Assembly: GCA_044229245.1 (NCBI GenBank)
Contig: JBGATI010000002.1
Coordinates: 261,302-325,301, forward strand
Length of the DNA stretch: 64,000 nucleotides
Direction of reading: 5' to 3'
DNA from: Gemmatimonadales bacterium
GTDB lineage: Bacteria; Gemmatimonadota; Gemmatimonadetes; Gemmatimonadales; GWC2-71-9
In this document: positions 1 through 64,000 of the stretch, piece after piece
Numbering within the stretch: position 1 is the stretch's first letter
Layout: every line of letters starts with the position of its first letter
The notes under the pieces: model-generated
What the model was told of the DNA's origin: nothing
Databases searched by the model: none
The model's input: only the letters and a program-made list of their open reading frames with translations
Position numbers and translations under genes: made by a program

Positions 1-413
1 GGGTCGGCGGCGACGATCCAGCCGAGGACCAGCGAGAGCAGCGCCGTGCTCACGACGAAGGACGGTCGGGTGACGGCGCTCCACGCCCCGGTGGCGACCC
101 CGAGGTTCGCGACTAGCGCCGCCGTCGTGATGAGCAGGTCGACTCCGACCGTGGCCACGAGGAGCCGGAGCGGCATCAATCGCTTGAGCAGTGGCGTGGC
201 GAGTCCCCAGGCGAGACCTCCGACCACCAGCGCGCCGACCGCTGTCGCGCCGAGGATGGCGAGTGCGAGTTGCCACCAGAGGGGACGGGCGGCCACCGCG
301 GTCTGCACCAGCACGATCACCTGTACGACCGACCATGCGAGCATGGCGCCGCCGCCCCACGCGAAGGGGTGCCAGAGCGGACGACGGGGACGGGGCCGGA
401 TGTAGAATGGCAT
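1..413 (-). CDS. hydrophobic membrane protein, 3' end cut by window edge
   Basis: Hand reverse-translation from ATG (413-411) gives MPFYIRPRPRRPLWHPFAWGGGAMLAWSVVQVIVLVQTAVAARPLWWQLALAILGATAVGALVVGG... The frame is uninterrupted and hydrophobic down to position 1. It is absent from the ORF track because no stop lies inside the window. Confidence 0.4.
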   Translation of the reverse strand, partial: MPFYIRPRPRRPLWHPFAWGGGAMLAWSVVQVIVLVQTAVAARPLWWQLALAILGATAVGALVVGGLAWGLATPLLKRLMPLRLLVATVGVDLLITTAALVANLGVATGAWSAVTRPSFVVSTALLSLVLGWIVAAD

Positions 414-514
414 TAGACTGGAGGCTGCATCAGGCTCAAGCTGCAGGGACTCGGCGAGTCGTGCAAGAGCGCGACCGGCCAGTTGGCACCCATCGGACGC
501 AAGGAGACTCCGCC

Positions 515-1315
515 ATGACGAAGCCGATCACCCTCGGGCTGGCCGCTCTCGCCTGCGTGCTCGGTGCATCGCCGGCATCCTCGCAGCTGCCGAGTCACCC
601 CTTCGTCTACAGCCTCCTGCCGGTCGCGGCACCCGGCAAGAGTCGGGTGACCCTCTTCGGTGATGTTGCGTATGGCGAGCAGATGTTCGCCGCCCTGGGG
701 CCGGAGCACCTCGAGCAGCGGGTGGGCGCGGAGCTGGCACTCGGCAGCAGGGTGATGGTCGTGGCCCAGAGTGGCTGGCTGCCGTCATCCGACGCGGGGC
801 CAAGCCGGCTCAGCGGACAGGTGGAGGCCTTCCGGCGGCTGACCGGCACGCGGTCGCGGGTGCAGCTCACGGTCGGCCTTGGAGCAGGTCGCGACTATCA
901 GGCGACCACATCGGCGTTAGGCAGGCTCGTCGCCTGGGCCACCTGGGGGCAGAACACCGTCGTGACCAATGTCCGGCTCGAGCGGGCGTTCGGGAACCCT
1001 CGGCGCGACGGGCTGGATGTGAACACCACGATCGGGTTCGCGCACGCGGTGACTTCCCGCTTCCGCCTGGGGGTGGAGGCCGTGGCCGAGGATCTGGAGG
1101 GATTTGTCGAGTCCGACGAGGCGGAAGGTGGCGCCAAGCTGATGCTGGGACCGAGCCTCGCGTTCGGGTCCGCGAAGGGTGGCCTGGGCTTGAGCCTCAC
1201 CGGCGGTCCGGTCTTTCGCCTGAGCCGATCAAGCGTGTCGGGCTCGGCGTCCGGTGCCACCCGCGCCCTGGGGAACGGCTTCGTGCTGCGGAGCTCGATC
1301 GTGGTGCGGCCGTAG
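515..1315 (+). CDS. secreted hypothetical protein (possible outer-membrane beta-barrel)
   Basis: Internal ATG of track ORF 191..1315, preceded by AAGGAG (501-506). MTKPITLGLAALACVLGASPASSQ looks like a signal peptide, followed by an alternating hydrophobic pattern. Confidence 0.6.
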   Translation: MTKPITLGLAALACVLGASPASSQLPSHPFVYSLLPVAAPGKSRVTLFGDVAYGEQMFAALGPEHLEQRVGAELALGSRVMVVAQSGWLPSSDAGPSRLSGQVEAFRRLTGTRSRVQLTVGLGAGRDYQATTSALGRLVAWATWGQNTVVTNVRLERAFGNPRRDGLDVNTTIGFAHAVTSRFRLGVEAVAEDLEGFVESDEAEGGAKLMLGPSLAFGSAKGGLGLSLTGGPVFRLSRSSVSGSASGATRALGNGFVLRSSIVVRP

Positions 1316-1401
1316 GGGTCTCAGCGGAGACTGCGCAGCTCGACCGTCACTCTCCCAGGCTCTGGGCGATGCGAGAGCCATTGAGCGCTATTGAGGGACG
1401 G

Positions 1402-1686
1402 CTACACCGGCGTCAGGTGTTCGGTCTCGATGGGGGGCTGGGTACCGCGGGTCAGGAGCCGATCGGCGAAGTCGAGCCGCTCGTGCAATTCAGCGACCGT
1501 CGTCGTGAAGTCTGTCTGGAGGGACTCGACCTGTTCGGACAGGCGCGCGATCTCCCGTCGATCCGCGACCATCCGGCGGTCGTGGCGCAGCTTCAGCCAG
1601 AATCCGAACAGCCCGGTGCCACAGACAATGACGGTGGGGTAGATGACGGTCATCAGGCGCACGAGCCATTCGTCCATGGGTGCCAC
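1402..1686 (-). CDS. small membrane-anchored coiled-coil protein
   Basis: 94-aa ORF with one hydrophobic helix (LMTVIYPTVIVCGTGLFGFWL) and then a heptad-like segment. No family recognised. Confidence 0.45.
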   Translation of the reverse strand: MAPMDEWLVRLMTVIYPTVIVCGTGLFGFWLKLRHDRRMVADRREIARLSEQVESLQTDFTTTVAELHERLDFADRLLTRGTQPPIETEHLTPV

Positions 1687-1756
1687 CTCATGTCGGAGTG
1701 ATGGTACGCTGAATGGTGCGGGAGCGGGCTGGTCCCGTCAACCGCGCCGTCTCAGC

Positions 1757-2338
1757 CTACTGCTTCGCTGCTGCCGCGGCTGTCGGCGCAGCGGCTGTGT
1801 AGAGCACCATGTCCGCGCTGCCATACACCTCCACGGCGCCGTGCAGGTGGAGACCGCTTCGTTCGAGGACGCGGCGGGAGGCGTGGTTCGGCGCGTCGAC
1901 GACGGCATGAAGCCGGGAGAGCCCGTAGCGTTGCCAGGCGTCCGCCATCACCGCGGCCGCCGCTTCGGTGGCGAGCCCCAGTCCGTGCCACGGTCGCGCC
2001 AGCATGTAGGCCAGCTCCGGACCCCAGCGCTCCTCCGCTAGCGCGGGAGTCAGGATGCCGCACCAGCCGAGGAAGGTGCCCGCGGGTGCCGCGAGCTCCG
2101 GGCCAGCGGTGAGCGCCCAGCAGATGTAGCCACGGGTGCGGTGGCCTTCGGCGAAATGCTCGAGAAAGTCGCGTCGGGCACGGAGCCGGCGCTCCTCGTC
2201 CGAGGTGATCGGGCCGTAGGCGTGGAAGAAAGCCATGACGGCGGGATCACAGACGCAGGAGCTGTAGAACGCCTCGAAGTCCTCCTCACCAAAGGGGCGC
2301 AGGAGGAGGCGTGGCGTCGCGAGGGAGGGTTCCGTCAT
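1757..2338 (-). CDS. GNAT family N-acetyltransferase (RimJ/RimL-like)
   Basis: PRLLLRPFGEEDFEAFY near the N-terminus and WHGLGLATEAAAAV in the acetyl-CoA region. Start moved to ATG 2338 (MTEPSLATPRLLL), which removes an Arg-rich extension. Confidence 0.8.
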   Translation of the reverse strand: MTEPSLATPRLLLRPFGEEDFEAFYSSCVCDPAVMAFFHAYGPITSDEERRLRARRDFLEHFAEGHRTRGYICWALTAGPELAAPAGTFLGWCGILTPALAEERWGPELAYMLARPWHGLGLATEAAAAVMADAWQRYGLSRLHAVVDAPNHASRRVLERSGLHLHGAVEVYGSADMVLYTAAAPTAAAAAKQ

Positions 2339-2366
2339 CGGTTGATTTGTGTACGCCCCGCGAGCA

Positions 2367-3272
2367 CTAGTGGCCAGCCCTGATCGAATCCGCACACAAC
2401 ACCACACCCTGCGCGTCGACGAGGTTGTCGCACCGAACCTTCTCGCCATCAAAGAAGATGCCCTCCTGCATGAGGACGCGGACCTTCTGGCCCCGCGAGG
2501 TTCCCGGCGAGTACTCGCGGGCCAGGAGCGTCATGATCGCGGCTGGCTCGAAGGCACGATCGGTAGAGCTTGTGACTTTCGTGCTGCCGGGCTCCGGATG
2601 ACCCGCCGTGTCGACCACGAACTGAAGGGTCACTTTGCCGGCGCGGTCCAGACGGTCCTTCGGATGGTAGCGCATGTGCCCGACCCTGAGGCGCGGCGAA
2701 TCGTCGACCTCCGCGGCGAGAAAGACCTCTCCCTCGACTGCCGTGGCCCGGGCCGGAAGCTGCTGACGAACGAGCGTCACCCGTGCGAATGGCCGCCGGA
2801 CCCCGGCGCTGTCGTTGTCCATGTGCCACCGCCACGAGTCGACCTGCCGGTCGTAGACGAAGGTCGTGTGGAACTTGTTGACGGGGTCGTAGTCGAAGAG
2901 AAATGGAATCGAATCGCCCGCCACATAGCCGCGTCCCGTCCCGATCGGATCGAAGGCCGAGGTGCCCGTGTTGTCGAGCCAGAGCGCGGCATACTCGCCG
3001 GTCTTGGGGTCTCGGCCGAAGAGCACGACCGCCTCGTAGGCGGGCGTCCCATCCGGCCCCCGTTCCCGGGAGATCTCATGCATCTCGACATACCCCTTGC
3101 CCAGGAGCCAGGCGAAGGTCACGTCATGGGTGGTGGATTGATGGGCGATGGTGCCCTGCAGCACCCAGGTGCCGATCAGCCGGGCAAAGAGCGAGTCGGG
3201 GGGCAGGCCCTGCGCCTGTAGAGGAGAGCTCATGGCCAGGACGAGCGTGACGGCGGCGAGGATCGGTTTCAT
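2367..3272 (-). CDS. secreted two-domain protein: DUF1579-like N-terminal half plus TonB C-terminal-like domain
   Basis: Signal peptide MKPILAAVTLVLAMSSPLQAQ. C-terminal GKVTLQFVVDTAGHPEPGSTKV...FEPAAIMTLLAREYSPGTSRGQKV resembles TonB_C. The N-terminal half has a decayed paralog at 5765-6150. Confidence 0.7.
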   Translation of the reverse strand: MKPILAAVTLVLAMSSPLQAQGLPPDSLFARLIGTWVLQGTIAHQSTTHDVTFAWLLGKGYVEMHEISRERGPDGTPAYEAVVLFGRDPKTGEYAALWLDNTGTSAFDPIGTGRGYVAGDSIPFLFDYDPVNKFHTTFVYDRQVDSWRWHMDNDSAGVRRPFARVTLVRQQLPARATAVEGEVFLAAEVDDSPRLRVGHMRYHPKDRLDRAGKVTLQFVVDTAGHPEPGSTKVTSSTDRAFEPAAIMTLLAREYSPGTSRGQKVRVLMQEGIFFDGEKVRCDNLVDAQGVVLCADSIRAGH

Positions 3273-3302
3273 GTGGTTGCCAGGCGAATGCTGATAGCCG
3301 TC

Positions 3303-3680
3303 TCAGGAATGAGGGAGGCCGAGCAGGGTGGAGAAAGCCTTCCTCAGGGCGCCTGTTGCTGCGAGCTCGGCCCGACTCCAGGCTGCCTGGTTGCCGGCCG
3401 GTCGTTCGGGATAGAGTGCCTGAACGATTTCTTCCAGGCGCCTGGGAGGAGGCGGTGCCAGGCCGGCAGGGACGGGCAGCGGCACCCTGCGTGACGCCTG
3501 CGGTTCGAGCGCCACTGCCTCACGAGAGACCGCCTCCCGACGGCGGGGCTCAGGCTCCGGGTCCGGAGCGGCCGTCGCCAGCGCCGTGGGCGGATTGCGC
3601 CGCGGCGGGTCGAGTGAGCCACCCGGGTCGGGGATGGGCAGGAAACGCGGCAGTCGAGCCTGCTTCTGAAGGACGTCCAA
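3303..3680 (-). CDS. proline-rich hypothetical protein
   Basis: 125-aa ORF co-oriented with the neighbouring genes, with mostly G/C third positions. Competes with two other long overlapping ORFs. No family recognised. Confidence 0.3.
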   Translation of the reverse strand: MDVLQKQARLPRFLPIPDPGGSLDPPRRNPPTALATAAPDPEPEPRRREAVSREAVALEPQASRRVPLPVPAGLAPPPPRRLEEIVQALYPERPAGNQAAWSRAELAATGALRKAFSTLLGLPHS

Positions 3681-3825
3681 ACATGGGGAGCGGTACCGGG
3701 AGCGGCAAGCCGCTCCAGAGAGGCAGTCGGTCGCCTCCTCTCCCGCCCCACACCGAAACCGCGCACCGACCCCTCGGATCGATGCGCGGCTTTGGTAGCG
3801 TAGTTGCCCTGCCCCGCACCTGCTC

Positions 3826-4245
3826 CTAGCGGGTCACCTGCACGAACACCGGCGCCTTGCTCGTGACCGACTGGTCCGCCGCCTCTGCGAGCGCCGCCTG
3901 CCAGCTCGCCGTCGAGGCGGAATCCGGGATCGTCATCGATGTCGTCGGCGCCTCCGCCGGCTCGGCGCAGGTCACCACGATCTCCATCGGTGTATAGATG
4001 CTGAAGGTGAGAAGGGTGACCAGCTGATTCAGAAAGCTCAGCTTGGTCTCCACCTTCGCGACGCCGGTCGCACACTTCGACGCCGTTTCAATGGTCTTGG
4101 GAGGAACCAGGCCGGCGATCCAGCCGGAGGCCCAGCGCTTCTCGATGGTCACAGTGGAAGGCTTGGCTCCGGTTTCGATGGTCGCATGATAGCATCCCAT
4201 CACGGTCACCAGGCCAACCAGAACAGCAGCTACTCGGACGCGCAT
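3826..4245 (-). CDS. Bor/Iss-family lipoprotein
   Basis: Lipobox VTVMGC. VETKLSFLNQLVTLLTFSIYTPMEIVVTC matches the remembered conserved Bor core (..TF.NGLL.F.TLGIYTP.E..V.C). Confidence 0.7.
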   Translation of the reverse strand: MRVRVAAVLVGLVTVMGCYHATIETGAKPSTVTIEKRWASGWIAGLVPPKTIETASKCATGVAKVETKLSFLNQLVTLLTFSIYTPMEIVVTCAEPAEAPTTSMTIPDSASTASWQAALAEAADQSVTSKAPVFVQVTR

Positions 4246-4318
4246 TCAGTTCCTTGCTGAGGATGTGGACTTCACCTGCTAGAGCCGCGCCCAACCTACC
4301 CCTCTTCCGACATTGTTC

Positions 4319-5407
4319 CTAGCGCCTGGGCGCATCGTATTCCATCTGAATCGCAATGAACTCCGCCGTCCGCTCCCCATACCACCCCGCCATCCTGACC
4401 AGCGTGCTGTCGAGCGCGCTCGCCGGCGGCGCCGCAGGCAGCGTTACCGAGCGCGCAATATTGCTGGCAGACGCGCGCGTCCGATCGGCGTGGAACCGCA
4501 GTCCCTGCCGCCCGGTGATGGTGGCCTCCGACTCCGAGACCAGGACGCCCGTGGCGCGGCGCGAGATGGCGTCGAGGGTCAGGCCGAGCGCGATCTCATC
4601 GACCCCGTCGGCGACGGGGATCGCGATCTCGTCGTGGCGCCAGAAGGCCACCTGATCGATGAGCAGCATCCCCCACATCATCGGGGTGAAGCGAAAGGCG
4701 TGGCTGTCGTGGGTGGGACCCCAGTCCGGCACTCCGATGCGCTCGGCCACGCGCCGAGCGGCGGAGTCGCCGCCGATCCGCGCGACCAGCATCAGCGAGA
4801 CCGGCGTCGAGGCGGTGACCCCGGTCGTGGTGATGATCTTGCCGTCACTCACGTAGCGCTGATCCCAGACCCATTGGGTCTTGGGGAAGTTCTTGGTCAG
4901 TCGTTTCAGTGACGCCCAGTGGCCGGTGGCGCGGTGCCCCTCGAGCAATCCGGCGTTCGCCACCGTCCAGACCCCGTCGCACACGCCGACGATCGTGGCA
5001 CCCTGGGCCGCCTGACGCTGCAGCCACTTCAGGATCACCGGATCGTCGTTCGGCATGATGTTGGGCACCACGATGTAGTCGGCGCCCGCCGGATGGCTCG
5101 CGTCAAAGGCGGCGAGCGTCAGGTCCGGGTCGACCGCGAGGCTGCTCCGGTTGAACCGGATCGGTGCCGACTCGGCCGCCACCGTGACCACCGTGCCGAC
5201 ATCGGCCTCCGCCAGGATGGCGCGGGGAATCAGGAAATCGGTGAGCTCGGTCCTGGCGTTGCTGCCCACCACGACGATCACCGGGCGTGCATGAACCGGT
5301 CTGCCCGCGGTGTCCGCCACGGTCGGCGCCTGCCCCGCGGCGATCCGCGGACCGGCGGCTGTGGCGAGGCCGACGACGAGCCAGGTGATCGCATGGGTGG
5401 GGGTCAT
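4319..5407 (-). CDS. secreted DJ-1/PfpI family (class I glutamine amidotransferase-like) protein
   Basis: N-terminal signal-like helix. ATIVGVCDGVWTVANAGLLEGHRATGHW contains the nucleophile-elbow Cys typical of DJ-1/PfpI. Confidence 0.85.
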   Translation of the reverse strand: MTPTHAITWLVVGLATAAGPRIAAGQAPTVADTAGRPVHARPVIVVVGSNARTELTDFLIPRAILAEADVGTVVTVAAESAPIRFNRSSLAVDPDLTLAAFDASHPAGADYIVVPNIMPNDDPVILKWLQRQAAQGATIVGVCDGVWTVANAGLLEGHRATGHWASLKRLTKNFPKTQWVWDQRYVSDGKIITTTGVTASTPVSLMLVARIGGDSAARRVAERIGVPDWGPTHDSHAFRFTPMMWGMLLIDQVAFWRHDEIAIPVADGVDEIALGLTLDAISRRATGVLVSESEATITGRQGLRFHADRTRASASNIARSVTLPAAPPASALDSTLVRMAGWYGERTAEFIAIQMEYDAPRR

Positions 5408-5410
5408 GAC

Positions 5411-5560
5411 TCAGGCCGCCTTGCAGGCGCAGGTGGCGCCGCAGGTGCAGCTCTCGCCGCACGCGCAGCCGGCTCGGCGCGCCGATTCGGCGTTCTGGCA
5501 GCCGCAGGTGCAGGACGACCCGGGGCAGGTGCTGCAGGTACAGGTGGTCTCGGTGGACAT
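5411..5560 (-). CDS. metallothionein-like cysteine-rich peptide (49 aa)
   Basis: Hand translation: MSTETTCTCSTCPGSSCTCGCQNAESARRAGCACGESCTCGATCACKAA. It has 12 Cys in CxC motifs. GAGGAG lies 7 nt upstream of the ATG, and the stop is 3 nt before the DJ-1/PfpI ATG. It is below the size cut-off of the ORF track. Confidence 0.6.
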   Translation of the reverse strand: MSTETTCTCSTCPGSSCTCGCQNAESARRAGCACGESCTCGATCACKAA

Positions 5561-5764
5561 GCTGGACTCCTCGTGCTCGGGTGAACCATCATGGTGACGG
5601 CACGAGTATACGGCCCGGCGGCTGGCGGGGATTGAACGAAGGGGCTGTGGTGGAGGGAGGGTGGGGGCGTCCTGTCCAGTCGAAGGACGTCCCGGACGTC
5701 AAGGGAGCAGTCCCGTTGAGGGAGACTCTAGGCACGGGGTCTGTTACGAGCCGGCCTTCCCTCG

Positions 5765-6150
5765 AGTGAGCGTGACCCGTGCAACTGGCCGACGGATCCC
5801 GACGCTCTCGTTGTCCATGTGCCATTGCTAGAAGTCGTGCCCCCGGTCGTAGGCGAAGGTCATGAGTAGCCTGTTGACGGCATCGAAGTCAAAGAGAAAC
5901 GGACTGGAATCTGCCACCACCTAGCCCCGCCCCGTCCCGATCGCGTCAAAGGCGATGGTGCCCGTGTTGTCCAGCCACAGCTCGGCACAGTTGCCGGTCT
6001 TAGGGTCTCGGCCGATGAGCACGCCCATCTCGTGGGCGGGTTTCCCATCCGGCACAAAAGTTCCCGGGAAAGCTCGTGCGTCTCGATGTACCCCCTACGG
6101 AGGCTAGTTAAAGGGCACGTCATTGGTGCCCAAAGTAACACCGCCCCTAA
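5765..6150 (-). pseudogene. decayed fragment paralogous to the N-terminal half of CDS 2367..3272
   Basis: Nucleotide-level similarity to 2765-3130 (for example ..gacggggtcgtagtcgaagagaaatgg.. versus ..gacggcatcgaagtcaaagagaaacgg..). Several in-frame TAG stops. Both the signal peptide and the TonB_C part are missing. Confidence 0.7.
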
Positions 6151-6232
6151 CCTGCCAGTCGGGCTAGCGCCTGACTAACTTTCATGGTGTAGCCCAATCC
6201 ATGGCTCTAATCTGAGAGAAGGATCGGACAAC

Positions 6233-7216
6233 TTGAGCCAGCCAAGCGCAATAGCCGACTCGTCGTTTCAGCGATTCCAGATCTTGAGCCTGGATGGTGG
6301 AGGAATCCGGGGCATTTTCTCGGCTGCAGTTCTGGCCGCAATCGAGGATGACCTCGGCGTTGAGGTTGATAAGCATTTCGACCTAGTGGCCGGAACCTCC
6401 ACAGGGGGCATTATCGCATTGGCGTTGGGCCTTGGGATTCGCCCAAGACAAATTCTAGAGTTCTACGTCAGTTATGGAGCCCGCATTTTCGAAAGACGCT
6501 TTGGGTTGGAATTGATTCAGCATTGGATGATAAGGAAGTACTCGTCGAAACCTCTTGAGTCTGCATTAAAGTCCATATTTGGCGATAAGAGTTTCGGCGA
6601 CAGTTCATTACGATTAGTTGTTCCCGCCTATAACCTCGACACTGACGAGGTGTACAATTTCCGGACGCCGCACCTAGAGCGCCTGAGACGCGATTACAGA
6701 GTTCCTGCATGGAAGGTGGCAATGGCGACAAGCGCTGCCCCTACATTCTTCTCCGCGTATCGTGGTGTAGACTCTGCACGCCTCTTAGATGGAGGCATCT
6801 GGGCGAACAATCCCTCGATGGTAGCGATAGTAGAGGCAGCTTGTGCACTCGATGTGCCAATGGCCAACATTGCGATGTTGAGTATCGGTACGCTTTCGCC
6901 GGTCGTAAGGAGGCGCTCGTATCTAGACTGGGTTGGTCTGTTGGGTTGGGCGAGGAAGGCGCCCGCCCTCATCATGAGGGCAACATCGACTGGAGTGGTG
7001 AATCATGTAAGACACCTGCTTGGTCCGAGTCGCTTCCAGCGAATTGACCCGGCAGTCCCAGATGGGAATTTGGATTTAGATAGCGTCAACTCAGCAGAGA
7101 GCTATTTGGGTCGCGCTGGCCATTTCAGTCGCTCAGCGATGCCAGAGATCCGGGGTCGGTTCTTCGAGCACAAGGCTTCACCCTATACCCCCTTACATAG
7201 AGTGCAACGCGCGTGA
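6233..7216 (+). CDS. patatin-like phospholipase, CBASS effector (CapV-like)
   Basis: LDGGGIRG oxyanion motif, GTSTGG nucleophile elbow and a LLDGG Asp motif. TTG start follows GAGAGAAGGA. The stop overlaps the next gene's start (GTGA). Confidence 0.85.
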   Translation: MSQPSAIADSSFQRFQILSLDGGGIRGIFSAAVLAAIEDDLGVEVDKHFDLVAGTSTGGIIALALGLGIRPRQILEFYVSYGARIFERRFGLELIQHWMIRKYSSKPLESALKSIFGDKSFGDSSLRLVVPAYNLDTDEVYNFRTPHLERLRRDYRVPAWKVAMATSAAPTFFSAYRGVDSARLLDGGIWANNPSMVAIVEAACALDVPMANIAMLSIGTLSPVVRRRSYLDWVGLLGWARKAPALIMRATSTGVVNHVRHLLGPSRFQRIDPAVPDGNLDLDSVNSAESYLGRAGHFSRSAMPEIRGRFFEHKASPYTPLHRVQRA

Positions 7217-8625
7217 GCGGCTCAGATCTTTCATCTCTGTGGGAAGAAGCCATTGCGTCGCTTGACCTTCCAGAGGCGCTCTCCACTGAGGCCGTCCTCA
7301 CATACCAGGATGTCGCATCCTGGCTAGGCGAGCAGGACTCTCCGCTCCAGCCTCATCGCCCTGAGTTGTACCCACAAGGTTCATTCCGACTCGGTACACC
7401 CGTCCGACCTCACAAGGCGAAGGATGAATTTGACATTGATCTTGTGTGCAAGCTGGAAATCAAGAAGGAGCGGATATCCCAAGCTGACCTCAAGCAGATG
7501 GTCGGACGACGGCTTAGAGCGCATCCAGAACATGGCACAAGCGTTGACGAACGGAGGCGTTGTTGGACCATTTCATTCGAGACAAGGTTTCATTTGGATG
7601 TCCTGCCAGCGATTCCTGACGAGGAACAGGCAGGGAGCTCCCTGCTGATCACAGACATGGAGTTAACGAGGTGGCAGCCGAGTAATCCAATTGGCTTTGC
7701 TGACTGGTTCTATTCACGAATGGTTGTTCCGTTGAATGAGAGCCGCGAAGCCCTGGCCAAATCGCTGCGGGCATCGATTGAAGACGTGCCAGTGTGGGCG
7801 GTCCGCACTCCACTTCAGCGAACTGTTCAGCTGCTGAAACGTCATCGCGACGTAAGATTCCGAGGAAGTCCGCAGACGTGCCCCGTATCAGTAATTCTCA
7901 CGACGCTTGCAGCGAAAGCGTATCAGCAGGAGCGAAGGCTTGAGGACGCTATTGTCTCGATAGTGTCGCGGATGCCTGAGGGTATTGAGAAGCGCAATGG
8001 CAAATGGTGGGTGGAGAATCCGGCCCACCCCGACGAGAATTTTGCGGATAAATGGAATGAAGAGCCAGAGAGGCGTGTCGCTTTCCTTAAGTGGCTAGAG
8101 GCGCTTAGCGCCGATGTCTCTTCTATCGCACATTCTGCTTCAAGCCAAGATGCACGCCGCTTGACGGAAGGGCTGTTGGACGTTCAGGGCGCAAAGGAGC
8201 GGTTGTTGTTGGAGTCGACAGTACCTGACGTCGATTCAACGTCTCACATCAAGAGTCCGCTTTGGCCTGTGAGCTTGCGATACCATTGTGGGGTCACAGT
8301 GGGTGTTCACAGACGGAAGCGCCATGGCCCGAGGCTGTGGTACATGGGAGCTCGGCTGGTCCCAAAGAGCGCGGGCCTGAGATTCGAGGCCACAACAGAC
8401 ACTCCGCAGCCCTTCGAGATCAAATGGCAGGTTTCAAATAGCGGCGCGGAGGCCCGTAAGGCAGGAGCGCTGCGAGGAGGGTTCGAAGATGGTGAGGGCC
8501 GGATGGGAAACGTCCGGTGGGAAGAGACACGATACAGGGGCACTCATCTTGTTGAGGCTTTTGTGATAAAGGACGGAGTCGCAGTAGCTAGGTCGGGACC
8601 TGTGCCGGTGCGAGTTGCTAGGTAG
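7213..8625 (+). CDS. CD-NTase / SMODS-type nucleotidyltransferase with a ~130-aa C-terminal extension
   Basis: YPQGSFRLGTPVRP (GS motif), DEFDIDLVC and HLDVLPA give the pol-beta NTase triad pattern. Translationally coupled to the patatin gene. Confidence 0.8.
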   Translation: MSGSDLSSLWEEAIASLDLPEALSTEAVLTYQDVASWLGEQDSPLQPHRPELYPQGSFRLGTPVRPHKAKDEFDIDLVCKLEIKKERISQADLKQMVGRRLRAHPEHGTSVDERRRCWTISFETRFHLDVLPAIPDEEQAGSSLLITDMELTRWQPSNPIGFADWFYSRMVVPLNESREALAKSLRASIEDVPVWAVRTPLQRTVQLLKRHRDVRFRGSPQTCPVSVILTTLAAKAYQQERRLEDAIVSIVSRMPEGIEKRNGKWWVENPAHPDENFADKWNEEPERRVAFLKWLEALSADVSSIAHSASSQDARRLTEGLLDVQGAKERLLLESTVPDVDSTSHIKSPLWPVSLRYHCGVTVGVHRRKRHGPRLWYMGARLVPKSAGLRFEATTDTPQPFEIKWQVSNSGAEARKAGALRGGFEDGEGRMGNVRWEETRYRGTHLVEAFVIKDGVAVARSGPVPVRVAR

Positions 8626-8820
8626 CTCGCTGATTTGACCCGAGCCGAGGCTAGCCGGACGGCCATTTCTGCCGGAAGGTAAGGACCATCCAATCCTCTG
8701 TTCTAAAATCACGCGGCGAGGGTAGTTCGGTCTGCGCAACGAGGTCGCCCAATGCCCTGCATGGCATGGTCAGCCGTGCGAAGTTTGACGATTCTACAGC
8801 GAGCCGCCTGGTTGTGCGCA

Positions 8821-8867
8821 ACAAACCTGCGGCCGCGCCCCGTGGCTGTACGTGCGCCGAGGAGGCC
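8821..8867 (-). repeat. degenerate half-copy of the attC-like element (E8)
   Basis: ACAAACCTGCGGCCGCGCCCCGTGG..GTACGTGCG..GAGGCC aligns with the right half of E13/E15, directly after the GIY-YIG stop. Confidence 0.3.
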
Positions 8868-8870
8868 TCA

Positions 8871-9758
8871 CTAGTTGTCGTTTAGACCCTGTGGGGCACG
8901 AGTCTGCAAACGCCGCTTCCAGCTAGCCTCGATCGCGGAGATGTCACCGGGGTCGAGATCCGGAGAGACGAGTTGGAGGATCGTGAAAGTGAAGTGCTTT
9001 GGATCGCGCTGCCGCAGCAATCTATTACCGCCATGGCCACTCTTGGCGTAGTTCAGCCATCTTCCTAGCAGGTTGTCCTTTCCGGCCGCCGATCCGACGT
9101 AACGCTTTCCATCAGACTCATCGAGGATGTGGTACACCCCACGCCATTGAGAGAGTGTGTCCCTCCATCGCATGGGGAGAAGCTTCAGGTGATCCCAGGT
9201 GAGTGAAATCTCTTGCCACCCTGGCACACCTTGCTCGAGCGCACTATCCTCCAAAATGCTGAGCACCGGCATCTCATTGCGGTGGGCACGACGCCACCAG
9301 GAACGCTCCGGCGGAGGCCACCCGACAGTAAGCTTTCCCTTCCAGTTGGAATAGAAGTCAACAGGCGTAAGCTCAAACCAAAGAAGAGACGATCGCCCGG
9401 GGCTCTTCGTGAACCCCTCCATTCCCAATGTCCTCAGCTCCCGATGAGCTGGAAGCCTCCAGTACTGAGCATGTGTCATGGGCCGTGCCCGGCCAATCTC
9501 GTACAGGCCCACGAACAGCGCTTGACCCGGACGGCGACCCAGAAACGAGGCCAAATAGCCGGTCCGTGTCATCCGATACATCGCGCGCTCAAGCTGTTCG
9601 CCATGGGACTGCTGGTAGGTGTTATACAGGTCAGGCCTCGCGCTCGCGAGCCATGGCATCACCCGGTTCAATTTGCGTTCGTGAGGTCGGTGACGGAGCA
9701 CCAGGACTGACTCGGGGGCAATGCTCTCTCCGCGAAGAAGGTCGTTCAGCTCTAGCAT
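8871..9758 (-). CDS. GIY-YIG nuclease domain protein with uncharacterised ~200-aa N-terminal domain
   Basis: C-terminal WRGVYHILDESDGKRYVGSA...LLGRWLNY...IEASWKRRL gives the GIY, YIG, Arg and Glu motifs. Start moved to ATG 9758 because the longer track ORF runs through repeat E9. Confidence 0.75.
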   Translation of the reverse strand: MLELNDLLRGESIAPESVLVLRHRPHERKLNRVMPWLASARPDLYNTYQQSHGEQLERAMYRMTRTGYLASFLGRRPGQALFVGLYEIGRARPMTHAQYWRLPAHRELRTLGMEGFTKSPGRSSLLWFELTPVDFYSNWKGKLTVGWPPPERSWWRRAHRNEMPVLSILEDSALEQGVPGWQEISLTWDHLKLLPMRWRDTLSQWRGVYHILDESDGKRYVGSAAGKDNLLGRWLNYAKSGHGGNRLLRQRDPKHFTFTILQLVSPDLDPGDISAIEASWKRRLQTRAPQGLNDN

Positions 9759-9781
9759 GACGTGTCTCGGGTAAGAGTGTA

Positions 9782-9908
9782 ACCTCACATCGGCATAAGA
9801 ATCAGGGCCGAAGCTAGTACTCGCGACTGAGGGCGAATCCTCCAGATGATGCAAAACCCTTGGACAAGCCGATGGACGCGCCCCGCCGACACTATTCGGT
9901 TGTGAGAT
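9782..9908 (-). repeat. attC-like imperfect palindrome E9 (127 bp)
   Basis: In gene orientation: CCATCTCACAAC-CGAATAGT-GTCGGCGGGGCGCGTCCATCGG...GCTTCGGCCCTGAT-TCTTATGCC-GATGTGAGGT. Same box order and length as E13, E14 and E15. Confidence 0.5.
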
Positions 9909-10092
9909 GGAAGATTGGTCAGCCTGAGAGGCCAAGCTCATGGACAATGGCCCTCGCGAAGGGAGCCAGGTCGCGGCAATACCTCTGTGCCGCTGAATGT
10001 ACGCGAACCATGTGAGTTTGCAGGTACTTCAGTGTCACCACCGGCACGAGAGCCTGATGATGCTCGTAATCCCCTGGTACCGCGGCAAGAAG

Positions 10093-10740
10093 TCAGTCCA
10101 CATCTCGCAGTTCAGGCTCTGAAGAAGACAGCTTGTATAACATCAGCTGACCATCGAAGACCACAAGCGGAAGGAACACCGCTGCAGATGGGTGAGGCGG
10201 GGAGGAACTACGGCTTGCGGTTGTACGAGCCTTGTCCAGACTCCGTACGGCAGAGCACGCCTGCATCATCGCCGAGTGTGGAGAGGTCGGAGCGTTCTCA
10301 TCCCTGGTTCCGAATGCCTGAACAAGCCCTCCAACGCGGGGAGCAGCCTCCGGGACGATCTCCGGGAAAGGAATATGGTTGAGATTCCCTCCAGCTATTG
10401 CGTGACGCGCCATCTCGCCCATGTACAAGCCGTAGTGCCCGTTCTGGCCGTACTCATTGCCGGAGTGGAAGCCAACCCAGGGCTTGTCGATGCCCGACTT
10501 GCACTCGATAAGGAAGCCGAAGCCAACCGATTCGCCTGCAGGAGTGTGGACCCACGTCAGCGCCGAAACGTCGAGCTCGCGCGGCTTTGCGGTCTGCGAG
10601 TCGGTATACCAAGAGCTATAGGAAACACTCCAACCAGCCTCCTCACAGGCGCGGCCCGTCCGGAGTTCCAGCGGGTAGCCCGTCTTGTCGAGCCACTCGA
10701 GAACCTTCGACGATGGAACTGGAGTCATGGCATCCCTCAT
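10093..10740 (-). CDS. PD-(D/E)xK (restriction-endonuclease-like) fold protein
   Basis: PRELDVSAL ... FGFLIECKSG fits a D...ExK nuclease core. No closer family recognised. Confidence 0.55.
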   Translation of the reverse strand: MRDAMTPVPSSKVLEWLDKTGYPLELRTGRACEEAGWSVSYSSWYTDSQTAKPRELDVSALTWVHTPAGESVGFGFLIECKSGIDKPWVGFHSGNEYGQNGHYGLYMGEMARHAIAGGNLNHIPFPEIVPEAAPRVGGLVQAFGTRDENAPTSPHSAMMQACSAVRSLDKARTTASRSSSPPHPSAAVFLPLVVFDGQLMLYKLSSSEPELRDVD

Positions 10741-10807
10741 TGCCGTCTAACGACTCGTCATAAGCTTCGAGTCGCAATCCATCCTGCCAAGCCGGGGCTT
10801 TGGCAGC

Positions 10808-11830
10808 CTAGTTCCCCGCCGCCGGTAACGAATCGACATGCGCCAGGAACGCTCTCGTCACCGCGAACATTGCCGCCGGGTTGTCCCACGTCGTCACATG
10901 CGCCGCGCCGGGGATGATCTCGACCTTGGCACCGGGCGTGAGTGAGGCGAAGTGCTGGATGGTCGCGGGATTGGCCTCGTCGAACTCCCCTACTGTGTAG
11001 AGCAGCGGCACCTTGACCTGCGGCAGGAACGGCGTCGCGTCATAGTGCTTGAGCGTCCCGACGATCGTGAACTCGCTGGGGCCCTGCATGTAGTTGTAGA
11101 TCCGTTCGTTCACCGTCTGCATCAGGCTGTCGAGCTCGACCTGTACGGGGTGACGCCAGACGTAGCGGCTGTAGAACTCGCCGAGTGCGGCCTGGTAGGC
11201 CGGCGTGGTGGTGTTGCCGCTCTTCTCGGCCTCACGGATGGCGCGCTGGGCCGAGTCGGGCAGGGTGGTGATCAGCTCGCGGGCGTGGCGTTCCCAGGCG
11301 GGGATGTCGAGCGCGGCGCTGCCGAGGATCAGGCCGGCCACGTGATCGGGGTGGGCGCGGTAGTACTCGAGGGCGAGGATGGTCCCCCAGGAGTGGCCGA
11401 GCAGGTAGACCCGGTCGGTCGCGAGCGCTCGGCGCACCGAGTCGAGTTCCGCGACGAAGTGCGGGATGTTGAAGACCGTGGTATCGGTGATGCGGGTCGA
11501 CTTGCCGCCGCCGAGCTGGTCGTAGCGGATCGTCGGGCGATCGAGGCCGAGCGAGTCGAGTACGCGGAGGTAGAAGCTCGAGTACCCCGGGCCGCCGTGG
11601 AGGAGGATCACGGGTGTCGCCGTGCCGCCGCCCGAGACCCGATACCAGAGGCGCCCACCGGGCACATCGAGGAAGCCTTCGCGTGCGGTGAGCGTCGTGG
11701 GGCTGGGGGCCGCGGCGACGGGTGACGCCTTGGGGCGGTCGGTGCAGGCGGCGAGGAGGAGCAGGGCGGCGAAGACTGAGCTTCCCGATGTTCGCGCCTT
11801 TGACACCGCTATGCGGATGTTAGGATGCAT
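10808..11830 (-). CDS. prolyl aminopeptidase / alpha-beta hydrolase (possible lipoprotein)
   Basis: VILLHGGPGYSS and LLGHSWGT motifs; host-like high GC. The start is uncertain. ATG 11830 or 11854 gives a lipobox LLLLAAC but overlaps the PIN-like stop and repeat E11. An internal GTG (DVPGG) start is also possible. Confidence 0.8.
   Translation of the reverse strand: MHPNIRIAVSKARTSGSSVFAALLLLAACTDRPKASPVAAAPSPTTLTAREGFLDVPGGRLWYRVSGGGTATPVILLHGGPGYSSFYLRVLDSLGLDRPTIRYDQLGGGKSTRITDTTVFNIPHFVAELDSVRRALATDRVYLLGHSWGTILALEYYRAHPDHVAGLILGSAALDIPAWERHARELITTLPDSAQRAIREAEKSGNTTTPAYQAALGEFYSRYVWRHPVQVELDSLMQTVNERIYNYMQGPSEFTIVGTLKHYDATPFLPQVKVPLLYTVGEFDEANPATIQHFASLTPGAKVEIIPGAAHVTTWDNPAAMFAVTRAFLAHVDSLPAAGN
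11701..11826 (-). repeat. degenerate attC-like element E11, overlapping the iminopeptidase 5' end
   Basis: In gene orientation: TCCTAAC-ATCCGCATAGCG-GTGTCAAAGGCGCG ... CGCCGCGGCCCCCAGCC. The left arm shares the 11-mer GGGCCGCGGCG with E14 and E15. Confidence 0.4.
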
Positions 11831-13043
11831 CAGAATCCCAGATCGCATCCACATAAGTCACACTGTCGAGGGCTGGGGATTTGAGGTGGCCCGTCGTCGT
11901 AACTGAGACAGACCATGTAACGTCCACATTCCCCGTCCCGCTGGCGACCGTCTGGTCGAGTTGAAAGGAGTTCATCGACGGGGCGAAAATCGATGGATCA
12001 AAGCTGCTTTTCGCTAGATCCATGCCTTCGGGAAACTTATACAGAGAACTTAAGTTGAGTGTTGCCTTAGACAGGGGCGGGGTCTCTGCTTGGATCGAGG
12101 AGCTTAGAAGGTTCTGCCGAAGCAGGCCCCACGTTCCCATTGACGGACTCTTTTGCGCGACAATGCCGGCATTGAAGCGAGTCAAGAGTGTGATCTTTTG
12201 CCCTTGCTTCCTTACAAAGCGGGGCGGATTAATCGTCCACTTGCCGATGCTGAACTTGTCTGCTCCTTGCGGCAATGTGACAGGTGCGTTGTCGAGTGCA
12301 GCTCGGAGAGCTTGGCCCAGGCCCCACTTGTAGTAGAGTGTATCCTTGTCGCCTGTTAGGAAGAATAGTCTGCCTGCGCGAATGAGAATCTGTCCTATGA
12401 ACGCCTCATCGGCGGTCGATGCAAGTGTATTTATCAGGCCTTTCAGGGAATCAATCGAGTCAAGAACATGAACATTTGTTGCGTTTGAGACGCGCTCCGA
12501 CACCGCGGTCTGAAGGAGCTCGTCGGCTGACACGATCGCAAGACGACACGTTGAAGGAGACGCTGGCGAGGTGGCGATCAGCTGCGCGAACGCTTCAAGT
12601 ACCAACGCATCCCGAAAGCCCTTCTCCTTCTCACCAGAGCTAAATGGCGGACGACGGAACGCCGCATCGCTGGCGAGACGCTTCCAATCTACCTGGCTGG
12701 CATCCAACTGAAGAAGTTCCAGGCCATGATCTGAAATCTGTCTTGCTATTGCCTCATTTACGCGCGTATCTAGGATGTCCGTCGTGATGTTGAGCTTGTG
12801 GCCAAGGAGGCGCTCGAGCTTGGCTACGGGATCGAGGAAGCGGCGCGCTTCTGTGAGCATCTGGAAGTGGCGTTCATCGCGGACTGTCTGAGGGATCATC
12901 CAGTGTATGCGGAGATCCGGTAGGCCCTTGTGCTCTGCTATGAGGTCGGCAATCTCCTTACGAATAAAGTAGCTCGCTGAGCCGGTATAAAGAGCGTTGG
13001 TGTCCAAGACTACTTTGAGGTCGCGACTCTTCGGCTTCGGCAT
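11820..13043 (-). CDS. PIN-like (DUF4935-type) predicted RNase with ~200-aa unknown C-terminal domain
   Basis: VVLDTNALY at the N-terminus, then GFRDALVLEAF and LAIVSADELL, fit the PIN acidic residues. The C-terminal half is Ser/Thr-rich and beta-like with no recognisable motif. Confidence 0.65.
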   Translation of the reverse strand: MPKPKSRDLKVVLDTNALYTGSASYFIRKEIADLIAEHKGLPDLRIHWMIPQTVRDERHFQMLTEARRFLDPVAKLERLLGHKLNITTDILDTRVNEAIARQISDHGLELLQLDASQVDWKRLASDAAFRRPPFSSGEKEKGFRDALVLEAFAQLIATSPASPSTCRLAIVSADELLQTAVSERVSNATNVHVLDSIDSLKGLINTLASTADEAFIGQILIRAGRLFFLTGDKDTLYYKWGLGQALRAALDNAPVTLPQGADKFSIGKWTINPPRFVRKQGQKITLLTRFNAGIVAQKSPSMGTWGLLRQNLLSSSIQAETPPLSKATLNLSSLYKFPEGMDLAKSSFDPSIFAPSMNSFQLDQTVASGTGNVDVTWSVSVTTTGHLKSPALDSVTYVDAIWDSDAS

Positions 13044-13063
13044 AGGCCAGTAGGTTATAGGTA

Positions 13064-13191
13064 GGTCTGTTACCCCGAAGGTGTTTCAGGGCGACGGCCA
13101 GATCAGTCCAGTATGAGGTACGACTGCGGGCGGTACAAGCCCTACCACAAACCGATCGCGGCGCCCTGTCAACGTCGTGCGATTGTCAGCC
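13064..13191 (-). repeat. attC-like imperfect palindrome E13 (128 bp)
   Basis: In gene orientation: GGCTGACAAT-CGCACGAC-GTTGACAGGGCGCCGCGATCGG...GGCCGTCGCCCTGAAAC-ACCTTCGG-GGTAACAGACC. It begins 4 nt after the Abi_C stop and ends 20 nt before the PIN-like ATG. Confidence 0.55.
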
Positions 13192-13195
13192 AGCT

Positions 13196-14044
13196 TCACT
13201 TCTCTGAACGCTTATCCCAGCTCTCGATAACAAAGATTGCGAGGCTATGCGCCGCGTTGACCACGACCCTAGCGTGTCTCGGCTCAAGCTTGTACCTCGG
13301 CCGACCACGGCCATGAGCCGAGCCGGTGTGAGTGCGGAAGCTTCCCAAACCCTGAACGATCGAGGTGAGGCCACCGAGCACCTTCTTCAGGTCATCGTCC
13401 TCGACCGCCTTCGGATCAAAGCCCAACTGGCTCTGAACCACCTTCCAGAGCGGGTTGATTGATTGATCTGTCGGCAGCTCGAGTTTCTCATCGGAGATAT
13501 AGACTTTGAAGAGTGCCTCGAGGATAGAGCAGGCTGCTGTAACTGCCGCACCAGGATCGCCGGTGACGCCGGCTAAGGCTCGCTCGAATTCGTCGTTGAC
13601 CCCGCCGAGATCCCTATCGCGAATCAAGTCCTCGAGTTGGCGAGCCGGGACGGCCGTGCTCCGCGAGACAATCTTGCCCCCGCGCATGTACTCAAAGCCG
13701 TTCTCTCCCAGGATTCGAGTGATCCGGGCTTTGGCCTTCTGGTGTCCTTCGTTGTCAAAGTTTCGTGGCATGTCCGTGTCCATGATATCTTCAAGGACGC
13801 GGCCCAGGACTTTCTGCCCGTTCAAACCAGGAGTGTTGGCCACTCGCCTAAGCCAAGCCGCGGCTTTGGCGGAACACCCCCCCTCCGGTGGGTCCCCCGG
13901 AGCCCCCGACTCTTCGAAAAGAGCTTCGATTGTGGCGTGGTGGAAGTAGTACCGACCTACTATGTCGCCGACAACCGAAGCTATGGCATTGGGGAAGTGT
14001 GGATTCAAGAAGTGCTTCCATTCATGCTGGCTTACGCCCCGCAT
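13196..14044 (-). CDS. Abi_C (abortive infection C-terminus) domain protein
   Basis: C-terminal LGSFRTHTGSAHGRG matches the remembered Abi_C signature (R..x.aHG). The N-terminal half is unassigned. Confidence 0.6.
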   Translation of the reverse strand: MRGVSQHEWKHFLNPHFPNAIASVVGDIVGRYYFHHATIEALFEESGAPGDPPEGGCSAKAAAWLRRVANTPGLNGQKVLGRVLEDIMDTDMPRNFDNEGHQKAKARITRILGENGFEYMRGGKIVSRSTAVPARQLEDLIRDRDLGGVNDEFERALAGVTGDPGAAVTAACSILEALFKVYISDEKLELPTDQSINPLWKVVQSQLGFDPKAVEDDDLKKVLGGLTSIVQGLGSFRTHTGSAHGRGRPRYKLEPRHARVVVNAAHSLAIFVIESWDKRSEK

Positions 14045-14155
14045 AAGTTGCAGGGCCGCGGCGCGCTCACCGCGGTAGGGTATCCCAGAAAAAGTCGTGC
14101 CATTGCCTTCGCTATCCGACGGCCGCGCTCTGCCAACTTCATGCCTTTGTTAGAC
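14029..14155 (-). repeat. attC-like imperfect palindrome E14 (127 bp)
   Basis: In gene orientation: GGTCTAAC-AAAGGCATGAA-GTTGGCAGAGCGCGGCCGTCGG...CGCGCCGCGGCCCTGCAAC-TTATGCGG-GGCGTAAGCC. It overlaps both the putAbiC stop and the Abi_C start. Confidence 0.55.
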
Positions 14156-15170
14156 CGCGCTCATCCGCGCGAAGATAGGCTGGCAATGAACGATCCGTGT
14201 TCTGCCATTCGAAATAGCCAGTTGGGAACAGCTTAGCCGCGTCCAACTCAAGCAGGGAATCGAAGAAGTCTCGTGGAAGATTCTTAACAAGCTTGTACCC
14301 AAGCATGTGCCCATCAGACCACCATACGTAGCCCAATGGGGTCAAAGAGTTCAGGAGAAAGAGAGCTTGCTCGTGTGTCGAGAACTGGGCGCGAACTGTC
14401 CTAACGTATTCATACTTGTCAACAGGCACGTCGGTTTTGTGAACGAACCCGACCAGCTGATATAGATGCCGGTAATAGTGACCAAGCCGAGATTGATGCC
14501 CTTGGAAGGGAATGTAGCGACCAGGCTTGCCATGCTTTCGGAAGAACGCTGCCTCCATTTCCAAGACGCGCGATACGTGTCGAGCCAGTTTGCGCTGATG
14601 ATCATCCAAGGTTGCCTCTACAAGTCGCCCGGAGTGGGCTCCGGCGCCATAGTAGAAGAAGTAATAGCTGATCTGAATTGCGTCGAGCGGAACAATGCGA
14701 ATGTTGTTGCGCCTTGCCTCTGCATGGACAACGCGGAGAATTCTCCGCCATTCCGAGAAAAGCTTAACGAATACAACTCTCCCTAGGCGTTTGCCTACTG
14801 CAATCGTGTCCGCGTTTGAGCGGTGTAGCGCTAGCAGGGTGTTGAACCGCGTCGCAAACCCTTCTGACGAGGCTGTGCGTCTCTGAGCCCTTAGCGTGGC
14901 CACGAGGAGTACGACGCTCACTAAGCCGAAGTATGTGCCAACGTAGCCGCCAACGAACTCGCCAAAGAGCGCCGCACTATTCCGGTCCAGCGTCCACGTT
15001 TCCCTGAAGGCAGGAGGGATGAAGGCAAGGTTAATGACGAGGAGCCCGACGATGAGTATGCCTATTTCGAGCGCGAGCGAGCGCGCTTTACGAAGGGATC
15101 GTGCAAGCCACATGTCGTAGCAGACCATAGTTAGCGAAAAGTAGCGGCAAACAAGATCGGGACCTGACAC
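14139..15170 (-). CDS. putative phage abortive-infection protein (putAbiC-like), N-terminal TM helices
   Basis: Two N-terminal hydrophobic helices followed by FQGHQSRLGHYYRHLYQLVGF, remembered as the putAbiC family signature. The true start may be ATG 15128 or 15110, because GTG 15170 lies inside repeat E15. Confidence 0.6.
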   Translation of the reverse strand: MSGPDLVCRYFSLTMVCYDMWLARSLRKARSLALEIGILIVGLLVINLAFIPPAFRETWTLDRNSAALFGEFVGGYVGTYFGLVSVVLLVATLRAQRRTASSEGFATRFNTLLALHRSNADTIAVGKRLGRVVFVKLFSEWRRILRVVHAEARRNNIRIVPLDAIQISYYFFYYGAGAHSGRLVEATLDDHQRKLARHVSRVLEMEAAFFRKHGKPGRYIPFQGHQSRLGHYYRHLYQLVGFVHKTDVPVDKYEYVRTVRAQFSTHEQALFLLNSLTPLGYVWWSDGHMLGYKLVKNLPRDFFDSLLELDAAKLFPTGYFEWQNTDRSLPAYLRADERGLTKA

Positions 15171-15289
15171 CGCCCATTAGTTGCAGGGCCGCGGCGCGTT
15201 TCACTGCAGTATGGAGTGCTTCAGAAGGTCGAGCCAGCCCCTACACAAACCGACGGCCGCGCCCTTTCAACGTCATGCGGTTGTGAGCC
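15160..15289 (-). repeat. attC-like imperfect palindrome E15 (130 bp)
   Basis: In gene orientation: GGCTCACAAC-CGCATGAC-GTTGAAAGGGCGCGGCCGTCGG...CGCGCCGCGGCCCTGCAAC-TAATGGGC-GGTGTCAGGTCC. The last box is close to the reverse complement of the first. Confidence 0.55.
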
Positions 15290-15305
15290 GACGTGCAAAG
15301 GCGTC

Positions 15306-16184
15306 CTATTCGTCGGTACACCGTGGCACTCCTTCGGTCGTGGCAGGGGCGAGTGAGTGCTGAGCTGGCGGGCCAGCAAAGATGGCGCATGTCAGACCCG
15401 TGGCGGTCAGCGCCGTAGCGGCATGGCCAGATGCGTTCCCATGCGCCAGAGTGAATGTTATGCCTTCGGAGGGATAGAACCGGAGGTCAGACATGCTCGA
15501 TGCGTAGGAATTGTGCTCGGAGAAGTAGGCTTCCTGCGCGACGATATAGTTGCGGAGATCGCTCCTCGCGGCGGCTCGCAGGGATGCGCCGCGGGTGCGC
15601 TCCTGGAGCTTGGCAATGAGCGGTCCGAGATCGTCTATACCAATGACACGCCAGCCTCCGTCGCCCTTCTCGAGCTTCAAGGCGACATCAAAGCTGTCTG
15701 CTCCTGGACGACCAACGCGAATCGTGACCAACGCAAGCCTGCCTTTGGTCTGAGTCTTCAGGATGCCCCTGAAGGCTGAGATGACCGTATCTCTCGAGAC
15801 TTGTTCTGAAGAGGATCCCGCAAACGCAGGAAAGGTGAGAGGTCCGCCCGAGGCGAACGAATTGACACCGGTGGTTATCCCTCGAACTAGCATCGGCTTC
15901 ATTGAAGTTACCATGGCACCGCCAAGAGCAGTCCCGAGTGCCTCAAACCCCGAGTTACTGCTCGTGCTCATTGACTGGGCGAGTGAGGCATCAACAAACT
16001 GATCGACTGCGGCAGCCACTGTTCGCTGGACATCCATCCGGGCCTCGACTCCGAGCTTGTCTCCCTTCTTGAACGCTTCTCCCAGTTCACGAACAGCATC
16101 GTCTGGCCCAGATGCACAGCCGGCGGCAAGTATTAGCGCGGTGATTGGAGCGAGCCAACTGGCGTTAGTGCCGAGAGGGGGCAT
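15306..16184 (-). CDS. lipoprotein with C-terminal type IV pilin-like segment
   Basis: AGGAG lies before the ATG. Lipobox ILAAGC. AARSDLRNYIVAQEAYFSEHNSYASSMSDL resembles the pilin globular-domain start. Confidence 0.55.
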   Translation of the reverse strand: MPPLGTNASWLAPITALILAAGCASGPDDAVRELGEAFKKGDKLGVEARMDVQRTVAAAVDQFVDASLAQSMSTSSNSGFEALGTALGGAMVTSMKPMLVRGITTGVNSFASGGPLTFPAFAGSSSEQVSRDTVISAFRGILKTQTKGRLALVTIRVGRPGADSFDVALKLEKGDGGWRVIGIDDLGPLIAKLQERTRGASLRAAARSDLRNYIVAQEAYFSEHNSYASSMSDLRFYPSEGITFTLAHGNASGHAATALTATGLTCAIFAGPPAQHSLAPATTEGVPRCTDE

Positions 16185-16280
16185 TCAATGCTCCTGCTAG
16201 GGTCACGAAAGTACACGACGTCGGCTAACGCAGATTCGCAGTCCGCACATCGCACATAGTCACTTCTTGCTCTTCATCTC

Positions 16281-16526
16281 TCAAAACACCCCCACCCTCC
16301 GCCCCTCCCTCGCCTCCGTCACCGCATACCGCCCGGCCGCCGACCGCTCGACCCGCACCCGAGGGCCCCCCACCTGTAACCCGAACCTGCCATTCGACGA
16401 GTCGGGCTGGATCAGCAGCGCCACCCCGCCCGTTCCGCTGGCGTCGAGCGTCGCATGGGCACCCGGCTCGAGGTCGAACCCCGCCGGCGTCGCCAGGATC
16501 GTGTCCCGGCCGGCGGCGGGCGTCAC
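16281..16526 (-). CDS. short high-GC ORF, possibly a remnant of a host gene at the island edge
   Basis: 81-aa GTG-initiated ORF with protein-like composition (DTILATPAGFDLEPGAHATLDASGTGGVALLIQPD...). A TGA stop lies about 50 nt upstream in frame. No family recognised. Confidence 0.25.
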   Translation of the reverse strand: MTPAAGRDTILATPAGFDLEPGAHATLDASGTGGVALLIQPDSSNGRFGLQVGGPRVRVERSAAGRYAVTEAREGRRVGVF

Positions 16527-17005
16527 CGACCCCGCGATCCGCGCCCCGGCGCCGGCGGTGGTGAGCTTGAACTGGGGGCTTTCGGCACTGTCCGGTCAGG
16601 AAGCAATCCGGTGCTGCTCCCGCAGGACCCGCGCGGAACTCCGACCGGGCCCGACCAGGGTCGCAGTCAGGAGTGCCGCGGAGAAGAGGGAGCATGGCAT
16701 CGGATCCCCCGCCTGCACCCAGCGGCTCCTGGCCATCCCCAACCTGCTAGGCAAGTCGGGACCGCGCCAGTACCGCCATTGAGCCGAGTCAGGCAGACGT
16801 CAGGAACGCCACCCGCGCCCGTCAGCTCGCTCGGCAAATTCTTCCGGCCGCGAGGCCGGATCATATATGATCGCGTCGTCCCGCGGCCTCACACTCCCGC
16901 CCCCGCTGTCACTTTCCACCCCGCACGCACGTCCTATCAGGTGTCCGACACTGTCCACGCGAGTGTCCACCGACTGTCCTCGTGGACACTTTTCGGAGAC
17001 ACTGC

Positions 17006-17420
17006 ACAAGATCGCCGAATCGATTTTCCAGCCCGCCGTTTCGATTTCCAGACCGCCGAAACAACTGTCAGATTCCTGAACAGTCCGTCCAGGCGACCGA
17101 ATCAGTTGTCGAGCCCGCCGAAACATTCTTCCAGCCTCCCGAAACGACTCTCCAGGCCCGCGAAACAGTCGTCGAGATCGGCGAAACATTTCTCCAGACA
17201 GCCGAAACGAATCTCCGGACGACCGAATAGGTTCTCCAGCCCGCCGAAATGAAGTTCTGAGAGACGAATCGAACATCCGGACAGCCGCAGTAAACGTCCC
17301 GTTCGCTGGATGAGATGTCCAGTGCGCCGCACTGGATGTCCAGCGCACTGAACTGGACGTCGAGCTCACCGAACACGACGTCCAGCGCGCCGCGCTGAAC
17401 TCCAACTCTGCCGCCTCACA
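17006..17420. repeat. tandem 21-bp repeat, about 20 units, with three 20-bp units
   Basis: Units such as ccagcctcccgaaacgactct, ccaggcccgcgaaacagtcgt and cgagatcggcgaaacatttct. On the minus strand they read as the heptad F-G-x-L-(E/D)-x-x, and the reading phase changes at each 20-bp unit. Confidence 0.8.
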
Positions 17421-17642
17421 CCCCGATCCAGTCGCCGTCAAAATTCTTGGCGATCGAAATGATTGTCGAGCCGATGGAAGCGCCCGCCTGACACCGACAT
17501 CCCGCATCTGGCACAGAACTTACCGACGGTGCCCCCCGGCCCGTGCTCGGTCGACACGGGACCGCACTTCAACAGCACAGGACTGACGCGGGGTCGAGTT
17601 CTCGACCGGACTCCGCGGCCACGCTCACGAAAGGAGCGTCGT

Positions 17643-18341
17643 ATGACGGATTACATCAGCAGAGTGTTCGACATGGTCCTCCGCGTGCTGGTCTTCCTGC
17701 ACGCGAACCCCCTCGACACGCCCGCGTTCACCGCGAACCTGGCGCTGCTCGAGGCCGGCGCCGCCAGACTGAAGGAGCTGGCCGACATGGAACGGAGCGG
17801 TCACGTCGAGGCGAGTGCCGCCGTGATCGGGAAGAAGGAGGGGAAGGCCAATATCCTCGACGGCCTGAACTTCCTCGGCCGCGTCGCCATGGTCGCCACC
17901 CGAGAAATGCCGGAGATGCCGGTGCGGCTCACGATGCCTAAGCCGAACAGCGGGGCGCAGAAGCTGATCACCGGTTCCCGGGTGGTGGTGACCCAGGCGC
18001 GGGCCCAGCAGGAGCTGCTCACCAAGTACGGGATGACGACCGGGTTCCTGGATGAGCTCACCGTCTCGATCGACCAGTACGAGAAGGCGGTGAACACCAA
18101 GTCCTCCGGCGTCAACACGCACATCGGCGCCGCCGCCGAGATGGAGTCGGTGACCCGCGAAATCACTCGGCTCGTGAAGGTGATCGATGCCGTGCTGCGT
18201 CGGCGCCTGCGGAACGACCCGCAGAAGCGCGCCGCGTGGAAGGCTGCTCGCACGATCGTTCGTCATACGCCGAAGCCGGCGGAGGATCCGGCCGAGACAC
18301 CGACGCCGCCGAAGGCAGGGAGCGAGTCGCCGGCGGCGTGA
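17643..18341 (+). CDS. hypothetical protein
   Basis: ATG preceded by AAAGGAG. 232 aa, helical-looking, with a Pro/Ala-rich tail. The start was trimmed from track ORF 17463..18341. Confidence 0.65.
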   Translation: MTDYISRVFDMVLRVLVFLHANPLDTPAFTANLALLEAGAARLKELADMERSGHVEASAAVIGKKEGKANILDGLNFLGRVAMVATREMPEMPVRLTMPKPNSGAQKLITGSRVVVTQARAQQELLTKYGMTTGFLDELTVSIDQYEKAVNTKSSGVNTHIGAAAEMESVTREITRLVKVIDAVLRRRLRNDPQKRAAWKAARTIVRHTPKPAEDPAETPTPPKAGSESPAA

Positions 18342-18345
18342 TTTT

Positions 18346-18466
18346 AGTACTTAGTGCTTAGTGCTTAGTGCTTAGTGCTTGGTCTCAGGCACTAGGCACT
18401 AGGCACTAAGCACTCATTCGCACCCGGAACCCGGAACCCGGAACCCGGAACTAAGCACTAAGCACT
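18346..18466. repeat. heptanucleotide array H1: (AGTGCTT)n hairpin plus (CCGGAAC)4 plus (TAAGCAC)2
   Basis: agtacttagtgcttagtgcttagtgcttagtgctt GGTCTC aggcactaggcactaggcactaagcact, then cccggaa x4. Lies between two convergent stop codons. Confidence 0.9.
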
Positions 18467-18801
18467 CCATAGGCCAGCACTGCCATGAGGATCCCCAGCA
18501 CGCTCACCATGATGATCGCCGGGGTTTCGCGGTACTTCACATGGACGCCGATGAAGACCAGGCTCTCGAGCGCGAGGACCGCGGCGGCCACGCCGGTCAG
18601 CACCGGCGAGAGGTGGAGGAGTGGCGGGAGAATGAAGCAGGCGACGCAGATGAGCTCGACGACGCCGAGTGCGGTCCAGGCCCGCTTCGGCAGCGCACCG
18701 AAGGAGGGAACGTCGACGCTGACCTTGTCGAACATGAACACTTTCATGATGCCGGACGCGCCGTACACGAGCGTGGCGAGACCCTGCAGGACCCAGAGCA
18801 T
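18451..18801 (-). CDS. DoxX-like family membrane protein
   Basis: 116 aa with four hydrophobic helices and a DoxX-like layout. The last codons GVLSA-TAG lie inside array H1. Confidence 0.75.
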   Translation of the reverse strand: MLWVLQGLATLVYGASGIMKVFMFDKVSVDVPSFGALPKRAWTALGVVELICVACFILPPLLHLSPVLTGVAAAVLALESLVFIGVHVKYRETPAIIMVSVLGILMAVLAYGVLSA

Positions 18802-18818
18802 ATGCGCTCCCTGTGTTG

Positions 18819-18902
18819 AGTACTCAGTACTTAGTACTCAGTACTTAGTACTTAGTGCATAGTGCTTAGTACTCGGAACTCGGAACTCGGTACTCGGAAC
18901 TA
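18819..18902. repeat. heptanucleotide array H2
   Basis: (AGTACTC/AGTACTT/AGTGCTT) x8 followed by (GGAACTC) x4. Confidence 0.9.
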
Positions 18903-19205
18903 TCAAGCTTTTCCCCGCATCTTCGCCGCCCACCAGCGGAGGCCGACGAAGAGGAAGCGCCAGTCGTGGAAGAACTCGGGCGGCTTGCCTTCTACCGCGT
19001 GGCCGATGAACTGCAGCGCCCACCCGGCCACGAACAGCCCCAGCGCCACGGGCCAGAGGCCGTGCACGAATAAGGAGAGAGCGAAAAGGACGAGGGAAAC
19101 GACGATGGTCGGGATGCCAAGGGTGTGGCAGAACCGGTTGAACGGATGCTGATGACTCAGGCCGTACTGGGCGATCCATTCATTCCACGGGCGTCCACCG
19201 AGCAT
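18903..19205 (-). CDS. DUF962 (Mpo1-like) membrane protein
   Basis: HPFNRFCHTLGIP ... FIGHAVEGKPPEFF is typical of DUF962. Start trimmed to ATG 19205, which is preceded by AGGGAG. Confidence 0.8.
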   Translation of the reverse strand: MLGGRPWNEWIAQYGLSHQHPFNRFCHTLGIPTIVVSLVLFALSLFVHGLWPVALGLFVAGWALQFIGHAVEGKPPEFFHDWRFLFVGLRWWAAKMRGKA

Positions 19206-19222
19206 AGGCGCTCCCTGTGTTG

Positions 19223-19299
19223 AGTGCTTAGTACTAAGTACTAAGTACTTAGTGCATAGTGCGCAGTACTCGGAACTCGGAACCCGGAACTCTGAACTA
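19223..19299. repeat. heptanucleotide array H3
   Basis: (AGTGCTT/AGTACTA/AGTACTT/AGTGCAT...) x7 followed by (GGAACTC/GGAACCC) x3-4. Its terminal GAACTA supplies the TAG stop of the next gene. Confidence 0.9.
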
Positions 19300-19929
19300 T
19301 TGGTCGCTCCACCGAAACGTCCGCCCGACGGCCCGCAGCCGCCCGAGCAGCGTGGTGTTCTCGCGGTCTCGGCTGTCGACCGAATACTCGATGACGGCGA
19401 TCCGTCCCCTGCTCCCCGCCACCAGCGCCTCGGAGCTGCAGCCCTCGCAGTGGAGCGCCAGGCGGAGGGCGGTGTCCGAACCAAGGAGCACCGAAGGCAA
19501 CTCGGTCGGCCGGGGATCGAAGCTGCTCGGATTCACCGGCGCATCCATCCGGAAGTGGTCGCGCATCCACTGCTTGAGGCCCAGCCGGCGCGCGTCCTGG
19601 AAGGTGGTGACCGTCACGGCGCACGGCCACGAGCACTCCGGCAGGTCGGTGACCCGGAACTTCCGGTTGGCGGGACGATCGGGGTCCCGCCAGCGGGCGT
19701 CGGCCACGGCGGGGACAGTGAGCGTGAACCCGCCGCCATCGGCGATCTGGGTCGAGTCCCACGAGCCGGGATGCGGGAGCCCGAAGCCGGGCGTGGCCTG
19801 ATGATCGGCGGGAACCATCGAGGCCATGGCGGTCTCGTCGGTCGAGTCGGCATCGGCCGACGCCGGCGGCGAATCGCCCTGGTGACAGGCCGAGAGCAGG
19901 ACGAGCAGCAGTAACGGATGGTGGCGCAT
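19297..19929 (-). CDS. lipoprotein, unknown function
   Basis: MRHHPLLLLVLLSAC lipobox; 210 aa; no family recognised. Confidence 0.6.
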   Translation of the reverse strand: MRHHPLLLLVLLSACHQGDSPPASADADSTDETAMASMVPADHQATPGFGLPHPGSWDSTQIADGGGFTLTVPAVADARWRDPDRPANRKFRVTDLPECSWPCAVTVTTFQDARRLGLKQWMRDHFRMDAPVNPSSFDPRPTELPSVLLGSDTALRLALHCEGCSSEALVAGSRGRIAVIEYSVDSRDRENTTLLGRLRAVGRTFRWSDQ

Positions 19930-20013
19930 GGGTCCCTGGGCGGGCCGACGGACGGGGATAACCTGCGGGCCGCAACGGAGGAACGCCAGTGCCCGCGGGA
20001 GCCCGCGCGGGAG

Positions 20014-20140
20014 CGCTCGGCTGAGGCCAGTAAACTGGCCCGGTCCATTCCTTAGCGTCGCTTCAGCGACATCAGCCGAGCCGTCGCTTCAGCGACGAGC
20101 TCGGACGGGGTGAGGCCGCGTTCAATCGCGGCCCCCACAT
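20014..20140 (+). repeat. multi-hairpin repeat S1
   Basis: GCTCGGCTGAGGCCAGTAAACTGGCCC..GTCGCTTCAGCGACATCAGCCGAGCCGTCGCTTCAGCGACGAGCTCGG..GGCCGCGTTCAATCGCGGCC. One of three copies. Confidence 0.85.
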
Positions 20141-20226
20141 TCGAACCTCGGAACTCGAAACCCGAAACCCGGAACCCGGAACTAAGCACCAAGTACTAAG
20201 TACTAAGTACTAAGTACTAAGTACTA
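20141..20226. repeat. heptanucleotide array H4
   Basis: (CGGAACC-type) x5-6 followed by (TAAGTAC) x6. Confidence 0.9.
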
Positions 20227-20716
20227 TCTCAAACAACGTCTCCCACGCCGATGTTCCGATCTGTTCGATCAGCGCGAGCCGAGTCAGCGTCATCGTGATC
20301 GGGGTGTTGAGCGACGCCCAGGTGGACGGCAGGTTCTCCGGTGCGCGGGGATTCCGTGGGTGGGCCAGGGTGATGTGGGGACGGTGGGCGCGGATCGTGT
20401 CGGTGCCGAGGAGTGCCACGCGGAGCCGCTGGAACTCCGGCTGGCCGGCGGTGCAGGGGAGGAGCACGCCGTGGCCGTCGAACTGCTCCGGTGCGCCGAA
20501 GGTCAGGGTGATCGGCGCGGGCCGAGCCTCGCGGCAGCGCCCCTCGAGTTCATCCACCGAGTACGCCGCCAGCTCGTCCTCGCGGCAGAGCGTGACGTGG
20601 GCGGGGATGAGCCGGTGCTGCACCGGATCGAGCCGCGTCCGGATCGCCTCGAGCGTGGCGCGGGCCGGGTCGGAGACGAAGAGGGTGAACTGGCGGCGCA
20701 GCCGAGCCTCACTCAC
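20210..20716 (-). CDS. 2H phosphoesterase superfamily (LigT / 2'-5' RNA ligase-like)
   Basis: Two H-x-T-x motifs (PAHVTL and PHITLA). The last codons IVLST-TAG lie inside array H4. Confidence 0.75.
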   Translation of the reverse strand: MSEARLRRQFTLFVSDPARATLEAIRTRLDPVQHRLIPAHVTLCREDELAAYSVDELEGRCREARPAPITLTFGAPEQFDGHGVLLPCTAGQPEFQRLRVALLGTDTIRAHRPHITLAHPRNPRAPENLPSTWASLNTPITMTLTRLALIEQIGTSAWETLFEIVLST

Positions 20717-21215
20717 GACCGGCCTCCGGTGCGTTGGGCAGGTAGCGGCGCCATTCGTCCGACTCCAGCGCGGCCTTGAGCAGCTCCGCGCGGCGGGCGA
20801 TGAAGCGTCGCATGTACGCCGTCAGGAATGTCACTTCGGCCGCGCGACCGAGCAGGCCGTACGGCGCCACGAAGCTGAAGAGATCGGTGACGACGGTCCG
20901 GTCAGCATGCTGGCGAGATGGTTTGAAGAAGTGATCGTGGTCGAAGCGCTCGAAGGCGCCGCGCACCTGGGAGTCGCGGAAATGCTCGGAGGGCGACCAC
21001 GCGGTGATCTCGCTGGTCAGCTCCTGCCAGACGCCGAGATGCCGCGCCCGCCAGGTGACCTGGTCGCCCAGTGTGAGCAGCCCGGTCCGGACGCCGCCGA
21101 CGACGGATTCTCCGGTGCCCGGGGTCGAGGCGAGGTGGAAGTCCACGCTCCGGGCAAGATCGAAGCAGCGCTCCAGCGGCGCCGCGATCTCGAGTTCTAT
21201 GCGGATGACGGGCAC
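20709..21215 (-). CDS. SRPBCC (START/polyketide-cyclase-like) domain protein
   Basis: The IELEIAAPLERCFDL... layout is typical of SRPBCC. Overlaps the downstream 2H gene by 8 nt. Confidence 0.7.
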   Translation of the reverse strand: MPVIRIELEIAAPLERCFDLARSVDFHLASTPGTGESVVGGVRTGLLTLGDQVTWRARHLGVWQELTSEITAWSPSEHFRDSQVRGAFERFDHDHFFKPSRQHADRTVVTDLFSFVAPYGLLGRAAEVTFLTAYMRRFIARRAELLKAALESDEWRRYLPNAPEAGRE

Positions 21216-21238
21216 GGGTGACTAACGCCGCGAGGAGG

Positions 21239-21487
21239 TCATCGGTTCCGCTGCCGCAGCTTCGCCAGCGTCGCCTTGAGATAGCGCCGATACCCCGCCG
21301 GGCTCATCCATCCCTTCGGCGCAGGAACTCGGCGCAGTCGCCGGGGCGCAAACTCGACGAACTGATCGCTCGACCCGGAAACTCTCCGCACCCGCACCCG
21401 CCAGCGCGCGGCGATCCGGGCCCGGATCCGGCCGATGCGGCCATCCGGGAGCCGCACGCAATCGCCAACGGCGAGCCTCGTGGTCAT
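21239..21487 (-). CDS. small basic hypothetical protein (82 aa)
   Basis: MTTRLAVGDCVRLPDGRIGRIRA.... Trimmed from track ORF 21239..21778, which otherwise runs through repeats S2 and H5. Confidence 0.4.
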   Translation of the reverse strand: MTTRLAVGDCVRLPDGRIGRIRARIAARWRVRVRRVSGSSDQFVEFAPRRLRRVPAPKGWMSPAGYRRYLKATLAKLRQRNR

Positions 21488-21532
21488 CGTCTCCCCGCGG
21501 AAGGGCGGACAGGCGGACGGGCGGACAGGCGG

Positions 21533-21675
21533 ATCGCGGCTAAAACCGCGGCTCGGCTGAGGCCAGTGAACTGGCCCTGCCATTCCCGACCGTCGCTTTA
21601 GCGACATCAGCCGAGCCGTCGCTTTAGCGACGAGCTCGGACGGCGTGAGGCCGCGATGAATCGCGGTCCCACATT
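21533..21675 (+). repeat. multi-hairpin repeat S2
   Basis: CGCGGCTAAAACCGCG, then the same core as S1 with GGCCAGTGAACTGGCC and GTCGCTTTAGCGAC x2, then CCGCGATGAATCGCGG. Confidence 0.85.
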
Positions 21676-21746
21676 CGGAACCCGGAACCCGGAACCCGGA
21701 ACCCAAAACCCGGAACTCGGAACCCGGAACCCGGAACCCGGAACTA
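21676..21746. repeat. heptanucleotide array H5
   Basis: (CGGAACC) x10 with two variant units. The terminal GGAACTA supplies the TAG stop of the upstream gene. Confidence 0.9.
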
Positions 21747-22190
21747 CCCCGGAATCTCCGCGTGCACCAATTGCGCAAGAAGGGTGAGCGACTCCTGCCA
21801 CCCGAGATAGCATCCCTCGGGCGGAATCGCCTCGGGGATCCCCTCCTGCACGATGCTGATGTCGGTGCCGACGGACACCGGTTTCAGGTCGATCGTCGTC
21901 TGCATGACGCCGGGCAGGTTGGGATCGTCGAAGCGGTCGGTGTGGCGGATCCGCTGGTTGGGCACCAGCTCCACGAACTCGCCGCCGAAGGAGTGGCCGT
22001 TGCCGGAGCTGAAGTTGGTGAAGGTCATGCGGTAGGTGCCGCCGACCCGGGGCTCGAGATGATGCACTCTGCAGGTGAAACCATGCGGCGGCAGCCACTT
22101 GGCCAGCGCGTCCGCATCGAGAAACGCACGATAGACACGCTCGGCCGGGGCGCTGAGGACTCGATGGAGCCGGACGGTACCTGTCGACAT
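21744..22190 (-). CDS. SRPBCC / AHSA1 (Aha1-like) domain protein
   Basis: RVLSAPAERVYRAFLDADALAKWLPP ... GWQESL is typical of AHSA1. Start trimmed to ATG 22190, after GAAGGAAGG. Confidence 0.8.
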   Translation of the reverse strand: MSTGTVRLHRVLSAPAERVYRAFLDADALAKWLPPHGFTCRVHHLEPRVGGTYRMTFTNFSSGNGHSFGGEFVELVPNQRIRHTDRFDDPNLPGVMQTTIDLKPVSVGTDISIVQEGIPEAIPPEGCYLGWQESLTLLAQLVHAEIPG

Positions 22191-22204
22191 GGAGGGCCTT
22201 CCTT

Positions 22205-22282
22205 CTGAACTCGGAACTCGGAACTCGGAACTATGCACTAAGTACTAAGTACTAAGTACTAAGTACTAAGTACTAAGTACTT
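22205..22282. repeat. heptanucleotide array H6
   Basis: (GGAACTC) x3-4 followed by (TAAGTAC) x7. Abuts the TAA stop of the next gene. Confidence 0.9.
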
Positions 22283-23436
22283 TATCGCTTGATCCAGCTC
22301 CCACTCTGTCGCCCGACCAGTTCAACAAGATTCCCCATCACCACTTCCATATCGACCAGATGCAGCCCGAGCGGCTCCGCCAGGTCGCCCTGGATGTCGC
22401 GGCTCGCGGGACTGCCGGGGCCGCGGTCGACCGTGATCTCGAGGTAGGTCGCAAAGGCGTTGGTGGCGCACTTCCCCTTCAGCATGCCGGCGACGCGCAC
22501 CATCGGCGTCGCGATCGGTTTGCCGCCGACGGTCCACGGCTCGGTCGGTCCCCACGGCAGCGCCGTCGCGCCGGTCGCGTCGAAGTAGCCGCTGAGCGGC
22601 GCCTCACCGCCGCCGAGTGAGGCGGGATTGGTGCAGGCGGCGACGAGGGTCGAGTCGGCCGAGCGGCCGAAGACGGAGGTCGCCGACGGCGGCGCGGTGC
22701 TCCGGAAGGCGGAATAGGTCACGATACAGCCGGTCTGGGTCGCGGCGCGGCAGAGCGGCATCCGCTTGAAGGTGCCGCCGACATCCTTGCCGCGCGGCAC
22801 CTGGATGCCGCCCGGGATGCCGATGATGTACGCGGCGACGATGCGCGACGCGACCGGCGTGCCCTCGATCTCGCGCTGGATGAGCGCGGTGAGCAGGACG
22901 CTGCCCTGCGAATGCCCGATCAGGACCACCCCGCGCCCGCCGTTGTCGTGCGACAGATAGTAGCGCCACGCGGCGCGGACATCGTCGTAGCCGGGTCCCA
23001 GGAAATCGGGCGACGTGACGCCGGCGGCGTTGAGCCGGCCCATCTCGGCGAGGGTGAGCTGCCGGTAGATCGGCGCGAAGAGCCGGCACTTCGTCCCGAA
23101 CCGCGCGAGCTGCAGCCGCACCACCGCCCGCTCGGCGTCATCCGCGACGAGATCGCTGTACGTCGTCGTGTCGGTGGACACCGTGGGATAGACGTAGAAG
23201 CAGTCGACCGGCGCCTTCGGATCGAGCGGCGCCTTCTCGACGGTGACGCCGCCGCCCGGACTCAGCACCGTGGTGGAGAGATCGACGTCGCACGCGCCGA
23301 GGTGGTCGGGGCGGCAGAGCCAGGTGGCGGGGCTGGCGTAGTCCGGCGCCGGCGGAATGGCGCCGGTCTGCGCGGAGGCACCCGTCGCCGCGATCGAGAG
23401 CGCCAGGATGATGAGGCGGGGCAGTCGGGTCTGCAT
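22282..23436 (-). CDS. secreted alpha/beta hydrolase (DUF3089-like)
   Basis: Signal peptide MQTRLPRLIILALSIAATGASA. VLIGHSQGS nucleophile elbow. Start trimmed from a 528-aa track ORF, and it overlaps the upstream stop (TGATG). Confidence 0.75.
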   Translation of the reverse strand: MQTRLPRLIILALSIAATGASAQTGAIPPAPDYASPATWLCRPDHLGACDVDLSTTVLSPGGGVTVEKAPLDPKAPVDCFYVYPTVSTDTTTYSDLVADDAERAVVRLQLARFGTKCRLFAPIYRQLTLAEMGRLNAAGVTSPDFLGPGYDDVRAAWRYYLSHDNGGRGVVLIGHSQGSVLLTALIQREIEGTPVASRIVAAYIIGIPGGIQVPRGKDVGGTFKRMPLCRAATQTGCIVTYSAFRSTAPPSATSVFGRSADSTLVAACTNPASLGGGEAPLSGYFDATGATALPWGPTEPWTVGGKPIATPMVRVAGMLKGKCATNAFATYLEITVDRGPGSPASRDIQGDLAEPLGLHLVDMEVVMGNLVELVGRQSGSWIKR

Positions 23437-23840
23437 CAGTACTTCACCTTCGCGATCTCCTCGTTCGGGGTGAAGTTGTCCCCGAAGTCCTCGATGTCCA
23501 TCAGCTTCCGGATCTCGACCACCGTCTCGCCGTTCGGCGAAAGGTTCGGCGCCCGCTTCACCCATTCGATCGCCTCGGCCAGCGACTTCACCTGGATGAT
23601 CGAGAAGCCGGCGATGACTTCCTTCGTCTCGGTGAACGGCCCATCGAGGACGGTGCGCTGGTCGCCGCTGAACTTGACCCGCGCCCCCTTCGCCGTCGGC
23701 GAGAGCCCCTCGGCCGCGAGCAGGATGCCGGCCTTCACCAGGTCCTCGTGGTACTGCTGCATCGCGGCCATCGCTTCGGCGGTCGGCGGCACCCCCGCCT
23801 CGGACTCCTGGGTGGCCTTCCCGATGATCATGAATCGCAT
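23436..23840 (-). CDS. YciI-like (DGPF) family protein
   Basis: MRFMIIGKAT... VLDGPFTETKEVIAGFSIIQVKSLAEAIEW is typical of the YciI fold. AGGAG lies before the ATG. Confidence 0.8.
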   Translation of the reverse strand: MRFMIIGKATQESEAGVPPTAEAMAAMQQYHEDLVKAGILLAAEGLSPTAKGARVKFSGDQRTVLDGPFTETKEVIAGFSIIQVKSLAEAIEWVKRAPNLSPNGETVVEIRKLMDIEDFGDNFTPNEEIAKVKY

Positions 23841-23997
23841 GCTGCTCTCCTGGCTCAGGTCCGTGCATGGCGCCGCGCCGGTCGCGGGCTCTGAGACACG
23901 ACGAACGGGACCGGGCAAAATCGACAACGACTGCGAGGGAGCCCTAAACAGTCGCAGGCCAAGAACTTAGCGCTATTCCCCCGGGAGAACAGCGATC

Positions 23998-24065
23998 AGG
24001 CACCAGGCACTAATCACCCGGAACCCGGAACCCGGAACCCGGACCCGGAACTAAGTACTCAGCAC
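23998..24065. repeat. heptanucleotide array H7
   Basis: (AGGCACC/AGGCACT) then (CGGAACC) x4-5 then TAAGTACT. Confidence 0.85.
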
Positions 24066-24632
24066 CGCGTCGAAATAGTGATTCTCCCCCTCATCCTCAT
24101 ACTCCGCCACCAGCCGAAGCCCCGCCGCCTCGAGGGCCGCGACATACCCGTCCCGCCCGAGTGAGTACGACGGCCGCCGAGTGAGCACGTCGACCCATTC
24201 CACCTGCTGCGAAGGCGCGGTGAAGAGCAGCCGGCCGCCGGGACGAAGCGCCGCGCCCAGCCGCGCAATGACCGCCGGCTGCGATTCGGCAGACAGGAGG
24301 AAGAGGAGTCCCCACGCCACGACGCCGTCGAACTGGCGCGCAAAGCAGCCGCTGGTCTCGATCGGCTCCGCCAGGGCGGGGACCCCGGGGAAGTTCTGCC
24401 GGAAGAGCTCGATCATCGCCGGTGAGGCGTCGAGGGCGTGCAGCCGGCACCCCGCCTCCACGAGCGCGCGCGAGATCGGGATCCCCGTCCCGCAGGCGAC
24501 GTCCAGCACCGCCGCGCCTGACGGAAGCCCCTCGGCCCACCGCTTCACCGTCGCGGCGCCGATCGTCGAGCCGTTCCTGCGCCGGGCGAATTCGGCGGCG
24601 ACCACGTCGTATCCGTTCGCGATATCAGCCAC
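24051..24632 (-). CDS. class I SAM-dependent methyltransferase
   Basis: Motif I VLDVACGTGIP. 193 aa. The last codons AVLST-TAG lie in array H7. Confidence 0.85.
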   Translation of the reverse strand: MADIANGYDVVAAEFARRRNGSTIGAATVKRWAEGLPSGAAVLDVACGTGIPISRALVEAGCRLHALDASPAMIELFRQNFPGVPALAEPIETSGCFARQFDGVVAWGLLFLLSAESQPAVIARLGAALRPGGRLLFTAPSQQVEWVDVLTRRPSYSLGRDGYVAALEAAGLRLVAEYEDEGENHYFDAVLST

Positions 24633-24654
24633 TCGATCCTCGGAACCCGATGGG

Positions 24655-24761
24655 CTCGCGGCTGAAGCCGCGGCTCGGCTGAGGCCAGTAAACTGGCCCT
24701 AGTCCTTGCGAATGTCGCTTTAGCGACATCAGCCGAGCCGTCGCTTCAGCGACGAGCTCGG
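24655..24761 (+). repeat. multi-hairpin repeat S3
   Basis: CGCGGCTGAAGCCGCG followed by the same core as S1 and S2. The 3' part diverges. Confidence 0.85.
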
Positions 24762-24841
24762 TGCGCAGAACTCTGCGCCCCCGCGCCTCCGCGGAGAACG
24801 ACCACAGATTGCTTCGGCCGCTTCGCGGTCTTGCAATGACT

Positions 24842-24896
24842 AGCACTCGGAACCCGGAACCCGGAACCCGGAACTAAGTACTAAGCACTAAATCAC
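24842..24896. repeat. heptanucleotide array H8
   Basis: (CGGAACC) x4 followed by TAAGTAC TAAGCAC TAAATCAC. Confidence 0.85.
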
Positions 24897-25788
24897 GGAC
24901 TTGTCTGATCGTCTCGGGCGTCGTCCGGCAACACCCCCCAATCCACGTCGCGCCCGCACCGAGCCAGTCCCGCACCAGTTCATCGAGCGGCGCCACCGTC
25001 GCCGAGCCGCGCCAGCAGTGCGCCTCGCCATCCCAGACCTCGCCCGAGTTGGGATAGACCACGATCGGCTTGCTCGTCCCCTTCCGGAGTTCGCGGATGA
25101 GGGACGCCGTCGTCTCGGGGCGCACGCAGTTGACTCCGACCGCGATCACCTGCGGCTCCTTCTCGAGCATCCGGGCGCAGTCGACCAGCGGCTCGCCGTG
25201 CGCGGTGTGGCGGTCGTCGCGCGCGGTGAAGCTCACCCAGGCGCGCGCCGCCGGGACGTCGTGCAGCACCTCGGTGAGCGCCTTGGCTTCATCGAGGGAG
25301 GGGATCGTCTCGCAGGCCAGGAAGTCGGCGCCTGCCGAGGCGAGCACTTCGAGCCGTTCGCGATGGAAGTGGCAGAGTTCGCCGATGGTGAGCCCGTAGT
25401 CGCCGCGGTACTCCGAGCCGTCGTGCAGCGTGGCGCCGTAGGGGCCGACCGACGCCGCGACCCACATCGGCCGGGAATCGGTCGCCGCGACCTCGCGCCG
25501 CGCCTCCGCCGCGAGCTCCACCGAGCGGCGGAGCAGCCGGTCGGTCCCCGCCTTGTCCAACCCTCTGGTCGCGAAACCGGCGTAGCTCGCCTGGTAGCTC
25601 GCGGTGATGGCGACATCGGCGCCTGCCGCGTAGTACGCTCGGTGCACCTGGCGTATCAGATCGGGTCGTTCCGCCAGGATCCGCGCCGACCAGAGCCCGC
25701 CGGAGAGGTCGGCGCCCGCCCGCTCCAGCTCCGTCGCCAGTCCGCCGTCCACAATCCGGAAATCCCGTGGCATTCCGTCCCCGTCCAT
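24874..25788 (-). CDS. mmuM: homocysteine S-methyltransferase
   Basis: GGLATELE, ITASYQAS, GVNC and IGGCCRTTPE motifs. The start is uncertain (ATG 25788 or 25773). The last codons LVLST-TAG lie in array H8. Confidence 0.85.
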   Translation of the reverse strand: MDGDGMPRDFRIVDGGLATELERAGADLSGGLWSARILAERPDLIRQVHRAYYAAGADVAITASYQASYAGFATRGLDKAGTDRLLRRSVELAAEARREVAATDSRPMWVAASVGPYGATLHDGSEYRGDYGLTIGELCHFHRERLEVLASAGADFLACETIPSLDEAKALTEVLHDVPAARAWVSFTARDDRHTAHGEPLVDCARMLEKEPQVIAVGVNCVRPETTASLIRELRKGTSKPIVVYPNSGEVWDGEAHCWRGSATVAPLDELVRDWLGAGATWIGGCCRTTPETIRQVRDLVLST

Positions 25789-26016
25789 ATAAAGGAAAGA
25801 CCCGACCGGCAACTTACCATCCGGCCCCGAAAGCGACCATTTCGCCCCGCCGATCCGTGAATTTGCCGCTTCACCGATGCAACACTCAAACGTCACACCC
25901 CACCCTGTGACTTGGGACACCTGCGGGGCTCGCGGCATCTGCTAGTGTGATAACCGCGTCGGCATCCGCCGACAGATCCAGATCCCACTAGAACGCCGTC
26001 TCGAGGACTCACCGTC

Positions 26017-28623
26017 ATGGCCGCCTTCCTGAGCAATCTGCGCCGGAGTGGTTCCGCGGAGGATCTCGCCGAGCTGCAGCAGCTCGTGACCCGTCTCGAA
26101 TCCCAGCGCGGCAGTCTCGAACAGCTCGTCCAGCACGCCGACCGCTCCATCGGTCAGCTGCAGCGACTCGGCACCCTCGGTGAGCGGGTGAACACCCTCG
26201 AACGCCAGCTCTCCGGGATCGAGCATCTCGCCGCCCGGCTCGGCGCGGCCGAGAGTCAGCTCGCCGGACTCGCCGGCACCCACAACCGGCTCGAGACCCA
26301 GATGGCGGAAACCGCCACCGGCATCGAGCAGGCGCGGGTGGACGTGACGCTGCTGACCGAGACCGTGGCCGCGACCGCGCGGCTGAAGGACGAACTCTCC
26401 GGCTTCCTCTCCCTCAAGGGGCCGTTCAGCCAGCTCAAGTCCGAGATGGAGGGGCTGCAGTCGCAGAACGAGGCCTTCCGCGCCGACTTCGCCCGGCTCC
26501 GCGATCAGCACGACGCCACCCTCAACAGCTACAAGACGGCGTCGGGCCGGATCGAGTCGTTCGACGGCGACTGGCAGCGGATCACCCGCACCGTCGCCGA
26601 GACCGAGAACCGCATCAGCGGGCTTGAGCAGCTCGTCGCCGACATGATGGGGGTCGCCGAATCGGTGGCGCAGACCAAGCGCCAGCTCGCCGGCGCCAAG
26701 GCGATGGCCGATCAGCTCGGCCAGAAGGTGGCGCTTCTCGAGCAGCAGCGGGACGAGGTCGATCGCGCCACCGCCAAGCTCGAGCACCTCACCGCGCTGA
26801 TGCAGCGGGTGGACCAGGGCGCCGAACGCTCCAGCGAAGCGGTGCGCACCGTCGCCGCGCTCCGCACCGAGCTCGAGTCGCTCGAAGAGGCGCAGACCGC
26901 GCTCACCGAGCGGAGCCGCTCCGTCACCGAACGGCTCGAACGGATCGAAAGCGGCCAGACCGCGGCGGAGCGGAGTCTCGTTTCGCTCCGCGAAGGGCTC
27001 GACCAGAGCACCGAGCGGCTCGCGCTCGAGAGCCGGAGCGTGGAGGGGATGGGGCAGCGGGTCGGCGACCTCCGCCGGAACCTCTCCGAGTGGGAGGCGC
27101 GCTTCGCGACCCTCGCCGCCGGCGCGGAGGCGATCACCACCGCCGCCTCGAAGGCCGACACCCTCTCGACCCAGGTCACCAGTCTTACGGGCGAACTCGC
27201 CCGCGTCGCCGAGCTCGGATCGCGGGTTCGCACCGGGCTCGCCGATCTCGAACGGCTCGAGGAGGGGATCGGCGGACTCACCGAGCGCACCTGCCGGCTG
27301 GAGGAGTCGCGCCCGCTGCTCGAGCGCACCGTCCGCGATCTCTCCGGACTCGGCGCCACCGAGGAGGCGATTCACGAGGCGCTCGAACAGCTCCGCGGCG
27401 CCCGCAAGGAGCTGAGCGACACCCGCGGCACCCTCGATCAGACCCGCACCTGGCTCGGCGAGACCGACCGGAGCGTCGCGGCGCTGAAGACCGATGTCGC
27501 CGGACTCGACCGGATGCGCGCCACGGTGGATGCGCTCCGCCAGGAGCTGGAGCAGCTCAACAGCCAGATGACCGTGGTCGAAGGGCGGCGCGGCGTGGTG
27601 GACGACGTGCAGAAGCGCCTGACGGAAGCGGCGGGGATGGGCGCCTCGATGGAGGCGCGCGCCCGCGGGCTCGCCGAGCGGCTGGAGGCGGCGGAGGATC
27701 ATCTCGGGACGCTGGTGCCGAGGCTCGATGAGGTCGGGCGCGCGGGGAACCAGCTCGTGAGTCTCGGCGCCGAGGTGCGGGAGATGGAAGAGCGGGTGCG
27801 TGCGGTGCAGGGGACGGTGAAGGGGGTCGAGCAGCGCGCGAGCGGGCTCGAGACCCTCGCCAACCGGATGCAGGAGCTCTCCCGCGAGATCGATCAGCGC
27901 CAGAATGCGCTCGCCAGGGCGACCGAGCATCTCGATCGCGCCGCGACGCTCCGGCAGGAGGCGGCGGTCGCCGCGCAGACCCTGGCCGACCGGGCGCGGG
28001 AGGTGGATGCATCGCTGGTTGCCGCGGATCAGCGGCTCACGAGCTGTGATTCGCTGTCGCGCGAGCTGGAGGCGCGGATCGGGGTGCTCAACAGTGCGCA
28101 GGAGCGGATCACCGGCTTCGAGGCAAAGCTGGCCGACTGGCGCGGGGCGGAGCAGCAGCTCGCGCAGGCGATGGAGCAGGCGGTCGCGCGGCAGGCGACG
28201 ATCGCCTCGCTGCAGAGCGAGATCCGGGCACTCTTCGATCTGGCGGAACGCACCCAGGACGATGCCCGCGCGGTGACGGCGGCGCAGCCGCAGATGGCCC
28301 GCGCCCGGAGCGAGCTCGACGCGCTCCTCGCGCGGCTCGGCGACACCGACGGCATCATGCAGACACTGGAGGATCGCCGCCGCCAGCTCGACCGCACCGA
28401 GGAGCGGCTGGCCCACGCCGACCTGCTCGCCACCGATGTGCGGGAGTCGCTCGAGACCCTGGTCGCCCAGAAGGCGCAGGTGGATCACTTCCTCGGCATG
28501 GCGAGCGCGCTCACCCTGGAGACCAAGCGGGTCGAGGGGCTGCTCGAGGCGCTCCGTGACGAGCGCCGCCTCTCCGACCGGGTGCAGTCGTCGCTGGCCG
28601 GATTGCGGCGGCAACCCGAATAA
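26017..28623 (+). CDS. 868-aa all-coiled-coil protein
   Basis: Continuous Leu/Glu/Ala/Arg/Gln heptad-like sequence with high GC3. No enzymatic motif (no Walker A) was seen. Confidence 0.75.
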   Translation: MAAFLSNLRRSGSAEDLAELQQLVTRLESQRGSLEQLVQHADRSIGQLQRLGTLGERVNTLERQLSGIEHLAARLGAAESQLAGLAGTHNRLETQMAETATGIEQARVDVTLLTETVAATARLKDELSGFLSLKGPFSQLKSEMEGLQSQNEAFRADFARLRDQHDATLNSYKTASGRIESFDGDWQRITRTVAETENRISGLEQLVADMMGVAESVAQTKRQLAGAKAMADQLGQKVALLEQQRDEVDRATAKLEHLTALMQRVDQGAERSSEAVRTVAALRTELESLEEAQTALTERSRSVTERLERIESGQTAAERSLVSLREGLDQSTERLALESRSVEGMGQRVGDLRRNLSEWEARFATLAAGAEAITTAASKADTLSTQVTSLTGELARVAELGSRVRTGLADLERLEEGIGGLTERTCRLEESRPLLERTVRDLSGLGATEEAIHEALEQLRGARKELSDTRGTLDQTRTWLGETDRSVAALKTDVAGLDRMRATVDALRQELEQLNSQMTVVEGRRGVVDDVQKRLTEAAGMGASMEARARGLAERLEAAEDHLGTLVPRLDEVGRAGNQLVSLGAEVREMEERVRAVQGTVKGVEQRASGLETLANRMQELSREIDQRQNALARATEHLDRAATLRQEAAVAAQTLADRAREVDASLVAADQRLTSCDSLSRELEARIGVLNSAQERITGFEAKLADWRGAEQQLAQAMEQAVARQATIASLQSEIRALFDLAERTQDDARAVTAAQPQMARARSELDALLARLGDTDGIMQTLEDRRRQLDRTEERLAHADLLATDVRESLETLVAQKAQVDHFLGMASALTLETKRVEGLLEALRDERRLSDRVQSSLAGLRRQPE

Positions 28624-28683
28624 CCCGCGGGCCGCACCACTCAGTAGCCCGCGGCCTCCGTGCCGCGGGCTATCTTTGTTCCC

Positions 28684-29187
28684 ATGACCTCCGAACAACT
28701 CCGCGCCCTCCAGGCGCCACTCAAGCAGCGCTACCGTACCGATCCCGCCTCCGCGCTCGTCACCTCCGTCGTCGTCGCGACCCTCGATCAGGGCCGGATC
28801 GCCTGCCACGTCGAGGCGCCGAACGCCGGTGCCGACGTCGGGCTCCATCCCGCAGCCGGCGGCAGCGGGGCTCAGCGCTGCTCCGCCGACATCCTGCTCG
28901 AGGCGCTCGCCGGCTGCGCCGGCGTCACCCTGCTCGCCGTCGCCACCGCGATGGGGATCACGGTGCGGAGCGGCACGATCAGGGCCGAGGGGGACTGGGA
29001 CGCGCGCGGCACGCTGGGGGTGAGCAAGGAGGTTCCGGTCGGACTCCTCGCGGTAAGGCTCACCGTCACCCTCGACAGCACTGCGACGGAGGAGCAACTC
29101 GCCAAGCTGCTCGATCTAACCGAACGGTATTGTGTTGTAGCTCGGACGCTGTCCGAAGGTGTCGGTGTTTCAGTGCTTAGTGCTTAG
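28684..29187 (+). CDS. OsmC family peroxiredoxin-like protein
   Basis: LLEALAGCAGVTL and LTERYCVV give the two conserved Cys contexts of OsmC. The last codons VLSA-TAG lie in array H9. Confidence 0.8.
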   Translation: MTSEQLRALQAPLKQRYRTDPASALVTSVVVATLDQGRIACHVEAPNAGADVGLHPAAGGSGAQRCSADILLEALAGCAGVTLLAVATAMGITVRSGTIRAEGDWDARGTLGVSKEVPVGLLAVRLTVTLDSTATEEQLAKLLDLTERYCVVARTLSEGVGVSVLSA

Positions 29188-29296
29188 TGCTTAGTGCGTG
29201 ATCGCCAAGGCTCGTACCGAGCACTAAGTACTAAGTACTAAGTACTAAGTACTAAGTACTAAGTACTTAGTACTCAGTACCAAGCACTCGGAACTA
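29172..29296. repeat. heptanucleotide array H9 (long hairpin)
   Basis: (AGTGCTT) x3-4, a 23-nt loop, then (AAGTACT) x8, ending in ..CGGAACTA. Confidence 0.9.
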
Positions 29297-29311
29297 TCGA
29301 CCAACCTCCCC

Positions 29312-30169
29312 ATGCAGAGAACGAGATTCGCCCCCGCCCCCACCGGCTACCTCCATCTCGGCCACGTCGCCAACGCGCTCTACGTCTGGCAGACGGCGCG
29401 GGCACGGGGCGCGTCGGTGCTGCTCCGGATCGAGGACCACGACCGGCAGCGCTGCCGGCCGGAGTACGAGGCGGCGCTGCTCGAGGATCTCGACTGGCTC
29501 GGCTTCGTGCCGGACATCGGGGCGACCGCAGAGTTCCGCCGCGGGGCGTCGGCGTACCGGCAGAGCGACAACGGCGCGGTGTACGAGGCGGCGATCGAGC
29601 GGCTGATTGCCGCGGGGCATCGGGTCTACGCCTGCGACTGTTCGCGTACCACGCCCGCGGAACCGGGTAGGGGCGAACCTGTGGGCGGGGGCGACCCGCC
29701 GGGTCGCCCCTACGGCGGTCGGTGCCGGGAGAGGGGCCTCGAGCCGGGGCCGGGGCGCGGGCTGCGCGTCGTGATGCCGCCCGGCACCGAGCGGTTCGAG
29801 GACCTGCGGCTCGGGCCCCAGGCACAGGAGCCGCTGACGCAGTGCGGCGACCTGCTGCTTCGCGACCGGCTCGGCAACTGGACCTATCAGTTCGCGGTGG
29901 TGGTGGACGACCTGCGCCAGGGGATCGATCTCGTCATCCGCGGCGAGGACCTGCTCGACTCCACCGGGCGCCAGCTCGCCCTTGCCCGGATGCTGGGCCG
30001 CGAGACGCCACCGCTCTTCCTCCATCATCCGCTCATCCTCAAGCCGGGCGGCGAGAAGCTGAGCAAGGGGAATCGCGACACCAGCGTGCGTGAGCTCCGC
30101 GCCGCGGGGATGAGTCGCGACGAGCTGCTCCTTCGTGCCGCCGAGTCGGTCGGCCTCACGCTAGAATAG
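29312..30169 (+). CDS. gluQ: tRNA glutamyl-Q(34) synthetase
   Basis: RFAPAPTGYLHLGHV (HIGH-type motif), LLRIEDHD, KLSKG-like GEKLSKG. The short 285-aa size is typical of GluQRS. Confidence 0.85.
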   Translation: MQRTRFAPAPTGYLHLGHVANALYVWQTARARGASVLLRIEDHDRQRCRPEYEAALLEDLDWLGFVPDIGATAEFRRGASAYRQSDNGAVYEAAIERLIAAGHRVYACDCSRTTPAEPGRGEPVGGGDPPGRPYGGRCRERGLEPGPGRGLRVVMPPGTERFEDLRLGPQAQEPLTQCGDLLLRDRLGNWTYQFAVVVDDLRQGIDLVIRGEDLLDSTGRQLALARMLGRETPPLFLHHPLILKPGGEKLSKGNRDTSVRELRAAGMSRDELLLRAAESVGLTLE

Positions 30170-30181
30170 CGGGGGGCTCGG

Positions 30182-31588
30182 TTGCGTCCCCTGGGGGCGC
30201 GCCGTAGTATGCCAGTGACTCTCCACTCCCATTCTCCGGAATCCGTGCGACGCCTGCCGCTGCGTGCCGCCATCGCCCTGCTCGTGTGCGGCGCCCTCTC
30301 CCTCGCCTGTGGCGGCGGAGGAGATGGCGGCGGGCCGAATCCGGTGCCGACCTCGATCAGTGTGACGCCGGCGGGGCCGCTCACCCTCGCCTCGGGCGCG
30401 GCGCAGCAGCTCACCGCGACGGTGCTCGATCAGGACGGCAAGCCGATCAGCGGGGCGTCGGTCACCTGGCAGACGACGGTGGTGACCATCGCGGCGGTCT
30501 CGGCGGTGGGGAACATCACCGCCTCACACGTGGGCACGACCTCGATCACCGCGCATGCCGGCGCCATCACCTCCAACGCCGTGCAGGTCACGGTGACGTC
30601 GGGGCCGCCGGCCCAGCTCACCGCGATCGCGGGGAATGCCCAGACGGGGAAGACGGTGGGCACCGCGTCGGATACGATGATCGCCCGCCTGACGGATGCT
30701 GCCGGGAATGTCATCGCGGGCGCCACGATCGACTGGCTGCTCACCAGCGGCACCGGCACGGTGACCTCGGCCCAGACCACCACCGCCGCTAATGGCACCG
30801 CCGGCAACCGGCTCACGCTCGGCACCACGCCGGGCACCCGGATCGTCCGCGCCACCGTCCAGGGCACCGCGCTGCAGCAGCTCTTCAGCGTGGCCGCGAT
30901 CGCCGGGCCGGCGCTCAACCTCAGCGTGACCAACCACTTCGTGGTGCTCGACTCGGGCAGCTCGAGCCTCGCGATGTGGACGGCGCAGGATGCCTTCGGC
31001 AATCCGGCGACGCTCACCAACCTCGTCTTCACGGCCCGCGATCCGCTGGTCGCCTCGGTGAGTCTCTCGGGTGCGGTCACCGGCCAGCAGCGCGGCAGTG
31101 CGGTCGTCGTCGCGTCGCTCCCCGGCGGCGCCACCGACTCGGTGCAGGTGCTGGTCGCCATCCCCGGCGGGCCTGCGCTCATCAGCAACCTCACCAGCTT
31201 CGCGGTGACCGCGGGCGGCAGCTTCACGGTGGCGCTGGTGCTCGACATGCGTGCGAGCGGGGAGCCGCTCGGTGCCACGACCGTGCAGCTCGACTGGGAT
31301 CCCGCATTCCTCACCTACCAGAGCGATGCCGATGCCGGGAACGGTGTCGGCGCCACCATGAACGCGAGCGGGGCCGCGACCGGCACCCTGCTCCTCGCCG
31401 CGGCGAGTGCCAACGGCTTCCCCGGCGCCGTGCCGATCCGCACGGTGACCTTCCAGGCCGCGGCCGGCGTGGGACTGACCGGGGCCATCCCGCTCACGCT
31501 CACGACGACCGAGGTGCGGGCCGCGCTCAGCTTCCGCGACCTGCTGGGGAAGACCGTGGCCGGCAGCTACCCGCTGGTGACCCAGTGA
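30182..31588 (+). CDS. lipoprotein with Ig-like (Big_2-type) repeats and a C-terminal cohesin-like domain
   Basis: Lipobox LSLAC. ISVTPAGPLTLASGAAQQLTATVLDQDG is Big_2-like. C-terminal FTVALVLDMRASGEPLGATTVQLDWDPAFLTY is cohesin-like. The start may instead be ATG 30209. Confidence 0.7.
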   Translation: MRPLGARRSMPVTLHSHSPESVRRLPLRAAIALLVCGALSLACGGGGDGGGPNPVPTSISVTPAGPLTLASGAAQQLTATVLDQDGKPISGASVTWQTTVVTIAAVSAVGNITASHVGTTSITAHAGAITSNAVQVTVTSGPPAQLTAIAGNAQTGKTVGTASDTMIARLTDAAGNVIAGATIDWLLTSGTGTVTSAQTTTAANGTAGNRLTLGTTPGTRIVRATVQGTALQQLFSVAAIAGPALNLSVTNHFVVLDSGSSSLAMWTAQDAFGNPATLTNLVFTARDPLVASVSLSGAVTGQQRGSAVVVASLPGGATDSVQVLVAIPGGPALISNLTSFAVTAGGSFTVALVLDMRASGEPLGATTVQLDWDPAFLTYQSDADAGNGVGATMNASGAATGTLLLAAASANGFPGAVPIRTVTFQAAAGVGLTGAIPLTLTTTEVRAALSFRDLLGKTVAGSYPLVTQ

Positions 31589-31596
31589 GGAGGGAG

Positions 31597-32094
31597 ATGA
31601 TGCCGAGACGTGGATTGATGCTCATCGCGGCGCTGCTCCTCGCCGGCTGCGAGCAGGACACCGCCAAGCCGACCCCCGCGCCGCCGCCGGCGCCGGGCAA
31701 CGGGCCGGTGATCGTCACGCTCTCCGATTCCGCACCGGCGAAGGGGAGCCTTGTCACCATCCATGCGCAGGTGCGCGCCGGGGCGCCGATGGCGGCGAGC
31801 TACACCGCGCGGCTCGTCTACGATCGCAACGGGCTGGTCTATCTGCGCGACCGCACCGCGGCCGACGGGATCCACGCCATCAATCCGCAGCCGGGGCTGG
31901 TGCGCATCGCCGGTGCCTCGACCGCGGGATTCAAGGATGGCCGGCTCTTCTCGGTGGAGTTCCGGGTCAACGATCCGGCGGCGCTCCGCACCCTCGAGCT
32001 CCGGCTCGAGGAGCTGAACGGCGCCGACTTCCGCACCACGCTCCCGCGTGCCGCGCTCGACCGGGTGTCACGCTTCACCCCGGAGCCCCGTTAG
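31597..32094 (+). CDS. small lipoprotein with cohesin-like domain
   Basis: GAGGAGGGAG lies before the ATG. Lipobox LLLAGC. SYTARLVYDRNGLVYL...LFSVEFRV is cohesin-like. Confidence 0.6.
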   Translation: MMPRRGLMLIAALLLAGCEQDTAKPTPAPPPAPGNGPVIVTLSDSAPAKGSLVTIHAQVRAGAPMAASYTARLVYDRNGLVYLRDRTAADGIHAINPQPGLVRIAGASTAGFKDGRLFSVEFRVNDPAALRTLELRLEELNGADFRTTLPRAALDRVSRFTPEPR

Positions 32095-32097
32095 GCG

Positions 32098-34605
32098 ATG
32101 CGGCAACTCCTCTCTTCCCGCCTCCGCCGCCTGCTCCTCCTCGGGCTGCTGCCGCTGATCGCCGCCTGCGGTGAGCGCTTCCGCGACGCGGAGGAGGCGG
32201 AACGGGAGCTGCTCCCCGAGGGGCCGGACCTCGAGGCGCACGAGGGGGAGAGCCTCCACGGCCGGCTGGAGTACTTCTACCGCCGGCGCGCCTTTCCCTT
32301 CGACCGGATTCCCACCGGCGCGTTGCAGCGGGCCCAGGTGCAGGTGGCAGCCCGCTGGCCCGCGGCGATGCGGGGCCGGGCCTTCCTGGGCGCGGGGGCC
32401 TGGACCTCGCTCGGGCCGCGACCGATCTCGGCGGGGCCGAGCGCCGTGTCAGGCAGGATCACCGCGGTGGCGGTCGACCCCGTCAATCCCAGTGTGCTGT
32501 ACATCGGCGGCGCACAGGGCGGCATCTGGAAGAGCAGCGACGCCGGGGTGAGCTGGAGCCCGCGCACCGACGATCAGTGTTCGCTCGCGATCGGTTCGCT
32601 GGAGATCGATCCGGTGAATACCAGCATCCTCTACGCCGGCACCGGCGAGGCCAACCTCTCCGCCGACAGCTACTACGGCTGCGGCATCCTGCGGTCGATC
32701 GACGGCGGCATCACCTGGGCCCAGTTCGGGGCCGCGGTCTTCGACAGCCCGACCGGTGGGGCGTACATCCAGGCGATCGAGGTGGACCGGCTGCATGGCG
32801 GCACCGCGAGCCAGAGCATCGTCCTCGCGGCGACGAATGGCGGGATCTGGCGGTCGACCGACAGCGGCCAGAGCTGGGCCCGGGTTCAGACGGGGTATGC
32901 CACGGGCCTGGTGCAGGATCCGGCCACGCCCGCCACCTGGTATGCCGCCGTCACCTTCACCAACGCGGCGCGGGGCATCTACAAGTCGACCGACAACGGG
33001 GTGACCTGGGCTCCGGCGTCGATCGGGCTGCCGTCGAGCAACATCGGCCGCATCGCGCTGGCGATCGCGCCCTCGTCGCCGAACACCCTCTACGCCGCGA
33101 TCCAGGATGATTTCGACGGCACCGGCTCCGACGGTGCGCTGCTCGGCATCTTCAAGACGGTCGATGGCGCCCAGACCTGGACCCAGCTCACCGCCGCCAA
33201 CGCGAACTGCGCGACCCAGTGCTGGTACGACATCGTGCTCGCCGTGAATCCCCTCAACCCGCAGAATGTGATCTTCGGCGGGATCGCGCTCTTCGCCTCG
33301 ACCGACGGCGGGAACAACTTCTTCAGCGCGGGGAGCGGGATCCACGTCGATCAGCACGCCCTCGCCTTCGCGGATGCCACGACGCTCTATGCCGGCAACG
33401 ACGGCGGCGTCTATCGCGGGATCCTGCCGGGCTACATCTGGGAGTCGCTCAACAACGACCTCGCCCTGACCCAGTTCTATCCCGGACTCTCGCTCCAGCC
33501 CGGCGCCGCCACCGGCGTGCTCGGCGGCACCCAGGACAACGGCACCCTCGAATACACCGGATCGCCGAACTGGAACTTCGTGCTCGGCGGCGATGGCGGA
33601 TACACCGCCACCGACGGCTTCACCTCGGGTGTCGCCTATGGGGAAACGCAGTGGAGCGCGAACAGCGGCTTCAGCGGCCCCCGCCGCCGCGACGCGCTCG
33701 GCGGGCAGTTCTTCCTCAAGGCCACCGGCATCAACCTGGCGGAGGCGGCCAACTTCATCCCGCCGCTGGTGATGGATCCGCTCGATCCGCAGGTGCTCTA
33801 CTTCGGCGCGAGTTCGCTCTATCGCACCGCCGACCGGGGCGAGCACTGGGACGCGATCAGTCTCCCCGCCGCCAACGGCGGCCAGGTCGATGCGATCGGC
33901 ACCGGCTCCGACGGGCTCACCCTCTATCTCGCCTCCTCGGGCTCCGGGCAGATCGACCTCGAAGTCACCTCGAACCTCGGCGCCACCTGGCAGCCGGCGA
34001 CCAGCGGACTCCCCAACCGCATCATCACCGACATCCAGGTCGACCAGAGCGATCCACAGACCGCCTATCTGGTGACCAGCGGCTTCAACGCCGGGCACGT
34101 CTTCAAGACCAGCAATGGCGGCGCGAGCTGGCAGAACATCAGCGGGTCGCTGCCCGACGTGCCGGCCAACTGCATCCTCTGGATCCCCTCCCGGGGCGAG
34201 CTCTACGTCGGCACCGACCTCGGCGTCTTCAGCTCGAGCGATCAGGGGGTGAACTGGACGCCGTTCGTCACCGGGCTCCCCAACGTCGCCGTCTTCGATC
34301 TGGTCTACAACCTCGCGAACAACACCATCGTCGCCGGCACCCACGGCCGCGGCGCCTTCGCCTACACCCTCCCTGTGACCGGCGTGCTGCGCGGCGACGT
34401 CTCGCTCGATGCCCAGGTGACCGCGGTGGATGCGCAGGCGATTCTCTCCGCCGCCGTCAGTCTCCCGGTGCCGCCCGGCTACGTCGCCTCCCCCAACGGC
34501 GACGCGAGCTGCGACTCGAAGGTGACCGCCTTCGACGCGCAGCTCGTGCTGAGTTATGCGGTGGGGCTCCCGACCGCGCAGTTCTGCGTGGGGTTCACCC
34601 GCTAG
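32098..34605 (+). CDS. BNR/Sortilin-type beta-propeller repeat protein with C-terminal dockerin-like repeats
   Basis: Many S.D.G.SW / S.D.G.TW motifs. C-terminal GDVSLDAQVTAVDAQAILSAAV and GDASCDSKVTAFDAQLVLSYAVG resemble the dockerin duplicated calcium loop. Confidence 0.8.
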   Translation: MRQLLSSRLRRLLLLGLLPLIAACGERFRDAEEAERELLPEGPDLEAHEGESLHGRLEYFYRRRAFPFDRIPTGALQRAQVQVAARWPAAMRGRAFLGAGAWTSLGPRPISAGPSAVSGRITAVAVDPVNPSVLYIGGAQGGIWKSSDAGVSWSPRTDDQCSLAIGSLEIDPVNTSILYAGTGEANLSADSYYGCGILRSIDGGITWAQFGAAVFDSPTGGAYIQAIEVDRLHGGTASQSIVLAATNGGIWRSTDSGQSWARVQTGYATGLVQDPATPATWYAAVTFTNAARGIYKSTDNGVTWAPASIGLPSSNIGRIALAIAPSSPNTLYAAIQDDFDGTGSDGALLGIFKTVDGAQTWTQLTAANANCATQCWYDIVLAVNPLNPQNVIFGGIALFASTDGGNNFFSAGSGIHVDQHALAFADATTLYAGNDGGVYRGILPGYIWESLNNDLALTQFYPGLSLQPGAATGVLGGTQDNGTLEYTGSPNWNFVLGGDGGYTATDGFTSGVAYGETQWSANSGFSGPRRRDALGGQFFLKATGINLAEAANFIPPLVMDPLDPQVLYFGASSLYRTADRGEHWDAISLPAANGGQVDAIGTGSDGLTLYLASSGSGQIDLEVTSNLGATWQPATSGLPNRIITDIQVDQSDPQTAYLVTSGFNAGHVFKTSNGGASWQNISGSLPDVPANCILWIPSRGELYVGTDLGVFSSSDQGVNWTPFVTGLPNVAVFDLVYNLANNTIVAGTHGRGAFAYTLPVTGVLRGDVSLDAQVTAVDAQAILSAAVSLPVPPGYVASPNGDASCDSKVTAFDAQLVLSYAVGLPTAQFCVGFTR

Positions 34606-34705
34606 CCCGCCGCCCCACCCAGCCCGGCTGCGACGACCGCTCGGCGCCGGGCATCTCGTAAGGCATCGCCTGTCACCGTCGGCTCTCCCCGCGAGGATCC
34701 GTCCC

Positions 34706-35542
34706 ATGCACGCGCTGCCTCACGAGTCGCCCGCTCCGCTCGGCAATACCCGCTCCTTCCTCATCGCCTTCCTCGGGCTCACCGGCATCATGTTCGCCGA
34801 CCAGCTCCGGCAACGACTGCCGGTGCTGGTGGGCCGCCTCGATCTCGCGCATGCGGCGACGATCCTGCTGCTCACCCTGCCGTTCATCGTCGCGGTCACC
34901 CTGCCGGGTGCCGTGCTGGTCTCGGCGGCGTACAGCTTCAGTCGGCCGGGCGTGCGCCCGCTCCGGCACACACTCCTCGCGGCCTTCGGCCTCAGCGTCA
35001 TGGCCTATCTGCTGGTGGATCAGCTGGTGCCGCGAACCAATGCCACCCTGAGGGAGCGCTACATCGCGCTGCAGGCGCCGCGGGGGACGCCGCCCGTGAC
35101 CGGGATCAAGGGCGACCGGGAGATGACGATCGCGGAGATGCGGGCCGTGGTGCGGGAAGCTGAAGTGGGGATGTTCAAGGCCGGCGAGAGCGCCGATCTC
35201 GAGATGATGGATGCGGCGGCCGCCAGGATAGCCCAGTACCGGGTGGAGATCGAGAAGAAGCGCGCGACGGCGGCGGCCTGTCTCGTCTTTGCGCTTACCG
35301 GCGCGGGACTCGGCCTGCGCCTCGCGGGGCGGCGCTGGTGGATTCCGGTCGGCGCGGGCGCCGGGCTCGTCGCGTTCAACTACGCCGCCATCGTCGTCGG
35401 CGAAGAGCTGGGGAATGCGCGGACACTCTCGCCCGTGCTGGCGATGTGGGGTGGGAATCTCCTCCTCGGTGCGCTCGGCGTCGCGCTCCTCTGGCAGGCG
35501 AGGCGCGCGCCCCGGCCGGCACCCCTTCCGACGGGCAGCTAG
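34706..35542 (+). CDS. LptF/LptG (YjgP/YjgQ) family permease-like membrane protein
   Basis: The TM layout and LLLTLPFIVAVTLPGAVLVSAAYSF resemble the family. It is shorter than usual, so the assignment is tentative. Confidence 0.55.
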   Translation: MHALPHESPAPLGNTRSFLIAFLGLTGIMFADQLRQRLPVLVGRLDLAHAATILLLTLPFIVAVTLPGAVLVSAAYSFSRPGVRPLRHTLLAAFGLSVMAYLLVDQLVPRTNATLRERYIALQAPRGTPPVTGIKGDREMTIAEMRAVVREAEVGMFKAGESADLEMMDAAAARIAQYRVEIEKKRATAAACLVFALTGAGLGLRLAGRRWWIPVGAGAGLVAFNYAAIVVGEELGNARTLSPVLAMWGGNLLLGALGVALLWQARRAPRPAPLPTGS

Positions 35543-36249
35543 AGCGACGCCAGCGCGGCGAGGGCGCCGGCGGCATTCGGTGCCTCGGAGACCGCCGCCG
35601 GTTCCCATCCCAGTGAGCGCGCAGTCGCCGCGGTGGCACGGCCGAGACAGACCAGGGCCGGGCGCCGCCGTCCGGCGGTGACTTCCGCCGCGCGGGTCAG
35701 CACCAGGTGGCTCCCGATCAGCACCGCATCCGACTGCCGCAGCACGCTCATCGTCTGCTCCGGCGAGGCGAGCGTGGTGCGGTACACCACGATCTGGTCC
35801 ACCTGGATCCCGGCGGCGCGGAGCCGGGCAGGGAATTCCGGCCGCGCGTCGGCGCCGCAGGGATAGAGCAGCGGGCCCCGCGCTCCCGATGATATGACCG
35901 CGTCCGCCAGGCCGTCCCCGCCGATCGAGACCGGAGGCGCCTCCACCCTCGCAAAGGCGGCGAGGGGCGCCCCGGTCGTCGGCCCGATCGCCCAGACCCG
36001 CATCGTCTCCGGCAGATGCATCTGCCCCGCCGCCTCGAGTCGCCGGGCCAGTGCGAGCGAGCCCCGCGGCGAGGTGAGCCCGAGCAGCGGGTACTGCTCG
36101 ATCCGCGCGATGGCGCGGTCGAGCTCCGCCCAGCTCTCCGGCGACTTGAAGTGGAGCAGCGGCGACTCAACCGGCTCGTGCCCCAGCTTCTGGATGCCGG
36201 GGATGAGTCCAGGGAGCGAACCGGGGGAGAGGGTGATGGTGACGATCAT
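35539..36249 (-). CDS. hemD: uroporphyrinogen-III synthase
   Basis: HemD-like two-lobe pattern (LLGLTSPRG, VWAIGPTTG, VLIGSH). Overlaps the hemA stop. Confidence 0.7.
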   Translation of the reverse strand: MIVTITLSPGSLPGLIPGIQKLGHEPVESPLLHFKSPESWAELDRAIARIEQYPLLGLTSPRGSLALARRLEAAGQMHLPETMRVWAIGPTTGAPLAAFARVEAPPVSIGGDGLADAVISSGARGPLLYPCGADARPEFPARLRAAGIQVDQIVVYRTTLASPEQTMSVLRQSDAVLIGSHLVLTRAAEVTAGRRRPALVCLGRATAATARSLGWEPAAVSEAPNAAGALAALASL

Positions 36250-37280
36250 GCCGCACCCGCGAAGTGCCGGGCGCGGGCGCCGAGCCAGGTGCGAAAGGCC
36301 CGTGCCTCGACCTCTACGATTTCATCCGCGGCTTCTCTCACGAGGACATTGGTCGCCGCGTACCCCGCGAGATCCTGCAGGCCGAGCAGCGTCACGCCGT
36401 CGAGCATCGCCACGCCATCGTCGGCGTTGCGGGGGAAGCCGAGATCGAGCAGCAGCAGCGGATGCGCCACGCGGCCGGCAGCCACGCGTGACTCGTGGAG
36501 CGCCGCGCTGGTGAGAATCGGTTCGCGGGCGCCGGTGGCGAGGATCGCGGCATCGGCGCGGGCGACGAGGTCGTGACGCGCCTCGAATGGCGCCACTGTA
36601 GCACCAACCTCACGGGCAAAGCTCTCGGCCCGCTCCCCGTCCCGATTGCCGATCGTCAGCCTGGCGCCGAGTGCCACCAATGCCCGTGCCGCCGCCTCGG
36701 CCGCCTTCCCGGCGCCGAGCAGCAGCACTTCGGCGCCGTTCAGCTCCGGGAGCTGTGCCGCCACGACCTCCGCCGCGGCCGTACCGACGGAGGCGCGCCG
36801 CCGGCCGAACTCGGTGTCGTGGTGCACTCGCTTCCCGGCGCGGAGCGCCGTCTGGAAGATCCGGTGCAGCTCCGCGCCGACTCCGCCTGACTCGGCGGCC
36901 TGCGCATAGGCCGCGCGCACCTGGCCGAGCGCCTGCACGTCTCCTTCGATCCGGGATGCGAGCCCCGCCGCCACCCGGAGCAGGTGACGCACGGCGGCGT
37001 CGCCCCGGTGGCACGTCGCAAGGGCGAGGAACCGGTCGGCGAGCCCGGGCGCGTGGCGACGGCCGATCGCGAGCACGCCGGCGACGACACTCCGCGGCTC
37101 CGCCTGCTCGCTCCACACGATCAGCTCCACCCGATTGCAGGTCACCAGGAACGCGACCTGACAGCCGGTCGCGCGGCGCGCGATGCGGCCGAGCCGCGCC
37201 TCTGCCTCGGGCGGGAGCGCGAAGGGCTCGCGCTCCGCCACGCTCGAGTGGGCGTGATCGAGGGAGAAGATCGTCAGCAC
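36246..37280 (-). CDS. hemA: glutamyl-tRNA reductase
   Basis: FLVTCNRVEL active-site Cys motif and LLGAGKAAEAAARAL NADPH-binding motif. Confidence 0.85.
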   Translation of the reverse strand: MLTIFSLDHAHSSVAEREPFALPPEAEARLGRIARRATGCQVAFLVTCNRVELIVWSEQAEPRSVVAGVLAIGRRHAPGLADRFLALATCHRGDAAVRHLLRVAAGLASRIEGDVQALGQVRAAYAQAAESGGVGAELHRIFQTALRAGKRVHHDTEFGRRRASVGTAAAEVVAAQLPELNGAEVLLLGAGKAAEAAARALVALGARLTIGNRDGERAESFAREVGATVAPFEARHDLVARADAAILATGAREPILTSAALHESRVAAGRVAHPLLLLDLGFPRNADDGVAMLDGVTLLGLQDLAGYAATNVLVREAADEIVEVEARAFRTWLGARARHFAGAA

Positions 37281-38764
37281 GGTACCCCGGTACCCACGGC
37301 GCGTGCCGCCACGTTGCCGACGACGATGATCACCGGCGCTACCAGCCCGTCGCGGTCGGCGGCATCGGCGATCGTTGCGAGCGTCGCCGCCGTCACCCGC
37401 TGCTTCGAAGTGGTGCCGCTCTGCACGCAGGCGGCCGGCGTATCGGGGTCACGGCCCGCGGCGATCATCTCGTCGGCCAGCTCGCGCAGCACCGAGCGCC
37501 CCATGAGCAGCACCAGGGTCTCGATGTCGGCGTTGGCGGCGAGGGCCCGCACCGCCTCGGGGCGTTCGCCGCCCTCGCCGTGCGCGGTGATCACCGCGAA
37601 GGAGCGCGACTCGCCTCGCGCCGTCACCGGAATCCCCGCCGCTGCCGGTACGGCGATGGCGCTGGTGATGCCGGGGACGACGGTGCAGGGGATCCCGTAC
37701 AGGGCGCAGGCATCCATCTCCTCGGAGCCGCGCCCGAAGACGAAGGGATCGCCCCCCTTGAGGCGGACGACGCTCCGCCCCGCCAGCGCATGCTCGACGA
37801 GGAGGGCGTTGATCCGCTCCTGGCTGGTGCCTTCTCCGCCGGGCAGCTTGCCGACGTCGATGACCAGCGCGTCGCGGCGAACTTCGCTGAGCAGTTCCGG
37901 GGCGGAGAGCCGGTCGTGCAACACCACGTCGGCGCCGCGGAGCAGCGACAGGCCGCGCACCGTGATCAGTCCCGGATCGCCCGGGCCGGCGCCGACCAGT
38001 GCGACCGATCCCGGCTCGATCGTCGCCGGCGTTCCCGCAGCGGGAAGCTCCCGCCGCGCGATCTCGAGGAGCAGGTCGCCGAGTACCGGGTACGCGCCCA
38101 CCGGCTCGTCCAGCACGATGCGGCGCTCGGCGTCGCCACCGATTCGGCGCGGGAGATCCTCGAGCGCGTGCCCGCCGCCGCCGATGAGGAAGGGCACGAC
38201 GATGACCCACCGATGTCTCAGCGAGGCGAGCGCCTCCTCGATCCCCGGTTCGTCGTCGAGGAATCCGGAGGCCACCTCGGAGGCGGCGCCGCGCGCGAGC
38301 AGCGCCTGCGCCAGCTGCTGCGTGGCCAGCCTGCTGTTCGGGTTGCGGGGGGTGCCGTGCCCGACGAGCAGCACGCTCGTCGTGTCGAGGTCGAGGTGCT
38401 CCCGCCTCGCTACTGCGGCAATCCGCTCGGCCACGAGCCGCTCGATGCCCGGGTGGACACCGAGCGGCGCCGCCTGATGGAGCCGCACCGCATGGAAGCG
38501 CGCGCTCCGCGCGAGCGCGGCCGGGAGCACCTGCTCGGTGTAATACCCCGCGCTGGTGAAGAGCGGCAGCACCAGTACCAGATCGGCGGTGAGCTGGTCG
38601 AGCGCGGCGGTGAAGCCCGGCTCGCCCTGGTGGAAGCCGGCGACGACTTCGTCCGCGGCACCGCGCGCGAGCAGCTCCCGGGCGAGTGCGCGCACCCGGT
38701 CGTTCGCCGCGGAGTCGCGGCGGGCGCCGTGGGCCGCGAGGAGAATCGCCGTCCGCGCGCTCAC
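37274..38764 (-). CDS. fusion of two CbiX/SirB-type chelatase domains with uroporphyrinogen-III C-methyltransferase
   Basis: N-terminal ILLAAHGAR... and LLVGHGTPRN are CbiX-like. C-terminal VALVGAGPGDPGLITVRGL...VVRLKGGDPFVFGRG is SUMT. Confidence 0.85.
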   Translation of the reverse strand: MSARTAILLAAHGARRDSAANDRVRALARELLARGAADEVVAGFHQGEPGFTAALDQLTADLVLVLPLFTSAGYYTEQVLPAALARSARFHAVRLHQAAPLGVHPGIERLVAERIAAVARREHLDLDTTSVLLVGHGTPRNPNSRLATQQLAQALLARGAASEVASGFLDDEPGIEEALASLRHRWVIVVPFLIGGGGHALEDLPRRIGGDAERRIVLDEPVGAYPVLGDLLLEIARRELPAAGTPATIEPGSVALVGAGPGDPGLITVRGLSLLRGADVVLHDRLSAPELLSEVRRDALVIDVGKLPGGEGTSQERINALLVEHALAGRSVVRLKGGDPFVFGRGSEEMDACALYGIPCTVVPGITSAIAVPAAAGIPVTARGESRSFAVITAHGEGGERPEAVRALAANADIETLVLLMGRSVLRELADEMIAAGRDPDTPAACVQSGTTSKQRVTAATLATIADAADRDGLVAPVIIVVGNVAARAVGTGVPC

Positions 38765-40494
38765 GTGAGACTGCCGATCTGCACCAGCGCCGAGGTGGGG
38801 CTCTCCCTGCCGGTGATCGACTGGCGCGGCGTGTCGCGCGGCAGGAGCCGCTGGTAGAAGTCGCCCAGTCCCTCGTCAGGCAGCCCTTCCGCGGCCCAGC
38901 GGATGAGCAGGGGCCGGAGGGCGTTGAGCAGCTCCCCCTCCTTCACCTGCGCCATGTAGAGATCGGCCACCCGGTTCCCAGCGAGGCTCCCGCCGACGTA
39001 GATCTGGTACAGTCCGAGCGAGCGCCCCACGAAGGCGATGTCGGCGGTGTAGGGCCGGGCGCAGCCGTTGGGGCAGCCGGTCATGCGGATCGTGATCGGC
39101 GTGTCGCGCCGGCCGAGTGCTTCGAGTTCCTCCTCGAACTGATCGAGCAGCGCCGGCAGCGCCCGCTCCGACTCCGCGACCGCGAGGCCGCAGGTGGGGA
39201 GGGCGGGGCAGGCCATCGAGTAGCGCCGGGCGGCGGGCAGCTCCTGCGCGGGGGTCACCCCCGCCTCACGCAGCGCCGTTTCGATCGCCCGCACCTGCGC
39301 TTCGGTGAGCCCGGTGAAGAGCAGGTTCTGCTGGCCGGTGAGCGCGAGTCCGGGGCGGAAGCGCTCGATCACCGTGCGGAGCGCAGTGCGGAGCGGCTGC
39401 CGCTCGGTGTCCGCGATCCGGCCGCTCTGGATGAAGACGCCGTAGAACCAGCTTCCATCCGTGGTGCGATGGGCACCGAGGTGGTCGTGGAAGGCGGGCG
39501 TGGGGAGCTCGACCGCGGGGAGCAGCGGGAACTCCGCGCGGCGGCGGAACTCCTCGCGGAAGCGGTCGATGCCCCACTCGTTGATCAGGTACTTGAGCCG
39601 CGCGTGGCGCCGGTCGGCGCGATTGCCATGGTCGCGGAAGATCGCCGCGACGTGCCGGATTGCGGCGGCGCCATGCTCCTCGGCCACGAAGCCGAGCGGC
39701 TCGGCGAGCCGGGCGAGGGTGTCGCCCTTCCCGTGGGTCATGCCGAGCCCGCCGCCGACCAGCACGTTGAAGCCGCGGATCGTCTCGCCGTCGACGACGG
39801 CGAGGAGCCCCGCGTCCTGGGAGTAGATGTCGATGCAGTTGTCGGTCGATAGCGCGACGCCGGTCTTGAACTTCCGCGGCAGGTACTGCTTGCCGTAGAA
39901 GGGCTCCTCGACCTGGGTGTTCACCTGCTGCTCCTCGTCGAGCCAGATCTCGTAATAGGCGCGCGACTTCGGATTGAGCTCGTCGGCGATCCGCTCCGCC
40001 GCGCGGCGCACCGCCGCGTGGGCCGGGTGATCGAGGTCCACCGGGCAGCCCATCACGTTGCGGCGCACGTCGCCGCAGGCCGCGATCGTGGTCGCGAGCG
40101 AGGCGTTGATCGCCTGGATGGTCGGCTTGAGCTCGCCCTTGAGCACGCCGTGGAACTGGAACCCCTGGCGGGTGGTGATCCGCAGGGTGCCGTTGGCGTG
40201 CGCGCCGGCGATCGCGTCGAAGGCGAGGTACTGCTCTGCCGTCAGCAGCCCGGCCGGCAGCGCCACCCGCACCATGAACGACCAGGACTTCTCCTCCTCG
40301 CCGCGGGCCTTCCGCGCGTCGCGGTCGTCCTGCTGATAGGTGCCGTGGAACTTGAGGAGCTGCAGGTCGTCGTGCCCGAAGTGGGTCGCCTCCGACGCCA
40401 GCGTCTCGGCGATCGTGCCGCGGAGCTGGCGTCCGTCGCGCTTGGCGACCTCGACCTTCGATTCCTCTGTCTGCTGCTTGCTGGTCCGGTCCAT
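38761..40494 (-). CDS. cysI: sulfite reductase hemoprotein (siroheme/4Fe-4S)
   Basis: LLKFHGTYQQDDRD and TGCPNGCARP motifs. Start trimmed to ATG 40494 (MDRTSKQQ...). Confidence 0.9.
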   Translation of the reverse strand: MDRTSKQQTEESKVEVAKRDGRQLRGTIAETLASEATHFGHDDLQLLKFHGTYQQDDRDARKARGEEEKSWSFMVRVALPAGLLTAEQYLAFDAIAGAHANGTLRITTRQGFQFHGVLKGELKPTIQAINASLATTIAACGDVRRNVMGCPVDLDHPAHAAVRRAAERIADELNPKSRAYYEIWLDEEQQVNTQVEEPFYGKQYLPRKFKTGVALSTDNCIDIYSQDAGLLAVVDGETIRGFNVLVGGGLGMTHGKGDTLARLAEPLGFVAEEHGAAAIRHVAAIFRDHGNRADRRHARLKYLINEWGIDRFREEFRRRAEFPLLPAVELPTPAFHDHLGAHRTTDGSWFYGVFIQSGRIADTERQPLRTALRTVIERFRPGLALTGQQNLLFTGLTEAQVRAIETALREAGVTPAQELPAARRYSMACPALPTCGLAVAESERALPALLDQFEEELEALGRRDTPITIRMTGCPNGCARPYTADIAFVGRSLGLYQIYVGGSLAGNRVADLYMAQVKEGELLNALRPLLIRWAAEGLPDEGLGDFYQRLLPRDTPRQSITGRESPTSALVQIGSLT

Positions 40495-40513
40495 CCGGTC
40501 CCGTCCTCTCGAG

Positions 40514-41218
40514 TCAGATTCCGCTGCCGTTGCTGTGCAGGCCGCACTCGGTCTTTCCGGTGCTGTCCCAGCGGCCCAGCCTGGTGTATTCGGTGACGCT
40601 CCCGCCGGCCACGGCGCGGGTGCACTGCACGCAGCCGATGCTCGGGTAGCCCCGCTCGTGAAGCGGGTTGTATGGCACATCGTGCGACTGCACGTACTCC
40701 CACACCCGCTTCCGGTCCCAGTTGGCGAGCGGGCTGATCTTGAGCAGCTGGAACTGCCAGTCCCAGCCGATCAGTGGGGTCTCGGCGCGGGTCGCCGACT
40801 GCTTCCGGGTGATGCCGGTGATCCAGACCTCGACGCCGGCGAGGGCGGTGCGCATCGGGTCCACCTTGCGGATCTGGCAGCAGCGGTCGGCATCGCGGGC
40901 CCAGAGCTCCTCGCCATACAACTCGGCCTGGGCCGCGGGGGTGAGCGTGGTGCCGCGGTTCTCGAACCGGAGATGCGGGTAGCGCGCCGCCAGCCGGTCG
41001 CGGAGGGCGTAGGTCTCCGGGAAGAGGAACATCGTGTCGAGATAGACCACCGTGAGCGGGTGCCCATGCGACGCGTACATGTCGATCAGTGCGCAGCCTT
41101 CCATGCCGAACTGGGTCGTGATCACCATCGGCTGGTGCCCGAACCGTTCCAGCGTCCACCCGATGAACTCCCCGGTGTCCGTCGCCTCGGAGATCGCTGC
41201 GGTTGCCGTGTCGCTCAT
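40514..41218 (-). CDS. cysH: adenylylsulfate/PAPS reductase, Fe-S type
   Basis: CCQIRKVDP and SIGCVQCT cluster cysteines plus a C-terminal KTECGLH. Confidence 0.9.
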   Translation of the reverse strand: MSDTATAAISEATDTGEFIGWTLERFGHQPMVITTQFGMEGCALIDMYASHGHPLTVVYLDTMFLFPETYALRDRLAARYPHLRFENRGTTLTPAAQAELYGEELWARDADRCCQIRKVDPMRTALAGVEVWITGITRKQSATRAETPLIGWDWQFQLLKISPLANWDRKRVWEYVQSHDVPYNPLHERGYPSIGCVQCTRAVAGGSVTEYTRLGRWDSTGKTECGLHSNGSGI

Positions 41219-41268
41219 GCGTTCCGTTCCGTGGTGCCTGAGGGGGCCCGCTGCGCGGGCGGGATACG

Positions 41269-41305
41269 GAAAACGAAAAAGGCCCGCGGGAATCTCCCGC
41301 GGGCC
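41269..41305 (-). terminator. intrinsic terminator between the Cys/Met-rich sORF and cysH
   Basis: On the minus strand: GGCCCGCGGGA-GAT-TCCCGCGGGCC (a perfect 11-bp stem) followed by TTTTTCGTTTTCC. Confidence 0.7.
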
Positions 41306-41338
41306 GGACGACAGACTGCTCGACTGTCTATGCCGTAC

Positions 41339-41515
41339 TCAGGAGAATCCCCCGTCGTTGCCGATGCAATTACACATCGACATGCCCATACAGGCCGGCA
41401 TGCAGCAACAAACCCCCGCCTGATTGGCGGCGGCGGAATGCTGGCGGGAGAAGGTCAGAGACGGCATGAGGGCATGAATATGCATGCGAATGCGAGGTCC
41501 GTCAACGGGTTTCAT
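41339..41515 (-). CDS. Cys/Met-rich small ORF (58 aa), candidate leader peptide
   Basis: MKPVDGPRIRMHIHALMPSLTFSRQHSAAANQAGVCCCMPACMGMSMCNCIGNDGGFS. Many A/T-ending codons, which is atypical here. A GTG at 41524 is also possible. Confidence 0.4.
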   Translation of the reverse strand: MKPVDGPRIRMHIHALMPSLTFSRQHSAAANQAGVCCCMPACMGMSMCNCIGNDGGFS

Positions 41516-41546
41516 TTTTGTCACCGGCGTCGGTACTCGGAACTTC

Positions 41547-43337
41547 CTACTCTGTCAGCCCGGCGAACAATCCGTGCCTGACTTTCGCCGCCTTGGGTGA
41601 GGCATTCGGGTCGACGACCGCGCGGGTGGTGGTGATCACGCGGAGCTGCACCGTGGCCGGGAGCGTGATCTCCTGGTCCCCACGCTTCACCCGGATCGGC
41701 AGTGCCTCTCCTTCGCGGGTCGCGTAGGTGGTGCGGAACTTCTCGAACGGATCCACGCCCGGGGTCACCGCCATTGACACCTCGCCGAGCGAGAGCAGCA
41801 GGTCACCGGCCTCCATCCCGGCAGTGGCGGCGACGCCACCCGGAATCACCTGCATGACGTGGACGCCGACGCTGTCGTTGTTGGTGTTGATGCCGAGTCG
41901 CGGGACGCGGACGCTGTCGGTCTGGAGCTTGAGTCCCGCGAGCGGCAGGATGCTGTCCCAGGGGAACGGCTCGCGGCCATCGACGTAGTTGTTGTTGAAG
42001 GCCTCGAACTTCCGCCCGCCCGCCGCGCGGCTCACCGCGCCCCACCACTCCGCGCTGCCGAAGCCGCGCCCGCGCTTGTAGGTCGTCTGGTAGACCTCCC
42101 GCATGACCCCGTCGAGCGACCGATGGTTGTCGCTCGCGTCCCGGATGATGATGTCCAGCATGAACCCCGCGAGCGACCCCTTCGGATAATAGAGGTAGCC
42201 GGTGCCGTCGGTCGGGTGGATCCAGGTCGAGAGCGACGCATCCTCGAGCGCGACCGGTGGCGCGTCCATCACGTTGGTGATCTTGCCCGTCGTGGTCTCG
42301 AGGAAGCCGGTGGAATCGACTGCGCCGCTCCGAAGGAGGGCGAGGTCGGCGTAGTAATCGGTGATCCCCTCGCTCACCCAGAGCCAGGGCGTCGGCTGGG
42401 CCACGTCATAGCGGTACGGCACCATCTCGGCGGGCCGCATCCGCTTCACGTTGATGGCGTGGAACATCTCGTGGGCGGTGACCGAGAGGAGCCACGGCTG
42501 CCCGATGCCCTGGGTGGTGTAGATGCCGAGGTGCGAGTTCTGGTGCTCGAGGGCGGAGCCGCCGCCGAAGCTCTCGGAGAACACCATCAGCGTGGTGTAG
42601 CTGTCGTAGGGCGTCTCGCCGATCACCGCGGTCTCCGGGGCGAACAGCTTCTGGTACTGCGCCCAGAAGGCGCTCCTGGCCTCACCCGAGAGCGTGCCCG
42701 CGGGGTAGCTCGCCAGCCGGACCTTGAGCCCGTTGACCATGTTGCTGTCGAGATCGAACGCGCCGACGAAGAACGGCATGTCCACGAGGTCGTGGTAGTT
42801 CTTCTCGGCGTAGCCGCTCGCGGGGCTGCCGTGCATGCCGGTCGCGATGTGCCAGTCGCTCTCGGTGTGTACCGCAATGATGGCGGGGAAGTCGAGGCTG
42901 CGGCCTTCCGGGTAGAGCAGGATGTTGGTGCCGTTGAAGAAGGCGAAATCCTTCTGGCTCCAGGCCATCGCGTTGTCGAGGGTGTCGGCCTGGAAGTCGA
43001 AGGCGACCGAGAGCTGCTTCGCGCCGGCCGCGCGGATGCGCCAGGTGTCGTAGTCGAGCTTGTCCCAGCGGAGCGGCTTGCCGGCGGCGGTCGGCGTGAA
43101 GCTCGAGACCCAGCGCGCGAAATTCGTCACTTCATAGGCACCCGGCGTCCAGCTCGGCAGCGACAGGAGGACGTCGCCGGAGCCGTTCACGTCCATCGTC
43201 ATGGCGACCTTGAGGCTCCGCCGTGCCGCGGTCTCGCGGGTGAACGTGACGTCGTAATGGATATTGGTGACCGGGGCCGAGACGGGAGCGGCGGGGCCCG
43301 CCGCGGTGAGGGCAAACAGGGCGAGACTGGCGAGCAT
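41547..43337 (-). CDS. M61 glycyl aminopeptidase family metalloprotease with PDZ domain
   Basis: Signal peptide, HEMFH zinc motif and a C-terminal PDZ-like GVHVMQVIPGGVAATAGMEAGDLLLSLG. Confidence 0.85.
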   Translation of the reverse strand: MLASLALFALTAAGPAAPVSAPVTNIHYDVTFTRETAARRSLKVAMTMDVNGSGDVLLSLPSWTPGAYEVTNFARWVSSFTPTAAGKPLRWDKLDYDTWRIRAAGAKQLSVAFDFQADTLDNAMAWSQKDFAFFNGTNILLYPEGRSLDFPAIIAVHTESDWHIATGMHGSPASGYAEKNYHDLVDMPFFVGAFDLDSNMVNGLKVRLASYPAGTLSGEARSAFWAQYQKLFAPETAVIGETPYDSYTTLMVFSESFGGGSALEHQNSHLGIYTTQGIGQPWLLSVTAHEMFHAINVKRMRPAEMVPYRYDVAQPTPWLWVSEGITDYYADLALLRSGAVDSTGFLETTTGKITNVMDAPPVALEDASLSTWIHPTDGTGYLYYPKGSLAGFMLDIIIRDASDNHRSLDGVMREVYQTTYKRGRGFGSAEWWGAVSRAAGGRKFEAFNNNYVDGREPFPWDSILPLAGLKLQTDSVRVPRLGINTNNDSVGVHVMQVIPGGVAATAGMEAGDLLLSLGEVSMAVTPGVDPFEKFRTTYATREGEALPIRVKRGDQEITLPATVQLRVITTTRAVVDPNASPKAAKVRHGLFAGLTE

Positions 43338-43437
43338 GGAGCGTCGATTCCTGGTAGAGAGACCCGGGATAGACGCGGCGATGCCCGAAAAGGTTGCAGT
43401 AGGGCGGGGCTCCGTCCCCGCCCGCCCCGATTGCCCG

Positions 43438-44760
43438 TTATTGCGGCGGCAGCGGCGGATGCACGCCCGAGGTGGACCCGAACCGCCGGGCGCCCGTCTC
43501 GTTGGCGCCCGCGGGGAAGCCGGGGGTGCCCAGTTCTCCTTCCCAGCGCGCCATGACGGCGGAGGCGAGGCAGTTGCCCAGCAGGTTGATCGAGGTCCGG
43601 GCCATGTCCATCAGCGCGTCGACGCCGAGGATCACGGCGATGCCCTCGATCGGCAGCTTGAACTGGGTGAGCGTGCCGGCGAGGATGACCAGCGAGGCGC
43701 GCGGCACTGCGGCGACGCCTTTGCTCGTCAGCATGAGCGTCAGCATCATCAGGAGCTGGGTGCCGAAGTCGAGCTGCACCCCGGCCGCTTGGGCGACGAA
43801 GATCGAGGCGACGGCGAGGTAGAGTGTCGAGCCGTCGAGGTTGAAGGAGTAGCCGGTGGGCAGCACGAAGGAGACGATCCGCTTCGGGACGCCGAAGGCT
43901 TCCATGTTCTCGAGCGCGAGCGGCAGGGCGGCCTCCGAGGAGGCGGTGCTGAAGGCGATGAGCCAGGGCTCCTTGGCGTAGCGCCAGAACGCCTTGAGCG
44001 GAATCCGGAAGAGCAGCGCCACCGGGATGAGGGCCACGACGACGAAGACGACGAGCGCCCCGTAGAGGGTGCCCACCAGCTTGGCGAGATTCTCCAGCAC
44101 TCCGATGCCGCTGTGCCCGATCGTGACCGCGACCGCGGCCCCGATGCCGAACGGCGCGAACTTCATCACCAGCCCCGTGAATTTGAACATCACCTCGGCC
44201 AGCCCCTCGAAGAACGAGAGCACCGTCTGCTTGTGCTTGCTCTTCACCTGGGAGAGCGCGATGGCGAACAGGATGGAGAAGAAGACGATCTGCAGCACTT
44301 CGTTCTTGGCCGCGGCATCGAAGAAGCTCGCCGGCACGGTGTGCTCCAGCACCCCGCTCAGCGTCGGCTTGTTGCTGGTGAACTGGGCGACCTGCGCGCT
44401 GTCCACCTTCACGTTGAGGTCGATGCCCACCCCGGGGCGGGTGAGGTTCACGGCGCCGAGCCCGATGAAGAGCGCCGCCGTCGTCATGATCTCGAAGTAG
44501 ATGATGGAGCGGAACGCGAGCCGGCCGACCCGCTTGAGATCGTCGCCGTGGCCCGCGATGCCGGTCACCAGGCTCGCGAAGACCAGCGGCACGACGATCG
44601 ACTTGATCATCCGGAGGAAGATCGACGAGATCGGCTGGAGGTAGACGCTCAGGTCGGTGTTCGTCCAGACTGCATTGTCGAGGTAGCCCAGCGCCACCCC
44701 GACGAACATCGAGATGATGATCCACCAGGTGAGCGAGATGCGCCGCAGGAAGCCGGTCAT
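43438..44760 (-). CDS. dicarboxylate/amino acid:cation symporter (DAACS family)
   Basis: SSEAALP and TLYLAVASIFVAQA motifs, with a multi-TM layout typical of GltP/DctA. Confidence 0.9.
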   Translation of the reverse strand: MTGFLRRISLTWWIIISMFVGVALGYLDNAVWTNTDLSVYLQPISSIFLRMIKSIVVPLVFASLVTGIAGHGDDLKRVGRLAFRSIIYFEIMTTAALFIGLGAVNLTRPGVGIDLNVKVDSAQVAQFTSNKPTLSGVLEHTVPASFFDAAAKNEVLQIVFFSILFAIALSQVKSKHKQTVLSFFEGLAEVMFKFTGLVMKFAPFGIGAAVAVTIGHSGIGVLENLAKLVGTLYGALVVFVVVALIPVALLFRIPLKAFWRYAKEPWLIAFSTASSEAALPLALENMEAFGVPKRIVSFVLPTGYSFNLDGSTLYLAVASIFVAQAAGVQLDFGTQLLMMLTLMLTSKGVAAVPRASLVILAGTLTQFKLPIEGIAVILGVDALMDMARTSINLLGNCLASAVMARWEGELGTPGFPAGANETGARRFGSTSGVHPPLPPQ

Positions 44761-44888
44761 GGATGATCGGTCGAGTGGGTGGCGAAGAGGGAACGAGGGA
44801 CCGGGGAATAATGAGCCGGAAGGGGCGCCACCGCTACCGAAGAGACCGGACTCCCCGCTAGCCTTCCCGGGTCCCTGTCCGGTCTCCC

Positions 44889-46415
44889 GTGCCCCGCCTG
44901 CCCATGCTCACCGACTACCTCCGGCGCATCCTGAATGCCCGGGTCTACGACGTCGCGATCGAGACCCCGCTCGAGCTCGCCCCCAGCCTGAGTGCGCGGA
45001 TCGGCAACCGGGTCCTGCTCAAGCGCGAGGACATGCAGCCGGTCTTCTCGTTCAAGCTCCGGGGCGCCTACAACAAGATGGTGCAGCTCCCGCCCGCGGT
45101 GCTCCGCCGCGGCGTCATCGCCGCCTCCGCCGGTAATCATGCGCAGGGCGTCGCCCTCGCGGCCCAGCGGCTCGGGTGCAAGGCGACGATCGTCATGCCG
45201 GTGACCACGCCCAGGATCAAGGTGGACGCCGTCGCGGCACGGGGTGCCCGGGTGGTGCTCTTCGGCGACACTTACGACGAGGCCTCGGGCGAGGCGCGCC
45301 GGCTCGAGAAGGTGAAGCGGCTGACCTTCGTGCACCCCTACGACGATCCCGATGTGATCGCGGGGCAGGGCACCATCGGGCTCGAGATCCTCCGTCAGGC
45401 GCACCGCCCGATCGACGCGATCTTCGTGGCGGTCGGCGGGGGCGGGCTCATCGCCGGGGTCGGCGCGGTCATCAAGCAGCTCCACCCCGAGATCAGGATC
45501 ATCGGGGTGGAGCCGACCGATGCCGATGCGATGGATCGCTCGCTCAGAGCGGGCCGCCGAGTGAGGCTCGATCACGTCGGACTCTTCGCCGACGGTGTCG
45601 CGGTACGGCAGGTGGGGGAGGAGAGCTTCCGGGTGGCGCGCCAGGTGGTGGACGAGATGATCCTCGTCGACACCGACGCGATCTGCGCGGCGATCAAGGA
45701 TGTCTTCGAGGATACCCGGAGCATCCTCGAGCCGGCGGGCGCGCTCGCCATCGCCGGCGCCAAGGCCTGGGCCGCAAAGCACCGCGCGCACGACAAGGAA
45801 CTCGTCGCGATCGCCTGCGGCGCGAACATCAACTTCGACCGGCTCCGCTTCGTCTCCGAACGGGCCGAGATGGGCGAGCGGCGCGAGGCGATTCTCGCGG
45901 TCACCATCCCCGAGCGGCCTGGCAGCTTCAAGCGCTTCTGCGCCGCGATCGGCCCGCGCAACGTCACCGAGTTCAACTACCGCATGGCCGATCCCGACCA
46001 GGCCCACGTCTTCGTCGGCCTGCAGGTGCAGGACCAGGCCGAGACCGCGGCGGTGGTGAAGCGGCTCCGCGCCAGAGGGTTCAGGACCCTCGATCTCTCG
46101 GGCAACGAGACGGCCAAGCTGCATGTGCGCCACCTCGTCGGGGGCCATGCACCACTGGCGCGCGACGAGCTGATCTATCGCTTCGAATTTCCGGAGCGCC
46201 CCGGTGCGCTGATGAAGTTCCTCAATTCGATGCGGTCCGACTGGAACATCAGCCTCTTCCACTACCGCAATCACGGCGCGGACTACGGCCGGGTGCTGGT
46301 GGGGATGCAGGTGCCGCCTGGCGAGATGGCGTCGTTCCGGAAATTCCTCGACACCCTGGGCTATCCCTGGGTGGACGAGACCGGAAATCCGGCGTATCGG
46401 CTTTTTCTGGGGTGA
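44889..46415 (+). CDS. ilvA: threonine ammonia-lyase, biosynthetic (two ACT-like C-terminal domains)
   Basis: PLP-lysine motif FSFKLRGAYNKM. A 508-aa long form with a duplicated regulatory domain. Confidence 0.9.
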   Translation: MPRLPMLTDYLRRILNARVYDVAIETPLELAPSLSARIGNRVLLKREDMQPVFSFKLRGAYNKMVQLPPAVLRRGVIAASAGNHAQGVALAAQRLGCKATIVMPVTTPRIKVDAVAARGARVVLFGDTYDEASGEARRLEKVKRLTFVHPYDDPDVIAGQGTIGLEILRQAHRPIDAIFVAVGGGGLIAGVGAVIKQLHPEIRIIGVEPTDADAMDRSLRAGRRVRLDHVGLFADGVAVRQVGEESFRVARQVVDEMILVDTDAICAAIKDVFEDTRSILEPAGALAIAGAKAWAAKHRAHDKELVAIACGANINFDRLRFVSERAEMGERREAILAVTIPERPGSFKRFCAAIGPRNVTEFNYRMADPDQAHVFVGLQVQDQAETAAVVKRLRARGFRTLDLSGNETAKLHVRHLVGGHAPLARDELIYRFEFPERPGALMKFLNSMRSDWNISLFHYRNHGADYGRVLVGMQVPPGEMASFRKFLDTLGYPWVDETGNPAYRLFLG

Positions 46416-46435
46416 CGGCGCACGGCCCTGCGCGC

Positions 46436-47191
46436 CTACACCAACCGCACCCCGAATTCCCGCTGCAGTCCGCGCCGTCCCGCGCCGGTGAGCTTGAGCG
46501 CGCGGGTCCCCCGTCGTCGCTCGAACCACTCCAGCTCCAGCACCCGTCCGAGCAGCGCCTGGCCCAGCGCACCGGCGAGGTGATAGCGCCGCTCGCTCCA
46601 GTCGAGGCAGGCGCGGGCGAGGTAGCGCCTTGACGCGCGGACCTCTTCCGCGAGGTGTGCGGTGTCGACGCCGAAGGCGCCGAGTCGCGTCCGCCCGGCC
46701 GGGGTGATGCTGTAGGTGCGTCCGTCGGCGGCGATCGTCCCCTCGCTGGTGAGTGCTTCCGTCAGCGCGACGCCGGCCGTCCCGGCCAGGTGATCGTAGC
46801 AGCTCCGCGCGAGACGCAGGTCACTCCCGATCGCACGGTCGCCTGCCCCGCGCGCCACCGCGGAGGTGCCGAGCAGCGCGAGCGACTCGAGCACGCGCGG
46901 GACGTCGCCGTTCGAAAGCCGGAAGTACCGATGCCGCCCGTGCTGCTCCGCGCCGACCCATCCGGCGGCCAGCAGCTTCCCGAGATGGGCACTCGCGGTG
47001 GGCGCTCCGACGCCCGCTGCCCGCGCGAGTTCTCCCGCCGGCAGGGCACGTCCATCGGCGAGCGCCCAGAGCATCGCCACCCGCGCCGGGTCGGCGAGCA
47101 ACGCGGCGGCGGGCGCGACCGAGGCATCGGGCAGTCGGCGGGGGCTCTTCCTCATGCGACGAATATGGGGCCGGGATGGTTCGTCGGCCAT
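46436..47191 (-). CDS. ArsR-type winged-helix transcriptional regulator with C-terminal extension
   Basis: LADPARVAMLWALADGRALPAGELARAAGVGAPTASAHLGKLLAAGWV is a typical ArsR HTH. Confidence 0.75.
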   Translation of the reverse strand: MADEPSRPHIRRMRKSPRRLPDASVAPAAALLADPARVAMLWALADGRALPAGELARAAGVGAPTASAHLGKLLAAGWVGAEQHGRHRYFRLSNGDVPRVLESLALLGTSAVARGAGDRAIGSDLRLARSCYDHLAGTAGVALTEALTSEGTIAADGRTYSITPAGRTRLGAFGVDTAHLAEEVRASRRYLARACLDWSERRYHLAGALGQALLGRVLELEWFERRRGTRALKLTGAGRRGLQREFGVRLV

Positions 47192-47239
47192 CGAAACGTC
47201 GCGATGCTATCCTGCGGCTCCCCGTGACCGGAGCCTCCC

Positions 47240-47581
47240 GTGACCGTGACCTGCGTCATCCGCTATCAGATCGATCCCTTCCAGCTCGAGGCCTTCGCGG
47301 GCTACGCCGCGGCGTGGGGTCGCATCATCCCGCGATGCGGTGGCCACCTCCTCGGCTACTTCCTGCCGCACGAGGGGACGAACGATGTGGCCTGGGGGCT
47401 GATCGGCTTCGGGAGTCTCGCGGAGTACGAGGCCTACCGTGCCCGGCTCAGGATGGACGCCGAGGCCCTGGCCAACTTCGCGATGGCCCGGTCGAAGCGG
47501 CTCATCCTGCGCGAAGAACGCCAGTTCGTCCTCGCGGTCGAGGGCACGGTCGGTCTCGCTCCAGATCGGGCGGAGTCATGA
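47240..47581 (+). CDS. NIPSNAP family protein
   Basis: 113 aa with a dimeric alpha-beta-barrel-like pattern (IRYQIDP...[12 protein letters not shown]). GTG start. Confidence 0.65.
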
Positions 47582-47922
47582 TCGGGGTGATCTTCGAAGT
47601 CTGGCCGGCGGAGGGGCGCCGAGATGAGTACCTGGCGCTCGCGGCGGAGCTGCGTCCGATGCTGAACCAGATCGAGGGGTTCATCGCGGTCGAGCGGTTC
47701 GAGAGCCTCGCGGAGCCCGGCAAGCTGCTCTCGCTCAGCTTCTTCCGGGACGAGGAGGCGGTGGCCCGCTGGCGCTCGGTCGCGGAGCACCGGGTGGCCC
47801 AGCGCTCCGGTCGCCGAGGAATCTTCCGCGACTACCGCCTGCGCGTAGTGAGCGTCGTGCGGGACTACGGCATGCACCAACGAGAAGAGGCCCCGGCCGA
47901 CAGCCGGGACCTCCACGGGTGA
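47578..47922 (+). CDS. antibiotic-biosynthesis-monooxygenase (ABM) domain protein
   Basis: [10 protein letters not shown]...[11 protein letters not shown]...[14 protein letters not shown]. Start overlaps the previous stop (ATGA). Confidence 0.75.
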
Positions 47923-47928
47923 GACAGA

Positions 47929-49035
47929 CTAGACGAGTGCCGCGGCCTTCTGCTCGATCACCTTGAGCAGCGAATCGAACGATCCGGCGAACGACGCGAC
48001 CCCTTCGACCTCGAGATTGGTCGTGACCGTCTCGAGGTTGATGCCGAGGTCCGCCAGCAGCCGGAGCGTCACGCTCGCCTCGGCCATCCCCTCTCGAATC
48101 CGTACCTTCGGGTTGCCATGGTCGCGGTACGCCGCGAAGGTGGCGGGCGGCAGGGTGTTCACCGTCTGGTCCGCGATGAGTGCCTCGACATAGTAGACGT
48201 CCGACAGCGCCGGATCCTTGGCGCTGGTCGAGGCCCAGAGCGGCCGCTGGACCATCGCGCCCTGGGCGGCGAGCGCCCGCCACCGCGGGGAGGCGAACAG
48301 CTCCTCGAATGCGGCATACGCGGCGCACGCATTGGCGATCGCGGCGCGCGAGGTGGGGAGCCCGGCGCCGCTGCTCGGCTCGAGCTTCTTGAGCAGCGGA
48401 TCGACCTTGCCATCCACCCGGCTCACGAAGAAGCTGGCGACCGACGCGACCCCCTTCACCGGCTTGCCGGACGCCGCTCGCTGCTCGAGCCCTGCGAAGA
48501 AGGCATTCACCACCTCCCGGTAGCGGGCCACGGCGAAGAGCAGCGTCACATTGACGTTGATTCCCTTCGACAGGCAGTGCGTGATCGCCGGCAGCCCTTC
48601 CCTGGTGCCCGGAATCTTGATCATCACGTTCGGCCGCGCGATCCGCGCCCAGAGCCGCTCCGCCTCGGCGATGGTTCCCGCGGCGTCGTGCGCGAGCGTG
48701 GGCGAGACCTCGATCGAGACCAGGCCGTCCATCCCCCCGCTCTCCCGGTAGATCGGCAGGAAGAGATCGCAGGCCGCGCGCACATCCTCGATGGCCAGCG
48801 CCTCGAAGATCTCCGCCGGGCGGCGCCCCTCGGAGGCCAGTCGCCGGATGTCCTCGTCGTAGAGGTCGCTCCCGGCGATCGCCTTCTCGAAGATGGTCGG
48901 ATTGGTCGTCATCCCTCGCAGCCCGTCCTCGGCGATGAGCCGTGCCAGCTCGCCGGAGGTCACCAGGTCGCGGGTGATGAAGTCGTACCAGGGGCTCTGG
49001 CCGTGGGCGCCGAGCTGAATGAGCGGATTGGTCAC
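47929..49035 (-). CDS. tal: transaldolase
   Basis: [19 protein letters not shown] and IKIPGT motifs. Confidence 0.9.
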
Positions 49036-51035
49036 TTGGTCTTCTCCATGACACGCTTGACGTCGGCCACGATCCGCTCCGTCGTGAATCCGAACTCCTT
49101 GAACAGCCGGTCTGCCGGCGCCGATGCGCCGAAGTGATCCAGGCCGATGACGGCGCCCTGCTCTCCGACCCAGCGATGCCAGCCGAAGGTCGTCGCGGCT
49201 TCGATCGCGACCCGGGCCCGCACGGCGGGCGGCAGCACCGCATCACGATAGGCGGCCGGCTGGGCTTCGAACAGCTCCCATGAGGGCAGCGAGACGAGCC
49301 GTGCCTGAATTCCCTCTCCATGCAGCCGCTCGACCGCGGTCATCGCAAGATGCACCTCGGCGCCCGTCGCTATGACGATCGCCGTCGGAGTGCCGCTCGG
49401 CGCATCGAGCAGCACATAGCCGCCCTTCGCCGCACCTGCGGCGGGCGCCAGCTTCGAGCGATCCAGGATCGGGAGCTTCTGCCTGGAGAAGACCAGCACC
49501 GTCGGCCCCGTCTCGCGGGTGATCGCCCCGCGCCACGCTTCGACGGTCTCGGTGGCATCGGCGGGGCGGATGACGCAGACGTTCGGCGTCGCGCGCAGCA
49601 TCGCGAGCTGCTCGATCGGCTGGTGGGTCGGTCCATCTTCGCCGAGGCCGATGGAATCGTGGGTGCCGATGTAGATCACGGGCAGCCCCATCAGGCCGGA
49701 GAGCCGGATCGACGGTTTGCAGTAGTCGGTGAAGATCAGGAAGGTGCTGCCGAACGGCCGCACGCCGCCGTGTGCCGCCATGCCGTTGAGACAGGCGCCC
49801 ATGCCGTGCTCGCGGACGCCCCAGTGCAGGTTGCGGCCCGTTCCCGTCGCGGAGAAGCTGCCGCCGCCCTTGATGTCGGTGCCGGTGCTTTCGGCCAGGT
49901 CGGCGGAGCCGCCCATCAGATTGGGGAGTTTCGCGGCGATGGCGTTGAGCACCTTCGCGGAGGCCTGGCGCGTCGCGAGCTGGCCATCCGCAGGGGTGAA
50001 GACCGGCAGCGCGGCATCCCACCCTGCGGGAAGCCTGCCCCCCAGCCACTGCTCGAATTCGGCGGCATCGGCCGGGTGCGCGGTGCGGTAGCGGGTGAAC
50101 TGCTCCTCCCAGGCGGCGCGAGCCTCCCGACCACGTGTCATGCAACGGGTCCGCCACTCCGCGGCCTCCGGGGCCACATGGAACGGTGTCTCCGGCCAGC
50201 CAAGGATCGCCTTGGTTCTCGCGACCTCTTCCTTTCCGAGCGGGGCGCCGTGCGCGGAGGAGGTATTGCCCTTGGTCGGAGCGGGGTCGCCGATCCGGGT
50301 CTTCAGACAGATCAGGGTCGGGCGGCTGGTCTCGTCCCGTGCGGTGGTGAGCGCGGCGGCGATCGCTTCCAGGTCGTTGCCGTCGGCGACGCGGAGCACC
50401 TGCCAGCCATAGGCCTCGAACCGTTTCCCCACGTCCTCCGTGAAGCTGAGTGTGGTGTCGCCGTCGATCGTGATGTGATTGTCGTCGAAGATCAGGTTCA
50501 CGTGGCCCAGTTGCAGGTGGCCGGCGATCGAGGCGGCTTCGCTCGCTACCCCCTCCATGAGGTCGCCGTCACTCACGAATCCCCAGACCCGGTGCTGCAC
50601 CAGCGGAAAGCCCGGCCGGTTGAAGCGTGCCGCGAGCGTCCGTTCGGCGATCGCCATGCCCACGGCATTGCCGAGGCCCTGGCCCAGGGGACCGGTGGTG
50701 GTCTCGACGCCAGGCGTGTGACCCCGTTCGGGGTGACCCGGGGTCTTCGAACCCCATTGCCGGAACTGCTTGAGGTCTTCGAGGCTCACCGCGTAGCCGC
50801 TCAGGTGGAGCAGCCCGTAGATGAGCATGGAGGCGTGTCCGCAGGACAGCACGAAGCGGTCTCGGTCGGCCCAGTCGGGCGCGGCCGGATCGAAGCGAAG
50901 GAAACGGTCCCAGAGCACGTAGGCGGCTGGCGCGAGCGCCATCGGCGTGCCCGGATGCCCGGACTGGGCCTGCTCGACGGCGTCCATGGCCAGCACGCGC
51001 AGGGAGTTGATGGTGCGCCAGGCGGATTCGGACAT
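49032..51035 (-). CDS. tkt: transketolase
   Basis: [36 protein letters not shown] motifs. Confidence 0.95.
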
Positions 51036-51148
51036 GTGGGATTCTGGGGTGGGGCGAGGCGCGGTGGCCGGGGTGGTCAGGGGCGAGGCTCCGGTAAGGA
51101 CGGCTCAAAATAGTGGCTGGTGGCGGGCGGTGTGAGGGGGGATTATAC

Positions 51149-51179
51149 TGTTCATGGTTCGTATGTCAAACTATGAACA
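51149..51179. promoter_or_regulatory. 7-bp inverted repeat TGTTCAT-N17-ATGAACA next to TATACT, candidate operator/promoter of the carotenoid locus
   Basis: The only AT-rich patch in the tkt/regulator intergenic region. TATACT at 51144-51149 abuts the left half-site. Confidence 0.3.
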
Positions 51180-51204
51180 CCCAGAGAGCCGGGCAGGAAC
51201 CGCC

Positions 51205-52104
51205 ATGACCACCATGACCGCCAACCGCAGCTATGAAATCCACGAAGTCGCCGAGCTGACCGGGCTGGCCACCGCCCGGCTCCGGGCGTGGGAGCGCCGC
51301 TATGAGGTGGTGCGCCCGCGCCGCCAGCCCAACCGGTACCGGGCCTATTCGATCGAGCAGGTCGCCCTGTTGCGCGCCTTCGCCCGGCTCTGTGCGGCGG
51401 GAGAGCGGATCGGGGATCTGGTGAAGGAGGAGCGGGAATCCGTCATCGCCCGGGCCGAGGGTCGCGCGACCGATGGGTCGCCGCTCGCGCAGCTCCTCAC
51501 CGCGGCGAAACGCCTCGATCGGGATCGGCTCTCCGCGCTGCTGGCCGAGCATCGGCGCCGCATGGACCTCACTAGCTTTGGGCGGGACATCGTGATGCCG
51601 CTCGGCGAGGTGATCGGGGATCTCTGGGCGCTGGGCAAGCTGAGCGTCGCCGTGGAGCACCTCGCCAGCGAAGTCATCGTCCAGCAGCTCAAGACCGATC
51701 TGTCGAACGGACCGGCGACCGGGCCGGTGCTGCTGGCCGCCTGTCTCCCGGGGGAGCATCACGAGTGGGGATTCCTGGTGACGCTCACGCAGCTCCAGGT
51801 GCGCGGCTGGCGCGTTCACTATCTCGGCGCCAACCTGCCCACCAAGGACATCGTGGAGGCGAGCTGGACGGTGATTCCGCGGGTGGTCGCGCTGTCGGCC
51901 GCGGATCCGGCCAACGTGACGCTCCGCCTGCCGGAGCTGCGCCGGCTGCCGCGACTGCTTCCCCCGGGGACGATGGTCGTCCTGGGTGGTCAGGGCGCCG
52001 AAGTGAACGGCGCCAAGCTTCGCCGCTCGGGCCTCAAGGTCGGGGCCGAGCACATTCCTGAACCTCAATCCGAGCCGGCCCCACGCCTGGCGGGCCGCAG
52101 CTGA
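51205..52104 (+). CDS. MerR-family regulator with B12-binding domain (CarH/LitR-like)
   Basis: N-terminal YEIHEVAELTGLATARLRAWERRY is a MerR HTH. C-terminal LPGEHHEWG...VHYLGANLP is a B12-binding (D/E)xHxxG motif. Start placed at ATG 51205; ATG 51154 is possible but lies inside the inverted repeat. Confidence 0.75.
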   Translation: MTTMTANRSYEIHEVAELTGLATARLRAWERRYEVVRPRRQPNRYRAYSIEQVALLRAFARLCAAGERIGDLVKEERESVIARAEGRATDGSPLAQLLTAAKRLDRDRLSALLAEHRRRMDLTSFGRDIVMPLGEVIGDLWALGKLSVAVEHLASEVIVQQLKTDLSNGPATGPVLLAACLPGEHHEWGFLVTLTQLQVRGWRVHYLGANLPTKDIVEASWTVIPRVVALSAADPANVTLRLPELRRLPRLLPPGTMVVLGGQGAEVNGAKLRRSGLKVGAEHIPEPQSEPAPRLAGRS

Positions 52105-52105
52105 C

Positions 52106-53650
52106 ATGACCTCCACCGCCTCGTTCGCCGCGCCTGACAATGAAGCCGCCGTCCCGCCTCCTGCCGCGGGACGGACCTCCGCGCTGGTGATCGGCTCGGG
52201 GATCGGTGGTCTCGCCGCCGCCGCCCGGCTCGCGCACGCCGGCTATCGGGTGACGGTGCTCGAGCGGCACGACGTCCCGGGCGGCCGGGCCGGGGTCTGG
52301 AAGTCGGAGGGCTTCACCTTCGACACCGGGCCGTCGCTGGTGATGATGGTGGAGTACTGGCAGAAGCTGTTCCGGGAGATGGGACGGCGGTTCGAGGACT
52401 ATGTCGACCTGGTCCAGATCGATCCCTGTTACCGGATCCACTTCGCCGATGGCGTCTGGCACGACCGCACCAGCGTGCTGAACCGGCTCATCGAGAATTG
52501 TGAGGCGATGGAGCCGGGCTGCGGGCCGAACCTCCTCGAGTACCTCGCCGTCACGGGGCGGATGTACGACAGCGGGCTCAAGTACATCAGCCGGAACATG
52601 CACACCCCCGCCTCGATGATCTCGGGCGATGTCCGCGGCCTGCTCTTCAGCCGCGCCCTCGGCGACCTGCAGCGGCTGGTGAAGAAGTACTTCAAGGACG
52701 AGCGGCTGCAGCAGTCGATGAGCTTCCAGACGCTGTACCTGGGTCTGTCCCCCTACGAGTCGCTCGCGATCTATTCCCTGCTGCCCTTCGTCGAGGTGGC
52801 GGGCGGGGTGCACTACCCGATGGGCGGCATGCACATGCTGCCGCTCGCGCTGGAGCGGCTCGGCAAGGAGCTCGGCGTGACCTACCGCTATGGCGCGCAG
52901 GTCGAGAGGCTCGAGCGGAGCGGTGGCCGCGTGACCGCCTGCCTCCTCAAGGGCGGGGAGCGGGTGCCGGCGGACGTGGTCGTCGCCAACGCCGATCTCC
53001 CGTACGTCTACGACCAGCTCCTCGAGGAGCCCTACCCGAACATCGAATCGAAACGGTTCTCCTGTTCGGTGGTGCTGATGTACATCGGAACGAAGCGGGA
53101 GTTTCCCCACCTCCAGCACCACAACTTCGTGGTCGGGAACGACATGAAGACGGCCTGCGAGGACCTCTTCGTCCGGCACCGGATGCCTGACGACCCGCCG
53201 TTCTACGTGGTCGCCACCAGCCGCACCGACGGGTCCGTCGCGCCCCCCGGCTGCGAGAATCTGTTCGTCCTCGTGCTCGCGCCGGCGCAGCCGCGCGACA
53301 AGGCGAAGTGGATCGACTGGGAGAAGGAAGGCCCGCGGGTCGAGGCCCAGACGCTCGAGCGGATGGAGCGCCAGCTCGGCATGGCCGGGCTCCGCGAGTC
53401 GATCGTCACCAGGAAGCTCGTCACCCCGGCGACCTTCACGGAGCGCTACGGGAACCTGCGCGGTGAGGCGTTCGGGCTGTCGCACAATTTCATGCAGATC
53501 GGCTACTTCCGTCCGCACAATCGGCACGCGGCGCTCAAGAATCTCTTCTTCGTCGGCCAGAGCACTCATCCCGGATGCGGCGTGCCGATGGCGCTCATCT
53601 CCGCGGAGTGCCTGGCGGAGCGGATTCTCGCGGAGGCGCCGGCCCGATGA
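52106..53650 (+). CDS. crtI: phytoene desaturase
   Basis: N-terminal VIGSGIGGLAAAARLA FAD motif and a C-terminal GQSTHPGCGVP. Confidence 0.9.
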   Translation: MTSTASFAAPDNEAAVPPPAAGRTSALVIGSGIGGLAAAARLAHAGYRVTVLERHDVPGGRAGVWKSEGFTFDTGPSLVMMVEYWQKLFREMGRRFEDYVDLVQIDPCYRIHFADGVWHDRTSVLNRLIENCEAMEPGCGPNLLEYLAVTGRMYDSGLKYISRNMHTPASMISGDVRGLLFSRALGDLQRLVKKYFKDERLQQSMSFQTLYLGLSPYESLAIYSLLPFVEVAGGVHYPMGGMHMLPLALERLGKELGVTYRYGAQVERLERSGGRVTACLLKGGERVPADVVVANADLPYVYDQLLEEPYPNIESKRFSCSVVLMYIGTKREFPHLQHHNFVVGNDMKTACEDLFVRHRMPDDPPFYVVATSRTDGSVAPPGCENLFVLVLAPAQPRDKAKWIDWEKEGPRVEAQTLERMERQLGMAGLRESIVTRKLVTPATFTERYGNLRGEAFGLSHNFMQIGYFRPHNRHAALKNLFFVGQSTHPGCGVPMALISAECLAERILAEAPAR

Positions 53651-54549
53651 TGCTGGACGAGCTCGAACGGAGCTACGTCCGCGCCGAAGGGGTGACCGCG
53701 GAGTGGGCGAAGAGCTTCTACTTCGCCAGCCGGTTCCTGCCGGTGGAGAAGAAGCGCGCGATCTTCGCGATCTACGACTATTGCCGGCACGTCGACAACC
53801 TGGTCGACCAGCGGGGCAGCCGTTCCGTGGCCGACGTCCGGCAGGAGCTGGCCGCGCTCGGCGACACCGTGCGGGCGATCCACGCGGGCAAGACGCCCGT
53901 TCCTCCTCGCTGGCTCGCGCTGGCGGACACGCTGCACCGTCACCGGGTCCCGCTCGCGCCGCTCCTGGAACTCCTCGACGGCGTCGCGATGGATCTGGGG
54001 GCCGTCATGATGCCTGACTTCCCCGCGCTGCTGCAGTACTCCCGCTACGTTGCGGGCGGCGTCGGCCTCATGATCGGCCCCGTCCTGGGGGTGGACGATC
54101 GGCGCTTCGACGAACTCGGCATCCGGCTCGGCGTCGCGATGCAGCTCACCAACGTCCTGCGGGACGTTCGGGAAGATCTCGACAACGACCGGGTCTACCT
54201 GCCGCTCGATGAACTGGCCGCGTTCGGCCTCTCGCGCGCCGATCTCGAACGCCGGGTGCTCACCCCGCGACTGCGCGATTTCCTGGTCTTCCAGGTGTCG
54301 CGGGCACGGGAGTGGTTTGCGTCCGCCGACTCGGCGATCCCGATCTTTCCCGATGATGGCTCCCGCCTGACCGTCCGCCTGCTGCAGCAGACCTATGCCG
54401 GCATTCTGGACCAGATCGAACGCGCCGACTATGACGTCTTCCGGGGCCGGGCCAGCGTGCCCTTCGCGCGGAAGCTCGTGATCCTGGGCCGCGCCTTCTG
54501 GCGCGAACGCCAGTATCGCGGCGTGGAGCCGGGCCTCACGCCCACCTGA
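53647..54549 (+). CDS. crtB: phytoene synthase
   Basis: SFYFASRFLP, YDYCRHVDNLVD and NVLRDVREDLDNDRVYLP motifs. ATGA overlap with crtI. Confidence 0.9.
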   Translation: MMLDELERSYVRAEGVTAEWAKSFYFASRFLPVEKKRAIFAIYDYCRHVDNLVDQRGSRSVADVRQELAALGDTVRAIHAGKTPVPPRWLALADTLHRHRVPLAPLLELLDGVAMDLGAVMMPDFPALLQYSRYVAGGVGLMIGPVLGVDDRRFDELGIRLGVAMQLTNVLRDVREDLDNDRVYLPLDELAAFGLSRADLERRVLTPRLRDFLVFQVSRAREWFASADSAIPIFPDDGSRLTVRLLQQTYAGILDQIERADYDVFRGRASVPFARKLVILGRAFWRERQYRGVEPGLTPT

Positions 54550-54653
54550 TTCCCTTCCTGAACGCTTCCGACGCTTCCCCACCGCCTCGGCGGTTCGCCG
54601 CCCGGGCCTTCGAGCGATACCTGCGTCGGCTCGCCTCCCGGCACTTCGCCGCG

Positions 54654-55349
54654 GTGCATTGGGGTGGAGACGTGCCCGGCGCCCAACCGGTCCCGGGATC
54701 TGTACTCTTTGTCGCGAATCACACGAACTGGTGGGACGGGTTCCTCGCCTGCCTGACGACCGCCCGGCTTGGCCTGCACTTCCACGTGCTGATGGAGGCG
54801 CAGCATCTGGAACGGTACTGGGGGTTCAGGTGGGTCGGCGCGCTGCCGATGCGACGGGAATCCCCCCATGGCGCCTATCACGATCTCGAGCGTGCCTCAC
54901 TGGTCCTCCGCCGTCCGGCGACGGGGCTGTGGATCTTTCCGCAGGGCTCGAGGCGACCACCGGAGGAACCCATCGCGGGCACCGAGCGGGGAGCAGCCCA
55001 TCTCGTGCTCGGCGCGGACCGGCCGCTGACGATTCGACCGGTGGGGTTCCGCTACCGCTATCGCGGAGAGCAGATTCCTGACGCCTTTGTGTGGCTCGGC
55101 CGCGCCTTCACGGTGGACCCGGGTGCGACGCCGGCCACGGCCCGCCGCCTCCGCCGCAAGCAGCTCGCGGAACGGATCGAAGCCCGGCTCAGCGAGACAG
55201 TCGGGGAACTCGACGAGCGGCTGGCGACAGAGGACCTGAGCGACTTCACCGTGCTGCTGCCGGGCAGGTTGTCCATCAACAAACGGCTGGACCGGGTGCG
55301 TCATGCGCTCGGCCTGCTCAACGGGCCCTTCGACGATCGCAATGGTTGA
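54654..55349 (+). CDS. PlsC-family acyltransferase
   Basis: HxxxxD motif in FVANHTNWWDG, then FPQGSRR. The true start is probably upstream (see findings). Confidence 0.7.
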   Translation: MHWGGDVPGAQPVPGSVLFVANHTNWWDGFLACLTTARLGLHFHVLMEAQHLERYWGFRWVGALPMRRESPHGAYHDLERASLVLRRPATGLWIFPQGSRRPPEEPIAGTERGAAHLVLGADRPLTIRPVGFRYRYRGEQIPDAFVWLGRAFTVDPGATPATARRLRRKQLAERIEARLSETVGELDERLATEDLSDFTVLLPGRLSINKRLDRVRHALGLLNGPFDDRNG

Positions 55350-55791
55350 CTACCAGGTCTTACGCGCGCTGCACGTGACGGGAGCGGTGCTGATGGTCGG
55401 CAACGTGACCGTGACCGGTGTCTGGTCCGCGTATCTCTACCGGCACTGGCGGGATGCCACGATGCCGTTCCGGCCGATCGCGCGAGCGATTCTCTGGACC
55501 GACCTCGTCTTCACGACGGGCGGCGGTGCCATGCTGACCATCACGGGGGTGGTGATGGCGCTGCAGGTGGGGTTCCCCTTCTTCACGACGCCCTGGCTGC
55601 TCAAGGGCATCGTTTCGCTCGCCCTTTCCACGCTCTCGTGGCTGGTATTCCTGCTGCCTGACCAGGTCCGGCTGGAGCGGAGCAGCGATCCCGTGGTGAT
55701 CCGGCGGGTTTTCATCCGCTGGTCGGTGATCGGATGGGCGTCGACCGTCCTCCTTTACTATGGGCTCTGGGCAATGGTGATGAAGCGGTGA
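55342..55791 (+). CDS. DUF2269-like integral membrane protein
   Basis: Four hydrophobic helices. Start trimmed to ATG 55342, which overlaps the acyltransferase stop. Confidence 0.6.
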   Translation: MVDYQVLRALHVTGAVLMVGNVTVTGVWSAYLYRHWRDATMPFRPIARAILWTDLVFTTGGGAMLTITGVVMALQVGFPFFTTPWLLKGIVSLALSTLSWLVFLLPDQVRLERSSDPVVIRRVFIRWSVIGWASTVLLYYGLWAMVMKR

Positions 55792-55846
55792 CGGGTGTAT
55801 CTTCTCCCTCCCAATAACCTTACCGCCGCCAGTCGGAGAGTCAGCC

Positions 55847-56380
55847 GTGTCCAACGACGAGCCCGAGTACATCAAGGCCATCAAGCGTGCCCAGGAGAAG
55901 AAGTCCTCCGGTGCGCCGGCCAAAAGCGCCACCAGCATCAAGAGCGGTCCCCCCTCGCCGGCCGAACGTGAAGCCATCCGCTGGGCGCGAGAGGTCGGAG
56001 GCAAGGATGTTCGAATCGCCGCCTCGGTCACCGGAGCCAAGGTGGCGCTGCTGATCCAGCCGATCACGCCCTTTGGCAGTCCCCCGGTGACCCTCGAGGG
56101 TCTGAATGGGCGAGAGGCGCTGGCCGAGCGGGTGAAGTCGGCGCAGGGTGGTGGTGAGAATGTGCTGGGCTGCTTCGAGCTGACGACGGGACGGCCGCTG
56201 ACGGCGGAATTGGCCGATGGCAAGGTGACGTTCACCGCCGGCGCTGCCCGCCAGATCATGAAGTCGGAGAGCCCCGACCGCATGATTCGTCTCGCAGCCA
56301 AGCAGGCGGAGGAGCTCGCCAAGACCCGAAAGCTGGACGACCGGGACAAGGGCGGCCGGGGACAGGGCGGCCGCCGCTAA
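55847..56380 (+). CDS. hypothetical protein
   Basis: 177-aa GTG-initiated ORF with plausible composition. No family recognised. Confidence 0.45.
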   Translation: MSNDEPEYIKAIKRAQEKKSSGAPAKSATSIKSGPPSPAEREAIRWAREVGGKDVRIAASVTGAKVALLIQPITPFGSPPVTLEGLNGREALAERVKSAQGGGENVLGCFELTTGRPLTAELADGKVTFTAGAARQIMKSESPDRMIRLAAKQAEELAKTRKLDDRDKGGRGQGGRR

Positions 56381-56546
56381 CCGCTCGTAAAGGAGTCAGG
56401 AACGTCAGGGTGCCGCGCCGGGAAGTCTCCGGTACGGCACCCTGACTCTTTCCGTGCCGGAAGCTCGGGGCGCGATCCGCGCGGGGTGCCGCCGCACGGG
56501 GTGCGTCCGCGTTGACAACCCGCGAAACCTCCCGCATCCTCCCCTC

Positions 56547-57095
56547 ATGCCACCAGCCAAGCCGCCCCGCAAACGCTTCACCAAGCGCACCATCGTCGCG
56601 CTCCTCGTCCTCGTCGCGATCCTGGGTGGTCTCTTGTGGGATGGGAGCCCGCTCGGCAGTCTGCTCCTTCGTCAGGCGCTCCGGATCAAGTTCCAGGGGG
56701 TGCGCCAGGTCTCGCCCGCCGAACTCGTGGCCTGGATGGCCGATCCCAACCGGCCGCCGCCGATGCTGATCGACGCGCGCCCGGCGGAGCAGTACGCGGT
56801 CAGCCGGATCGATGGCGCCGTGGAGATCGATCCCGCCGCTCCCGACCTCCAGCCGCTGTATCACATCTCGAAGGATCAGCCGCTGGTCGTCTACGATGCC
56901 ACCGGGGTCTACGGTACCGCGATGGTCCTCGCGCTCACGCGGGAGGGGTTCACGCGAGTCTCGAACCTCGAAGGCGGGCTCTTCCGCTGGGCCAACGAGG
57001 GGCATCCCCTCGTCTCCGACTCCGGTCCGGCGACCAAGGTGTTCCCGCTTACCTGGACCTGGGGACGGCTCCTCAAGGGTCGCTTCCACCCATGA
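56547..57095 (+). CDS. membrane-anchored rhodanese-like domain protein (no catalytic Cys seen)
   Basis: TM helix IVALLVLVAILGGLL. The rhodanese-like fold runs MLIDARPAEQYAVSRIDGAV...LVVYDATGVYG...LEGGLFRW, with Asp in place of the active-site Cys. Confidence 0.65.
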   Translation: MPPAKPPRKRFTKRTIVALLVLVAILGGLLWDGSPLGSLLLRQALRIKFQGVRQVSPAELVAWMADPNRPPPMLIDARPAEQYAVSRIDGAVEIDPAAPDLQPLYHISKDQPLVVYDATGVYGTAMVLALTREGFTRVSNLEGGLFRWANEGHPLVSDSGPATKVFPLTWTWGRLLKGRFHP

Positions 57096-59581
57096 TGGCT
57101 CGCCGCCTCGGCGATGTGCTGGCCGGGGCGGTGCTGCTGGTCCTGCTCGCGCTCAGCGTGCGACGCAACGGTCCGCTGCCGGCGCTGGGTCGCCTCCTCG
57201 ATCCCGCCAGTGGTGTCTGGAGCGTTGCCCGCCAGGCGGAGCTGGCCCCCACCGCGGCCGGTCACGTCCCCGGGCTCGGTGGCCCAGTCACGGTCCGGTT
57301 CGACCACCGTGGCGTCCCCCACATCTTCGCCGGCTCCGAGACCGACGCCATCCGGGCCCTCGGCTACGTCGTCGCACGCGACCGGCTGCTGCAGATGGAG
57401 CTCCAGTGGCGGGCCGGGGCCGGGCGCCTGACGGAGCTCGCGGGCTCCGCACTGCTCCGGCTCGATCGCAAGTCGCGGCAGCTCGGGCTCGCCGATGCGG
57501 CGGACGCCCACTTCGCCGCGCTGGCGCCTGACTCGCGGGACCGGCGGCTGCTCGAGGCCTTCTCCGCCGGGGTGAATGCCTGGATCGATCAACTCGGCCC
57601 GCGCGATCTCCCGCTCGAATACCATCTGCTCGGCCGGCGGCCGGCACGCTGGGCGCCCGTCTACAGCCTGTATCTCCTGGGGCGCATGGGATGGACCCTC
57701 GCACTCAGCGATCTCGAGGAGAATCACGAGGCGGCCCGCGCGCTCGTTGGTGAGGCCGCCGCGGATGCGCTCTATCCGATCAACAGCCCCATCCAGGAAC
57801 CGATTCAGCCCAACGGGCAGCGCGCGCCGCGCGAGGACTTCGCGCCGCTCCCGCCGCCGGGTGCTCCCGATCCGCTCGCCGGGCGCGCCGCCGGCCCGGA
57901 GCGCGAGCCGCTCCCACGCCTCGCAGGGGTCGGCGGCACGTCAGGCCGGGCGGTCGATGCGTTAGGCAGCAACAACTGGGCGGTCGCTCCCGGCCGCACC
58001 CGGAATGGGTACGCCCTGCTGGCCGGTGATCCCCATCTGGAACTGAGCCTGCCCTCGATCTGGTACGAGGCGCATCTCGTCGTTCCGGACTCGCTCGATG
58101 TGTACGGGGTCACGATCCCGGGCGCGCCCGGCATCACGATCGGGTTCACGCGAGACCTCGCCTGGACCTTCACCAACGCCGAAGCCGATGTGCTCGACCG
58201 CTACGCGGAGGTGGTGGATGACAGCCTCGCGCCGTCACGCTACCGGATCGACGGTCAGTGGCGGCCGCTGCGGCTCGTGCCGCAGCTCTTTCGCGGGACC
58301 GACGGGGCGGTGCTCGCCGCCGACACGCTTCGCTACACCCACCGCGGGCCGCTGACCCGCGATCGCAGCGGCCGCTGGTCCTCGATGCGGTGGACCGTGC
58401 TCGAGGCGGGGAACGAACTCGTCGCCTTCGCGCGCGCCGCGCGGGCGCGGACGGCGACGGCCTGGCTCGACTCGATGGCCGACTATCAGGCCCCCGCGCA
58501 GAACATGCTGGTCGCCGATCGCGGCGGGAGCATCGCGATCCGGACGACGGGTCGCTTCCCGCTCCGCCCCGGCGCTGGCCGCGGTGACCAGTTCCAGCGC
58601 GGCGACACCTCGGCGAGCGACTGGATCGGGGACTGGCCGGTGCGCACGCTGCCGCAGTCGCTGAATCCCGCCCAGGGCTATCTCGCCTCGGCCAATCAGC
58701 AGCCGGTGGACCCGCGCGTCGACGCGCGCTATCTCGGGGCCGACTGGTACACGCCGGCCCGGGCGCTCCGCATCAACGAGCTGTTGCGCGCGGACAACGC
58801 GGTGACGCCGGACGCGATGCGCCGCTATCAGACCGATCCCGGCAGTCCCCTCGCCGATCGGCTGGTGCCGGCATTCCTCCATGCCGCACGTCGCCATCCG
58901 GAGCGCGCGTCGCTGCAGCGGGCCGCCACGCTGCTTGCCCAATGGGATCGCCGCTATACGCTCGACAACCAGCGCGCCGTCCTCTACGAAGAGGCCATGC
59001 ACCAGCTCGGACCGCTGCTCTGGGACGAACTCGAGCTCCCGACACCTGGGCATGCGACGCCGTCTTTGCCCGGCACGGCGATCGTACTGGAGTTGCTCAG
59101 GGACTCGACCAGCCGGTGGTGGGACGACCGCGGCACCAAGGACGTGGTGGAGGACCGCGACGCAATCCTCGCCGAGGCACTCGAGCGGGCGCTGAAGACG
59201 ACGCTCCGCGAGCATGGCGAGCCCGATGCGGGCGGATGGCGGTGGGACCGGATTCGCCATGCCAGCATCTATCATCTACTCAGGCTCCGAGCGCTGTCCG
59301 CGCTCGGTGTGCCGGTGCAGGGAGGGATGTCGACCCTCAATCCCTCGAGCGGCGACGGGAGCTTCGGGCCGAGCTGGCGGATGGTCGTCGAACTCGGACC
59401 GGAGGTGCACGGCTGGGGGATCTATCCCGGGGGACAGTCGGGGAATCCTGCGAGCACGCGATACCTCGATCGGCTTAGCGCCTGGAGCAGAGGCGAACTG
59501 GATACCCTGTTCATGCCGAGGAGCGCGGAGGCCGCGGCGGCGAGCGTGGTGAGTGATCTCAGGCTGGAGCCCGCCAGATGA
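57092..59581 (+). CDS. penicillin/AHL acylase family Ntn-hydrolase
   Basis: LGSNNWAV supplies the beta-subunit N-terminal Ser nucleophile. The size and a C-terminal GGQSGNP motif fit the family. ATGA overlap with the rhodanese gene. Confidence 0.85.
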   Translation: MMARRLGDVLAGAVLLVLLALSVRRNGPLPALGRLLDPASGVWSVARQAELAPTAAGHVPGLGGPVTVRFDHRGVPHIFAGSETDAIRALGYVVARDRLLQMELQWRAGAGRLTELAGSALLRLDRKSRQLGLADAADAHFAALAPDSRDRRLLEAFSAGVNAWIDQLGPRDLPLEYHLLGRRPARWAPVYSLYLLGRMGWTLALSDLEENHEAARALVGEAAADALYPINSPIQEPIQPNGQRAPREDFAPLPPPGAPDPLAGRAAGPEREPLPRLAGVGGTSGRAVDALGSNNWAVAPGRTRNGYALLAGDPHLELSLPSIWYEAHLVVPDSLDVYGVTIPGAPGITIGFTRDLAWTFTNAEADVLDRYAEVVDDSLAPSRYRIDGQWRPLRLVPQLFRGTDGAVLAADTLRYTHRGPLTRDRSGRWSSMRWTVLEAGNELVAFARAARARTATAWLDSMADYQAPAQNMLVADRGGSIAIRTTGRFPLRPGAGRGDQFQRGDTSASDWIGDWPVRTLPQSLNPAQGYLASANQQPVDPRVDARYLGADWYTPARALRINELLRADNAVTPDAMRRYQTDPGSPLADRLVPAFLHAARRHPERASLQRAATLLAQWDRRYTLDNQRAVLYEEAMHQLGPLLWDELELPTPGHATPSLPGTAIVLELLRDSTSRWWDDRGTKDVVEDRDAILAEALERALKTTLREHGEPDAGGWRWDRIRHASIYHLLRLRALSALGVPVQGGMSTLNPSSGDGSFGPSWRMVVELGPEVHGWGIYPGGQSGNPASTRYLDRLSAWSRGELDTLFMPRSAEAAAASVVSDLRLEPAR

Positions 59582-59928
59582 TGCGCCGGCTCGGAGGTAT
59601 CGCGATCGCCGCGGCAGTCATGGCGGCGGGGACCTGGTTGCTCGGCTGGTGGGCGCTGCTGGTCGCGGCCGTCGCATGGCAGCTCGCCGATCAGGATGGC
59701 CCTCCGTGGCGCGTCGGGGTCGCCGCGTCCCTCGGCTGGACACTGCTCCTCGCATTCATCCCCCTCGCACCACTTGGCCGACTGACCGCGCGGCTGGCCG
59801 GCGTCTTCCAGCTCGCGCCCTGGGGGATGGTAGTCCTCGAGCTTGGCTATGCCGCGCTGCTCGGCTGGAGCGCCGCCAGGGTGACGGCGGCGCTCGTCGG
59901 CCTCAGGCCGTCTTCATCGCGAAGGTGA
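59578..59928 (+). CDS. small membrane protein
   Basis: Three to four hydrophobic helices. ATGA overlap with the acylase stop. Confidence 0.5.
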   Translation: MMRRLGGIAIAAAVMAAGTWLLGWWALLVAAVAWQLADQDGPPWRVGVAASLGWTLLLAFIPLAPLGRLTARLAGVFQLAPWGMVVLELGYAALLGWSAARVTAALVGLRPSSSRR

Positions 59929-60304
59929 CCAGCGCCCCGCCCGGTTCGCGGACCGTGATCTCCTCCATCCCGTAGAAGGTCGTGTGGCGCTCGACGACGC
60001 GCGGATAGCCCTCAAGGGCGTGGTCGACCGCGTCGAGATCGCCGACGTCGAGGAAGAGCGAAACGGAGTGGCCCCGCGGGGCGGCCGCGACCTCCGGGAG
60101 GTCGGCTTCGAGTGCGGCCCACGTCTGATACATCACCTCCAGCCCGTCCCTGACCAGGATCACGAACTGGGGCTCGCCGTCCGCCCCGGGGACCTCGGCC
60201 ACCGACTGGAAGCCCAGCCGCTCGGTCCAGAAGGGGAGGCAGGGGGGGATCCGGTCGACGAAGAGGACCGGCGTAAGACGATGGAACAGAACGCTTTCAG
60301 TCAT
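59903..60304 (-). CDS. VOC (glyoxalase/bleomycin-resistance) family protein
   Basis: LTPVLFVDRIPPCLPFWTERLGF ... FYGMEEITVREPGGALVTF is typical of a VOC fold. Confidence 0.8.
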   Translation of the reverse strand: MTESVLFHRLTPVLFVDRIPPCLPFWTERLGFQSVAEVPGADGEPQFVILVRDGLEVMYQTWAALEADLPEVAAAPRGHSVSLFLDVGDLDAVDHALEGYPRVVERHTTFYGMEEITVREPGGALVTFAMKTA

Positions 60305-60420
60305 GCTCGACTCCCGGGGACTGGTTAGGCTGGGGGGTCATGTCTAGATTACAGCGGACCGATAACTGCGGAGGGACCCCCTGACCCCATTCGCTGGACC
60401 TCATCACTGAAGGAATAGTT

Positions 60421-60861
60421 GTGTCACGAGCAAACCGTCGTCCCACCTCCTCACCACCTCCGACCCGCGCCCGCAGCCTTGGTCGTCGCTCGATGGATGC
60501 CCATCGCCAATGGCTCATCGACCGCTATGGCCCGATCTGCGCTTATTGCGGGACCGAGATTCCTGGGGACCGTACCACGCTGGACCACGTCTACCCCCGC
60601 AAGGGTCAGACGGCTTACGATCGGCCCGATAACCTGGTGATCGCCTGCCAGCCCTGCAACTCCGCCAAAGCCGATACGCCGTTCATCGCCTTCATCGCGC
60701 AGAAGCGCGCCCGTGGAGTCTTTCTGCTCCACTATGGAGAGCATCTCTCCGACTGGGTGAAGGACATGATCCGCCAGGCCTCGGAGCGCGACTGGCTCCC
60801 GCCCAACCGGCCGAAGTTCGTGCCGCACGTCGGGAATGGCAACGGGAACGGCCAGCACTAG
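60421..60861 (+). CDS. HNH endonuclease
   Basis: CAYCG...LDHVYP...DNLVIACQPCNSAK is an HNH motif. The start may be ATG 60493. Confidence 0.8.
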   Translation: MSRANRRPTSSPPPTRARSLGRRSMDAHRQWLIDRYGPICAYCGTEIPGDRTTLDHVYPRKGQTAYDRPDNLVIACQPCNSAKADTPFIAFIAQKRARGVFLLHYGEHLSDWVKDMIRQASERDWLPPNRPKFVPHVGNGNGNGQH

Positions 60862-60956
60862 CCTGCCGGGCACCCACGGAGCGGTGAAGAGCAAGGGCCG
60901 GCGTCCACCACGGACGCCGGCCCTTCGAGCTTCCGGGGAATTCTCCGCCCGACCTC

Positions 60957-61763
60957 TCAGGCGGAAGGGATCCGGTCGAGTGCGGCAGCGGGGGCGGTCT
61001 GAGTCAGGCACTGATACAGGGCGAGGCCCGGATAGAAGTTCGGGGTCAGGCAGGGGACGCTGAGCCGGGTCTTTCCGGTCGCGCGCTCGATGACCAGGAA
61101 GAAGCCGTTGCTCATCCGTGTTTCGATTGCCGTGAAGGCGAGCGCCGTGCTGCCGGCGTCGTCCTCGAGCAGGATCGCATCCCGGGACAGCGAGACCTTC
61201 GGTGGCCGAGGCACGACCCGCTGGATCTCCGTCAGCCAGCGCGCCCGCTTGGTCCGTGCCAGCTCCTGCTCCATCTGGGCCCGACCTCGGCTGGTCAGCG
61301 CCTCGACGACGCGGGCCAGATCGGCATCCTGGCCGCCGCGCGGTTGCACCGTTACCCGCAGCGTCTTGCCGGTCCGAGGGATCAGGCTCAGGGTATCGGT
61401 GACCTGCCCGGCGCGCGAGATCCTCGAGTAGGCGAAGGTGCGCATGTCGCGGTACTGCATCTCCCGCCGACCAAAGAGGCTCTCCGTCACAATCCCCTGT
61501 TCGTGGATGCGCGCGCGGTAGGAAAGGGTCCAGCCCACGAGCGCCAGCATGCCTAGCGCAAGCAGCAGGACCGACACCGTCGCGAGGGTGAGCGGACCCG
61601 CGCTGAGGGCCACCCAGAGAAACGCCAGCGCCACGGGCGTCAGGAGCAGTGCGCTGGACCGGGGCAGCCGCTTCTCGAAGATCAGCGGACCGTATTTCCG
61701 GTCCTCGACAGGGGGGGACATCGGACGATCCTCCGGTGACGAAGTCTGCATGGACAGTGGCAC
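60957..61763 (-). CDS. membrane protein, unknown function
   Basis: Two adjacent TM helices (LLLTPVALAFLWVAL, VLLLALGMLALVGW) followed by a soluble domain. Start uncertain. Confidence 0.5.
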   Translation of the reverse strand: MPLSMQTSSPEDRPMSPPVEDRKYGPLIFEKRLPRSSALLLTPVALAFLWVALSAGPLTLATVSVLLLALGMLALVGWTLSYRARIHEQGIVTESLFGRREMQYRDMRTFAYSRISRAGQVTDTLSLIPRTGKTLRVTVQPRGGQDADLARVVEALTSRGRAQMEQELARTKRARWLTEIQRVVPRPPKVSLSRDAILLEDDAGSTALAFTAIETRMSNGFFLVIERATGKTRLSVPCLTPNFYPGLALYQCLTQTAPAAALDRIPSA

Positions 61764-61953
61764 CGTGCGTTGCCGCGCGGTGGCAACAGGGCTGCCGTCC
61801 AGCGCCTAACTGCAAGCCGGACAAAGCTCTCCAGCACGGCGTTTCGGGATGCTCCCGCTCCGGAAGGCGAGGACCGTGCCGCCTGGTGGCGAAAAAAGGG
61901 GGGTGGGCTTCATGGGAAGCCCACCCCCTCCGTATCGGTGCGTCCGCCGGGGA

Positions 61954-64000
<2,047 letters not shown>

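Follow-up and report, generated by a model that had tools for sequence, protein, structure and literature searches.

On the minus strand of the window, by which we mean the whole 64,000-nt stretch of DNA that was analysed, seven genes lie between positions 8734 and 16229, flanked by five attC sites and one truncated attC. The features are listed below in the direction of the genes, with nhmmer E values for the attC sites found by profile search.

16281..16700, minus: conserved flank, small secreted-protein gene immediately preceding (upstream of) the array
16221..16229, minus: array start, GTTAG followed by CCGA, an R′-type core with no attC upstream
15306..16184, minus: cassette 1, lipoprotein, 292 aa (LAAGC lipobox read from the sequence)
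15162..15289, minus: attC E15, 128 nt, R″ = GGCTCAC, R′ = GTCAGGT (E = 2e-24)
14139..15128, minus: cassette 2, putAbiC-domain protein, 329 aa in the gene call taken from L001 (Pfam PF16872, E = 1.8e-19)
14029..14155, minus: attC E14, 127 nt, R″ = GTCTAAC (canonical), R′ = GTAAGCC (E = 6e-25)
13196..14044, minus: cassette 3, AbiJ-like protein with Abi_C (HEPN) C-terminus, 282 aa (Pfam PF14355, E = 9.6e-20)
13064..13191, minus: attC E13, 128 nt, decayed, R″ = GGCTGAC (E = 1e-15)
11820..13043, minus: PIN_12-domain protein, 407 aa (Pfam PF16289, E = 6e-9)
10808..11854, minus: proline iminopeptidase-family hydrolase with lipoprotein signal peptide (TIGR01250, 242.6 bits, above cut-off)
10745..10807, minus: truncated attC, ~63 nt, 3′ arm kept (recognised by eye)
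10093..10740, minus: open reading frame of unknown function, 215 aa
9782..9908, minus: attC E9, 127 nt, R″ = ATCTCAC, R′ = GTGAGGT (E = 2e-10)
8871..9758, minus: last cassette, UzuA of the Uzume defence system with GIY-YIG nuclease domain, 295 aa (PADLOC PDLC03973, E = 1.5e-73)
~8734..8868, minus: terminal attC E8, ~135 nt, strongly decayed, R′ = GTTGCGC (E = 2e-4)

The gene identities proposed in a first-pass annotation of this DNA agreed with the Pfam, PADLOC and TIGR01250 matches for putAbiC, Abi_C/AbiJ, PIN_12, the iminopeptidase-family hydrolase and GIY-YIG/UzuA; the AbiJ-like gene also matched PADLOC AbiJ (E = 1.2e-14), and the UzuA gene matched Pfam GIY-YIG (E = 1e-3). The lipoprotein call is backed by its lipobox, but the DUF2939 match was below the cut-off, and the assignment of ORF 10093-10740 to PD-(D/E)xK found no match in Pfam, PADLOC or NCBIfam. 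As predicted from these matches, the cargo is mostly anti-phage genes. It is AT-richer than its flanks, as had been noted, with a GC content of 58.8% in the array and 69.2% in the rest of the window, and GC3 was 0.62 in the lipoprotein gene and 0.88, a host-like value, in the hydrolase gene. A CBASS operon neighbours the array. The putAbiC stop codon is inside the L″ box of its own attC, and the PIN_12 gene, whose own attC is missing, has a stop codon that overlaps the ATG of the hydrolase gene.

The attC copies were determined by searching the 64 kb with nhmmer, using a test HMM of 150 metagenomic copies from which those of the window were left out. Four good copies (E15, E14, E13 and E9; E = 2e-24 to 2e-10) were recovered where they had been reported, together with E8 at the array end, whose match spans 8751-8843 (HMM positions 25-125), and no other match in the 64 kb had an E value below 0.08. 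Two further degenerate copies had been proposed; the one at 8821-8867 does contain the element but is part of the full-length decayed E8, and the one at 11701-11826 is no copy, lying within the signal-peptide coding region of the hydrolase lipoprotein (E = 0.035 by covariance model, 0.085 by HMM). The count of seven genes stands, but the elements between them are five full attCs and the truncated copy, which had been missed, not six attCs. The truncated copy agrees with the family 3′ arm (...AGCTTATG..GTCGTTAGAC) at approximately 20 of 28 positions, and a canonical R′, GTTAGAC, is found at its end (10745-10751). The motif AGGGCGCGGCCGTCGG, allowing up to three mismatches, gave 18 matches compared with 6.7 +/- 2.5 in shuffles, and five of them were in the array, all on the minus strand and including the only two with fewer than three mismatches.

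Preservation of the sites varied along the array. Among 35 conserved family columns, 2 were changed in E14, the best preserved copy of the window, 4 in E15, which is 88% identical to L017:3934-4054, 7 in E9 and 12 in E13. The R′ of E13 is unrecognisable (..GGTAACAGACC), and in E9 the central base pair is altered on both sides with pairing preserved. This gradient, from E15 and E14 through E13 and E9 to the barely recognisable E8, fits insertion at the array head. In bottom-strand folds, the R and L boxes of E15 pair, and the minimum-energy fold of E14 has two single-base bulges with a 6-bp stem between them in the R″-L″ arm; minimum free energies of single copies were no better than those of shuffles (z = -0.7 to +0.7).

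In the wider family, collected with a covariance model and an HMM, 127 loci of Gemmatimonadales MAGs and soil/sediment metagenomes contribute 414 copies. All loci with at least two copies carry them on a single strand, with a median spacing of 701 nt, and the family also stands in arrays together with unrelated canonical attCs of 95-121 nt (L085). The consensus of 150 copies has R″ = RYCTAAC and R′ = GTTAGRC, and the T, A, A and C of R″ are each present in 148-150 of the 150. The registration is R″ (7 nt), a 5-nt unpaired spacer (positions 8-12, counted from the first R″ base), the L stem, a variable centre, L′, a 5-6-nt spacer and R′, and the unpaired bases, 16 and 23, are separated by a 6-bp stem and lie on the arm opposite the bottom-strand AAC. 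Judged by alignment, this consensus agrees with the published attC anatomy, including the 6-bp rule and, in attCaadA7, G16/T23 (PMC5027507). The hairpin, on whose conservation the first-pass reading depended, is conserved and covarying, as 94% of cells were paired compared with at most 43% for slid partners, and compensatory changes were found in 15 pairs and 165 cells, a level reached by 0 of 500 shuffles.

The departures from canonical attC described previously have two explanations. The 8-11-nt spacers vanish in the true registration of 150 to 414 aligned members, because the earlier boxes were mis-registered, with L″ put at GTTG, and the window boxes look only loosely like RYYYAAC/GTTRRRY because one core base pair is substituted in most copies. 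The same altered R-box cores explain why a strict generic attC scanner reported sites in relatives and none in the window. The attC family itself is not divergent.

A further pattern was observed between neighbouring sites. The 4 nt located 3′ of GTTAG in one attC were perfectly complementary to the 4 nt located 5′ of CTAAC in the next attC in 80% of 186 pairs, compared with 8% when the R″ of the same site was taken and 5% in randomly chosen pairs (Mann-Whitney p = 3e-48), and the two arrays of the syntenic relative gave 36 of 42. Such complementarity marks crossover between G and TT. In the window, cassette 1 starts at the TT (16228) of the array start, and CCGA, the flank at the start, is fully complementary to the TCGG that precedes the R″ core of its own attC (4/4). 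Cassette 3 is likewise bounded by a complete match (GTAAG followed by CCAG, and CTGG followed by CTGAC), the ORF-215 cassette shows 3/4 (ACGG after the truncated attC, compared with the complement of the CCAT that precedes the E9 R″ core), and complementarity is lacking at the boundary of cassettes 1 and 2 (GTCC and ACCG, 1/4). The junction at 16221..16229 (minus strand) is attI-like or a secondary site.

Comparison with relatives indicated that the cassettes move. The right flank of the syntenic locus L139/L142 has 76-88% nucleotide identity to the window up to approximately 50 nt from the array start (~16278), where the homology with L139 stops at the stop codon of the flank gene; the window copy of this gene has an in-frame stop codon, and an intact 141-aa homologue is found at L139:8626-9051. 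Beyond this point L139/L142 contains 27 attCs, and its cassettes, at least 27 at the chromosomal position of the window array, are entirely different, so that turnover at the same locus is complete and the gene order is not shared. Arrays L142 and L143 have in common one 645-nt cassette with 100% identity; on the right it ends at its R′ box, and on the left it ends somewhere in the conserved 3′ arm of the attC upstream of it, with no finer placement. A second cassette common to both arrays is in a different relative order. Homologues of two window genes are cassettes in other arrays, as a 73% identical hydrolase gene (L045:388-1341) is a single gene flanked by attCs at 212-341 and 1367-1499, and the C-terminus of ORF 215 is 73% identical to L008:6664-6843, followed by an attC. 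Cassettes are therefore mobile and exchanged between arrays in relatives, as units bounded inside R′.

No intI was found in the window, in agreement with the first-pass annotation, the best tblastn match with IntI1 being far from the array at E = 0.085. An integrase was also absent from 138 related loci totalling 584 kb and from loci L139-L143, giving ~0.7 Mb of related loci overall, and from four array starts (the window, L016, L009 and L139/L142). Because of this absence, region 8734-16229 is very probably an integron gene-cassette array without an integrase, i.e. a CALIN, the first of the options offered previously. Its host is probably a soil bacterium of Gemmatimonadota (Gemmatimonadales). 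Each unit then consists of an ORF that lacks a promoter and, behind it, an attC site. The bottom strand of attC, once folded, would be recognised by IntI and cleaved between the G and the TT of R′; with the cut inside R′, cassettes would leave as circles and enter at the array head. Since no integrase gene was observed, the link to IntI comes from the anatomy of the sites, and the recombinase would be an IntI whose gene lies at another place in the genome or has been lost.

We then considered whether the array could still recombine. Substitution at the third GTT/AAC base pair affects 6 of the 10 scorable window boxes; the family frequency is 14 of 624 (Fisher p = 9e-8). The remaining core bases of the scored CTNAC/GTNAG boxes were intact, and the R′ of E8 (GTTGC) was changed at positions 4-5. 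In IntI1, the conserved lysine K171 makes a base-specific contact with the GTT triplet's final T. T3 mutations in both partner sites reduce IntI1 recombination 17- to 150-fold (PMC2811028). The recombination sites of the window array thus look disabled, and the array is probably now largely immobile, since distal attCs are decayed, one is truncated, one is deleted and the third pair is substituted in 6/10 R-box cores, a reading that draws on a single array and on data for IntI1, a distant integrase. If so, the array would amount to a fixed, mostly anti-phage gene set (putAbiC, AbiJ-like, PIN and UzuA) beside the CBASS operon.

A less probable but serious alternative is that the array is still active, served in trans by an IntI that does not read the third GTT/AAC base. 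Apart from the R′ of E13 and GTTGCGC of E8, the R-box cores and 4-nt boundary complements of the head cassettes are otherwise intact, which is not expected from uniform neutral decay, and arrays that seem healthy, e.g. L059 and L009, contain a low proportion of paired GTCAG/CTGAC variants. Moreover, the relative at the same locus shows its complete turnover with no integrase in cis, and half of all CALINs are in genomes encoding IntI (PMC4889954). However, the window variants are uncompensated across cassettes (T with C, C with A, A with G), the deletion, the truncation and the two heavily decayed sites are against activity, and CTAAC/GTTAG is kept in all but one of the 44 sites of the syntenic relative, so the family integrase evidently selects for the third base pair.

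It is improbable that the recombinase is other than IntI, using attC-like hairpins in a different or highly divergent integron class. This would account for more than 400 sites with no IntI-like gene nearby and for array starts that adjoin a small secreted-protein gene instead of an integrase. Nevertheless, the sites match IntI substrates to the nucleotide (RYYYAAC/GTTRRRY cores, 5-6-nt spacer), and the extrahelical bases 16 and 23, the 6-bp stem and the crossover inside R′ are IntI substrate features as well. The contigs are mostly short, the arrays of the relative reach contig ends, and in long arrays a random attC is unlikely to lie beside intI; Gemmatimonadota are also among the phyla already listed with integrons (PMC8618304). 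A generic REP-like repeat or terminator hairpin, suggested by the GC-rich imperfect palindrome after stop codons and the unremarkable single-copy folding energies, is scarcely credible, being contradicted by the confinement of copies to co-oriented arrays, with zero in the remaining 56 kb of the window and zero among the core genes flanking L139-L141, by T-run terminators having been looked for and not found, and by the neighbour-site complementarity and the identical cassette in two arrays, which it cannot explain.

The integron-type reading was compared with known systems. Sedentary chromosomal integrons such as the Vibrio cholerae superintegron, whose VCR repeats are ~123-133 nt, similarly have long attCs (~100 and ~130 nt) that closely resemble one another in each array, small cassettes lacking promoters, extrahelical bases spaced by 6 bp, and toxin-antitoxin cassettes, here in the array of the relative (BrnT, MazE/PemK, RHH+PIN). 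In contrast, the present host phylum is probably Gemmatimonadota, neither intI nor attI was seen next to the array, the window array has seven genes only, and the first bottom-strand extrahelical base of the family is C instead of the usual G, the second being variable with T commonest. Xanthomonas chromosomal integrons have inactivated integrases and fixed arrays, with an intI gene or pseudogene still beside the array. They share with the window a cassette array at a conserved chromosomal position that has become static, as the window array probably has; the latter is without a detectable intI gene or pseudogene. Anti-phage integron cassettes (bioRxiv 10.1101/2024.07.02.601686, 10.1101/2024.07.02.601719) are also single-gene defence cassettes in arrays, and the Abi_C/AbiJ-like one can be compared with 'Taranis' in V. 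cholerae, although host phylum and gene set (putAbiC, PIN_12, UzuA) differ and the defence genes here are predicted. The CALINs described in 2016 (PMC4889954), proposed as a step between gene capture and genome stabilisation, are alike in having at least two attCs on a single strand at distances below 4 kb, neither intI nor a recognisable pseudogene of it close by, and cassettes mostly of unknown or non-resistance function. The window array is a real integron-type element and a further example of this known kind, and it differs from them in a chromosomal position common to a relative with an array of at least 27 cassettes and in the position-specific substitution of the third GTT/AAC base pair.

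The first-pass annotation had placed four elements of roughly 128 nt between the minus-strand ORFs at 8.7-16.2 kb. All four were recovered from the 64-kb window as real copies by a family HMM trained exclusively on metagenomic relatives (E = 2e-24 for E15, 6e-25 for E14, 1e-15 for E13 and 2e-10 for E9, listed from head to tail). A fifth, decayed copy, E8, was matched at 8751-8843 (E = 2e-4), and no other place in the window scored below E = 0.08. The degenerate copy formerly placed at 8821-8867 falls inside the full read-out of E8, and the other, at 11701-11826, was discarded, as it sits in sequence that encodes the signal peptide of the hydrolase, whose ATG is overlapped by the PIN stop codon. 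A truncated attC overlooked in the first reading ends in GTTAGAC 4 nt before the next ATG. The five attCs and this remnant are all on the minus strand, at spacings of 964-3283 nt, and are arranged as follows.

16221-16229, minus strand: first junction of the array
15162-15289, minus strand: attC E15
14029-14155, minus strand: attC E14
13064-13191, minus strand: attC E13
11820-13043, minus strand: PIN_12 ORF
10808-11854, minus strand: hydrolase ORF
10745-10807, minus strand: truncated attC
10093-10740, minus strand: ORF 215
9782-9908, minus strand: attC E9
about 8734-8868, minus strand: decayed attC E8

Other measures were less informative. Rfam at the gathering threshold gave no match in the whole window, which says little because the library returned nothing for these elements, and the minimum-energy folds of single copies gave z near 0 against shuffles, a measure uninformative for GC-rich hairpins with a variable centre. 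Our generic attC scanner, which requires strict R boxes and arm complementarity and was judged too crude to serve as a test, found canonical sites in relatives, 0 in the window and 0 in shuffles; with the central base freed, it found only E14 in the window, in addition to two short coding-region palindromes at 4846-4902 and 7614-7668.

A degenerate 5'-arm pattern matched Gemmatimonadales MAGs in the genome collection, and a refined pattern scan matched at least 120 soil and sediment contigs; the attC pattern scan of viral contigs gave 0 matches. Starting with a covariance model of the four window copies and going on to an HMM of 150 matches, we found 414 family copies in 127 loci. They fall into two length classes of about 100 nt and about 130 nt, and wherever a locus held two or more copies, these were on a single strand in every case, at a median spacing of 701 nt. 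The longest array (L142) packs 27 sites into 16 kb. Canonical attCs that are unrelated to the family and 95-121 nt long share arrays with family sites, as in the soil array L085, where a cassette gene of beta-lactamase fold (L085:6300-7627; PF00144, E = 3e-38) is followed by a canonical attC of 104 nt (GTCTAAC...GTTAGAT).

The consensus of 150 copies reads 5'-R-Y-C-T-A-A-C / N-A-C-C-G / C-A-T-[G]-A-A-G-C-T-G-[N]-C-A-G-G-G-C-G-C-G-G-C, then a variable centre, then G-C-C-G-C-(G)-G-C-C-C-T-G-C-A-G-C-T-T-A-T-G / C-G-G-G-G-(T)-C / G-T-T-A-G-R-C-3'. Thus, inverse core sites are present, R'' being RYCTAAC (RYYYAAC type) and R' being GTTAGRC (GTTRRRY type), and, of the boxes that could be scored, 300 of 317 R'' had CTAAC and 293 of 307 R' had GTTAG. 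Among 149 distinct sequences, 94% of the hairpin cells were paired versus at most 43% with slid partners, and compensatory changes on both sides were seen at 15 pairs (165 cells), a level reached by 0 of 500 shuffles; the alignment was fitted to a model already holding part of the structure, and column pairs 16-18 and 20-21, which that model lacked, were at least 95% paired. A local ACAAC/GTTG hairpin obtained with RNAalifold from the four window copies was dropped after the 150 copies showed the long-range attC fold. Two unpaired alignment columns, 19 and 26, flank a 6-bp stem and correspond to positions 16 and 23 from the first R'' base, placing the extrahelical bases on the R''-L'' arm, and the bottom strand of E14 alone folds into the attC stem with both bulges. 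Their identity departs from the usual on the bottom strand, with C instead of G at 16 and a variable base, most commonly T, at 23. To the central spacer, one arm contributes 5 nt (NACCG) and the other 5-6 nt (GGGG(T)C); pairing is possible among the inner bases, CC with GG and G with C, which were 95% paired. The spacers of 8-11 nt described earlier were incorrect, because L'' had been placed at GTTG, which is really in the middle of the L stem. Judged by sequence and predicted fold, the sites pass every attC feature examined and are predicted to be recombined by IntI.

If the crossover occurs at G/TT of R', the bases that follow belong to the next cassette and should pair with the R'' of that cassette. 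In accordance with that, the 4 nt after GTTAG of one site were the perfect complement of the 4 nt before CTAAC of the next in 80% of 186 consecutive pairs, against 8% when a site was compared with its own R'' and 5% when pairs were drawn at random (p = 3e-48). The two arrays of the relative (L142 and L143) gave 36 of 42. These data place the crossover within or before GTTAG, not at an exact phosphodiester bond. The boundaries scored in the window were as follows.

First junction, GTTAG/CCGA, against E15, TCGG/CTCAC: 4 of 4
E14, GTAAG/CCAG, against E13, CTGG/CTGAC: 4 of 4
Truncated attC, GTTAG/ACGG, against E9, CCAT/CTCAC: 3 of 4
E15 to E14: no match

Comparison with relatives indicated that cassettes are exchanged as units. 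In the syntenic locus (ENA ERZ25039554 contig_29599; L139, L142), window 16287-32036 is shared at 76-88% identity, and homology ends at the stop codon (16281-16283) of a small secreted-protein gene. Past that point, the relative has at least 27 attCs and wholly different cassettes, including HEPN_AbiU2, TonB_C, BrnT and MazE/PemK. The MAG in ERZ25039554 also includes contig_15511. Contig JBGASX010000125.1 of GCA_044229445.1 matches window 16934-24005 at 90-97% identity. A 645-nt unit is 100% identical in L142 (9975-10619) and L143 (same coordinates), two arrays of one metagenome sample; identity collapses at its R' box on the right and starts within the 3' arm of the upstream attC on the left. 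A further cassette is common to L142:19891-20522 and L143:270-901 in a different relative order, and the shared cassettes are 98-100% identical in different neighbourhoods. For the window genes themselves, a homologue of the hydrolase in L045 (73% identical) is a textbook single-gene cassette with an attC on either side, and a counterpart of the ORF 215 C-terminus precedes an attC in L008. Synteny by tblastx among GC-rich loci gave noise only. The L143 array is interrupted by two IS30-like copies (HTH_38 + rve). The soil array with the beta-lactamase-fold cassette also holds attCs of the window's family. A Bor-family lipoprotein gene (window 3826-4245, minus strand) has homologues of 74-76% nucleotide identity on attC-bearing contigs L133 and L114; it lies between two attCs in L133, and the window copy, with a GC3 like that of the host, has no attC that can be recognised.

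The region beside the array head has features of its own. The small secreted-protein gene (16281-16700, minus strand) abuts the array start and carries an in-frame TGA in the window; its homologue at L139:8626-9051 is intact (141 aa), and the gene has no family match. Within the divergent intergenic region of about 940 nt between this (pseudo)gene and orf17463, about 18 tandem copies of a 20-21-nt unit (TCCAG.CCGCCGAAAC..TTC-like) occupy 17009-17392; they are conserved in the relative (L139:9362-9712) and might serve to bind a regulator. Downstream of the array, many intergenic spacers contain perfect or near-perfect heptamer tandem arrays of 4-11 copies each (ACTAAGT, CGGAACC/ACCCGGA, AGTACTC, TTAGTGC and AGTGCTT), located at 18344-18451, 18819-18901, 20181-20226, 21676-21744, 22207-22281, 24016-24051, 24848-24874 and 29172-29288; two of them flank a small DoxX-like gene, and similar arrays occur in L141.

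The cargo is AT-richer than its surroundings, as had been noticed (58.8% GC in the array vs 69.2% in the rest of the window). The earlier calls of putAbiC (E = 1.8e-19), Abi_C (Abi_C/AbiJ, E = 9.6e-20 and 1.2e-14), PIN (PIN_12, E = 6e-9), iminopeptidase (a proline iminopeptidase-family hydrolase; TIGR01250, 242.6 bits) and GIY-YIG (UzuA, E = 1.5e-73) held, the lipoprotein call is a lipobox read from the sequence, and a search for support of PD-(D/E)xK in ORF 10093-10740 found none. A two-gene CBASS operon at 6233-8625 (plus strand) converges on the array end; its effector is a patatin phospholipase (PADLOC E = 1.4e-102), its CD-NTase carries an AGS_C sensor domain (E = 7.5e-148), and the operon has low GC3 (0.57-0.58) and no attC of its own. 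It was considered as an inverted cassette; no attC was found on its strand or at its far side, and the operon is a defence-island neighbour, not a demonstrable cassette. A 49-codon cysteine-rich ORF (MSTETTCTCSTCPGSSCTCGCQ...CACKAA; 5411-5560, minus strand), metallothionein-like by eye, lies in the gap between the operon and a DJ-1/PfpI gene. Defence genes in integron cassettes, Abi_C proteins included, were reported in 2024-2025, and the predicted single-gene anti-phage cassettes found here (putAbiC, AbiJ-like, PIN_12 and UzuA) would extend the view of integrons as defence stores beyond Vibrio and clinical integrons.

The absence of an integrase from the window, also stated in the first-pass annotation, was confirmed by tblastn with IntI1, which gave nothing better than E = 0.085; the 48 kb upstream of the array and the 8.7 kb downstream of it hold no intI. 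The query was 100% identical to database cluster P0003 (4144 members). The same search of 138 loci (584 kb) and L139-L143 gave no credible match; the one weak match, in L085/L036, was a low-complexity artefact antisense to a cassette gene. Phage_integrase was absent from the Pfam-scanned flanking ORFs of the window (about 2.4-5.4 kb and 16.2-22.2 kb) and from the Pfam lists for L139-L143, where only the IS30-like transposases inside L143 appeared, and Pfam found no integrase among the array-start ORFs of L016, L009 and L085. A database search with IntI1 returned close class 1 relatives only, and the contexts of flanking-gene and cassette-gene homologues were arrays without integrase or unrelated prophage or island settings. 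All four array starts (window, L016, L009 and L139/L142) have a GTTAGNN junction with neither attC nor integrase upstream; in the window, GTTAGCC lies 55 nt past the stop codon of the small secreted-protein gene. The product of orf17463 (17643-18341, plus strand) was rejected as an array-associated recombinase, having no family match, another arrangement in L008 and an array-free occurrence in L140. This 232-aa family, without Pfam or NCBIfam match, occurs near arrays in three Gemmatimonadales loci (the window, L016:1953-2624 and L008:838-1635) and as two paralogues without an array in L140.

A sedentary chromosomal integron has more than 19 attCs or is species-wide, and carries an integrase; the window has 5-6 attCs and no integrase, and the syntenic relative has 27 attCs in view, likewise with no integrase in view. 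Nor is the array a complete integron, which would have an adjacent intI coding for a tyrosine recombinase that bears the IntI-specific insertion, together with attI and the Pc promoter, because it has no intI. REP-type elements and intrinsic terminators were rejected, as family copies are confined to arrays and are not single copies dispersed between unrelated core genes, and terminator-like sites, with a T-run behind a stem, numbered 2 vs 6.1 expected, none within an attC.

Two minor points of interest are the pattern of third-base substitutions and the conserved position of arrays without integrase. Of 35 highly conserved columns, 4 are changed in E15, 2 in E14, 12 in E13 and 7 in E9, and E8 can hardly be recognised; there is one truncated attC, and the attC after PIN has been lost. 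This decay, rising with distance from the array head, fits insertion at the head. In addition, the central base pair of the R box (A of CTAAC, third base of GTT) is substituted in 6 of the 10 scorable window boxes, whereas the family rate is 14 of 624 (Fisher p = 9e-8).

R'' cores in the window: CTCAC, CTAAC, CTGAC, CTCAC
R' cores in the window: GTTAG, GTCAG, GTAAG, GTTAG, GTGAG, GTTGC

The canonical triplet survives only in the R'' of E14, at the first junction and in the truncated attC. In the scored CTNAC/GTNAG boxes every other core base is unchanged, and the 4-nt boundary complements are intact too; the R' of E8 (GTTGC) is the only one altered elsewhere in the core. Of the 44 sites in the syntenic relative, all except one retain CTAAC/GTTAG. 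The window substitutions show no compensation across a cassette and so probably postdate insertion. The conserved lysine K171 of IntI1 makes base-specific contacts with the triplet's last T and with the middle A of the opposite strand, and when that T is mutated in both partner sites, recombination falls 17- to 150-fold (PMC2811028). From this one array, we infer that the cassettes may now be poorly excisable, which could reflect survivorship of non-excisable cassettes or relaxed selection after integrase loss. Another possible explanation is an integrase that ignores the third base of the triplet.

The joint reading, that the array is naturally 'locked' by independent third-base-pair substitutions in most R boxes with the rest of the cores and the boundaries intact, and that arrays of this Gemmatimonadales lineage hold a conserved chromosomal site without integrase in cis, seems to us improbable as a whole. 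If it were true, the locked array would bear the mark of defence cassettes that cannot be excised having been selected or having survived, and the conserved integrase-free site would mean that arrays are built and turned over wholly in trans or by an unrecognised recombinase.

Gemmatimonadota are already among the listed integron-bearing phyla (PMC8618304), and the present data add a well-documented attC family and a cassette array for this soil phylum, whose integrons have been little described in detail. The family model combined with boundary complementarity allows simple mining of soil metagenomes for cassettes, with more than 400 sites coming from one pattern scan. The third-base-pair change may be a natural trace of the way genomes come to fix cassettes. 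A CALIN is defined by two or more attCs that share a strand, lie less than 4 kb apart and have no integron integrase in their vicinity; CALINs are common, 95% have no intI pseudogene nearby and half are in genomes encoding IntI elsewhere (PMC4889954). By its sequence, the window element is an integron cassette array and, by this IntegronFinder definition, a CALIN, which the first-pass annotation had correctly proposed as one of its options. Published attC sites have extrahelical bases at 16 and at 23 or 24, an obligatory 6-bp stem that separates the first of them from the last, and a spacer of 5-6 bases per arm (PMC5027507), and the geometry of the present family matches them in core boxes, spacer, extrahelical positions and 6-bp stem.

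Follow-up and report, generated by a model that had tools for sequence, protein, structure and literature searches.

Heptanucleotide repeat arrays at gene stop codons in a Gemmatimonadales genome: a new sequence family within a described class of intergenic repeats

Nine intergenic loci (H1-H9) in the window, the 64-kb stretch of DNA analysed here, carry arrays of tandem 7-nt units. They are hypermutable intergenic heptanucleotide simple-sequence repeats, of the general class that includes cyanobacterial STRRs and the Xanthomonas/Nostoc heptamers, and their AGTACTT-like and GTTCCGG-like units make up a new sequence family within this described, functionally unexplained class. TRF and a separate period-7 scan found all nine between 18343 and 29296, and in the other 53 kb no heptamer array except a two-unit seed. 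This bears out the sequence-only reading, which had placed nine loci at 18346-29296 and, apart from a remnant, none elsewhere in the 64 kb. A tandem dimer, CGGAACNCGGAAC, allowed up to one mismatch, matched the window 29 times (0.79 expected), on the + strand only, and AGTRCTNAGTRCT matched 70 times (0.18 expected). Copy numbers range from 2.4 to 11, against the 3-10 per locus first proposed. Arrays had also been said to fill nearly every gap and, counted from the coordinates, they occupy 9 of the 12 gaps between genes in 18.3-29.3 kb and ~40% of the intergenic bases. The array-free gaps are 23, 36, and 78 nt long; the last (25939-26016) alone in this region separates divergent genes.

Both unit types described in the sequence-only reading, A (AGTACTT-like) and B (GTTCCGG-like), are present. 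Their division into two families, however, is partly a strand effect, and linking units (AGTACCG, AGTGCCT, and AGTGCAT) join them into one AGTNCNN-like series (AGTACTT, AGTGCTT, AGTGCCT, AGTACCG, AGTTCCG, and GGTTCCG). AGTACT is a palindrome, and two supposed variants, AGTACTA and AGGCACT, are the reverse-strand forms of AGTACTT and AGTGCCT, respectively. A units bring a stop codon into every frame, so that a change in copy number affects no more than the final few residues of a protein; the GTTCCGR unit contains no stop codon on either strand.

The loci share these units but do not share one layout. H1 (18343-18466) separates convergent genes. Its first arm, (AGTACTT)(AGTGCTT)x4 (18344-18380, + strand), was found by TRF and the period-7 scan and begins 3 nt past the TGA of the + strand gene at 17643-18341. 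The second arm, (AGTGCCT)x3 plus AGTGCTT (18387-18414, - strand; AGGCACT on the + strand), can pair with it in a predicted hairpin of ~30 bp. On the - strand lie also a B array, (GTTCCGG)x4.3 (18422-18451), and (AGTGCTT)x2.4 (18450-18466), which encodes the final codons and TAG stop of the DoxX gene (18451-18801). H2 (18817-18901, - strand) runs from the stop of an Mpo1-like gene through (AGTTCCG/AGTACCG)x4, (AAGTACT-type)x8, and a leader to the DoxX start. This 15-nt leader, CAACACAGGGAGCGC (18804-18818, - strand), contains an SD and stands immediately past the array; it recurs unchanged after H3, at 19208-19222 (two exact copies, versus 0.27 matches expected at two or fewer mismatches). H3 (19223-19298, - strand) leads from the stop of a 210-aa gene through four B units, A units of mixed orientation, and that leader to the Mpo1-like start (19205).

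The next five loci are likewise on the - strand. In H4 (20144-20229) the LigT gene has its stop within (AGTACTT)x6.6, and (GTTCCGG/GTTTCGG/GTTCCGA)x5 comes next. H5 (21673-21746) is (GTTCCGG)x10 starting from the TAG of an AHSA1 gene. H6 (22203-22283) fills a 91-nt spacer, from the TAA of a DUF3089 gene through (AGTACTT)x6.4, AGTGCAT, (AGTTCCG)x3.7, and an SD to the AHSA1 start. At H7 (23997-24066) a methyltransferase stop inside AGTACTT precedes (GTTCCGG)x5.3, with one 6-nt unit, and (AGTGCCT)x2; at H8 (24843-24891) the stop of a homocysteine S-methyltransferase gene lies inside (AGTGCTT AGTACTT), before (GTTCCGG)x3.9. H9 (29169-29296, + strand) has the OsmC stop inside (AGTGCTT)x3.7, then a 25-nt spacer, inverted (AAGTACT)x9.4, one CGGAACT, and 15 nt up to the GluQ-RS start. 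The one-to-two-unit remnant noted earlier at 41531-41549 is real: on the - strand, 2 nt past the TAG of an M61 peptidase gene (41547-43337), it reads TAG GA AGTTCCG AGTACCG, two units that are a seed or a remnant. The supposedly fixed order of stop, (AGTACTT)n, and (GTTCCGG)n thus holds at only five of the nine loci (H1 from the DoxX side, H4, H6, H7, and H8); H2 and H3 are stop-B-inverted A, H5 has B units only, and H9 has A units, a spacer, inverted A units, and one B unit. The rare unit AGTGCAT is common to H2, H3, H6, L001, and L010 and, with the leader repeated at H2 and H3, indicates that array modules were copied.

What the loci do share is contact with stop codons, which supports the sequence-only reading of STRR-style repeats tied to gene 3' ends. 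All ten genes bordering arrays end inside an array or within 4 nt of one, and in many cases the array itself contributes the TAG. Every B array in the window reads GTTCCGR on the - strand, which is also the strand that encodes the gene upstream of it. The rule extends beyond the window: in 120 independent metagenome contigs, arrays with the end of a long ORF no more than 15 nt away have GTTCCGR in the sense orientation 28 times and antisense 6 times (binomial p ~1e-4), and the commonest stop is TAG (18 of 35). In convergent pairs (H1; L001) each gene has its own sense-oriented array; hence, orientation follows transcription, not replication. Arrays that adjoin a downstream start codon or belong to a convergent gene are oriented opposite to the stop-adjacent AGT.../GTTCCGR arm, and the common layout elsewhere is stop, (GTTNNNR)n, loop, (YNNNAAC)n, and start. 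AGTGCTT-type arrays outside Gemmatimonadales are mixed in orientation relative to genes. The host is a soil-type Gemmatimonadales chromosome, and the array cluster sits in an accessory region adjoining a defence island.

Comparison with a second Gemmatimonadales MAG assembly (L010), in which the array flanks are 91-97% identical to the window, led to three observations. First, arrays occupy the same positions in both, with seven of seven comparable arrays present; since the assemblies are independent, the arrays are not assembly artefacts. Second, each orthologous locus differs between the two in copy number and in unit variants (for example, 5 versus ~12, 10 versus 7, and 8 versus 5 units); H4 has ~12 A units in L010, and H5 has 7 units. 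The arrays therefore evolve by copy-number change. Slippage had been proposed from variation between loci; it is shown not by that variation but at orthologous loci, by a comparison of the kind suggested at the time. Third, gene order is identical apart from one 1-kb DUF1963 gene, and what flanks this difference is a short CCGGTCGTG-like repeat, not arrays. Farther afield, the gene content around the conserved YCII-DUF3089 pair is wholly different in L011 and L012, and the related genome L011 has a different heptamer, CTTCCCT. Metagenome contigs with GTTCCGR arrays number at least 120 (GC 0.39-0.73), and MAGs of several phyla also have such arrays. Their copy numbers are roughly geometric (four units, 60; five, 21; six, 13; seven, 5; and a long tail), the peak at four being the lower bound set by the search pattern. 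A phage structural module, whose co-directional genes we take to be co-transcribed, has related arrays within it as well.

Where oppositely oriented arrays meet, hairpins of ~30 bp are predicted. The two arms of H1 give -68 kcal/mol (z -9.4), and this hairpin is kept in L010 despite unit changes; H9 gives -66.5 kcal/mol (z -9.6). Single A or mixed arrays reach modest z values (-0.9 to -3), and GAGTTCC-only arrays hardly fold alone (-0.6 to -2.8 kcal/mol). A strong hairpin is not found at every locus, since at H2 and H3 the inverted A array stands opposite a B array to which it is not complementary. A terminator role, raised earlier as a possibility, is not supported: a scan for hairpins with U tracts found no U-tract signature in any array, and terminator-like sites numbered 4 where 5.7 were expected; just one of them lies in an array, a 6-pair stem in H5 (21709-21728). 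We rejected intrinsic (Rho-independent) termination because arrays have no GC-rich hairpin with a U tract and because related arrays lie within the co-directional phage module. No Rfam family matched at the gathering threshold, the long hairpins giving just sub-threshold look-alikes of miRNA precursors.

The likeliest role of the arrays, in which our confidence is about even, is that of REP-like structures located in 3' UTRs and intercistronic spacers. Arrays grow and shrink by slipped-strand mispairing, spread locally by copying of whole intergenic modules, and persist only where tolerated or useful, that is, in the spacer that starts at a stop codon. This spacer would be transcribed as 3' UTR or intercistronic RNA, in which oppositely oriented arrays and, less so, the quasi-palindromic units alone may fold into long imperfect hairpins. 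Like REP/BIME elements, the hairpins might stop 3'-to-5' exonucleases or serve as sites for RNase III-type processing; their contact with the stop codon could also modulate translation termination. In this way they would determine how strongly neighbouring genes are expressed relative to each other, and copy number could tune the effect. A stabiliser or processing role is plausible. Against this role count the weak folding of some arrays, the mismatched arms of H2 and H3, and the mixed orientation of AGTGCTT-type arrays outside Gemmatimonadales. Function also gives no explanation for the confinement of arrays to 11 kb of the 64-kb window, and the AGT.C core conserved across taxa is not required if any hairpin will do.

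A less probable but serious alternative is that the arrays are neutral or selfish by-products, slippage-prone quasi-palindromic heptamers copied locally, with selection merely purging them from coding sequence and promoters. Stop-codon contact would then arise because arrays expand until they meet an ORF and A units carry stops in all frames. Very fast turnover with variable copy number, the roughly geometric length distribution, unrelated neighbour genes with no recurring protein family, clustering in the accessory region by the defence island, and the different heptamer of L011 are all consistent with this, as is Mrazek's polymerase-slippage account of heptamer excess, cited in PMC4679880. 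Against it stand the 28:6 orientation bias in a stop-free unit, which tolerance alone does not predict, the retention of all seven comparable arrays though flanks differ by 3-9%, and the recurrence of GTTCCGR in many phyla.

The arrays might instead be protein-binding platforms with one site per 7 nt, read by a HutP/TRAP-type ring RNA binder recognising NAG at fixed spacing or by a DNA/nucleoid protein on a 21-bp super-period; we consider this improbable. A length of 21 bp is two helical turns, and the coding-strand units, UAG/GAG + N4, have the spacing recognised by HutP. The AGT.C core is held across unit variants and taxa, and arrays are mostly of 3-10 units. MacGregor (PMC4679880) and the Nostoc recF/recO study both postulate a heptamer-binding factor. 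We found no candidate protein, however, and no family recurs beside the arrays (69 neighbouring ORFs, Pfam). Units also drift freely (G/A at position 7; A/G/T at position 4), and inverted start-proximal arrays would leave the mRNA with no one consistent motif.

That the arrays are G-quadruplex elements, as proposed for Xanthomonas GGGAATC, is very unlikely. Coding-strand (GGGTTCC)4 fits the G3N4 quadruplex consensus, as do four of the window's eight B arrays read on that strand; the commonest length is four units, and the positional rules are those of the Xanthomonas repeats. Yet only 29 of 120 metagenome arrays match the consensus, GAGTTCC and mixed arrays being the majority; A-type arrays have no G runs; the four-unit peak is the search bound; and the data already suggest that the positional rules hold equally for GAG-only arrays.

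Least probable of all is that arrays are recombination sites bounding mobile gene cassettes, through integron-like or homologous-recombination shuffling. This would explain a run of ten small unrelated same-strand genes, each followed by arrays, and it suits the array modules duplicated in both orientations and the changed gene content around YCII-DUF3089 in L011 and L012. Against it, no integrase, transposase, or other recombinase turned up in Pfam scans that covered the window ORFs and 69 ORFs neighbouring arrays elsewhere. Apart from the DUF1963 gene, L010 has the window's gene order, and this sole content difference is not bounded by arrays. An integron has an IntI integrase with attI, and past each cassette an attC with R''/L''/L'/R' (GTTRRRY). 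We rejected an integron cassette array, as the window Pfam scans returned no tyrosine recombinase and the heptamers do not fit RYYYAAC/GTTRRRY. We also rejected a phase-variable contingency locus: the arrays follow stop codons, and the array region contains no sigma-70-like promoters. Contingency-locus SSRs share slippage-driven copy-number change but lie in 5' coding sequence or in promoter spacers, between the -35 and -10 elements, of surface or R-M genes, whereas the present arrays follow stops of ordinary metabolic and hypothetical genes.

Among known systems, the REP/BIME elements of enterobacteria are the nearest in possible working, being hairpin repeats in 3' UTRs and intercistronic spacers, often a few nucleotides from a stop codon. 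REPs make the mRNA upstream of them more stable and can hinder the termination of translation. They are, however, RAYT-mobilised imperfect palindromes of ~35 nt with a GTAG head; ours are tandem heptamers, with no RAYT-like gene or transposase among Pfam matches in the window or the neighbouring ORFs elsewhere, and we do not assign them to REP/BIME. The cyanobacterial STRRs are likewise dispersed, intergenic, copy-variable heptanucleotide arrays with several unit families per genome, and the other strand of STRR1, AGTCCCC, fits AGTNCNN. The defining STRR units are CCCCAGT, TTGGTCA, and CAACAGT. These are absent here, and the host is no cyanobacterium; hence, the arrays are not STRRs. Xanthomonas, the host of another such system, has a high-GC genome (~65% GC). 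The sequence-only reading knew of no description for a high-GC genome; precedents exist in Xanthomonas and, as heptanucleotide LSSRs, in Burkholderia and Actinobacteria, according to PMC4692102 and PMC4679880 (the latter citing Mrazek 2007). The TAACTGA repeats of Beggiatoaceae, cyanobacteria, and Bacteroidetes (MacGregor 2015, PMC4679880) are also intergenic heptamer direct repeats, patchy across phyla, with no recognisable transfer mechanism and a proposed post-transcriptional role; they are not palindromic and lie in 2-6 forward copies chiefly just upstream of start codons, overlapping the RBS, whereas the anchor here is the stop codon. The arrays belong to the LSSR class (Mrazek 2007; Rehm 2015), tandem units of 5-11 nt (here 7 nt) above chance in length and number, found at the same position in a related genome, L010, with other copy numbers and unit variants. 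The closest parallel is with the intergenic heptamers GGGAATC of Xanthomonas and GGGGA(C/T)T of Nostoc (Rehm et al. 2015, PMC4692102), for which positional rules like those found here are published: tandem, strongly intergenic, inverted near start codons, rare between divergent genes, constant in intergenic position but not in length or sequence among related genomes, and beside functionally unrelated genes with no link to mobile elements. The present units are not uniformly G-rich, and most arrays cannot form quadruplexes. They are not members of the GGGNATC-type G4 heptamers, which have four or more G-tracts, as the unit differs and A arrays are without G runs. Our repeats differ further in their quasi-palindromic units, in the long hairpins that opposite arrays build, in the combination of two unit types at one locus, and in their host, a member of the Gemmatimonadales.

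Tandem Repeats Finder (TRF) and an independent period-7 autocorrelation scan of the 64-kb window identified nine intergenic loci with heptamer arrays (H1-H9) between 18343 and 29296. The confinement of the arrays to one region, claimed in a sequence-only reading of this DNA, was borne out: 11 kb are occupied, and neither method found an array in the other 53 kb, where only a two-unit remnant lies, at 41531-41549. This remnant, also claimed in that reading, is real and reads TAG-GA-AGTTCCG-AGTACCG on the minus strand, directly past the stop of the M61 peptidase gene. The tandem dimer CGGAACNCGGAAC, allowing at most one mismatch, matched 29 times, always on the plus strand, versus 0.79 matches expected from dinucleotide shuffles, and AGTRCTNAGTRCT matched 70 times versus 0.18 expected. 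Arrays had been said to fill nearly every intergenic gap; they occupy nine of the 12 gaps but are missing from those of 23, 36, and 78 nt, the last of which is the sole divergent gap.

The arrays consist of A units (AGTACTT/AGTGCTT type) and B units (GTTCCGR). These had been described as two families, but the intermediates AGTACCG, AGTGCCT, and AGTGCAT join them into one AGTNCNN-like series. The supposed variants AGTACTA and AGGCACT do occur but are not distinct: since AGTACT is a 6-bp palindrome, AGTACTA is AGTACTT viewed from the opposite strand, and AGGCACT is the complement of AGTGCCT. Likewise, the proposed fixed order of stop, A array, and B array applies at five loci (H1 on its DoxX side, H4, H6, H7, and H8) but not at H2 and H3 (stop, B, inverted A), H5 (B only), or H9 (A, a spacer, and inverted A followed by one B unit). 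The sharpest regularity concerns gene ends: all ten array-bordering genes end within an array or no more than 4 nt from one. The TAG stop is often supplied by the array, as in ...GTG CTT AGT ACT TAG. Stop codons occur in every frame of both strands of A units and are absent from B units.

The window, with an average GC content of ~68%, is chromosomal, as its housekeeping genes indicate (transketolase, threonine dehydratase, sulfite reductase, and the 2-oxoglutarate dehydrogenase E1 component). One of its gene products has a 100% identical counterpart in a metagenome-assembled genome (MAG) labelled Gemmatimonadales bacterium (GCA_044229445.1), and more distant homologues are labelled Gemmatimonadales or Gemmatimonadetes. 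Genes of the array region are small and functionally unrelated: DoxX, Mpo1-like, a 210-aa hypothetical, LigT-like, SRPBCC, an 82-aa ORF, AHSA1-like, DUF3089, YCII, a methyltransferase, and homocysteine S-methyltransferase on the minus strand, and a 232-aa hypothetical, an 868-aa coiled-coil protein, OsmC, and GluQ-RS on the plus strand. The 868-aa ORF (26017-28623) lies in the middle of the region, divergent from the homocysteine S-methyltransferase gene, and its Pfam matches are of coiled-coil type only. Just left of the arrays, at 6233-15170, is a defence island of lower GC (0.55-0.58) that encodes a patatin phospholipase and a CD-NTase/SMODS protein with an AGS-C sensor (CBASS-like), a PIN_12 protein, and two abortive-infection proteins (Abi_C and putAbiC). 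No tRNA or tmRNA genes were found.

To quantify orientation, we applied a strand-symmetric test to the listed metagenome contigs matching (GTTCCGR)x4, scoring ORFs of at least 60 codons that end within 15 nt of an array. Among these matches, the stop-abutting array carried GTTCCGR in sense in 28 cases versus 6 in antisense (binomial p ~1e-4), and TAG was the commonest stop (18 of 35). Between co-directional genes, B arrays overall had no orientation bias (15 versus 17); the bias concerns the stop-touching arm, and the counts balance because antisense arrays often form the second arm of a stop-(GTTNNNR)n-loop-(YNNNAAC)n-start hairpin. At convergent pairs (H1 and a further locus, L001), each gene has its own sense-oriented array, giving an inverted arrangement; hence, orientation follows the adjacent gene rather than the replication fork. 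Beside start codons, the orientation is reversed (H2, H3, H9, and the further loci L002 and L019), and AGTGCTT-type arrays outside Gemmatimonadales have mixed orientations under crude gene calls. The main rival explanation holds that the arrays are non-functional products of slippage and copying, tolerated only downstream of stop codons. It does not predict an orientation bias of a unit that is itself stop-free.

An 8.1-kb contig of a Gemmatimonadales MAG (L010) is syntenic with window positions 16934-24005 at 91-97% identity. Its arrays occupy the same seven sites but differ in copy number and unit variants. The LigT A array has 5 units in the window and ~12 in L010, the AHSA1 B array 10 and 7, and the inverted A array between Mpo1 and DoxX 8 and 5. 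This independent contig rules out an assembly artefact, one of two cases named as refuting in the sequence-only reading, and demonstrates the slippage-type turnover proposed there. B units at H4 are GGGTTCC in the window and GAGTTCC throughout in L010, which indicates homogenization within arrays. Such fast turnover fits the non-functional explanation, as do the near-geometric distribution of array lengths among the metagenome matches listed, the unrelated neighboring genes, and the clustering of arrays in an accessory region adjoining the defence island. That explanation does not predict, however, that all seven arrays would be kept across 3-9% flank divergence. Arrays were also copied. The rare unit AGTGCAT ends the A array at H2, H3, and H6 and recurs in L001 and L010, and H2 and H3 have in common an irregular stretch and the same 15-nt leader, which includes an SD, CAACACAGGGAGCGC; the arrays therefore dispersed as copies of whole spacer modules and did not arise independently. 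More distant relatives (DUF3089 78-80% identical) keep only the YCII-DUF3089 pair and have neither A nor B arrays. One of these related Gemmatimonadales genomes (L011, DUF3089 80% identical), with no A/B arrays near the orthologue, has (CTTCCCT)8 between two co-directional genes at 16477-16540. Exact-match look-ups of three window proteins returned no other contigs.

The locus holds other repeats. About 17 degenerate 21-nt tandem repeats with a CCGAAAC core lie at 17009-17392, upstream of the 232-aa gene; their period is 3 x 7 nt, and both long overlapping ORFs give Arg/Ser-rich translations and look non-coding. L010 ends inside this block (~17.0 kb) and, at its other end, in array H7. Both ends thus fall in repeats, indicating that short-read assemblies break here, a practical cost of the arrays for MAG contigs. 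The 8-nt tandem repeat GGCGGACA (x3.8, 21497-21533, upstream of the 82-aa ORF) is one unit shorter in L010 (~2455-2480), so a second repeat type at the locus is polymorphic too. L010 also has an extra 1-kb DUF1963 gene (3221-4243) between SRPBCC and LigT, which overlap at 20714-20730 in the window. The junction of this indel is a short CCGGTCGTG-like direct repeat in the start-codon region; it has no heptamer array, so the indel is not array-bounded. Finally, a multi-hairpin repeat of 95-128 nt occurs in ~90% identical copies at 20015-20135, 21545-21672, and 24668-24761 (minus-strand sense) and, in L010, at 2311-2438 and 4907-5028. Two window copies, the first and second, begin immediately after a B array; the third begins ~85 nt beyond one, and all precede the next gene. 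Predicted RNA folds reach -51 to -74 kcal/mol (z ~-5). The repeat has no Rfam match and no copy in any other retrieved locus. It resembles a REP/MITE-like element specific to the species, or a small structured RNA.

Outside this genome, three Gemmatimonadales MAG contigs contain the exact B-A junction, as do contigs labelled Acidobacteriaceae (a 5.4-Mb chromosome), Leadbetterella and Lacihabitans (both Bacteroidota), and a Rickettsiales MAG; MAG labels can be wrong, but the GC range of these contigs (0.46-0.69) confirms diverse hosts. (GTTCCGR)x4 arrays were found in at least 120 metagenome contigs with GC from 0.39 to 0.73. Among the matches listed, only one of 120 B-seeded contigs has an A-like array alongside. 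Co-occurrence of A and B is therefore not a general rule: the combination is lineage-specific, and the B unit is widespread. The AGT.C core is kept across taxa, and IMG/VR contigs show clustering of further quasi-palindromic heptamers, among them AGTGCTG, AGTCCTG, CAGCTGA, AGATCTT, and AGGTCTT. In one of them (L029, IMGVR_UViG_3300010379_000871), a genuine phage structural module that is GC-rich and encodes portal, capsid, and cement proteins, arrays of AGAACTT, AGATCTA, AGTGCTT, and AGGTCTT lie between co-directional genes at 761-837, 4448-4483, and 8080-8161, partly as inverted pairs or hairpins. Two others, L019/L021 (IMGVR_UViG_3300005578_000008; AGTGCTG, AGTCCTG, ACTCGGA) and L028 (IMGVR_UViG_3300047160_011294; CAGCTGA, CCGCTKT, AAGAGGC, AGTACTT), have 9-14 arrays, located between short genes, within 5-12 kb; mixed heptamer arrays thus also cluster outside the window.

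Where opposite arrays meet, very strong, long RNA hairpins are predicted (H1, -68 kcal/mol, z -9.4; H9, -66.5 kcal/mol, z -9.6), and that at H1 is retained in L010 (-67 to -69 kcal/mol) despite differing units. For single arrays, predicted folding is modest (z -0.9 to -3). The idea that every unit is a self-complementary hexamer with one added base, so that every array self-folds, holds only in part: folding is modest for GGGUUCC and AGUACUU arrays, with G.U pairs improving that of the former on the coding strand, and almost nil for GAGUUCC arrays. Rfam gave no match at the gathering threshold, and a permissive scan gave only meaningless miRNA-hairpin look-alikes. The arrays hold no canonical promoters or terminators: no sigma-70-like promoters were found in the region, terminator-like sites were not above chance, and no array end has a hairpin with a U tract. 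The lack of U tracts, together with related arrays inside a phage structural module, argues against strong transcription termination. Three further explanations are less likely. G-quadruplex potential exists at four of eight B arrays in the window but at only 29 of 120 metagenome arrays among the matches listed, which rules it out as a general property. Cassette recombination at the arrays, by an integron-like system or dedicated recombinase, was rejected because Pfam detected no recombinase in the window and no family recurred among 69 array-adjacent ORFs in other taxa. The third is that a sequence-specific protein binds the arrays.

With moderate confidence, we propose that the arrays act as REP/BIME-like hairpins in transcribed spacers. 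If the spacer is transcribed, oppositely oriented arrays would form long hairpins that might shield the upstream cistron's 3' end or direct its processing and, as they directly abut the stop codon, might influence translation termination; copy number could then be a fast-evolving tuning parameter. A bolder proposal, which we consider improbable, is that AGTNCNN/GTTCCGR arrays are a cross-phylum, orientation-specific 3'-UTR element, in which a self-renewing repeat builds a stop-anchored gene-end hairpin that would be recognized by conserved cell machinery, for example the terminating ribosome, an RNase, or a putative ring-shaped NAG-N4-binding protein. If true, this would give bacteria a second, REP-independent way of punctuating their operons, and copy number would serve as an evolvable expression dial.

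Catalogues of intergenic heptamer arrays go back decades and include STRRs, Mrazek's long simple sequence repeats (LSSRs), Xanthomonas GGGAATC, and Beggiatoa TAACTGA; we know of no established function for them. Their positional rules, polymorphism, and high-GC hosts are well documented, contrary to the earlier remark that no description was known for a high-GC genome like this one. A full-text literature search returned no paper with the present unit sequences as bacterial repeats and nothing on Gemmatimonadetes heptamer arrays. We thus conclude with high confidence that the arrays are a new sequence family in a known class of hypermutable, stop-codon-anchored intergenic heptanucleotide repeats. 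The quasi-palindromic unit series, the hairpins with one arm per flanking gene, and the wide occurrence of GTTCCGR arrays may go beyond earlier descriptions. This family is also easier to study, given its simple positional rule (the stop-codon arm in one orientation), the hairpins at opposed arrays, the demonstrated turnover between close strains, and the recurrence of GTTCCGR across several phyla; together, these make function testable by reporters and 3'-end mapping. In the published account, Xanthomonas GGGAATC and Nostoc heptamers lie 0-50 bp from the stop on the coding strand, overlapping stop codons, lie on the non-coding strand upstream of ORFs, and are depleted between divergent genes, and Xanthomonas repeats at the same spacers vary in length between Xcc and Xac (PMC4692102). 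The orientation and position rules of the window and metagenome arrays match those reported there for both systems (PMC4692102).

Follow-up and report, generated by a model that had tools for sequence, protein, structure and literature searches.

Locus and repeat units

The window is a 64,000-nt stretch of the genome of a Gemmatimonadales bacterium (GCA_044229245.1 JBGATI010000002.1:261302-325301), whose source samples are sludge or bioreactor. According to TRF and a lag-7 scan, period-7 arrays are confined to positions 18344-29290 of this window, where they occupy 3'-UTRs and the spacers between cistrons in a variable gene cluster. The copies are arranged head to tail in tandem, at an exact period of 7 and with at least three units, as in heptanucleotide intergenic SSR arrays of the LSSR/STRR type.

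Two units are present. Unit B, AGTRCTT, has a palindromic AGTACT core and reads TAG on one strand, TAA on the opposite one; unit A, TTCCGRG, is stop-free in either orientation. With respect to the upstream gene, unit A is sense in every case, the counts next to stop codons being 22 sense and 0 antisense. The same unit recurs at no fewer than nine loci of the MAG JBGASX, and period 7 accounts for 45 arrays in the fetched loci, every other period for at most 10. At three places in the window the A array is followed by a structured repeat, about 130 nt long, of which L025 and L106 also have copies. The arrays, and the five genes that end inside them (identities confirmed with Pfam), are presented in Table 1.

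Table 1. Heptamer arrays of the window and genes with repeat-encoded ends (a slash marks the junction with the array).
Feature	Position	Strand	Remarks
Inverted array pair, (TTAGTRC)5 + (AGGCACT)4	18344..18414	+	between convergent 292-aa gene and DoxX; long hairpin
A array (TTCCGGG), 4 units	18420..18451	-	gene-sense strand, immediately after DoxX TAG
DoxX gene	18451-18801	-	end GGA GTG CTT AGT GCT TAG, read from sequence
B array (AGTGCTT), 2.3 units	18451..18466	-	entirely within DoxX 3' end; encodes V-L-S-A + TAG (18451-18453)
A + B arrays	18817..18902	-	fill spacer from Mpo1-like stop to ~19 nt before DoxX start; Mpo1-like gene (18903) ends TGA (18903-18905) then TAG (18900-18902), TGA TAG/TTCCGAG
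A + B arrays	19227..19299	-	after 210-aa gene; its TAG (19297-19299) at A-array junction, CAA TAG/TTCAGAG
B array (AGTACTT, ~5 units), then A array	20144..20226	-	after 2H phosphoesterase, whose final 15 nt (20210-20224, V-L-S-T-TAG) lie within B array
2H/LigT phosphoesterase gene	20210-20716	-	end ATA GTA CTT AGT ACT TAG
A array, ~10 units	21673..21746	-	directly after AHSA1-family TAG (21744-21746), GGG TAG/TTCCGGG; preceding codons ATT CCG GGG hold one A unit
B array (AGTACTT, 6.4 units), then A array	22204..22284	-	0 nt after DUF3089 TAA (22282-22284), CGA TAA/AGTACTT
~2 imperfect B units (GTGCTGA GTACTTA G), then A array	24016..24065	-	encode methyltransferase V-L-S-T-TAG (stop 24051-24053)
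Methyltransferase gene	24051-24632	-	end GCG GTG CTG AGT ACT TAG
2.3 B units (TTAGTGC TTAGTAC TTAG), then 4-unit A array	24845..24891	-	encode MmuM L-V-L-S-T-TAG (stop 24874-24876)
MmuM gene	24874-25788	-	end TTA GTG CTT AGT ACT TAG
OsmC gene	28660-29187	+	end TCA GTG CTT AGT GCT TAG
B array (AGTGCTT, 3.7 units), 22-nt loop, inverted (ACTAAGT) array of 9 units	29170..29290	+	long hairpin; B array encodes OsmC V-L-S-A-TAG (stop 29185-29187)

The shared C-terminal tail

An earlier note on this DNA had reported that five unrelated genes end in the repeat, and direct reading bears this out: DoxX, 2H phosphoesterase, methyltransferase, MmuM and OsmC all end in V-L-S-(T/A)-TAG within (AGTRCTT)n. The codon series it gave for every case, GT(A/G) CTT AGT (A/G)CT TAG, holds for four of the genes, the methyltransferase having CTG, one base off. 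The TAGs it placed at array junctions (19297 and 21744) and the stop 0 nt from an array (22282) were likewise read in the sequence. Two gene ends at arrays are to be added to its list, those of the Mpo1-like gene (18903) and the 292-aa gene (18341), the latter with its TGA at 18339-18341, 2-3 nt ahead of the array.

Because there is one TAG per B unit and 7 and 3 have no common factor, the first in-frame TAG always follows the same codons, which yields the shared tail: an ORF entering a B array stops within six codons, always after (Y-L-)V-L-S-T. The tail is an arithmetic by-product of the B unit and not a functional tag, and that it is shared is no sign of a functional peptide. Since any ORF that reads into (AGTRCTT)n for 12 nt or more is bound to finish in VLS(T/A) and a stop, the five identical tails are not independent evidence. 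The overlap between ORF and array is 12-18 nt in the five genes, and among AGTRCTT-type arrays d is never below -21. With a stop in all three frames, an ORF overlap of at most 18-20 nt and a fixed tail peptide, the B arrays belong with repeats of the TAACTGA type.

It is extremely improbable that the repeat provides accessory proteins with a C-terminal signal under selection, for instance a tag for degradation or sorting. The tail does occur on five unrelated proteins, it is unchanged with respect to an approximately 88%-identical species although copy number differs, and its Val, in some genes also its Leu, matches residues conserved in array-free homologues. However, the unit sequence yields the tail automatically, and the Mpo1-like, DUF3089 and 210-aa genes adjoin arrays yet have no repeat-encoded tail. 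Array orientation is reversed in other genomes, where the tail becomes VLSTKY. In addition, unit mutations in orthologues shift the tail (VLSA, VVGA, VSSA, RVPGA, GLRPGV, MGE), and this drift with the unit indicates that the VLS(T/A) peptide is not conserved as such.

Comparison with array-free homologues

The earlier note proposed that the repeats had either replaced native C-termini or were targeted precisely to stop codons. When the proteins were aligned with homologues, the array-free ones presented different, usually longer C-termini, and the orthologue comparison supports a replacement in which the arrays overwrote the last 3-8 native codons. DoxX homologues end in AYGR[LM]VLxPIx, against AYG-VLSA in the window; the OsmC family ends in ..VSVxRxx, against VSV-LSA; and the MmuM family ends in IRxVRxxVD plus a variable tail. 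The first Val of the tail matches native residues of array-free orthologues, as Val-Leu does in DoxX and the methyltransferase, so the part truly replaced is often only L-S-T/A.

Array-free orthologues ending in VLST or VLSA would, according to the same note, make the tail ancestral protein sequence. VLS[TA] endings were found in four of 120 MmuM homologues, all in a clade of at least 81% identity and with arrays in all whose DNA was read, in one of 120 for the 2H phosphoesterase, which has an array, and in one of 120 for DoxX, within the array-bearing clade. An ancestral tail, from which the arrays grew by duplication of the native 3' end, would agree with the native ...R[LM]VL... of the DoxX family and ..VSV.. 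of the OsmC family, with the SVLSA tail still present in the OsmC of L079 at about 1.7 units, and with a methyltransferase orthologue (L117) that ends in AVLSG-TGA without a B array, its Ser codon being TCG and not AGT. Nevertheless, the restriction of these endings to the array-bearing clade, the impossibility of the same native ending in five unrelated families, and the identical AGTRCTT unit in intergenic places without coding history make it very unlikely, and the homologue comparisons largely refute it.

Copy number at orthologous loci

Arrays occur at the same gene ends in species that are 80-92% identical. Between the window and a species about 88% identical (loci L079 and L120), orthologous sites differ in whole units only. 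The 2H phosphoesterase B array has 5 units in the window and 12 in L120, with IVLST in both, and the DoxX B array has 2.3 against 3.3 units, with an identical tail. The OsmC array has 3.7 units against 1.7 in L079, where the SVLSA tail is kept, TAG is replaced by TGA at the same codon, and the locus is shorter by exactly 14 and 42 nt. The L120 orthologue of the 210-aa gene ends in SDR-TAG followed directly by four TTCCGAG units, and one strain, from another sample, has a 14-nt (two-unit) deletion at 19280. Whole-unit variation between related genomes at the same locus is also characteristic of LSSR/STRR arrays.

Distant orthologues keep arrays of mutated units, with tails such as DLVLSA, EMVLSA, AVSSA, RVPGA and GLRPGV, and L123 retains a two-unit fossil only, with the tail ELVVGA. 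Methyltransferase orthologues end in AVLSG (L117), AVSSA (L119) and CERVPGA (L121). At the MmuM stop of L117, a different heptamer, (GGGGAGA)n, abuts the gene, and the stop itself is a one-base variant of the unit, GGAGTGA.

Whether array expansion or contraction would shift the stop was examined in silico. Added units never move it; when fewer than about two B units are left, the stop-free A array is exposed and 9 to about 40 residues are added. A phase-variable contingency locus was rejected, as both the natural variants and the simulated ones retain the tail and stop as long as at least two B units are left.

Position relative to stop codons

For arrays at most 300 nt from a coding ORF end in the Gemmatimonadales loci (n=56), 31 start no later than the last base of the stop codon and 45 start within 9 nt. 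In other phyla, the corresponding counts of array starts are 61 of 215 and, within 10 nt, 107 of 215; exact (TAAGTAC)3 arrays, found in about ten phyla, are also anchored at stops. Five genes end at the TAG of the B/A junction, and it is in frame in all five, with one third expected for each. Hence array position, unlike tail identity, exceeds chance. The stops that arrays adjoin include TGA and TAA besides TAG, and the unit is in register with them.

Structure and element classes

The two inverted pairs fold strongly: that at 18344..18414 has an MFE of -68.1 kcal/mol (z of -9.7 on the plus strand and -7.0 on the minus strand), and that at 29170..29290 has -66.5 kcal/mol (z -9.6). Single arrays fold modestly better than shuffles, with z from -1 to -3.5. 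Rfam 15 gave no match at gathering score, and sub-threshold miRNA-hairpin look-alikes appeared at the two inverted pairs only. An intrinsic terminator scan found no canonical G+C-rich hairpin with U-tract at the arrays; its matches, at 28644-28673 (after a coiled-coil gene) and, weakly, at 21709-21728 in an A array, are fewer than in shuffles.

Two further classes were rejected. A MITE or IS-derived element does not fit, with no TIR or TSD at window or orthologue junctions by eye and a block length that varies in 7-nt steps. An integron cassette array does not fit either: GTTCCGG/CCGGAAC depart from the attC cores RYYYAAC...GTTRRRY, and no tyrosine recombinase is found among the ORFs annotated at 17.4-31.6 kb.

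Proposed origin

The arrays are probably heptanucleotide SSRs of two unit families, grown by slippage up to a limit set by selection on the protein, with the tail as by-product. At orthologous sites, differences of exactly whole units suggest that the arrays grew in place. Of the earlier note's two alternatives, replacement is thus retained, as orthologue ends differ, and stop targeting stands as a positional rule; insertion is not favoured, given these whole-unit differences. Slippage is proposed because the length changes fit it: arrays would lengthen and shorten by whole units during replication until selection on the protein halts them. A arrays end at the stop codon itself (T/AG TTCCGRG or T/GAG TTCCGRG, in unit register). 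B arrays can enter the gene because they carry their own stop in every frame, and may run a few codons in, where they overwrite the final 3-8 residues, which are dispensable.

By itself, slippage does not account for the recurrence of the same units at many loci of one genome and in about ten phyla. Selection at the stop codon fails to explain the sense orientation of A, since A is stop-free in both orientations. The self-complementary units may form mRNA hairpins right after the stop and act as REP-like stabilisers or terminators, a role we consider possible while leaning slightly against it. It is quite unlikely that a dedicated, widespread, strand-aware process makes or maintains the arrays at gene ends, as six-frame translation insulators or 3'-end RNA elements, although this would account for TAAGTAC on stops in about ten phyla, for the 22:0 orientation of A, and for the other heptamer at the MmuM stop of the sister species L117.

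The B+A block could instead be a small non-autonomous mobile module (MITE-/REP-like), site-specific at or near stops (e.g., a TAG or TA target) and bringing its own TAG. Several observations agree with this: the same ...TAG/TTCCGRG junction follows many unrelated genes in several genomes, the approximately 130-nt structured repeat recurs, array-flanked gene content varies (L117 lacks DoxX, and L120 alone has DUF1963), and array words have 20-45 times the depth of their flanks in metagenome runs, which implies many copies. Moreover, duplicated spacer modules include non-repeat parts, CTCAACACAGGGAGCGCMTATG standing upstream of both DoxX and Mpo1, and non-repeat sequence that includes an RBS is common to two spacers; this hints at module copying rather than purely local growth. 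On the other hand, the blocks have no visible terminal inverted repeats or target-site duplications around them, TGA and TAA are abutted too, in unit register, and orthologous sites differ by exact unit numbers, not by presence or absence of the whole block. No transposase, integrase or reverse transcriptase was found among the ORFs annotated at 17.4-31.6 kb. We therefore regard a mobile module as rather unlikely, and prefer slippage limited by selection on the protein.

As for what this means, the final 3-5 residues of these proteins derive from the repeat and not from the family, and C-terminal homology comparisons as well as start and stop calls in such genomes should allow for repeat-encoded ends. 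The locus illustrates neatly how a dispensable gene end can be overwritten harmlessly by a repeat that has stops in all frames, and how a stop-free repeat halts exactly at the stop; the array edge thus marks the onset of selection on the protein. The sense orientation of unit A and the anchoring at stops in about ten phyla are concrete, testable handles on the dominance of heptamers among bacterial SSRs, a question since 2007.

Comparison with known systems

The palindromic REP/BIME elements of enterobacteria form hairpins and are found repeatedly in 3'-UTRs and intercistronic regions, and REPs no more than about 15 nt from a stop codon are reported to influence both mRNA decay and the termination of translation. 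The window arrays are likewise repeated hairpin formers in these places, but they are tandem 7-mers, whereas REPs are imperfect palindromes of 20-40 nt mobilised by RAYT transposases. As in phase-variable contingency loci, a slippage-prone SSR overlaps coding sequence. Unlike those, copy number leaves the frame outcome unchanged, since the first in-frame TAG lies at the proximal array end.

For the long heptanucleotide SSRs over-represented in prokaryotes (Mrazek et al. 2007) and the STRR sequences of cyanobacteria (Mazel et al. 1990), both as cited in PMC4692102 and PMC4679880, period 7 is the dominant SSR class, mainly intergenic, with no known function and polymerase slippage proposed. The period-7 dominance is reproduced in the fetched loci. 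As summarised there, however, these are general surveys, and the summaries describe neither the anchoring at stop codons nor the A/B unit pair.

The G-rich heptamers GGGAATC and GGGGA(C/T)T of Xanthomonas and Nostoc (Rehm et al. 2015, PMC4692102) are also heptameric SSRs between co-directional ORFs, with inverted pairs between convergent genes and lengths that vary at the same loci across related species. GGGAATC repeats overlapping stop codons were reported in Xanthomonas (PMC4692102). Those units form G-quadruplexes and contain no stop codon, and no common protein tail was described; the (GGGGAGA)n array at the L117 MmuM stop is a comparable G-rich array.

A close parallel is the heptamer TAACTGA, whose direct repeats occur in marine Beggiatoaceae, cyanobacteria and some Bacteroidetes (MacGregor 2015, PMC4679880). 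In forward orientation it has stops in three frames and overlaps ORF ends by at most 18 nt; the repeats contain the stop of 13 BOGUAY ORFs, and the residues encoded by them lie at the protein periphery (PMC4679880). The window arrays are similarly intergenic, tandem, of period 7, stop-bearing and overlapping with ORF ends. Although the Beggiatoaceae repeats have 2-6 copies of another unit sequence and mostly lie a few nt upstream of start codons (PMC4679880), the window arrays are stop-anchored and comprise two unit families, the stop-free one strictly oriented, in a high-GC Gemmatimonadota. Stop-overlapping heptamer repeats are hence already known in Beggiatoaceae and Xanthomonas, and this unit pair adds another.

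Genes and array layout

Period-7 arrays, located with Tandem Repeats Finder and a lag-7 scan, are confined to 18344-29290 of the window, whose G+C content is 67%, and fall into two unit families. Unit B, AGTRCTT, has a palindromic AGTACT core and reads ACTAAGT or ACTAAGC in reverse complement, with TAG on one strand and TAA on the other, and unit A, TTCCGRG, is free of stop codons in all frames. Read along the sense strand of the gene upstream, the order is near-constant: gene, (AGTRCTT)n, AG, (TTCCGRG)n. Spacers are occupied by arrays from the stop codon onwards, leaving about 19 nt ahead of the following start codon. Gene identities in and around the region were taken from Pfam.

Positions, identities and gene ends of the features in and around the array region
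Feature	Position	Strand	Identity from	Gene end
Defence island	6233-15170
Imperfect tandem repeats	17009-17392
DoxX_2	18451-18801	minus	Pfam	...YGVLSA-TAG
Leader of DoxX	18802-18820	minus
Mpo1-like	18903-19205	minus	Pfam	TGA TAG, then TTCCGAG
Leader of Mpo1-like	19206-19224	minus
210-aa protein	19297-19929	minus		CAA TAG, then TTCAGAG
~130-nt element, first copy	20016-20161
2H/LigT phosphoesterase	20210-20716	minus	Pfam	...EIVLST-TAG
~130-nt element, second copy	21535-21695
Gene at 21744				GGG TAG, then TTCCGGG
Gene at 22282				CGA TAA, then AGTACTT
Two SRPBCC/AHSA1 proteins, DUF3089, YCII		minus	Pfam
Class-I methyltransferase	24051-24632	minus	Pfam	...DAVLST-TAG
~130-nt element, third copy	24657-24766
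Homocysteine S-methyltransferase MmuM	24874-25788	minus	Pfam	...DLVLST-TAG
868-aa coiled-coil protein		plus
OsmC	28660-29187	plus	Pfam	...VSVLSA-TAG
Convergent 292-aa gene				TGA 2-3 nt ahead of array

The whole spacers of the DoxX and Mpo1-like genes are alike, and both genes have a common 19-nt leader, CTCAACACAGGGAGCGCMT, before the ATG. Copying of a spacer module together with its RBS is suggested by this. A structured repeat, about 130 nt long, comes after the A array at three gene ends. Its hairpins include GTCGCTNNAGCGAC, present twice, as well as GGCCGCGATTNANCGCGGCC and GGCCAGTNNACTGGCC; it is present in related genomes too (loci L025, L106, L117 and L120) and absent from Rfam. Shortly before the array region, overlapping ORFs (16455-17507) contain imperfect tandem repeats with periods of 20-21 and 63, probably a repetitive protein-coding segment; 16455-17252 has no Pfam match. 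The low-GC (54-60%) defence island directly upstream of the array-rich cluster contains a patatin phospholipase and a CD-NTase with SMODS and AGS-C domains (a CBASS-like pair), together with PIN_12, Abi_C and putAbiC proteins.

The shared tail

The earlier note had claimed that five unrelated genes (DoxX, 2H phosphoesterase, methyltransferase, MmuM and OsmC) take their last codons and stop from the repeat, and direct reading of the DNA bears this out for all five. The CTT leucine codon it assigned to every tail is found in four; the methyltransferase has CTG. The three further stops it placed at the repeat, at 19297, 21744 and 22282, are likewise as described.

Given that unit B has one TAG and that 7 is coprime to 3, a B array presents an in-frame TAG within 21 nt in any frame. 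The codons ahead of this TAG are fixed, TAC TTA GTA CTT AGT ACT, which encode Y-L-V-L-S-T. Since they are always identical, the five like tails are one fact and not five, and the shared VLS(T/A) tail is a by-product. Of the 12 stops within the array region 7 are TAG, versus 13 of 34 elsewhere, a difference we do not find convincing.

Comparison with orthologues

The window was compared with a sister species of about 88% identity (MAG JBGASX), available as two syntenic pieces, L079 (OsmC-GluQRS) and L120 (YCII through DoxX), and with additional relatives from ENA, JGI, NCBI and Logan contigs. Nearly all of 120 DoxX homologues have 123 residues and the C-terminus AYGR[LM]VLxPIx, whereas those of the window and L120 have 116 and end AYG-VLSA; a 75% homologue without an array (L122) keeps the native end. 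Members of the MmuM family end in IRxVRxxVD followed by 3-40 residues of variable tail. VLS[TA] occurs there only in the four closest homologues, and arrays are present in all such homologues whose DNA was read (L118, L119, L204). A 77% MmuM homologue without an array (L205) has a long native tail, and an 82% homologue (L123) ends ELVVGA with a two-unit fossil only, TTAGTGG TTGGCGC CTAG.

For the 2H phosphoesterase, IVLST is common only to the window and the 92% orthologue in L120. A 79% orthologue ends FEVGLRPGV-TAG followed by four TTCCGGG units, its tail consisting of degenerate B units, and the remaining homologues end W.V....L plus 2-6 residues. OsmC relatives without arrays (n = 36, 55-64% identity) end ...QTLRxPPxVSVxRxx; the OsmC of L117, a syntenic sister genome, ends GVRVEVG-TGA, and those of the window and L079 end VSV-LSA. 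A metagenome scan with OsmC returned only 55-64% relatives and no more array-bearing orthologues. After NHYY[DE], the methyltransferase continues AVLST in the window, AVSSA in L119 and CERVPGA in L121, both with arrays, and AVLSG-TGA in L117, which has no B array there.

Because the C-termini of orthologues differ from those of the window, the last 3-8 codons have been overwritten by the arrays, and the proposal that native C-termini were replaced holds. The leading valine of the tail often matches the native residue, as does Val-Leu in DoxX and the methyltransferase; this blurring of the array/native boundary may be due to microhomology or to similar residues being tolerated. Given that the tails drift with unit mutations, the VLS(T/A) peptide itself is not conserved. 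An assembly artefact is ruled out, as arrays stand at orthologous sites in independent NCBI, ENA, JGI and Logan assemblies.

In L117 (10894-11010) a G-rich (GGGGAGA/GGGAAGA)n array, in place of the B and A arrays, comes after the MmuM stop; the stop lies inside a one-base unit variant, GGAGTGA, after the tail RVMGE. Other gene ends of L117 bear arrays resembling GGCGGGA and another repeat, roughly 60 nt long, GTCATTCCGAGCGCAGCGAGGAATCTCTCAGGG.... The place of the window's 83-aa ORF is taken in L120 by a DUF1963 gene; in L117 just one FAD-binding gene separates the methyltransferase from Mpo1, and DoxX is missing. Gene content between array-flanked units thus varies among relatives (18451-23843 versus L120 and L117), and the arrays flank a cassette-like variable region. 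An integron cassette array was considered, since small co-oriented genes each have a repeat at the stop, and was ruled out because attC cores are absent and none of the ORFs annotated between 17.4 and 31.6 kb is an integrase.

Copy number and stop position

The earlier note had proposed checking whether changes in copy number shift the stop. Natural variants and simulation agree that expansion does not move it. Between natural variants, array lengths differ in exact steps of 7 nt: the OsmC array by +14 and +42 nt, the 2H array with 5 versus 12 units, the DoxX array with 2.3 versus 3.3, and the AHSA1 A array with about 10 versus about 6. The tails are constant across these variants, and the OsmC stop changes from TAG to TGA with its codon position kept. 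In simulation, unit gain leaves the gene end as it is, and fewer than about two B units expose the stop-free A array, adding 9 to about 40 residues. This minimum, about 2.3 B units, is what DoxX, MmuM and the methyltransferase have. For variation within populations, one clear two-unit deletion was recovered, as Logan contigs break at arrays.

The source organism was found (18250-22350) in bioreactor, activated-sludge and wastewater metagenomes (runs X1, X4, X6, X9). The depth of array words in metagenome runs is 20-45x that of flanking genes, indicating many such arrays in the genome or community.

Anchoring at stop codons and orientation

What is non-trivial is the starting point of the arrays. 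Five of five window genes (DoxX, methyltransferase, MmuM, 210-aa protein and AHSA1) have the TAG of the B/A junction as their in-frame stop, with an expectation of 1/3 for each. Across 19 Gemmatimonadales-type loci plus the window, an array block lies no more than 300 nt from 56 coding-like ORF ends; the block begins no later than the last base of the stop codon in 31 and at most 9 nt from the stop in 45. A arrays start as T|AG TTCCGRG or T|GAG TTCCGRG, and hence the final stop-codon bases are in unit register.

Beside stop codons, unit A is oriented as TTCCGRG, along the sense strand of the gene upstream, in 22 cases and the other way in none, for genes of both strands (L024, L025, L067, L106, L111, L120 and the window); this count includes orthologous pairs and corresponds to about 15 independent cases. 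Unit B is weakly biased (38:24). In L106, a reverse-orientation (CTCGGAA)n array stops 2 nt short of a start codon.

Overall, the earlier interpretation, in which the repeats either replaced native C-termini or are aimed exactly at stops, is partly supported: the replacement and the anchoring at stops stand, the common tail is a by-product, and any targeting mechanism is putative.

Heptamer arrays in other phyla

An exact search for (TAAGTAC)3 in species-representative genomes gave at least 116 stretches (L001-L116). Among the matches listed, these cover at least about ten phyla: Pseudomonadota, Actinomycetota, Bacteroidota, Planctomycetota, Acidobacteriota, Gemmatimonadota, Desulfobacterota, Patescibacteria, Calditrichota and a Clostridia MAG. 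Within the same matches, the arrays mostly adjoin other heptamer arrays (for example TAAGCAC, TGAGAAC, TAAGTTC, GATACGT, ATGTCTA, AAAACCC, CTGCCAA), and an array lies at most 300 nt from 215 ORF ends, with the stop inside or touching the array in 61 and at most 10 nt away in 107. Frequent stop contexts are ...TGA|GTACTTAGTAC and ...TAA|GTACTAAGTAC, the stop being part of the first unit or a one-base variant. Counting perfect arrays of at least 3 units more than 400 nt from seed arrays, the matches listed have 45 of period 7 versus at most 10 for each other period from 4 to 12.

Possible role of the arrays

The strict sense orientation of unit A is not explained by stop-codon safety, which points to something strand-specific at the transcript level. 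Each unit can pair with itself, AGUACU as a perfect palindrome and UCCGGG by way of G-U. Where arrays form inverted pairs, between genes that are convergent or adjacent, long hairpins are predicted (z of -9.7/-7.0 at 18340-18470 and -9.6 at 29165-29311), and single arrays fold modestly (z of -1 to -3.5). The preferred guess, though somewhat less likely than not, is a role as a REP-like 3'-end or intercistronic RNA hairpin; it is also possible that the arrays are largely neutral SSRs bounded by selection. The promoter/terminator scan gave no canonical terminator or promoter at the arrays, which sets aside intrinsic terminators. An Rfam search of 17.8-29.7 kb (E<=1) gave sub-threshold miRNA-like hairpin matches only. 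One RNA run contains 10% of the words, and its contigs cover zero arrays.

Comparison with known systems

Judged by eye at the junctions, the window arrays do not fit MITEs; nor do they match an Rfam family at threshold, or behave as phase-variable loci. Heptameric SSRs are the over-represented class of long SSRs in bacteria (Mrazek 2007, as cited in PMC4692102 and PMC4679880), and a literature search found no mechanistic account of heptamer arrays. Earlier described cases include cyanobacterial STRRs, TAACTGA repeats and GGGAATC repeats (PMC4679880, PMC4692102). GGGAATC repeats have a strong bias towards adjoining or overlapping a stop codon (PMC4692102). For TAACTGA repeats, the stop-codon overlap, of at most 18 nt, and the forced peptide, with the tail LITDN-, are stated explicitly (MacGregor, PMC4679880). 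The window's forced tail likewise follows from unit arithmetic, a point MacGregor made for TAACTGA (PMC4679880). The window arrays belong with these described heptamer repeats; they add a new unit pair and a new phylum, and show a clear two-part architecture and a strict orientation rule.
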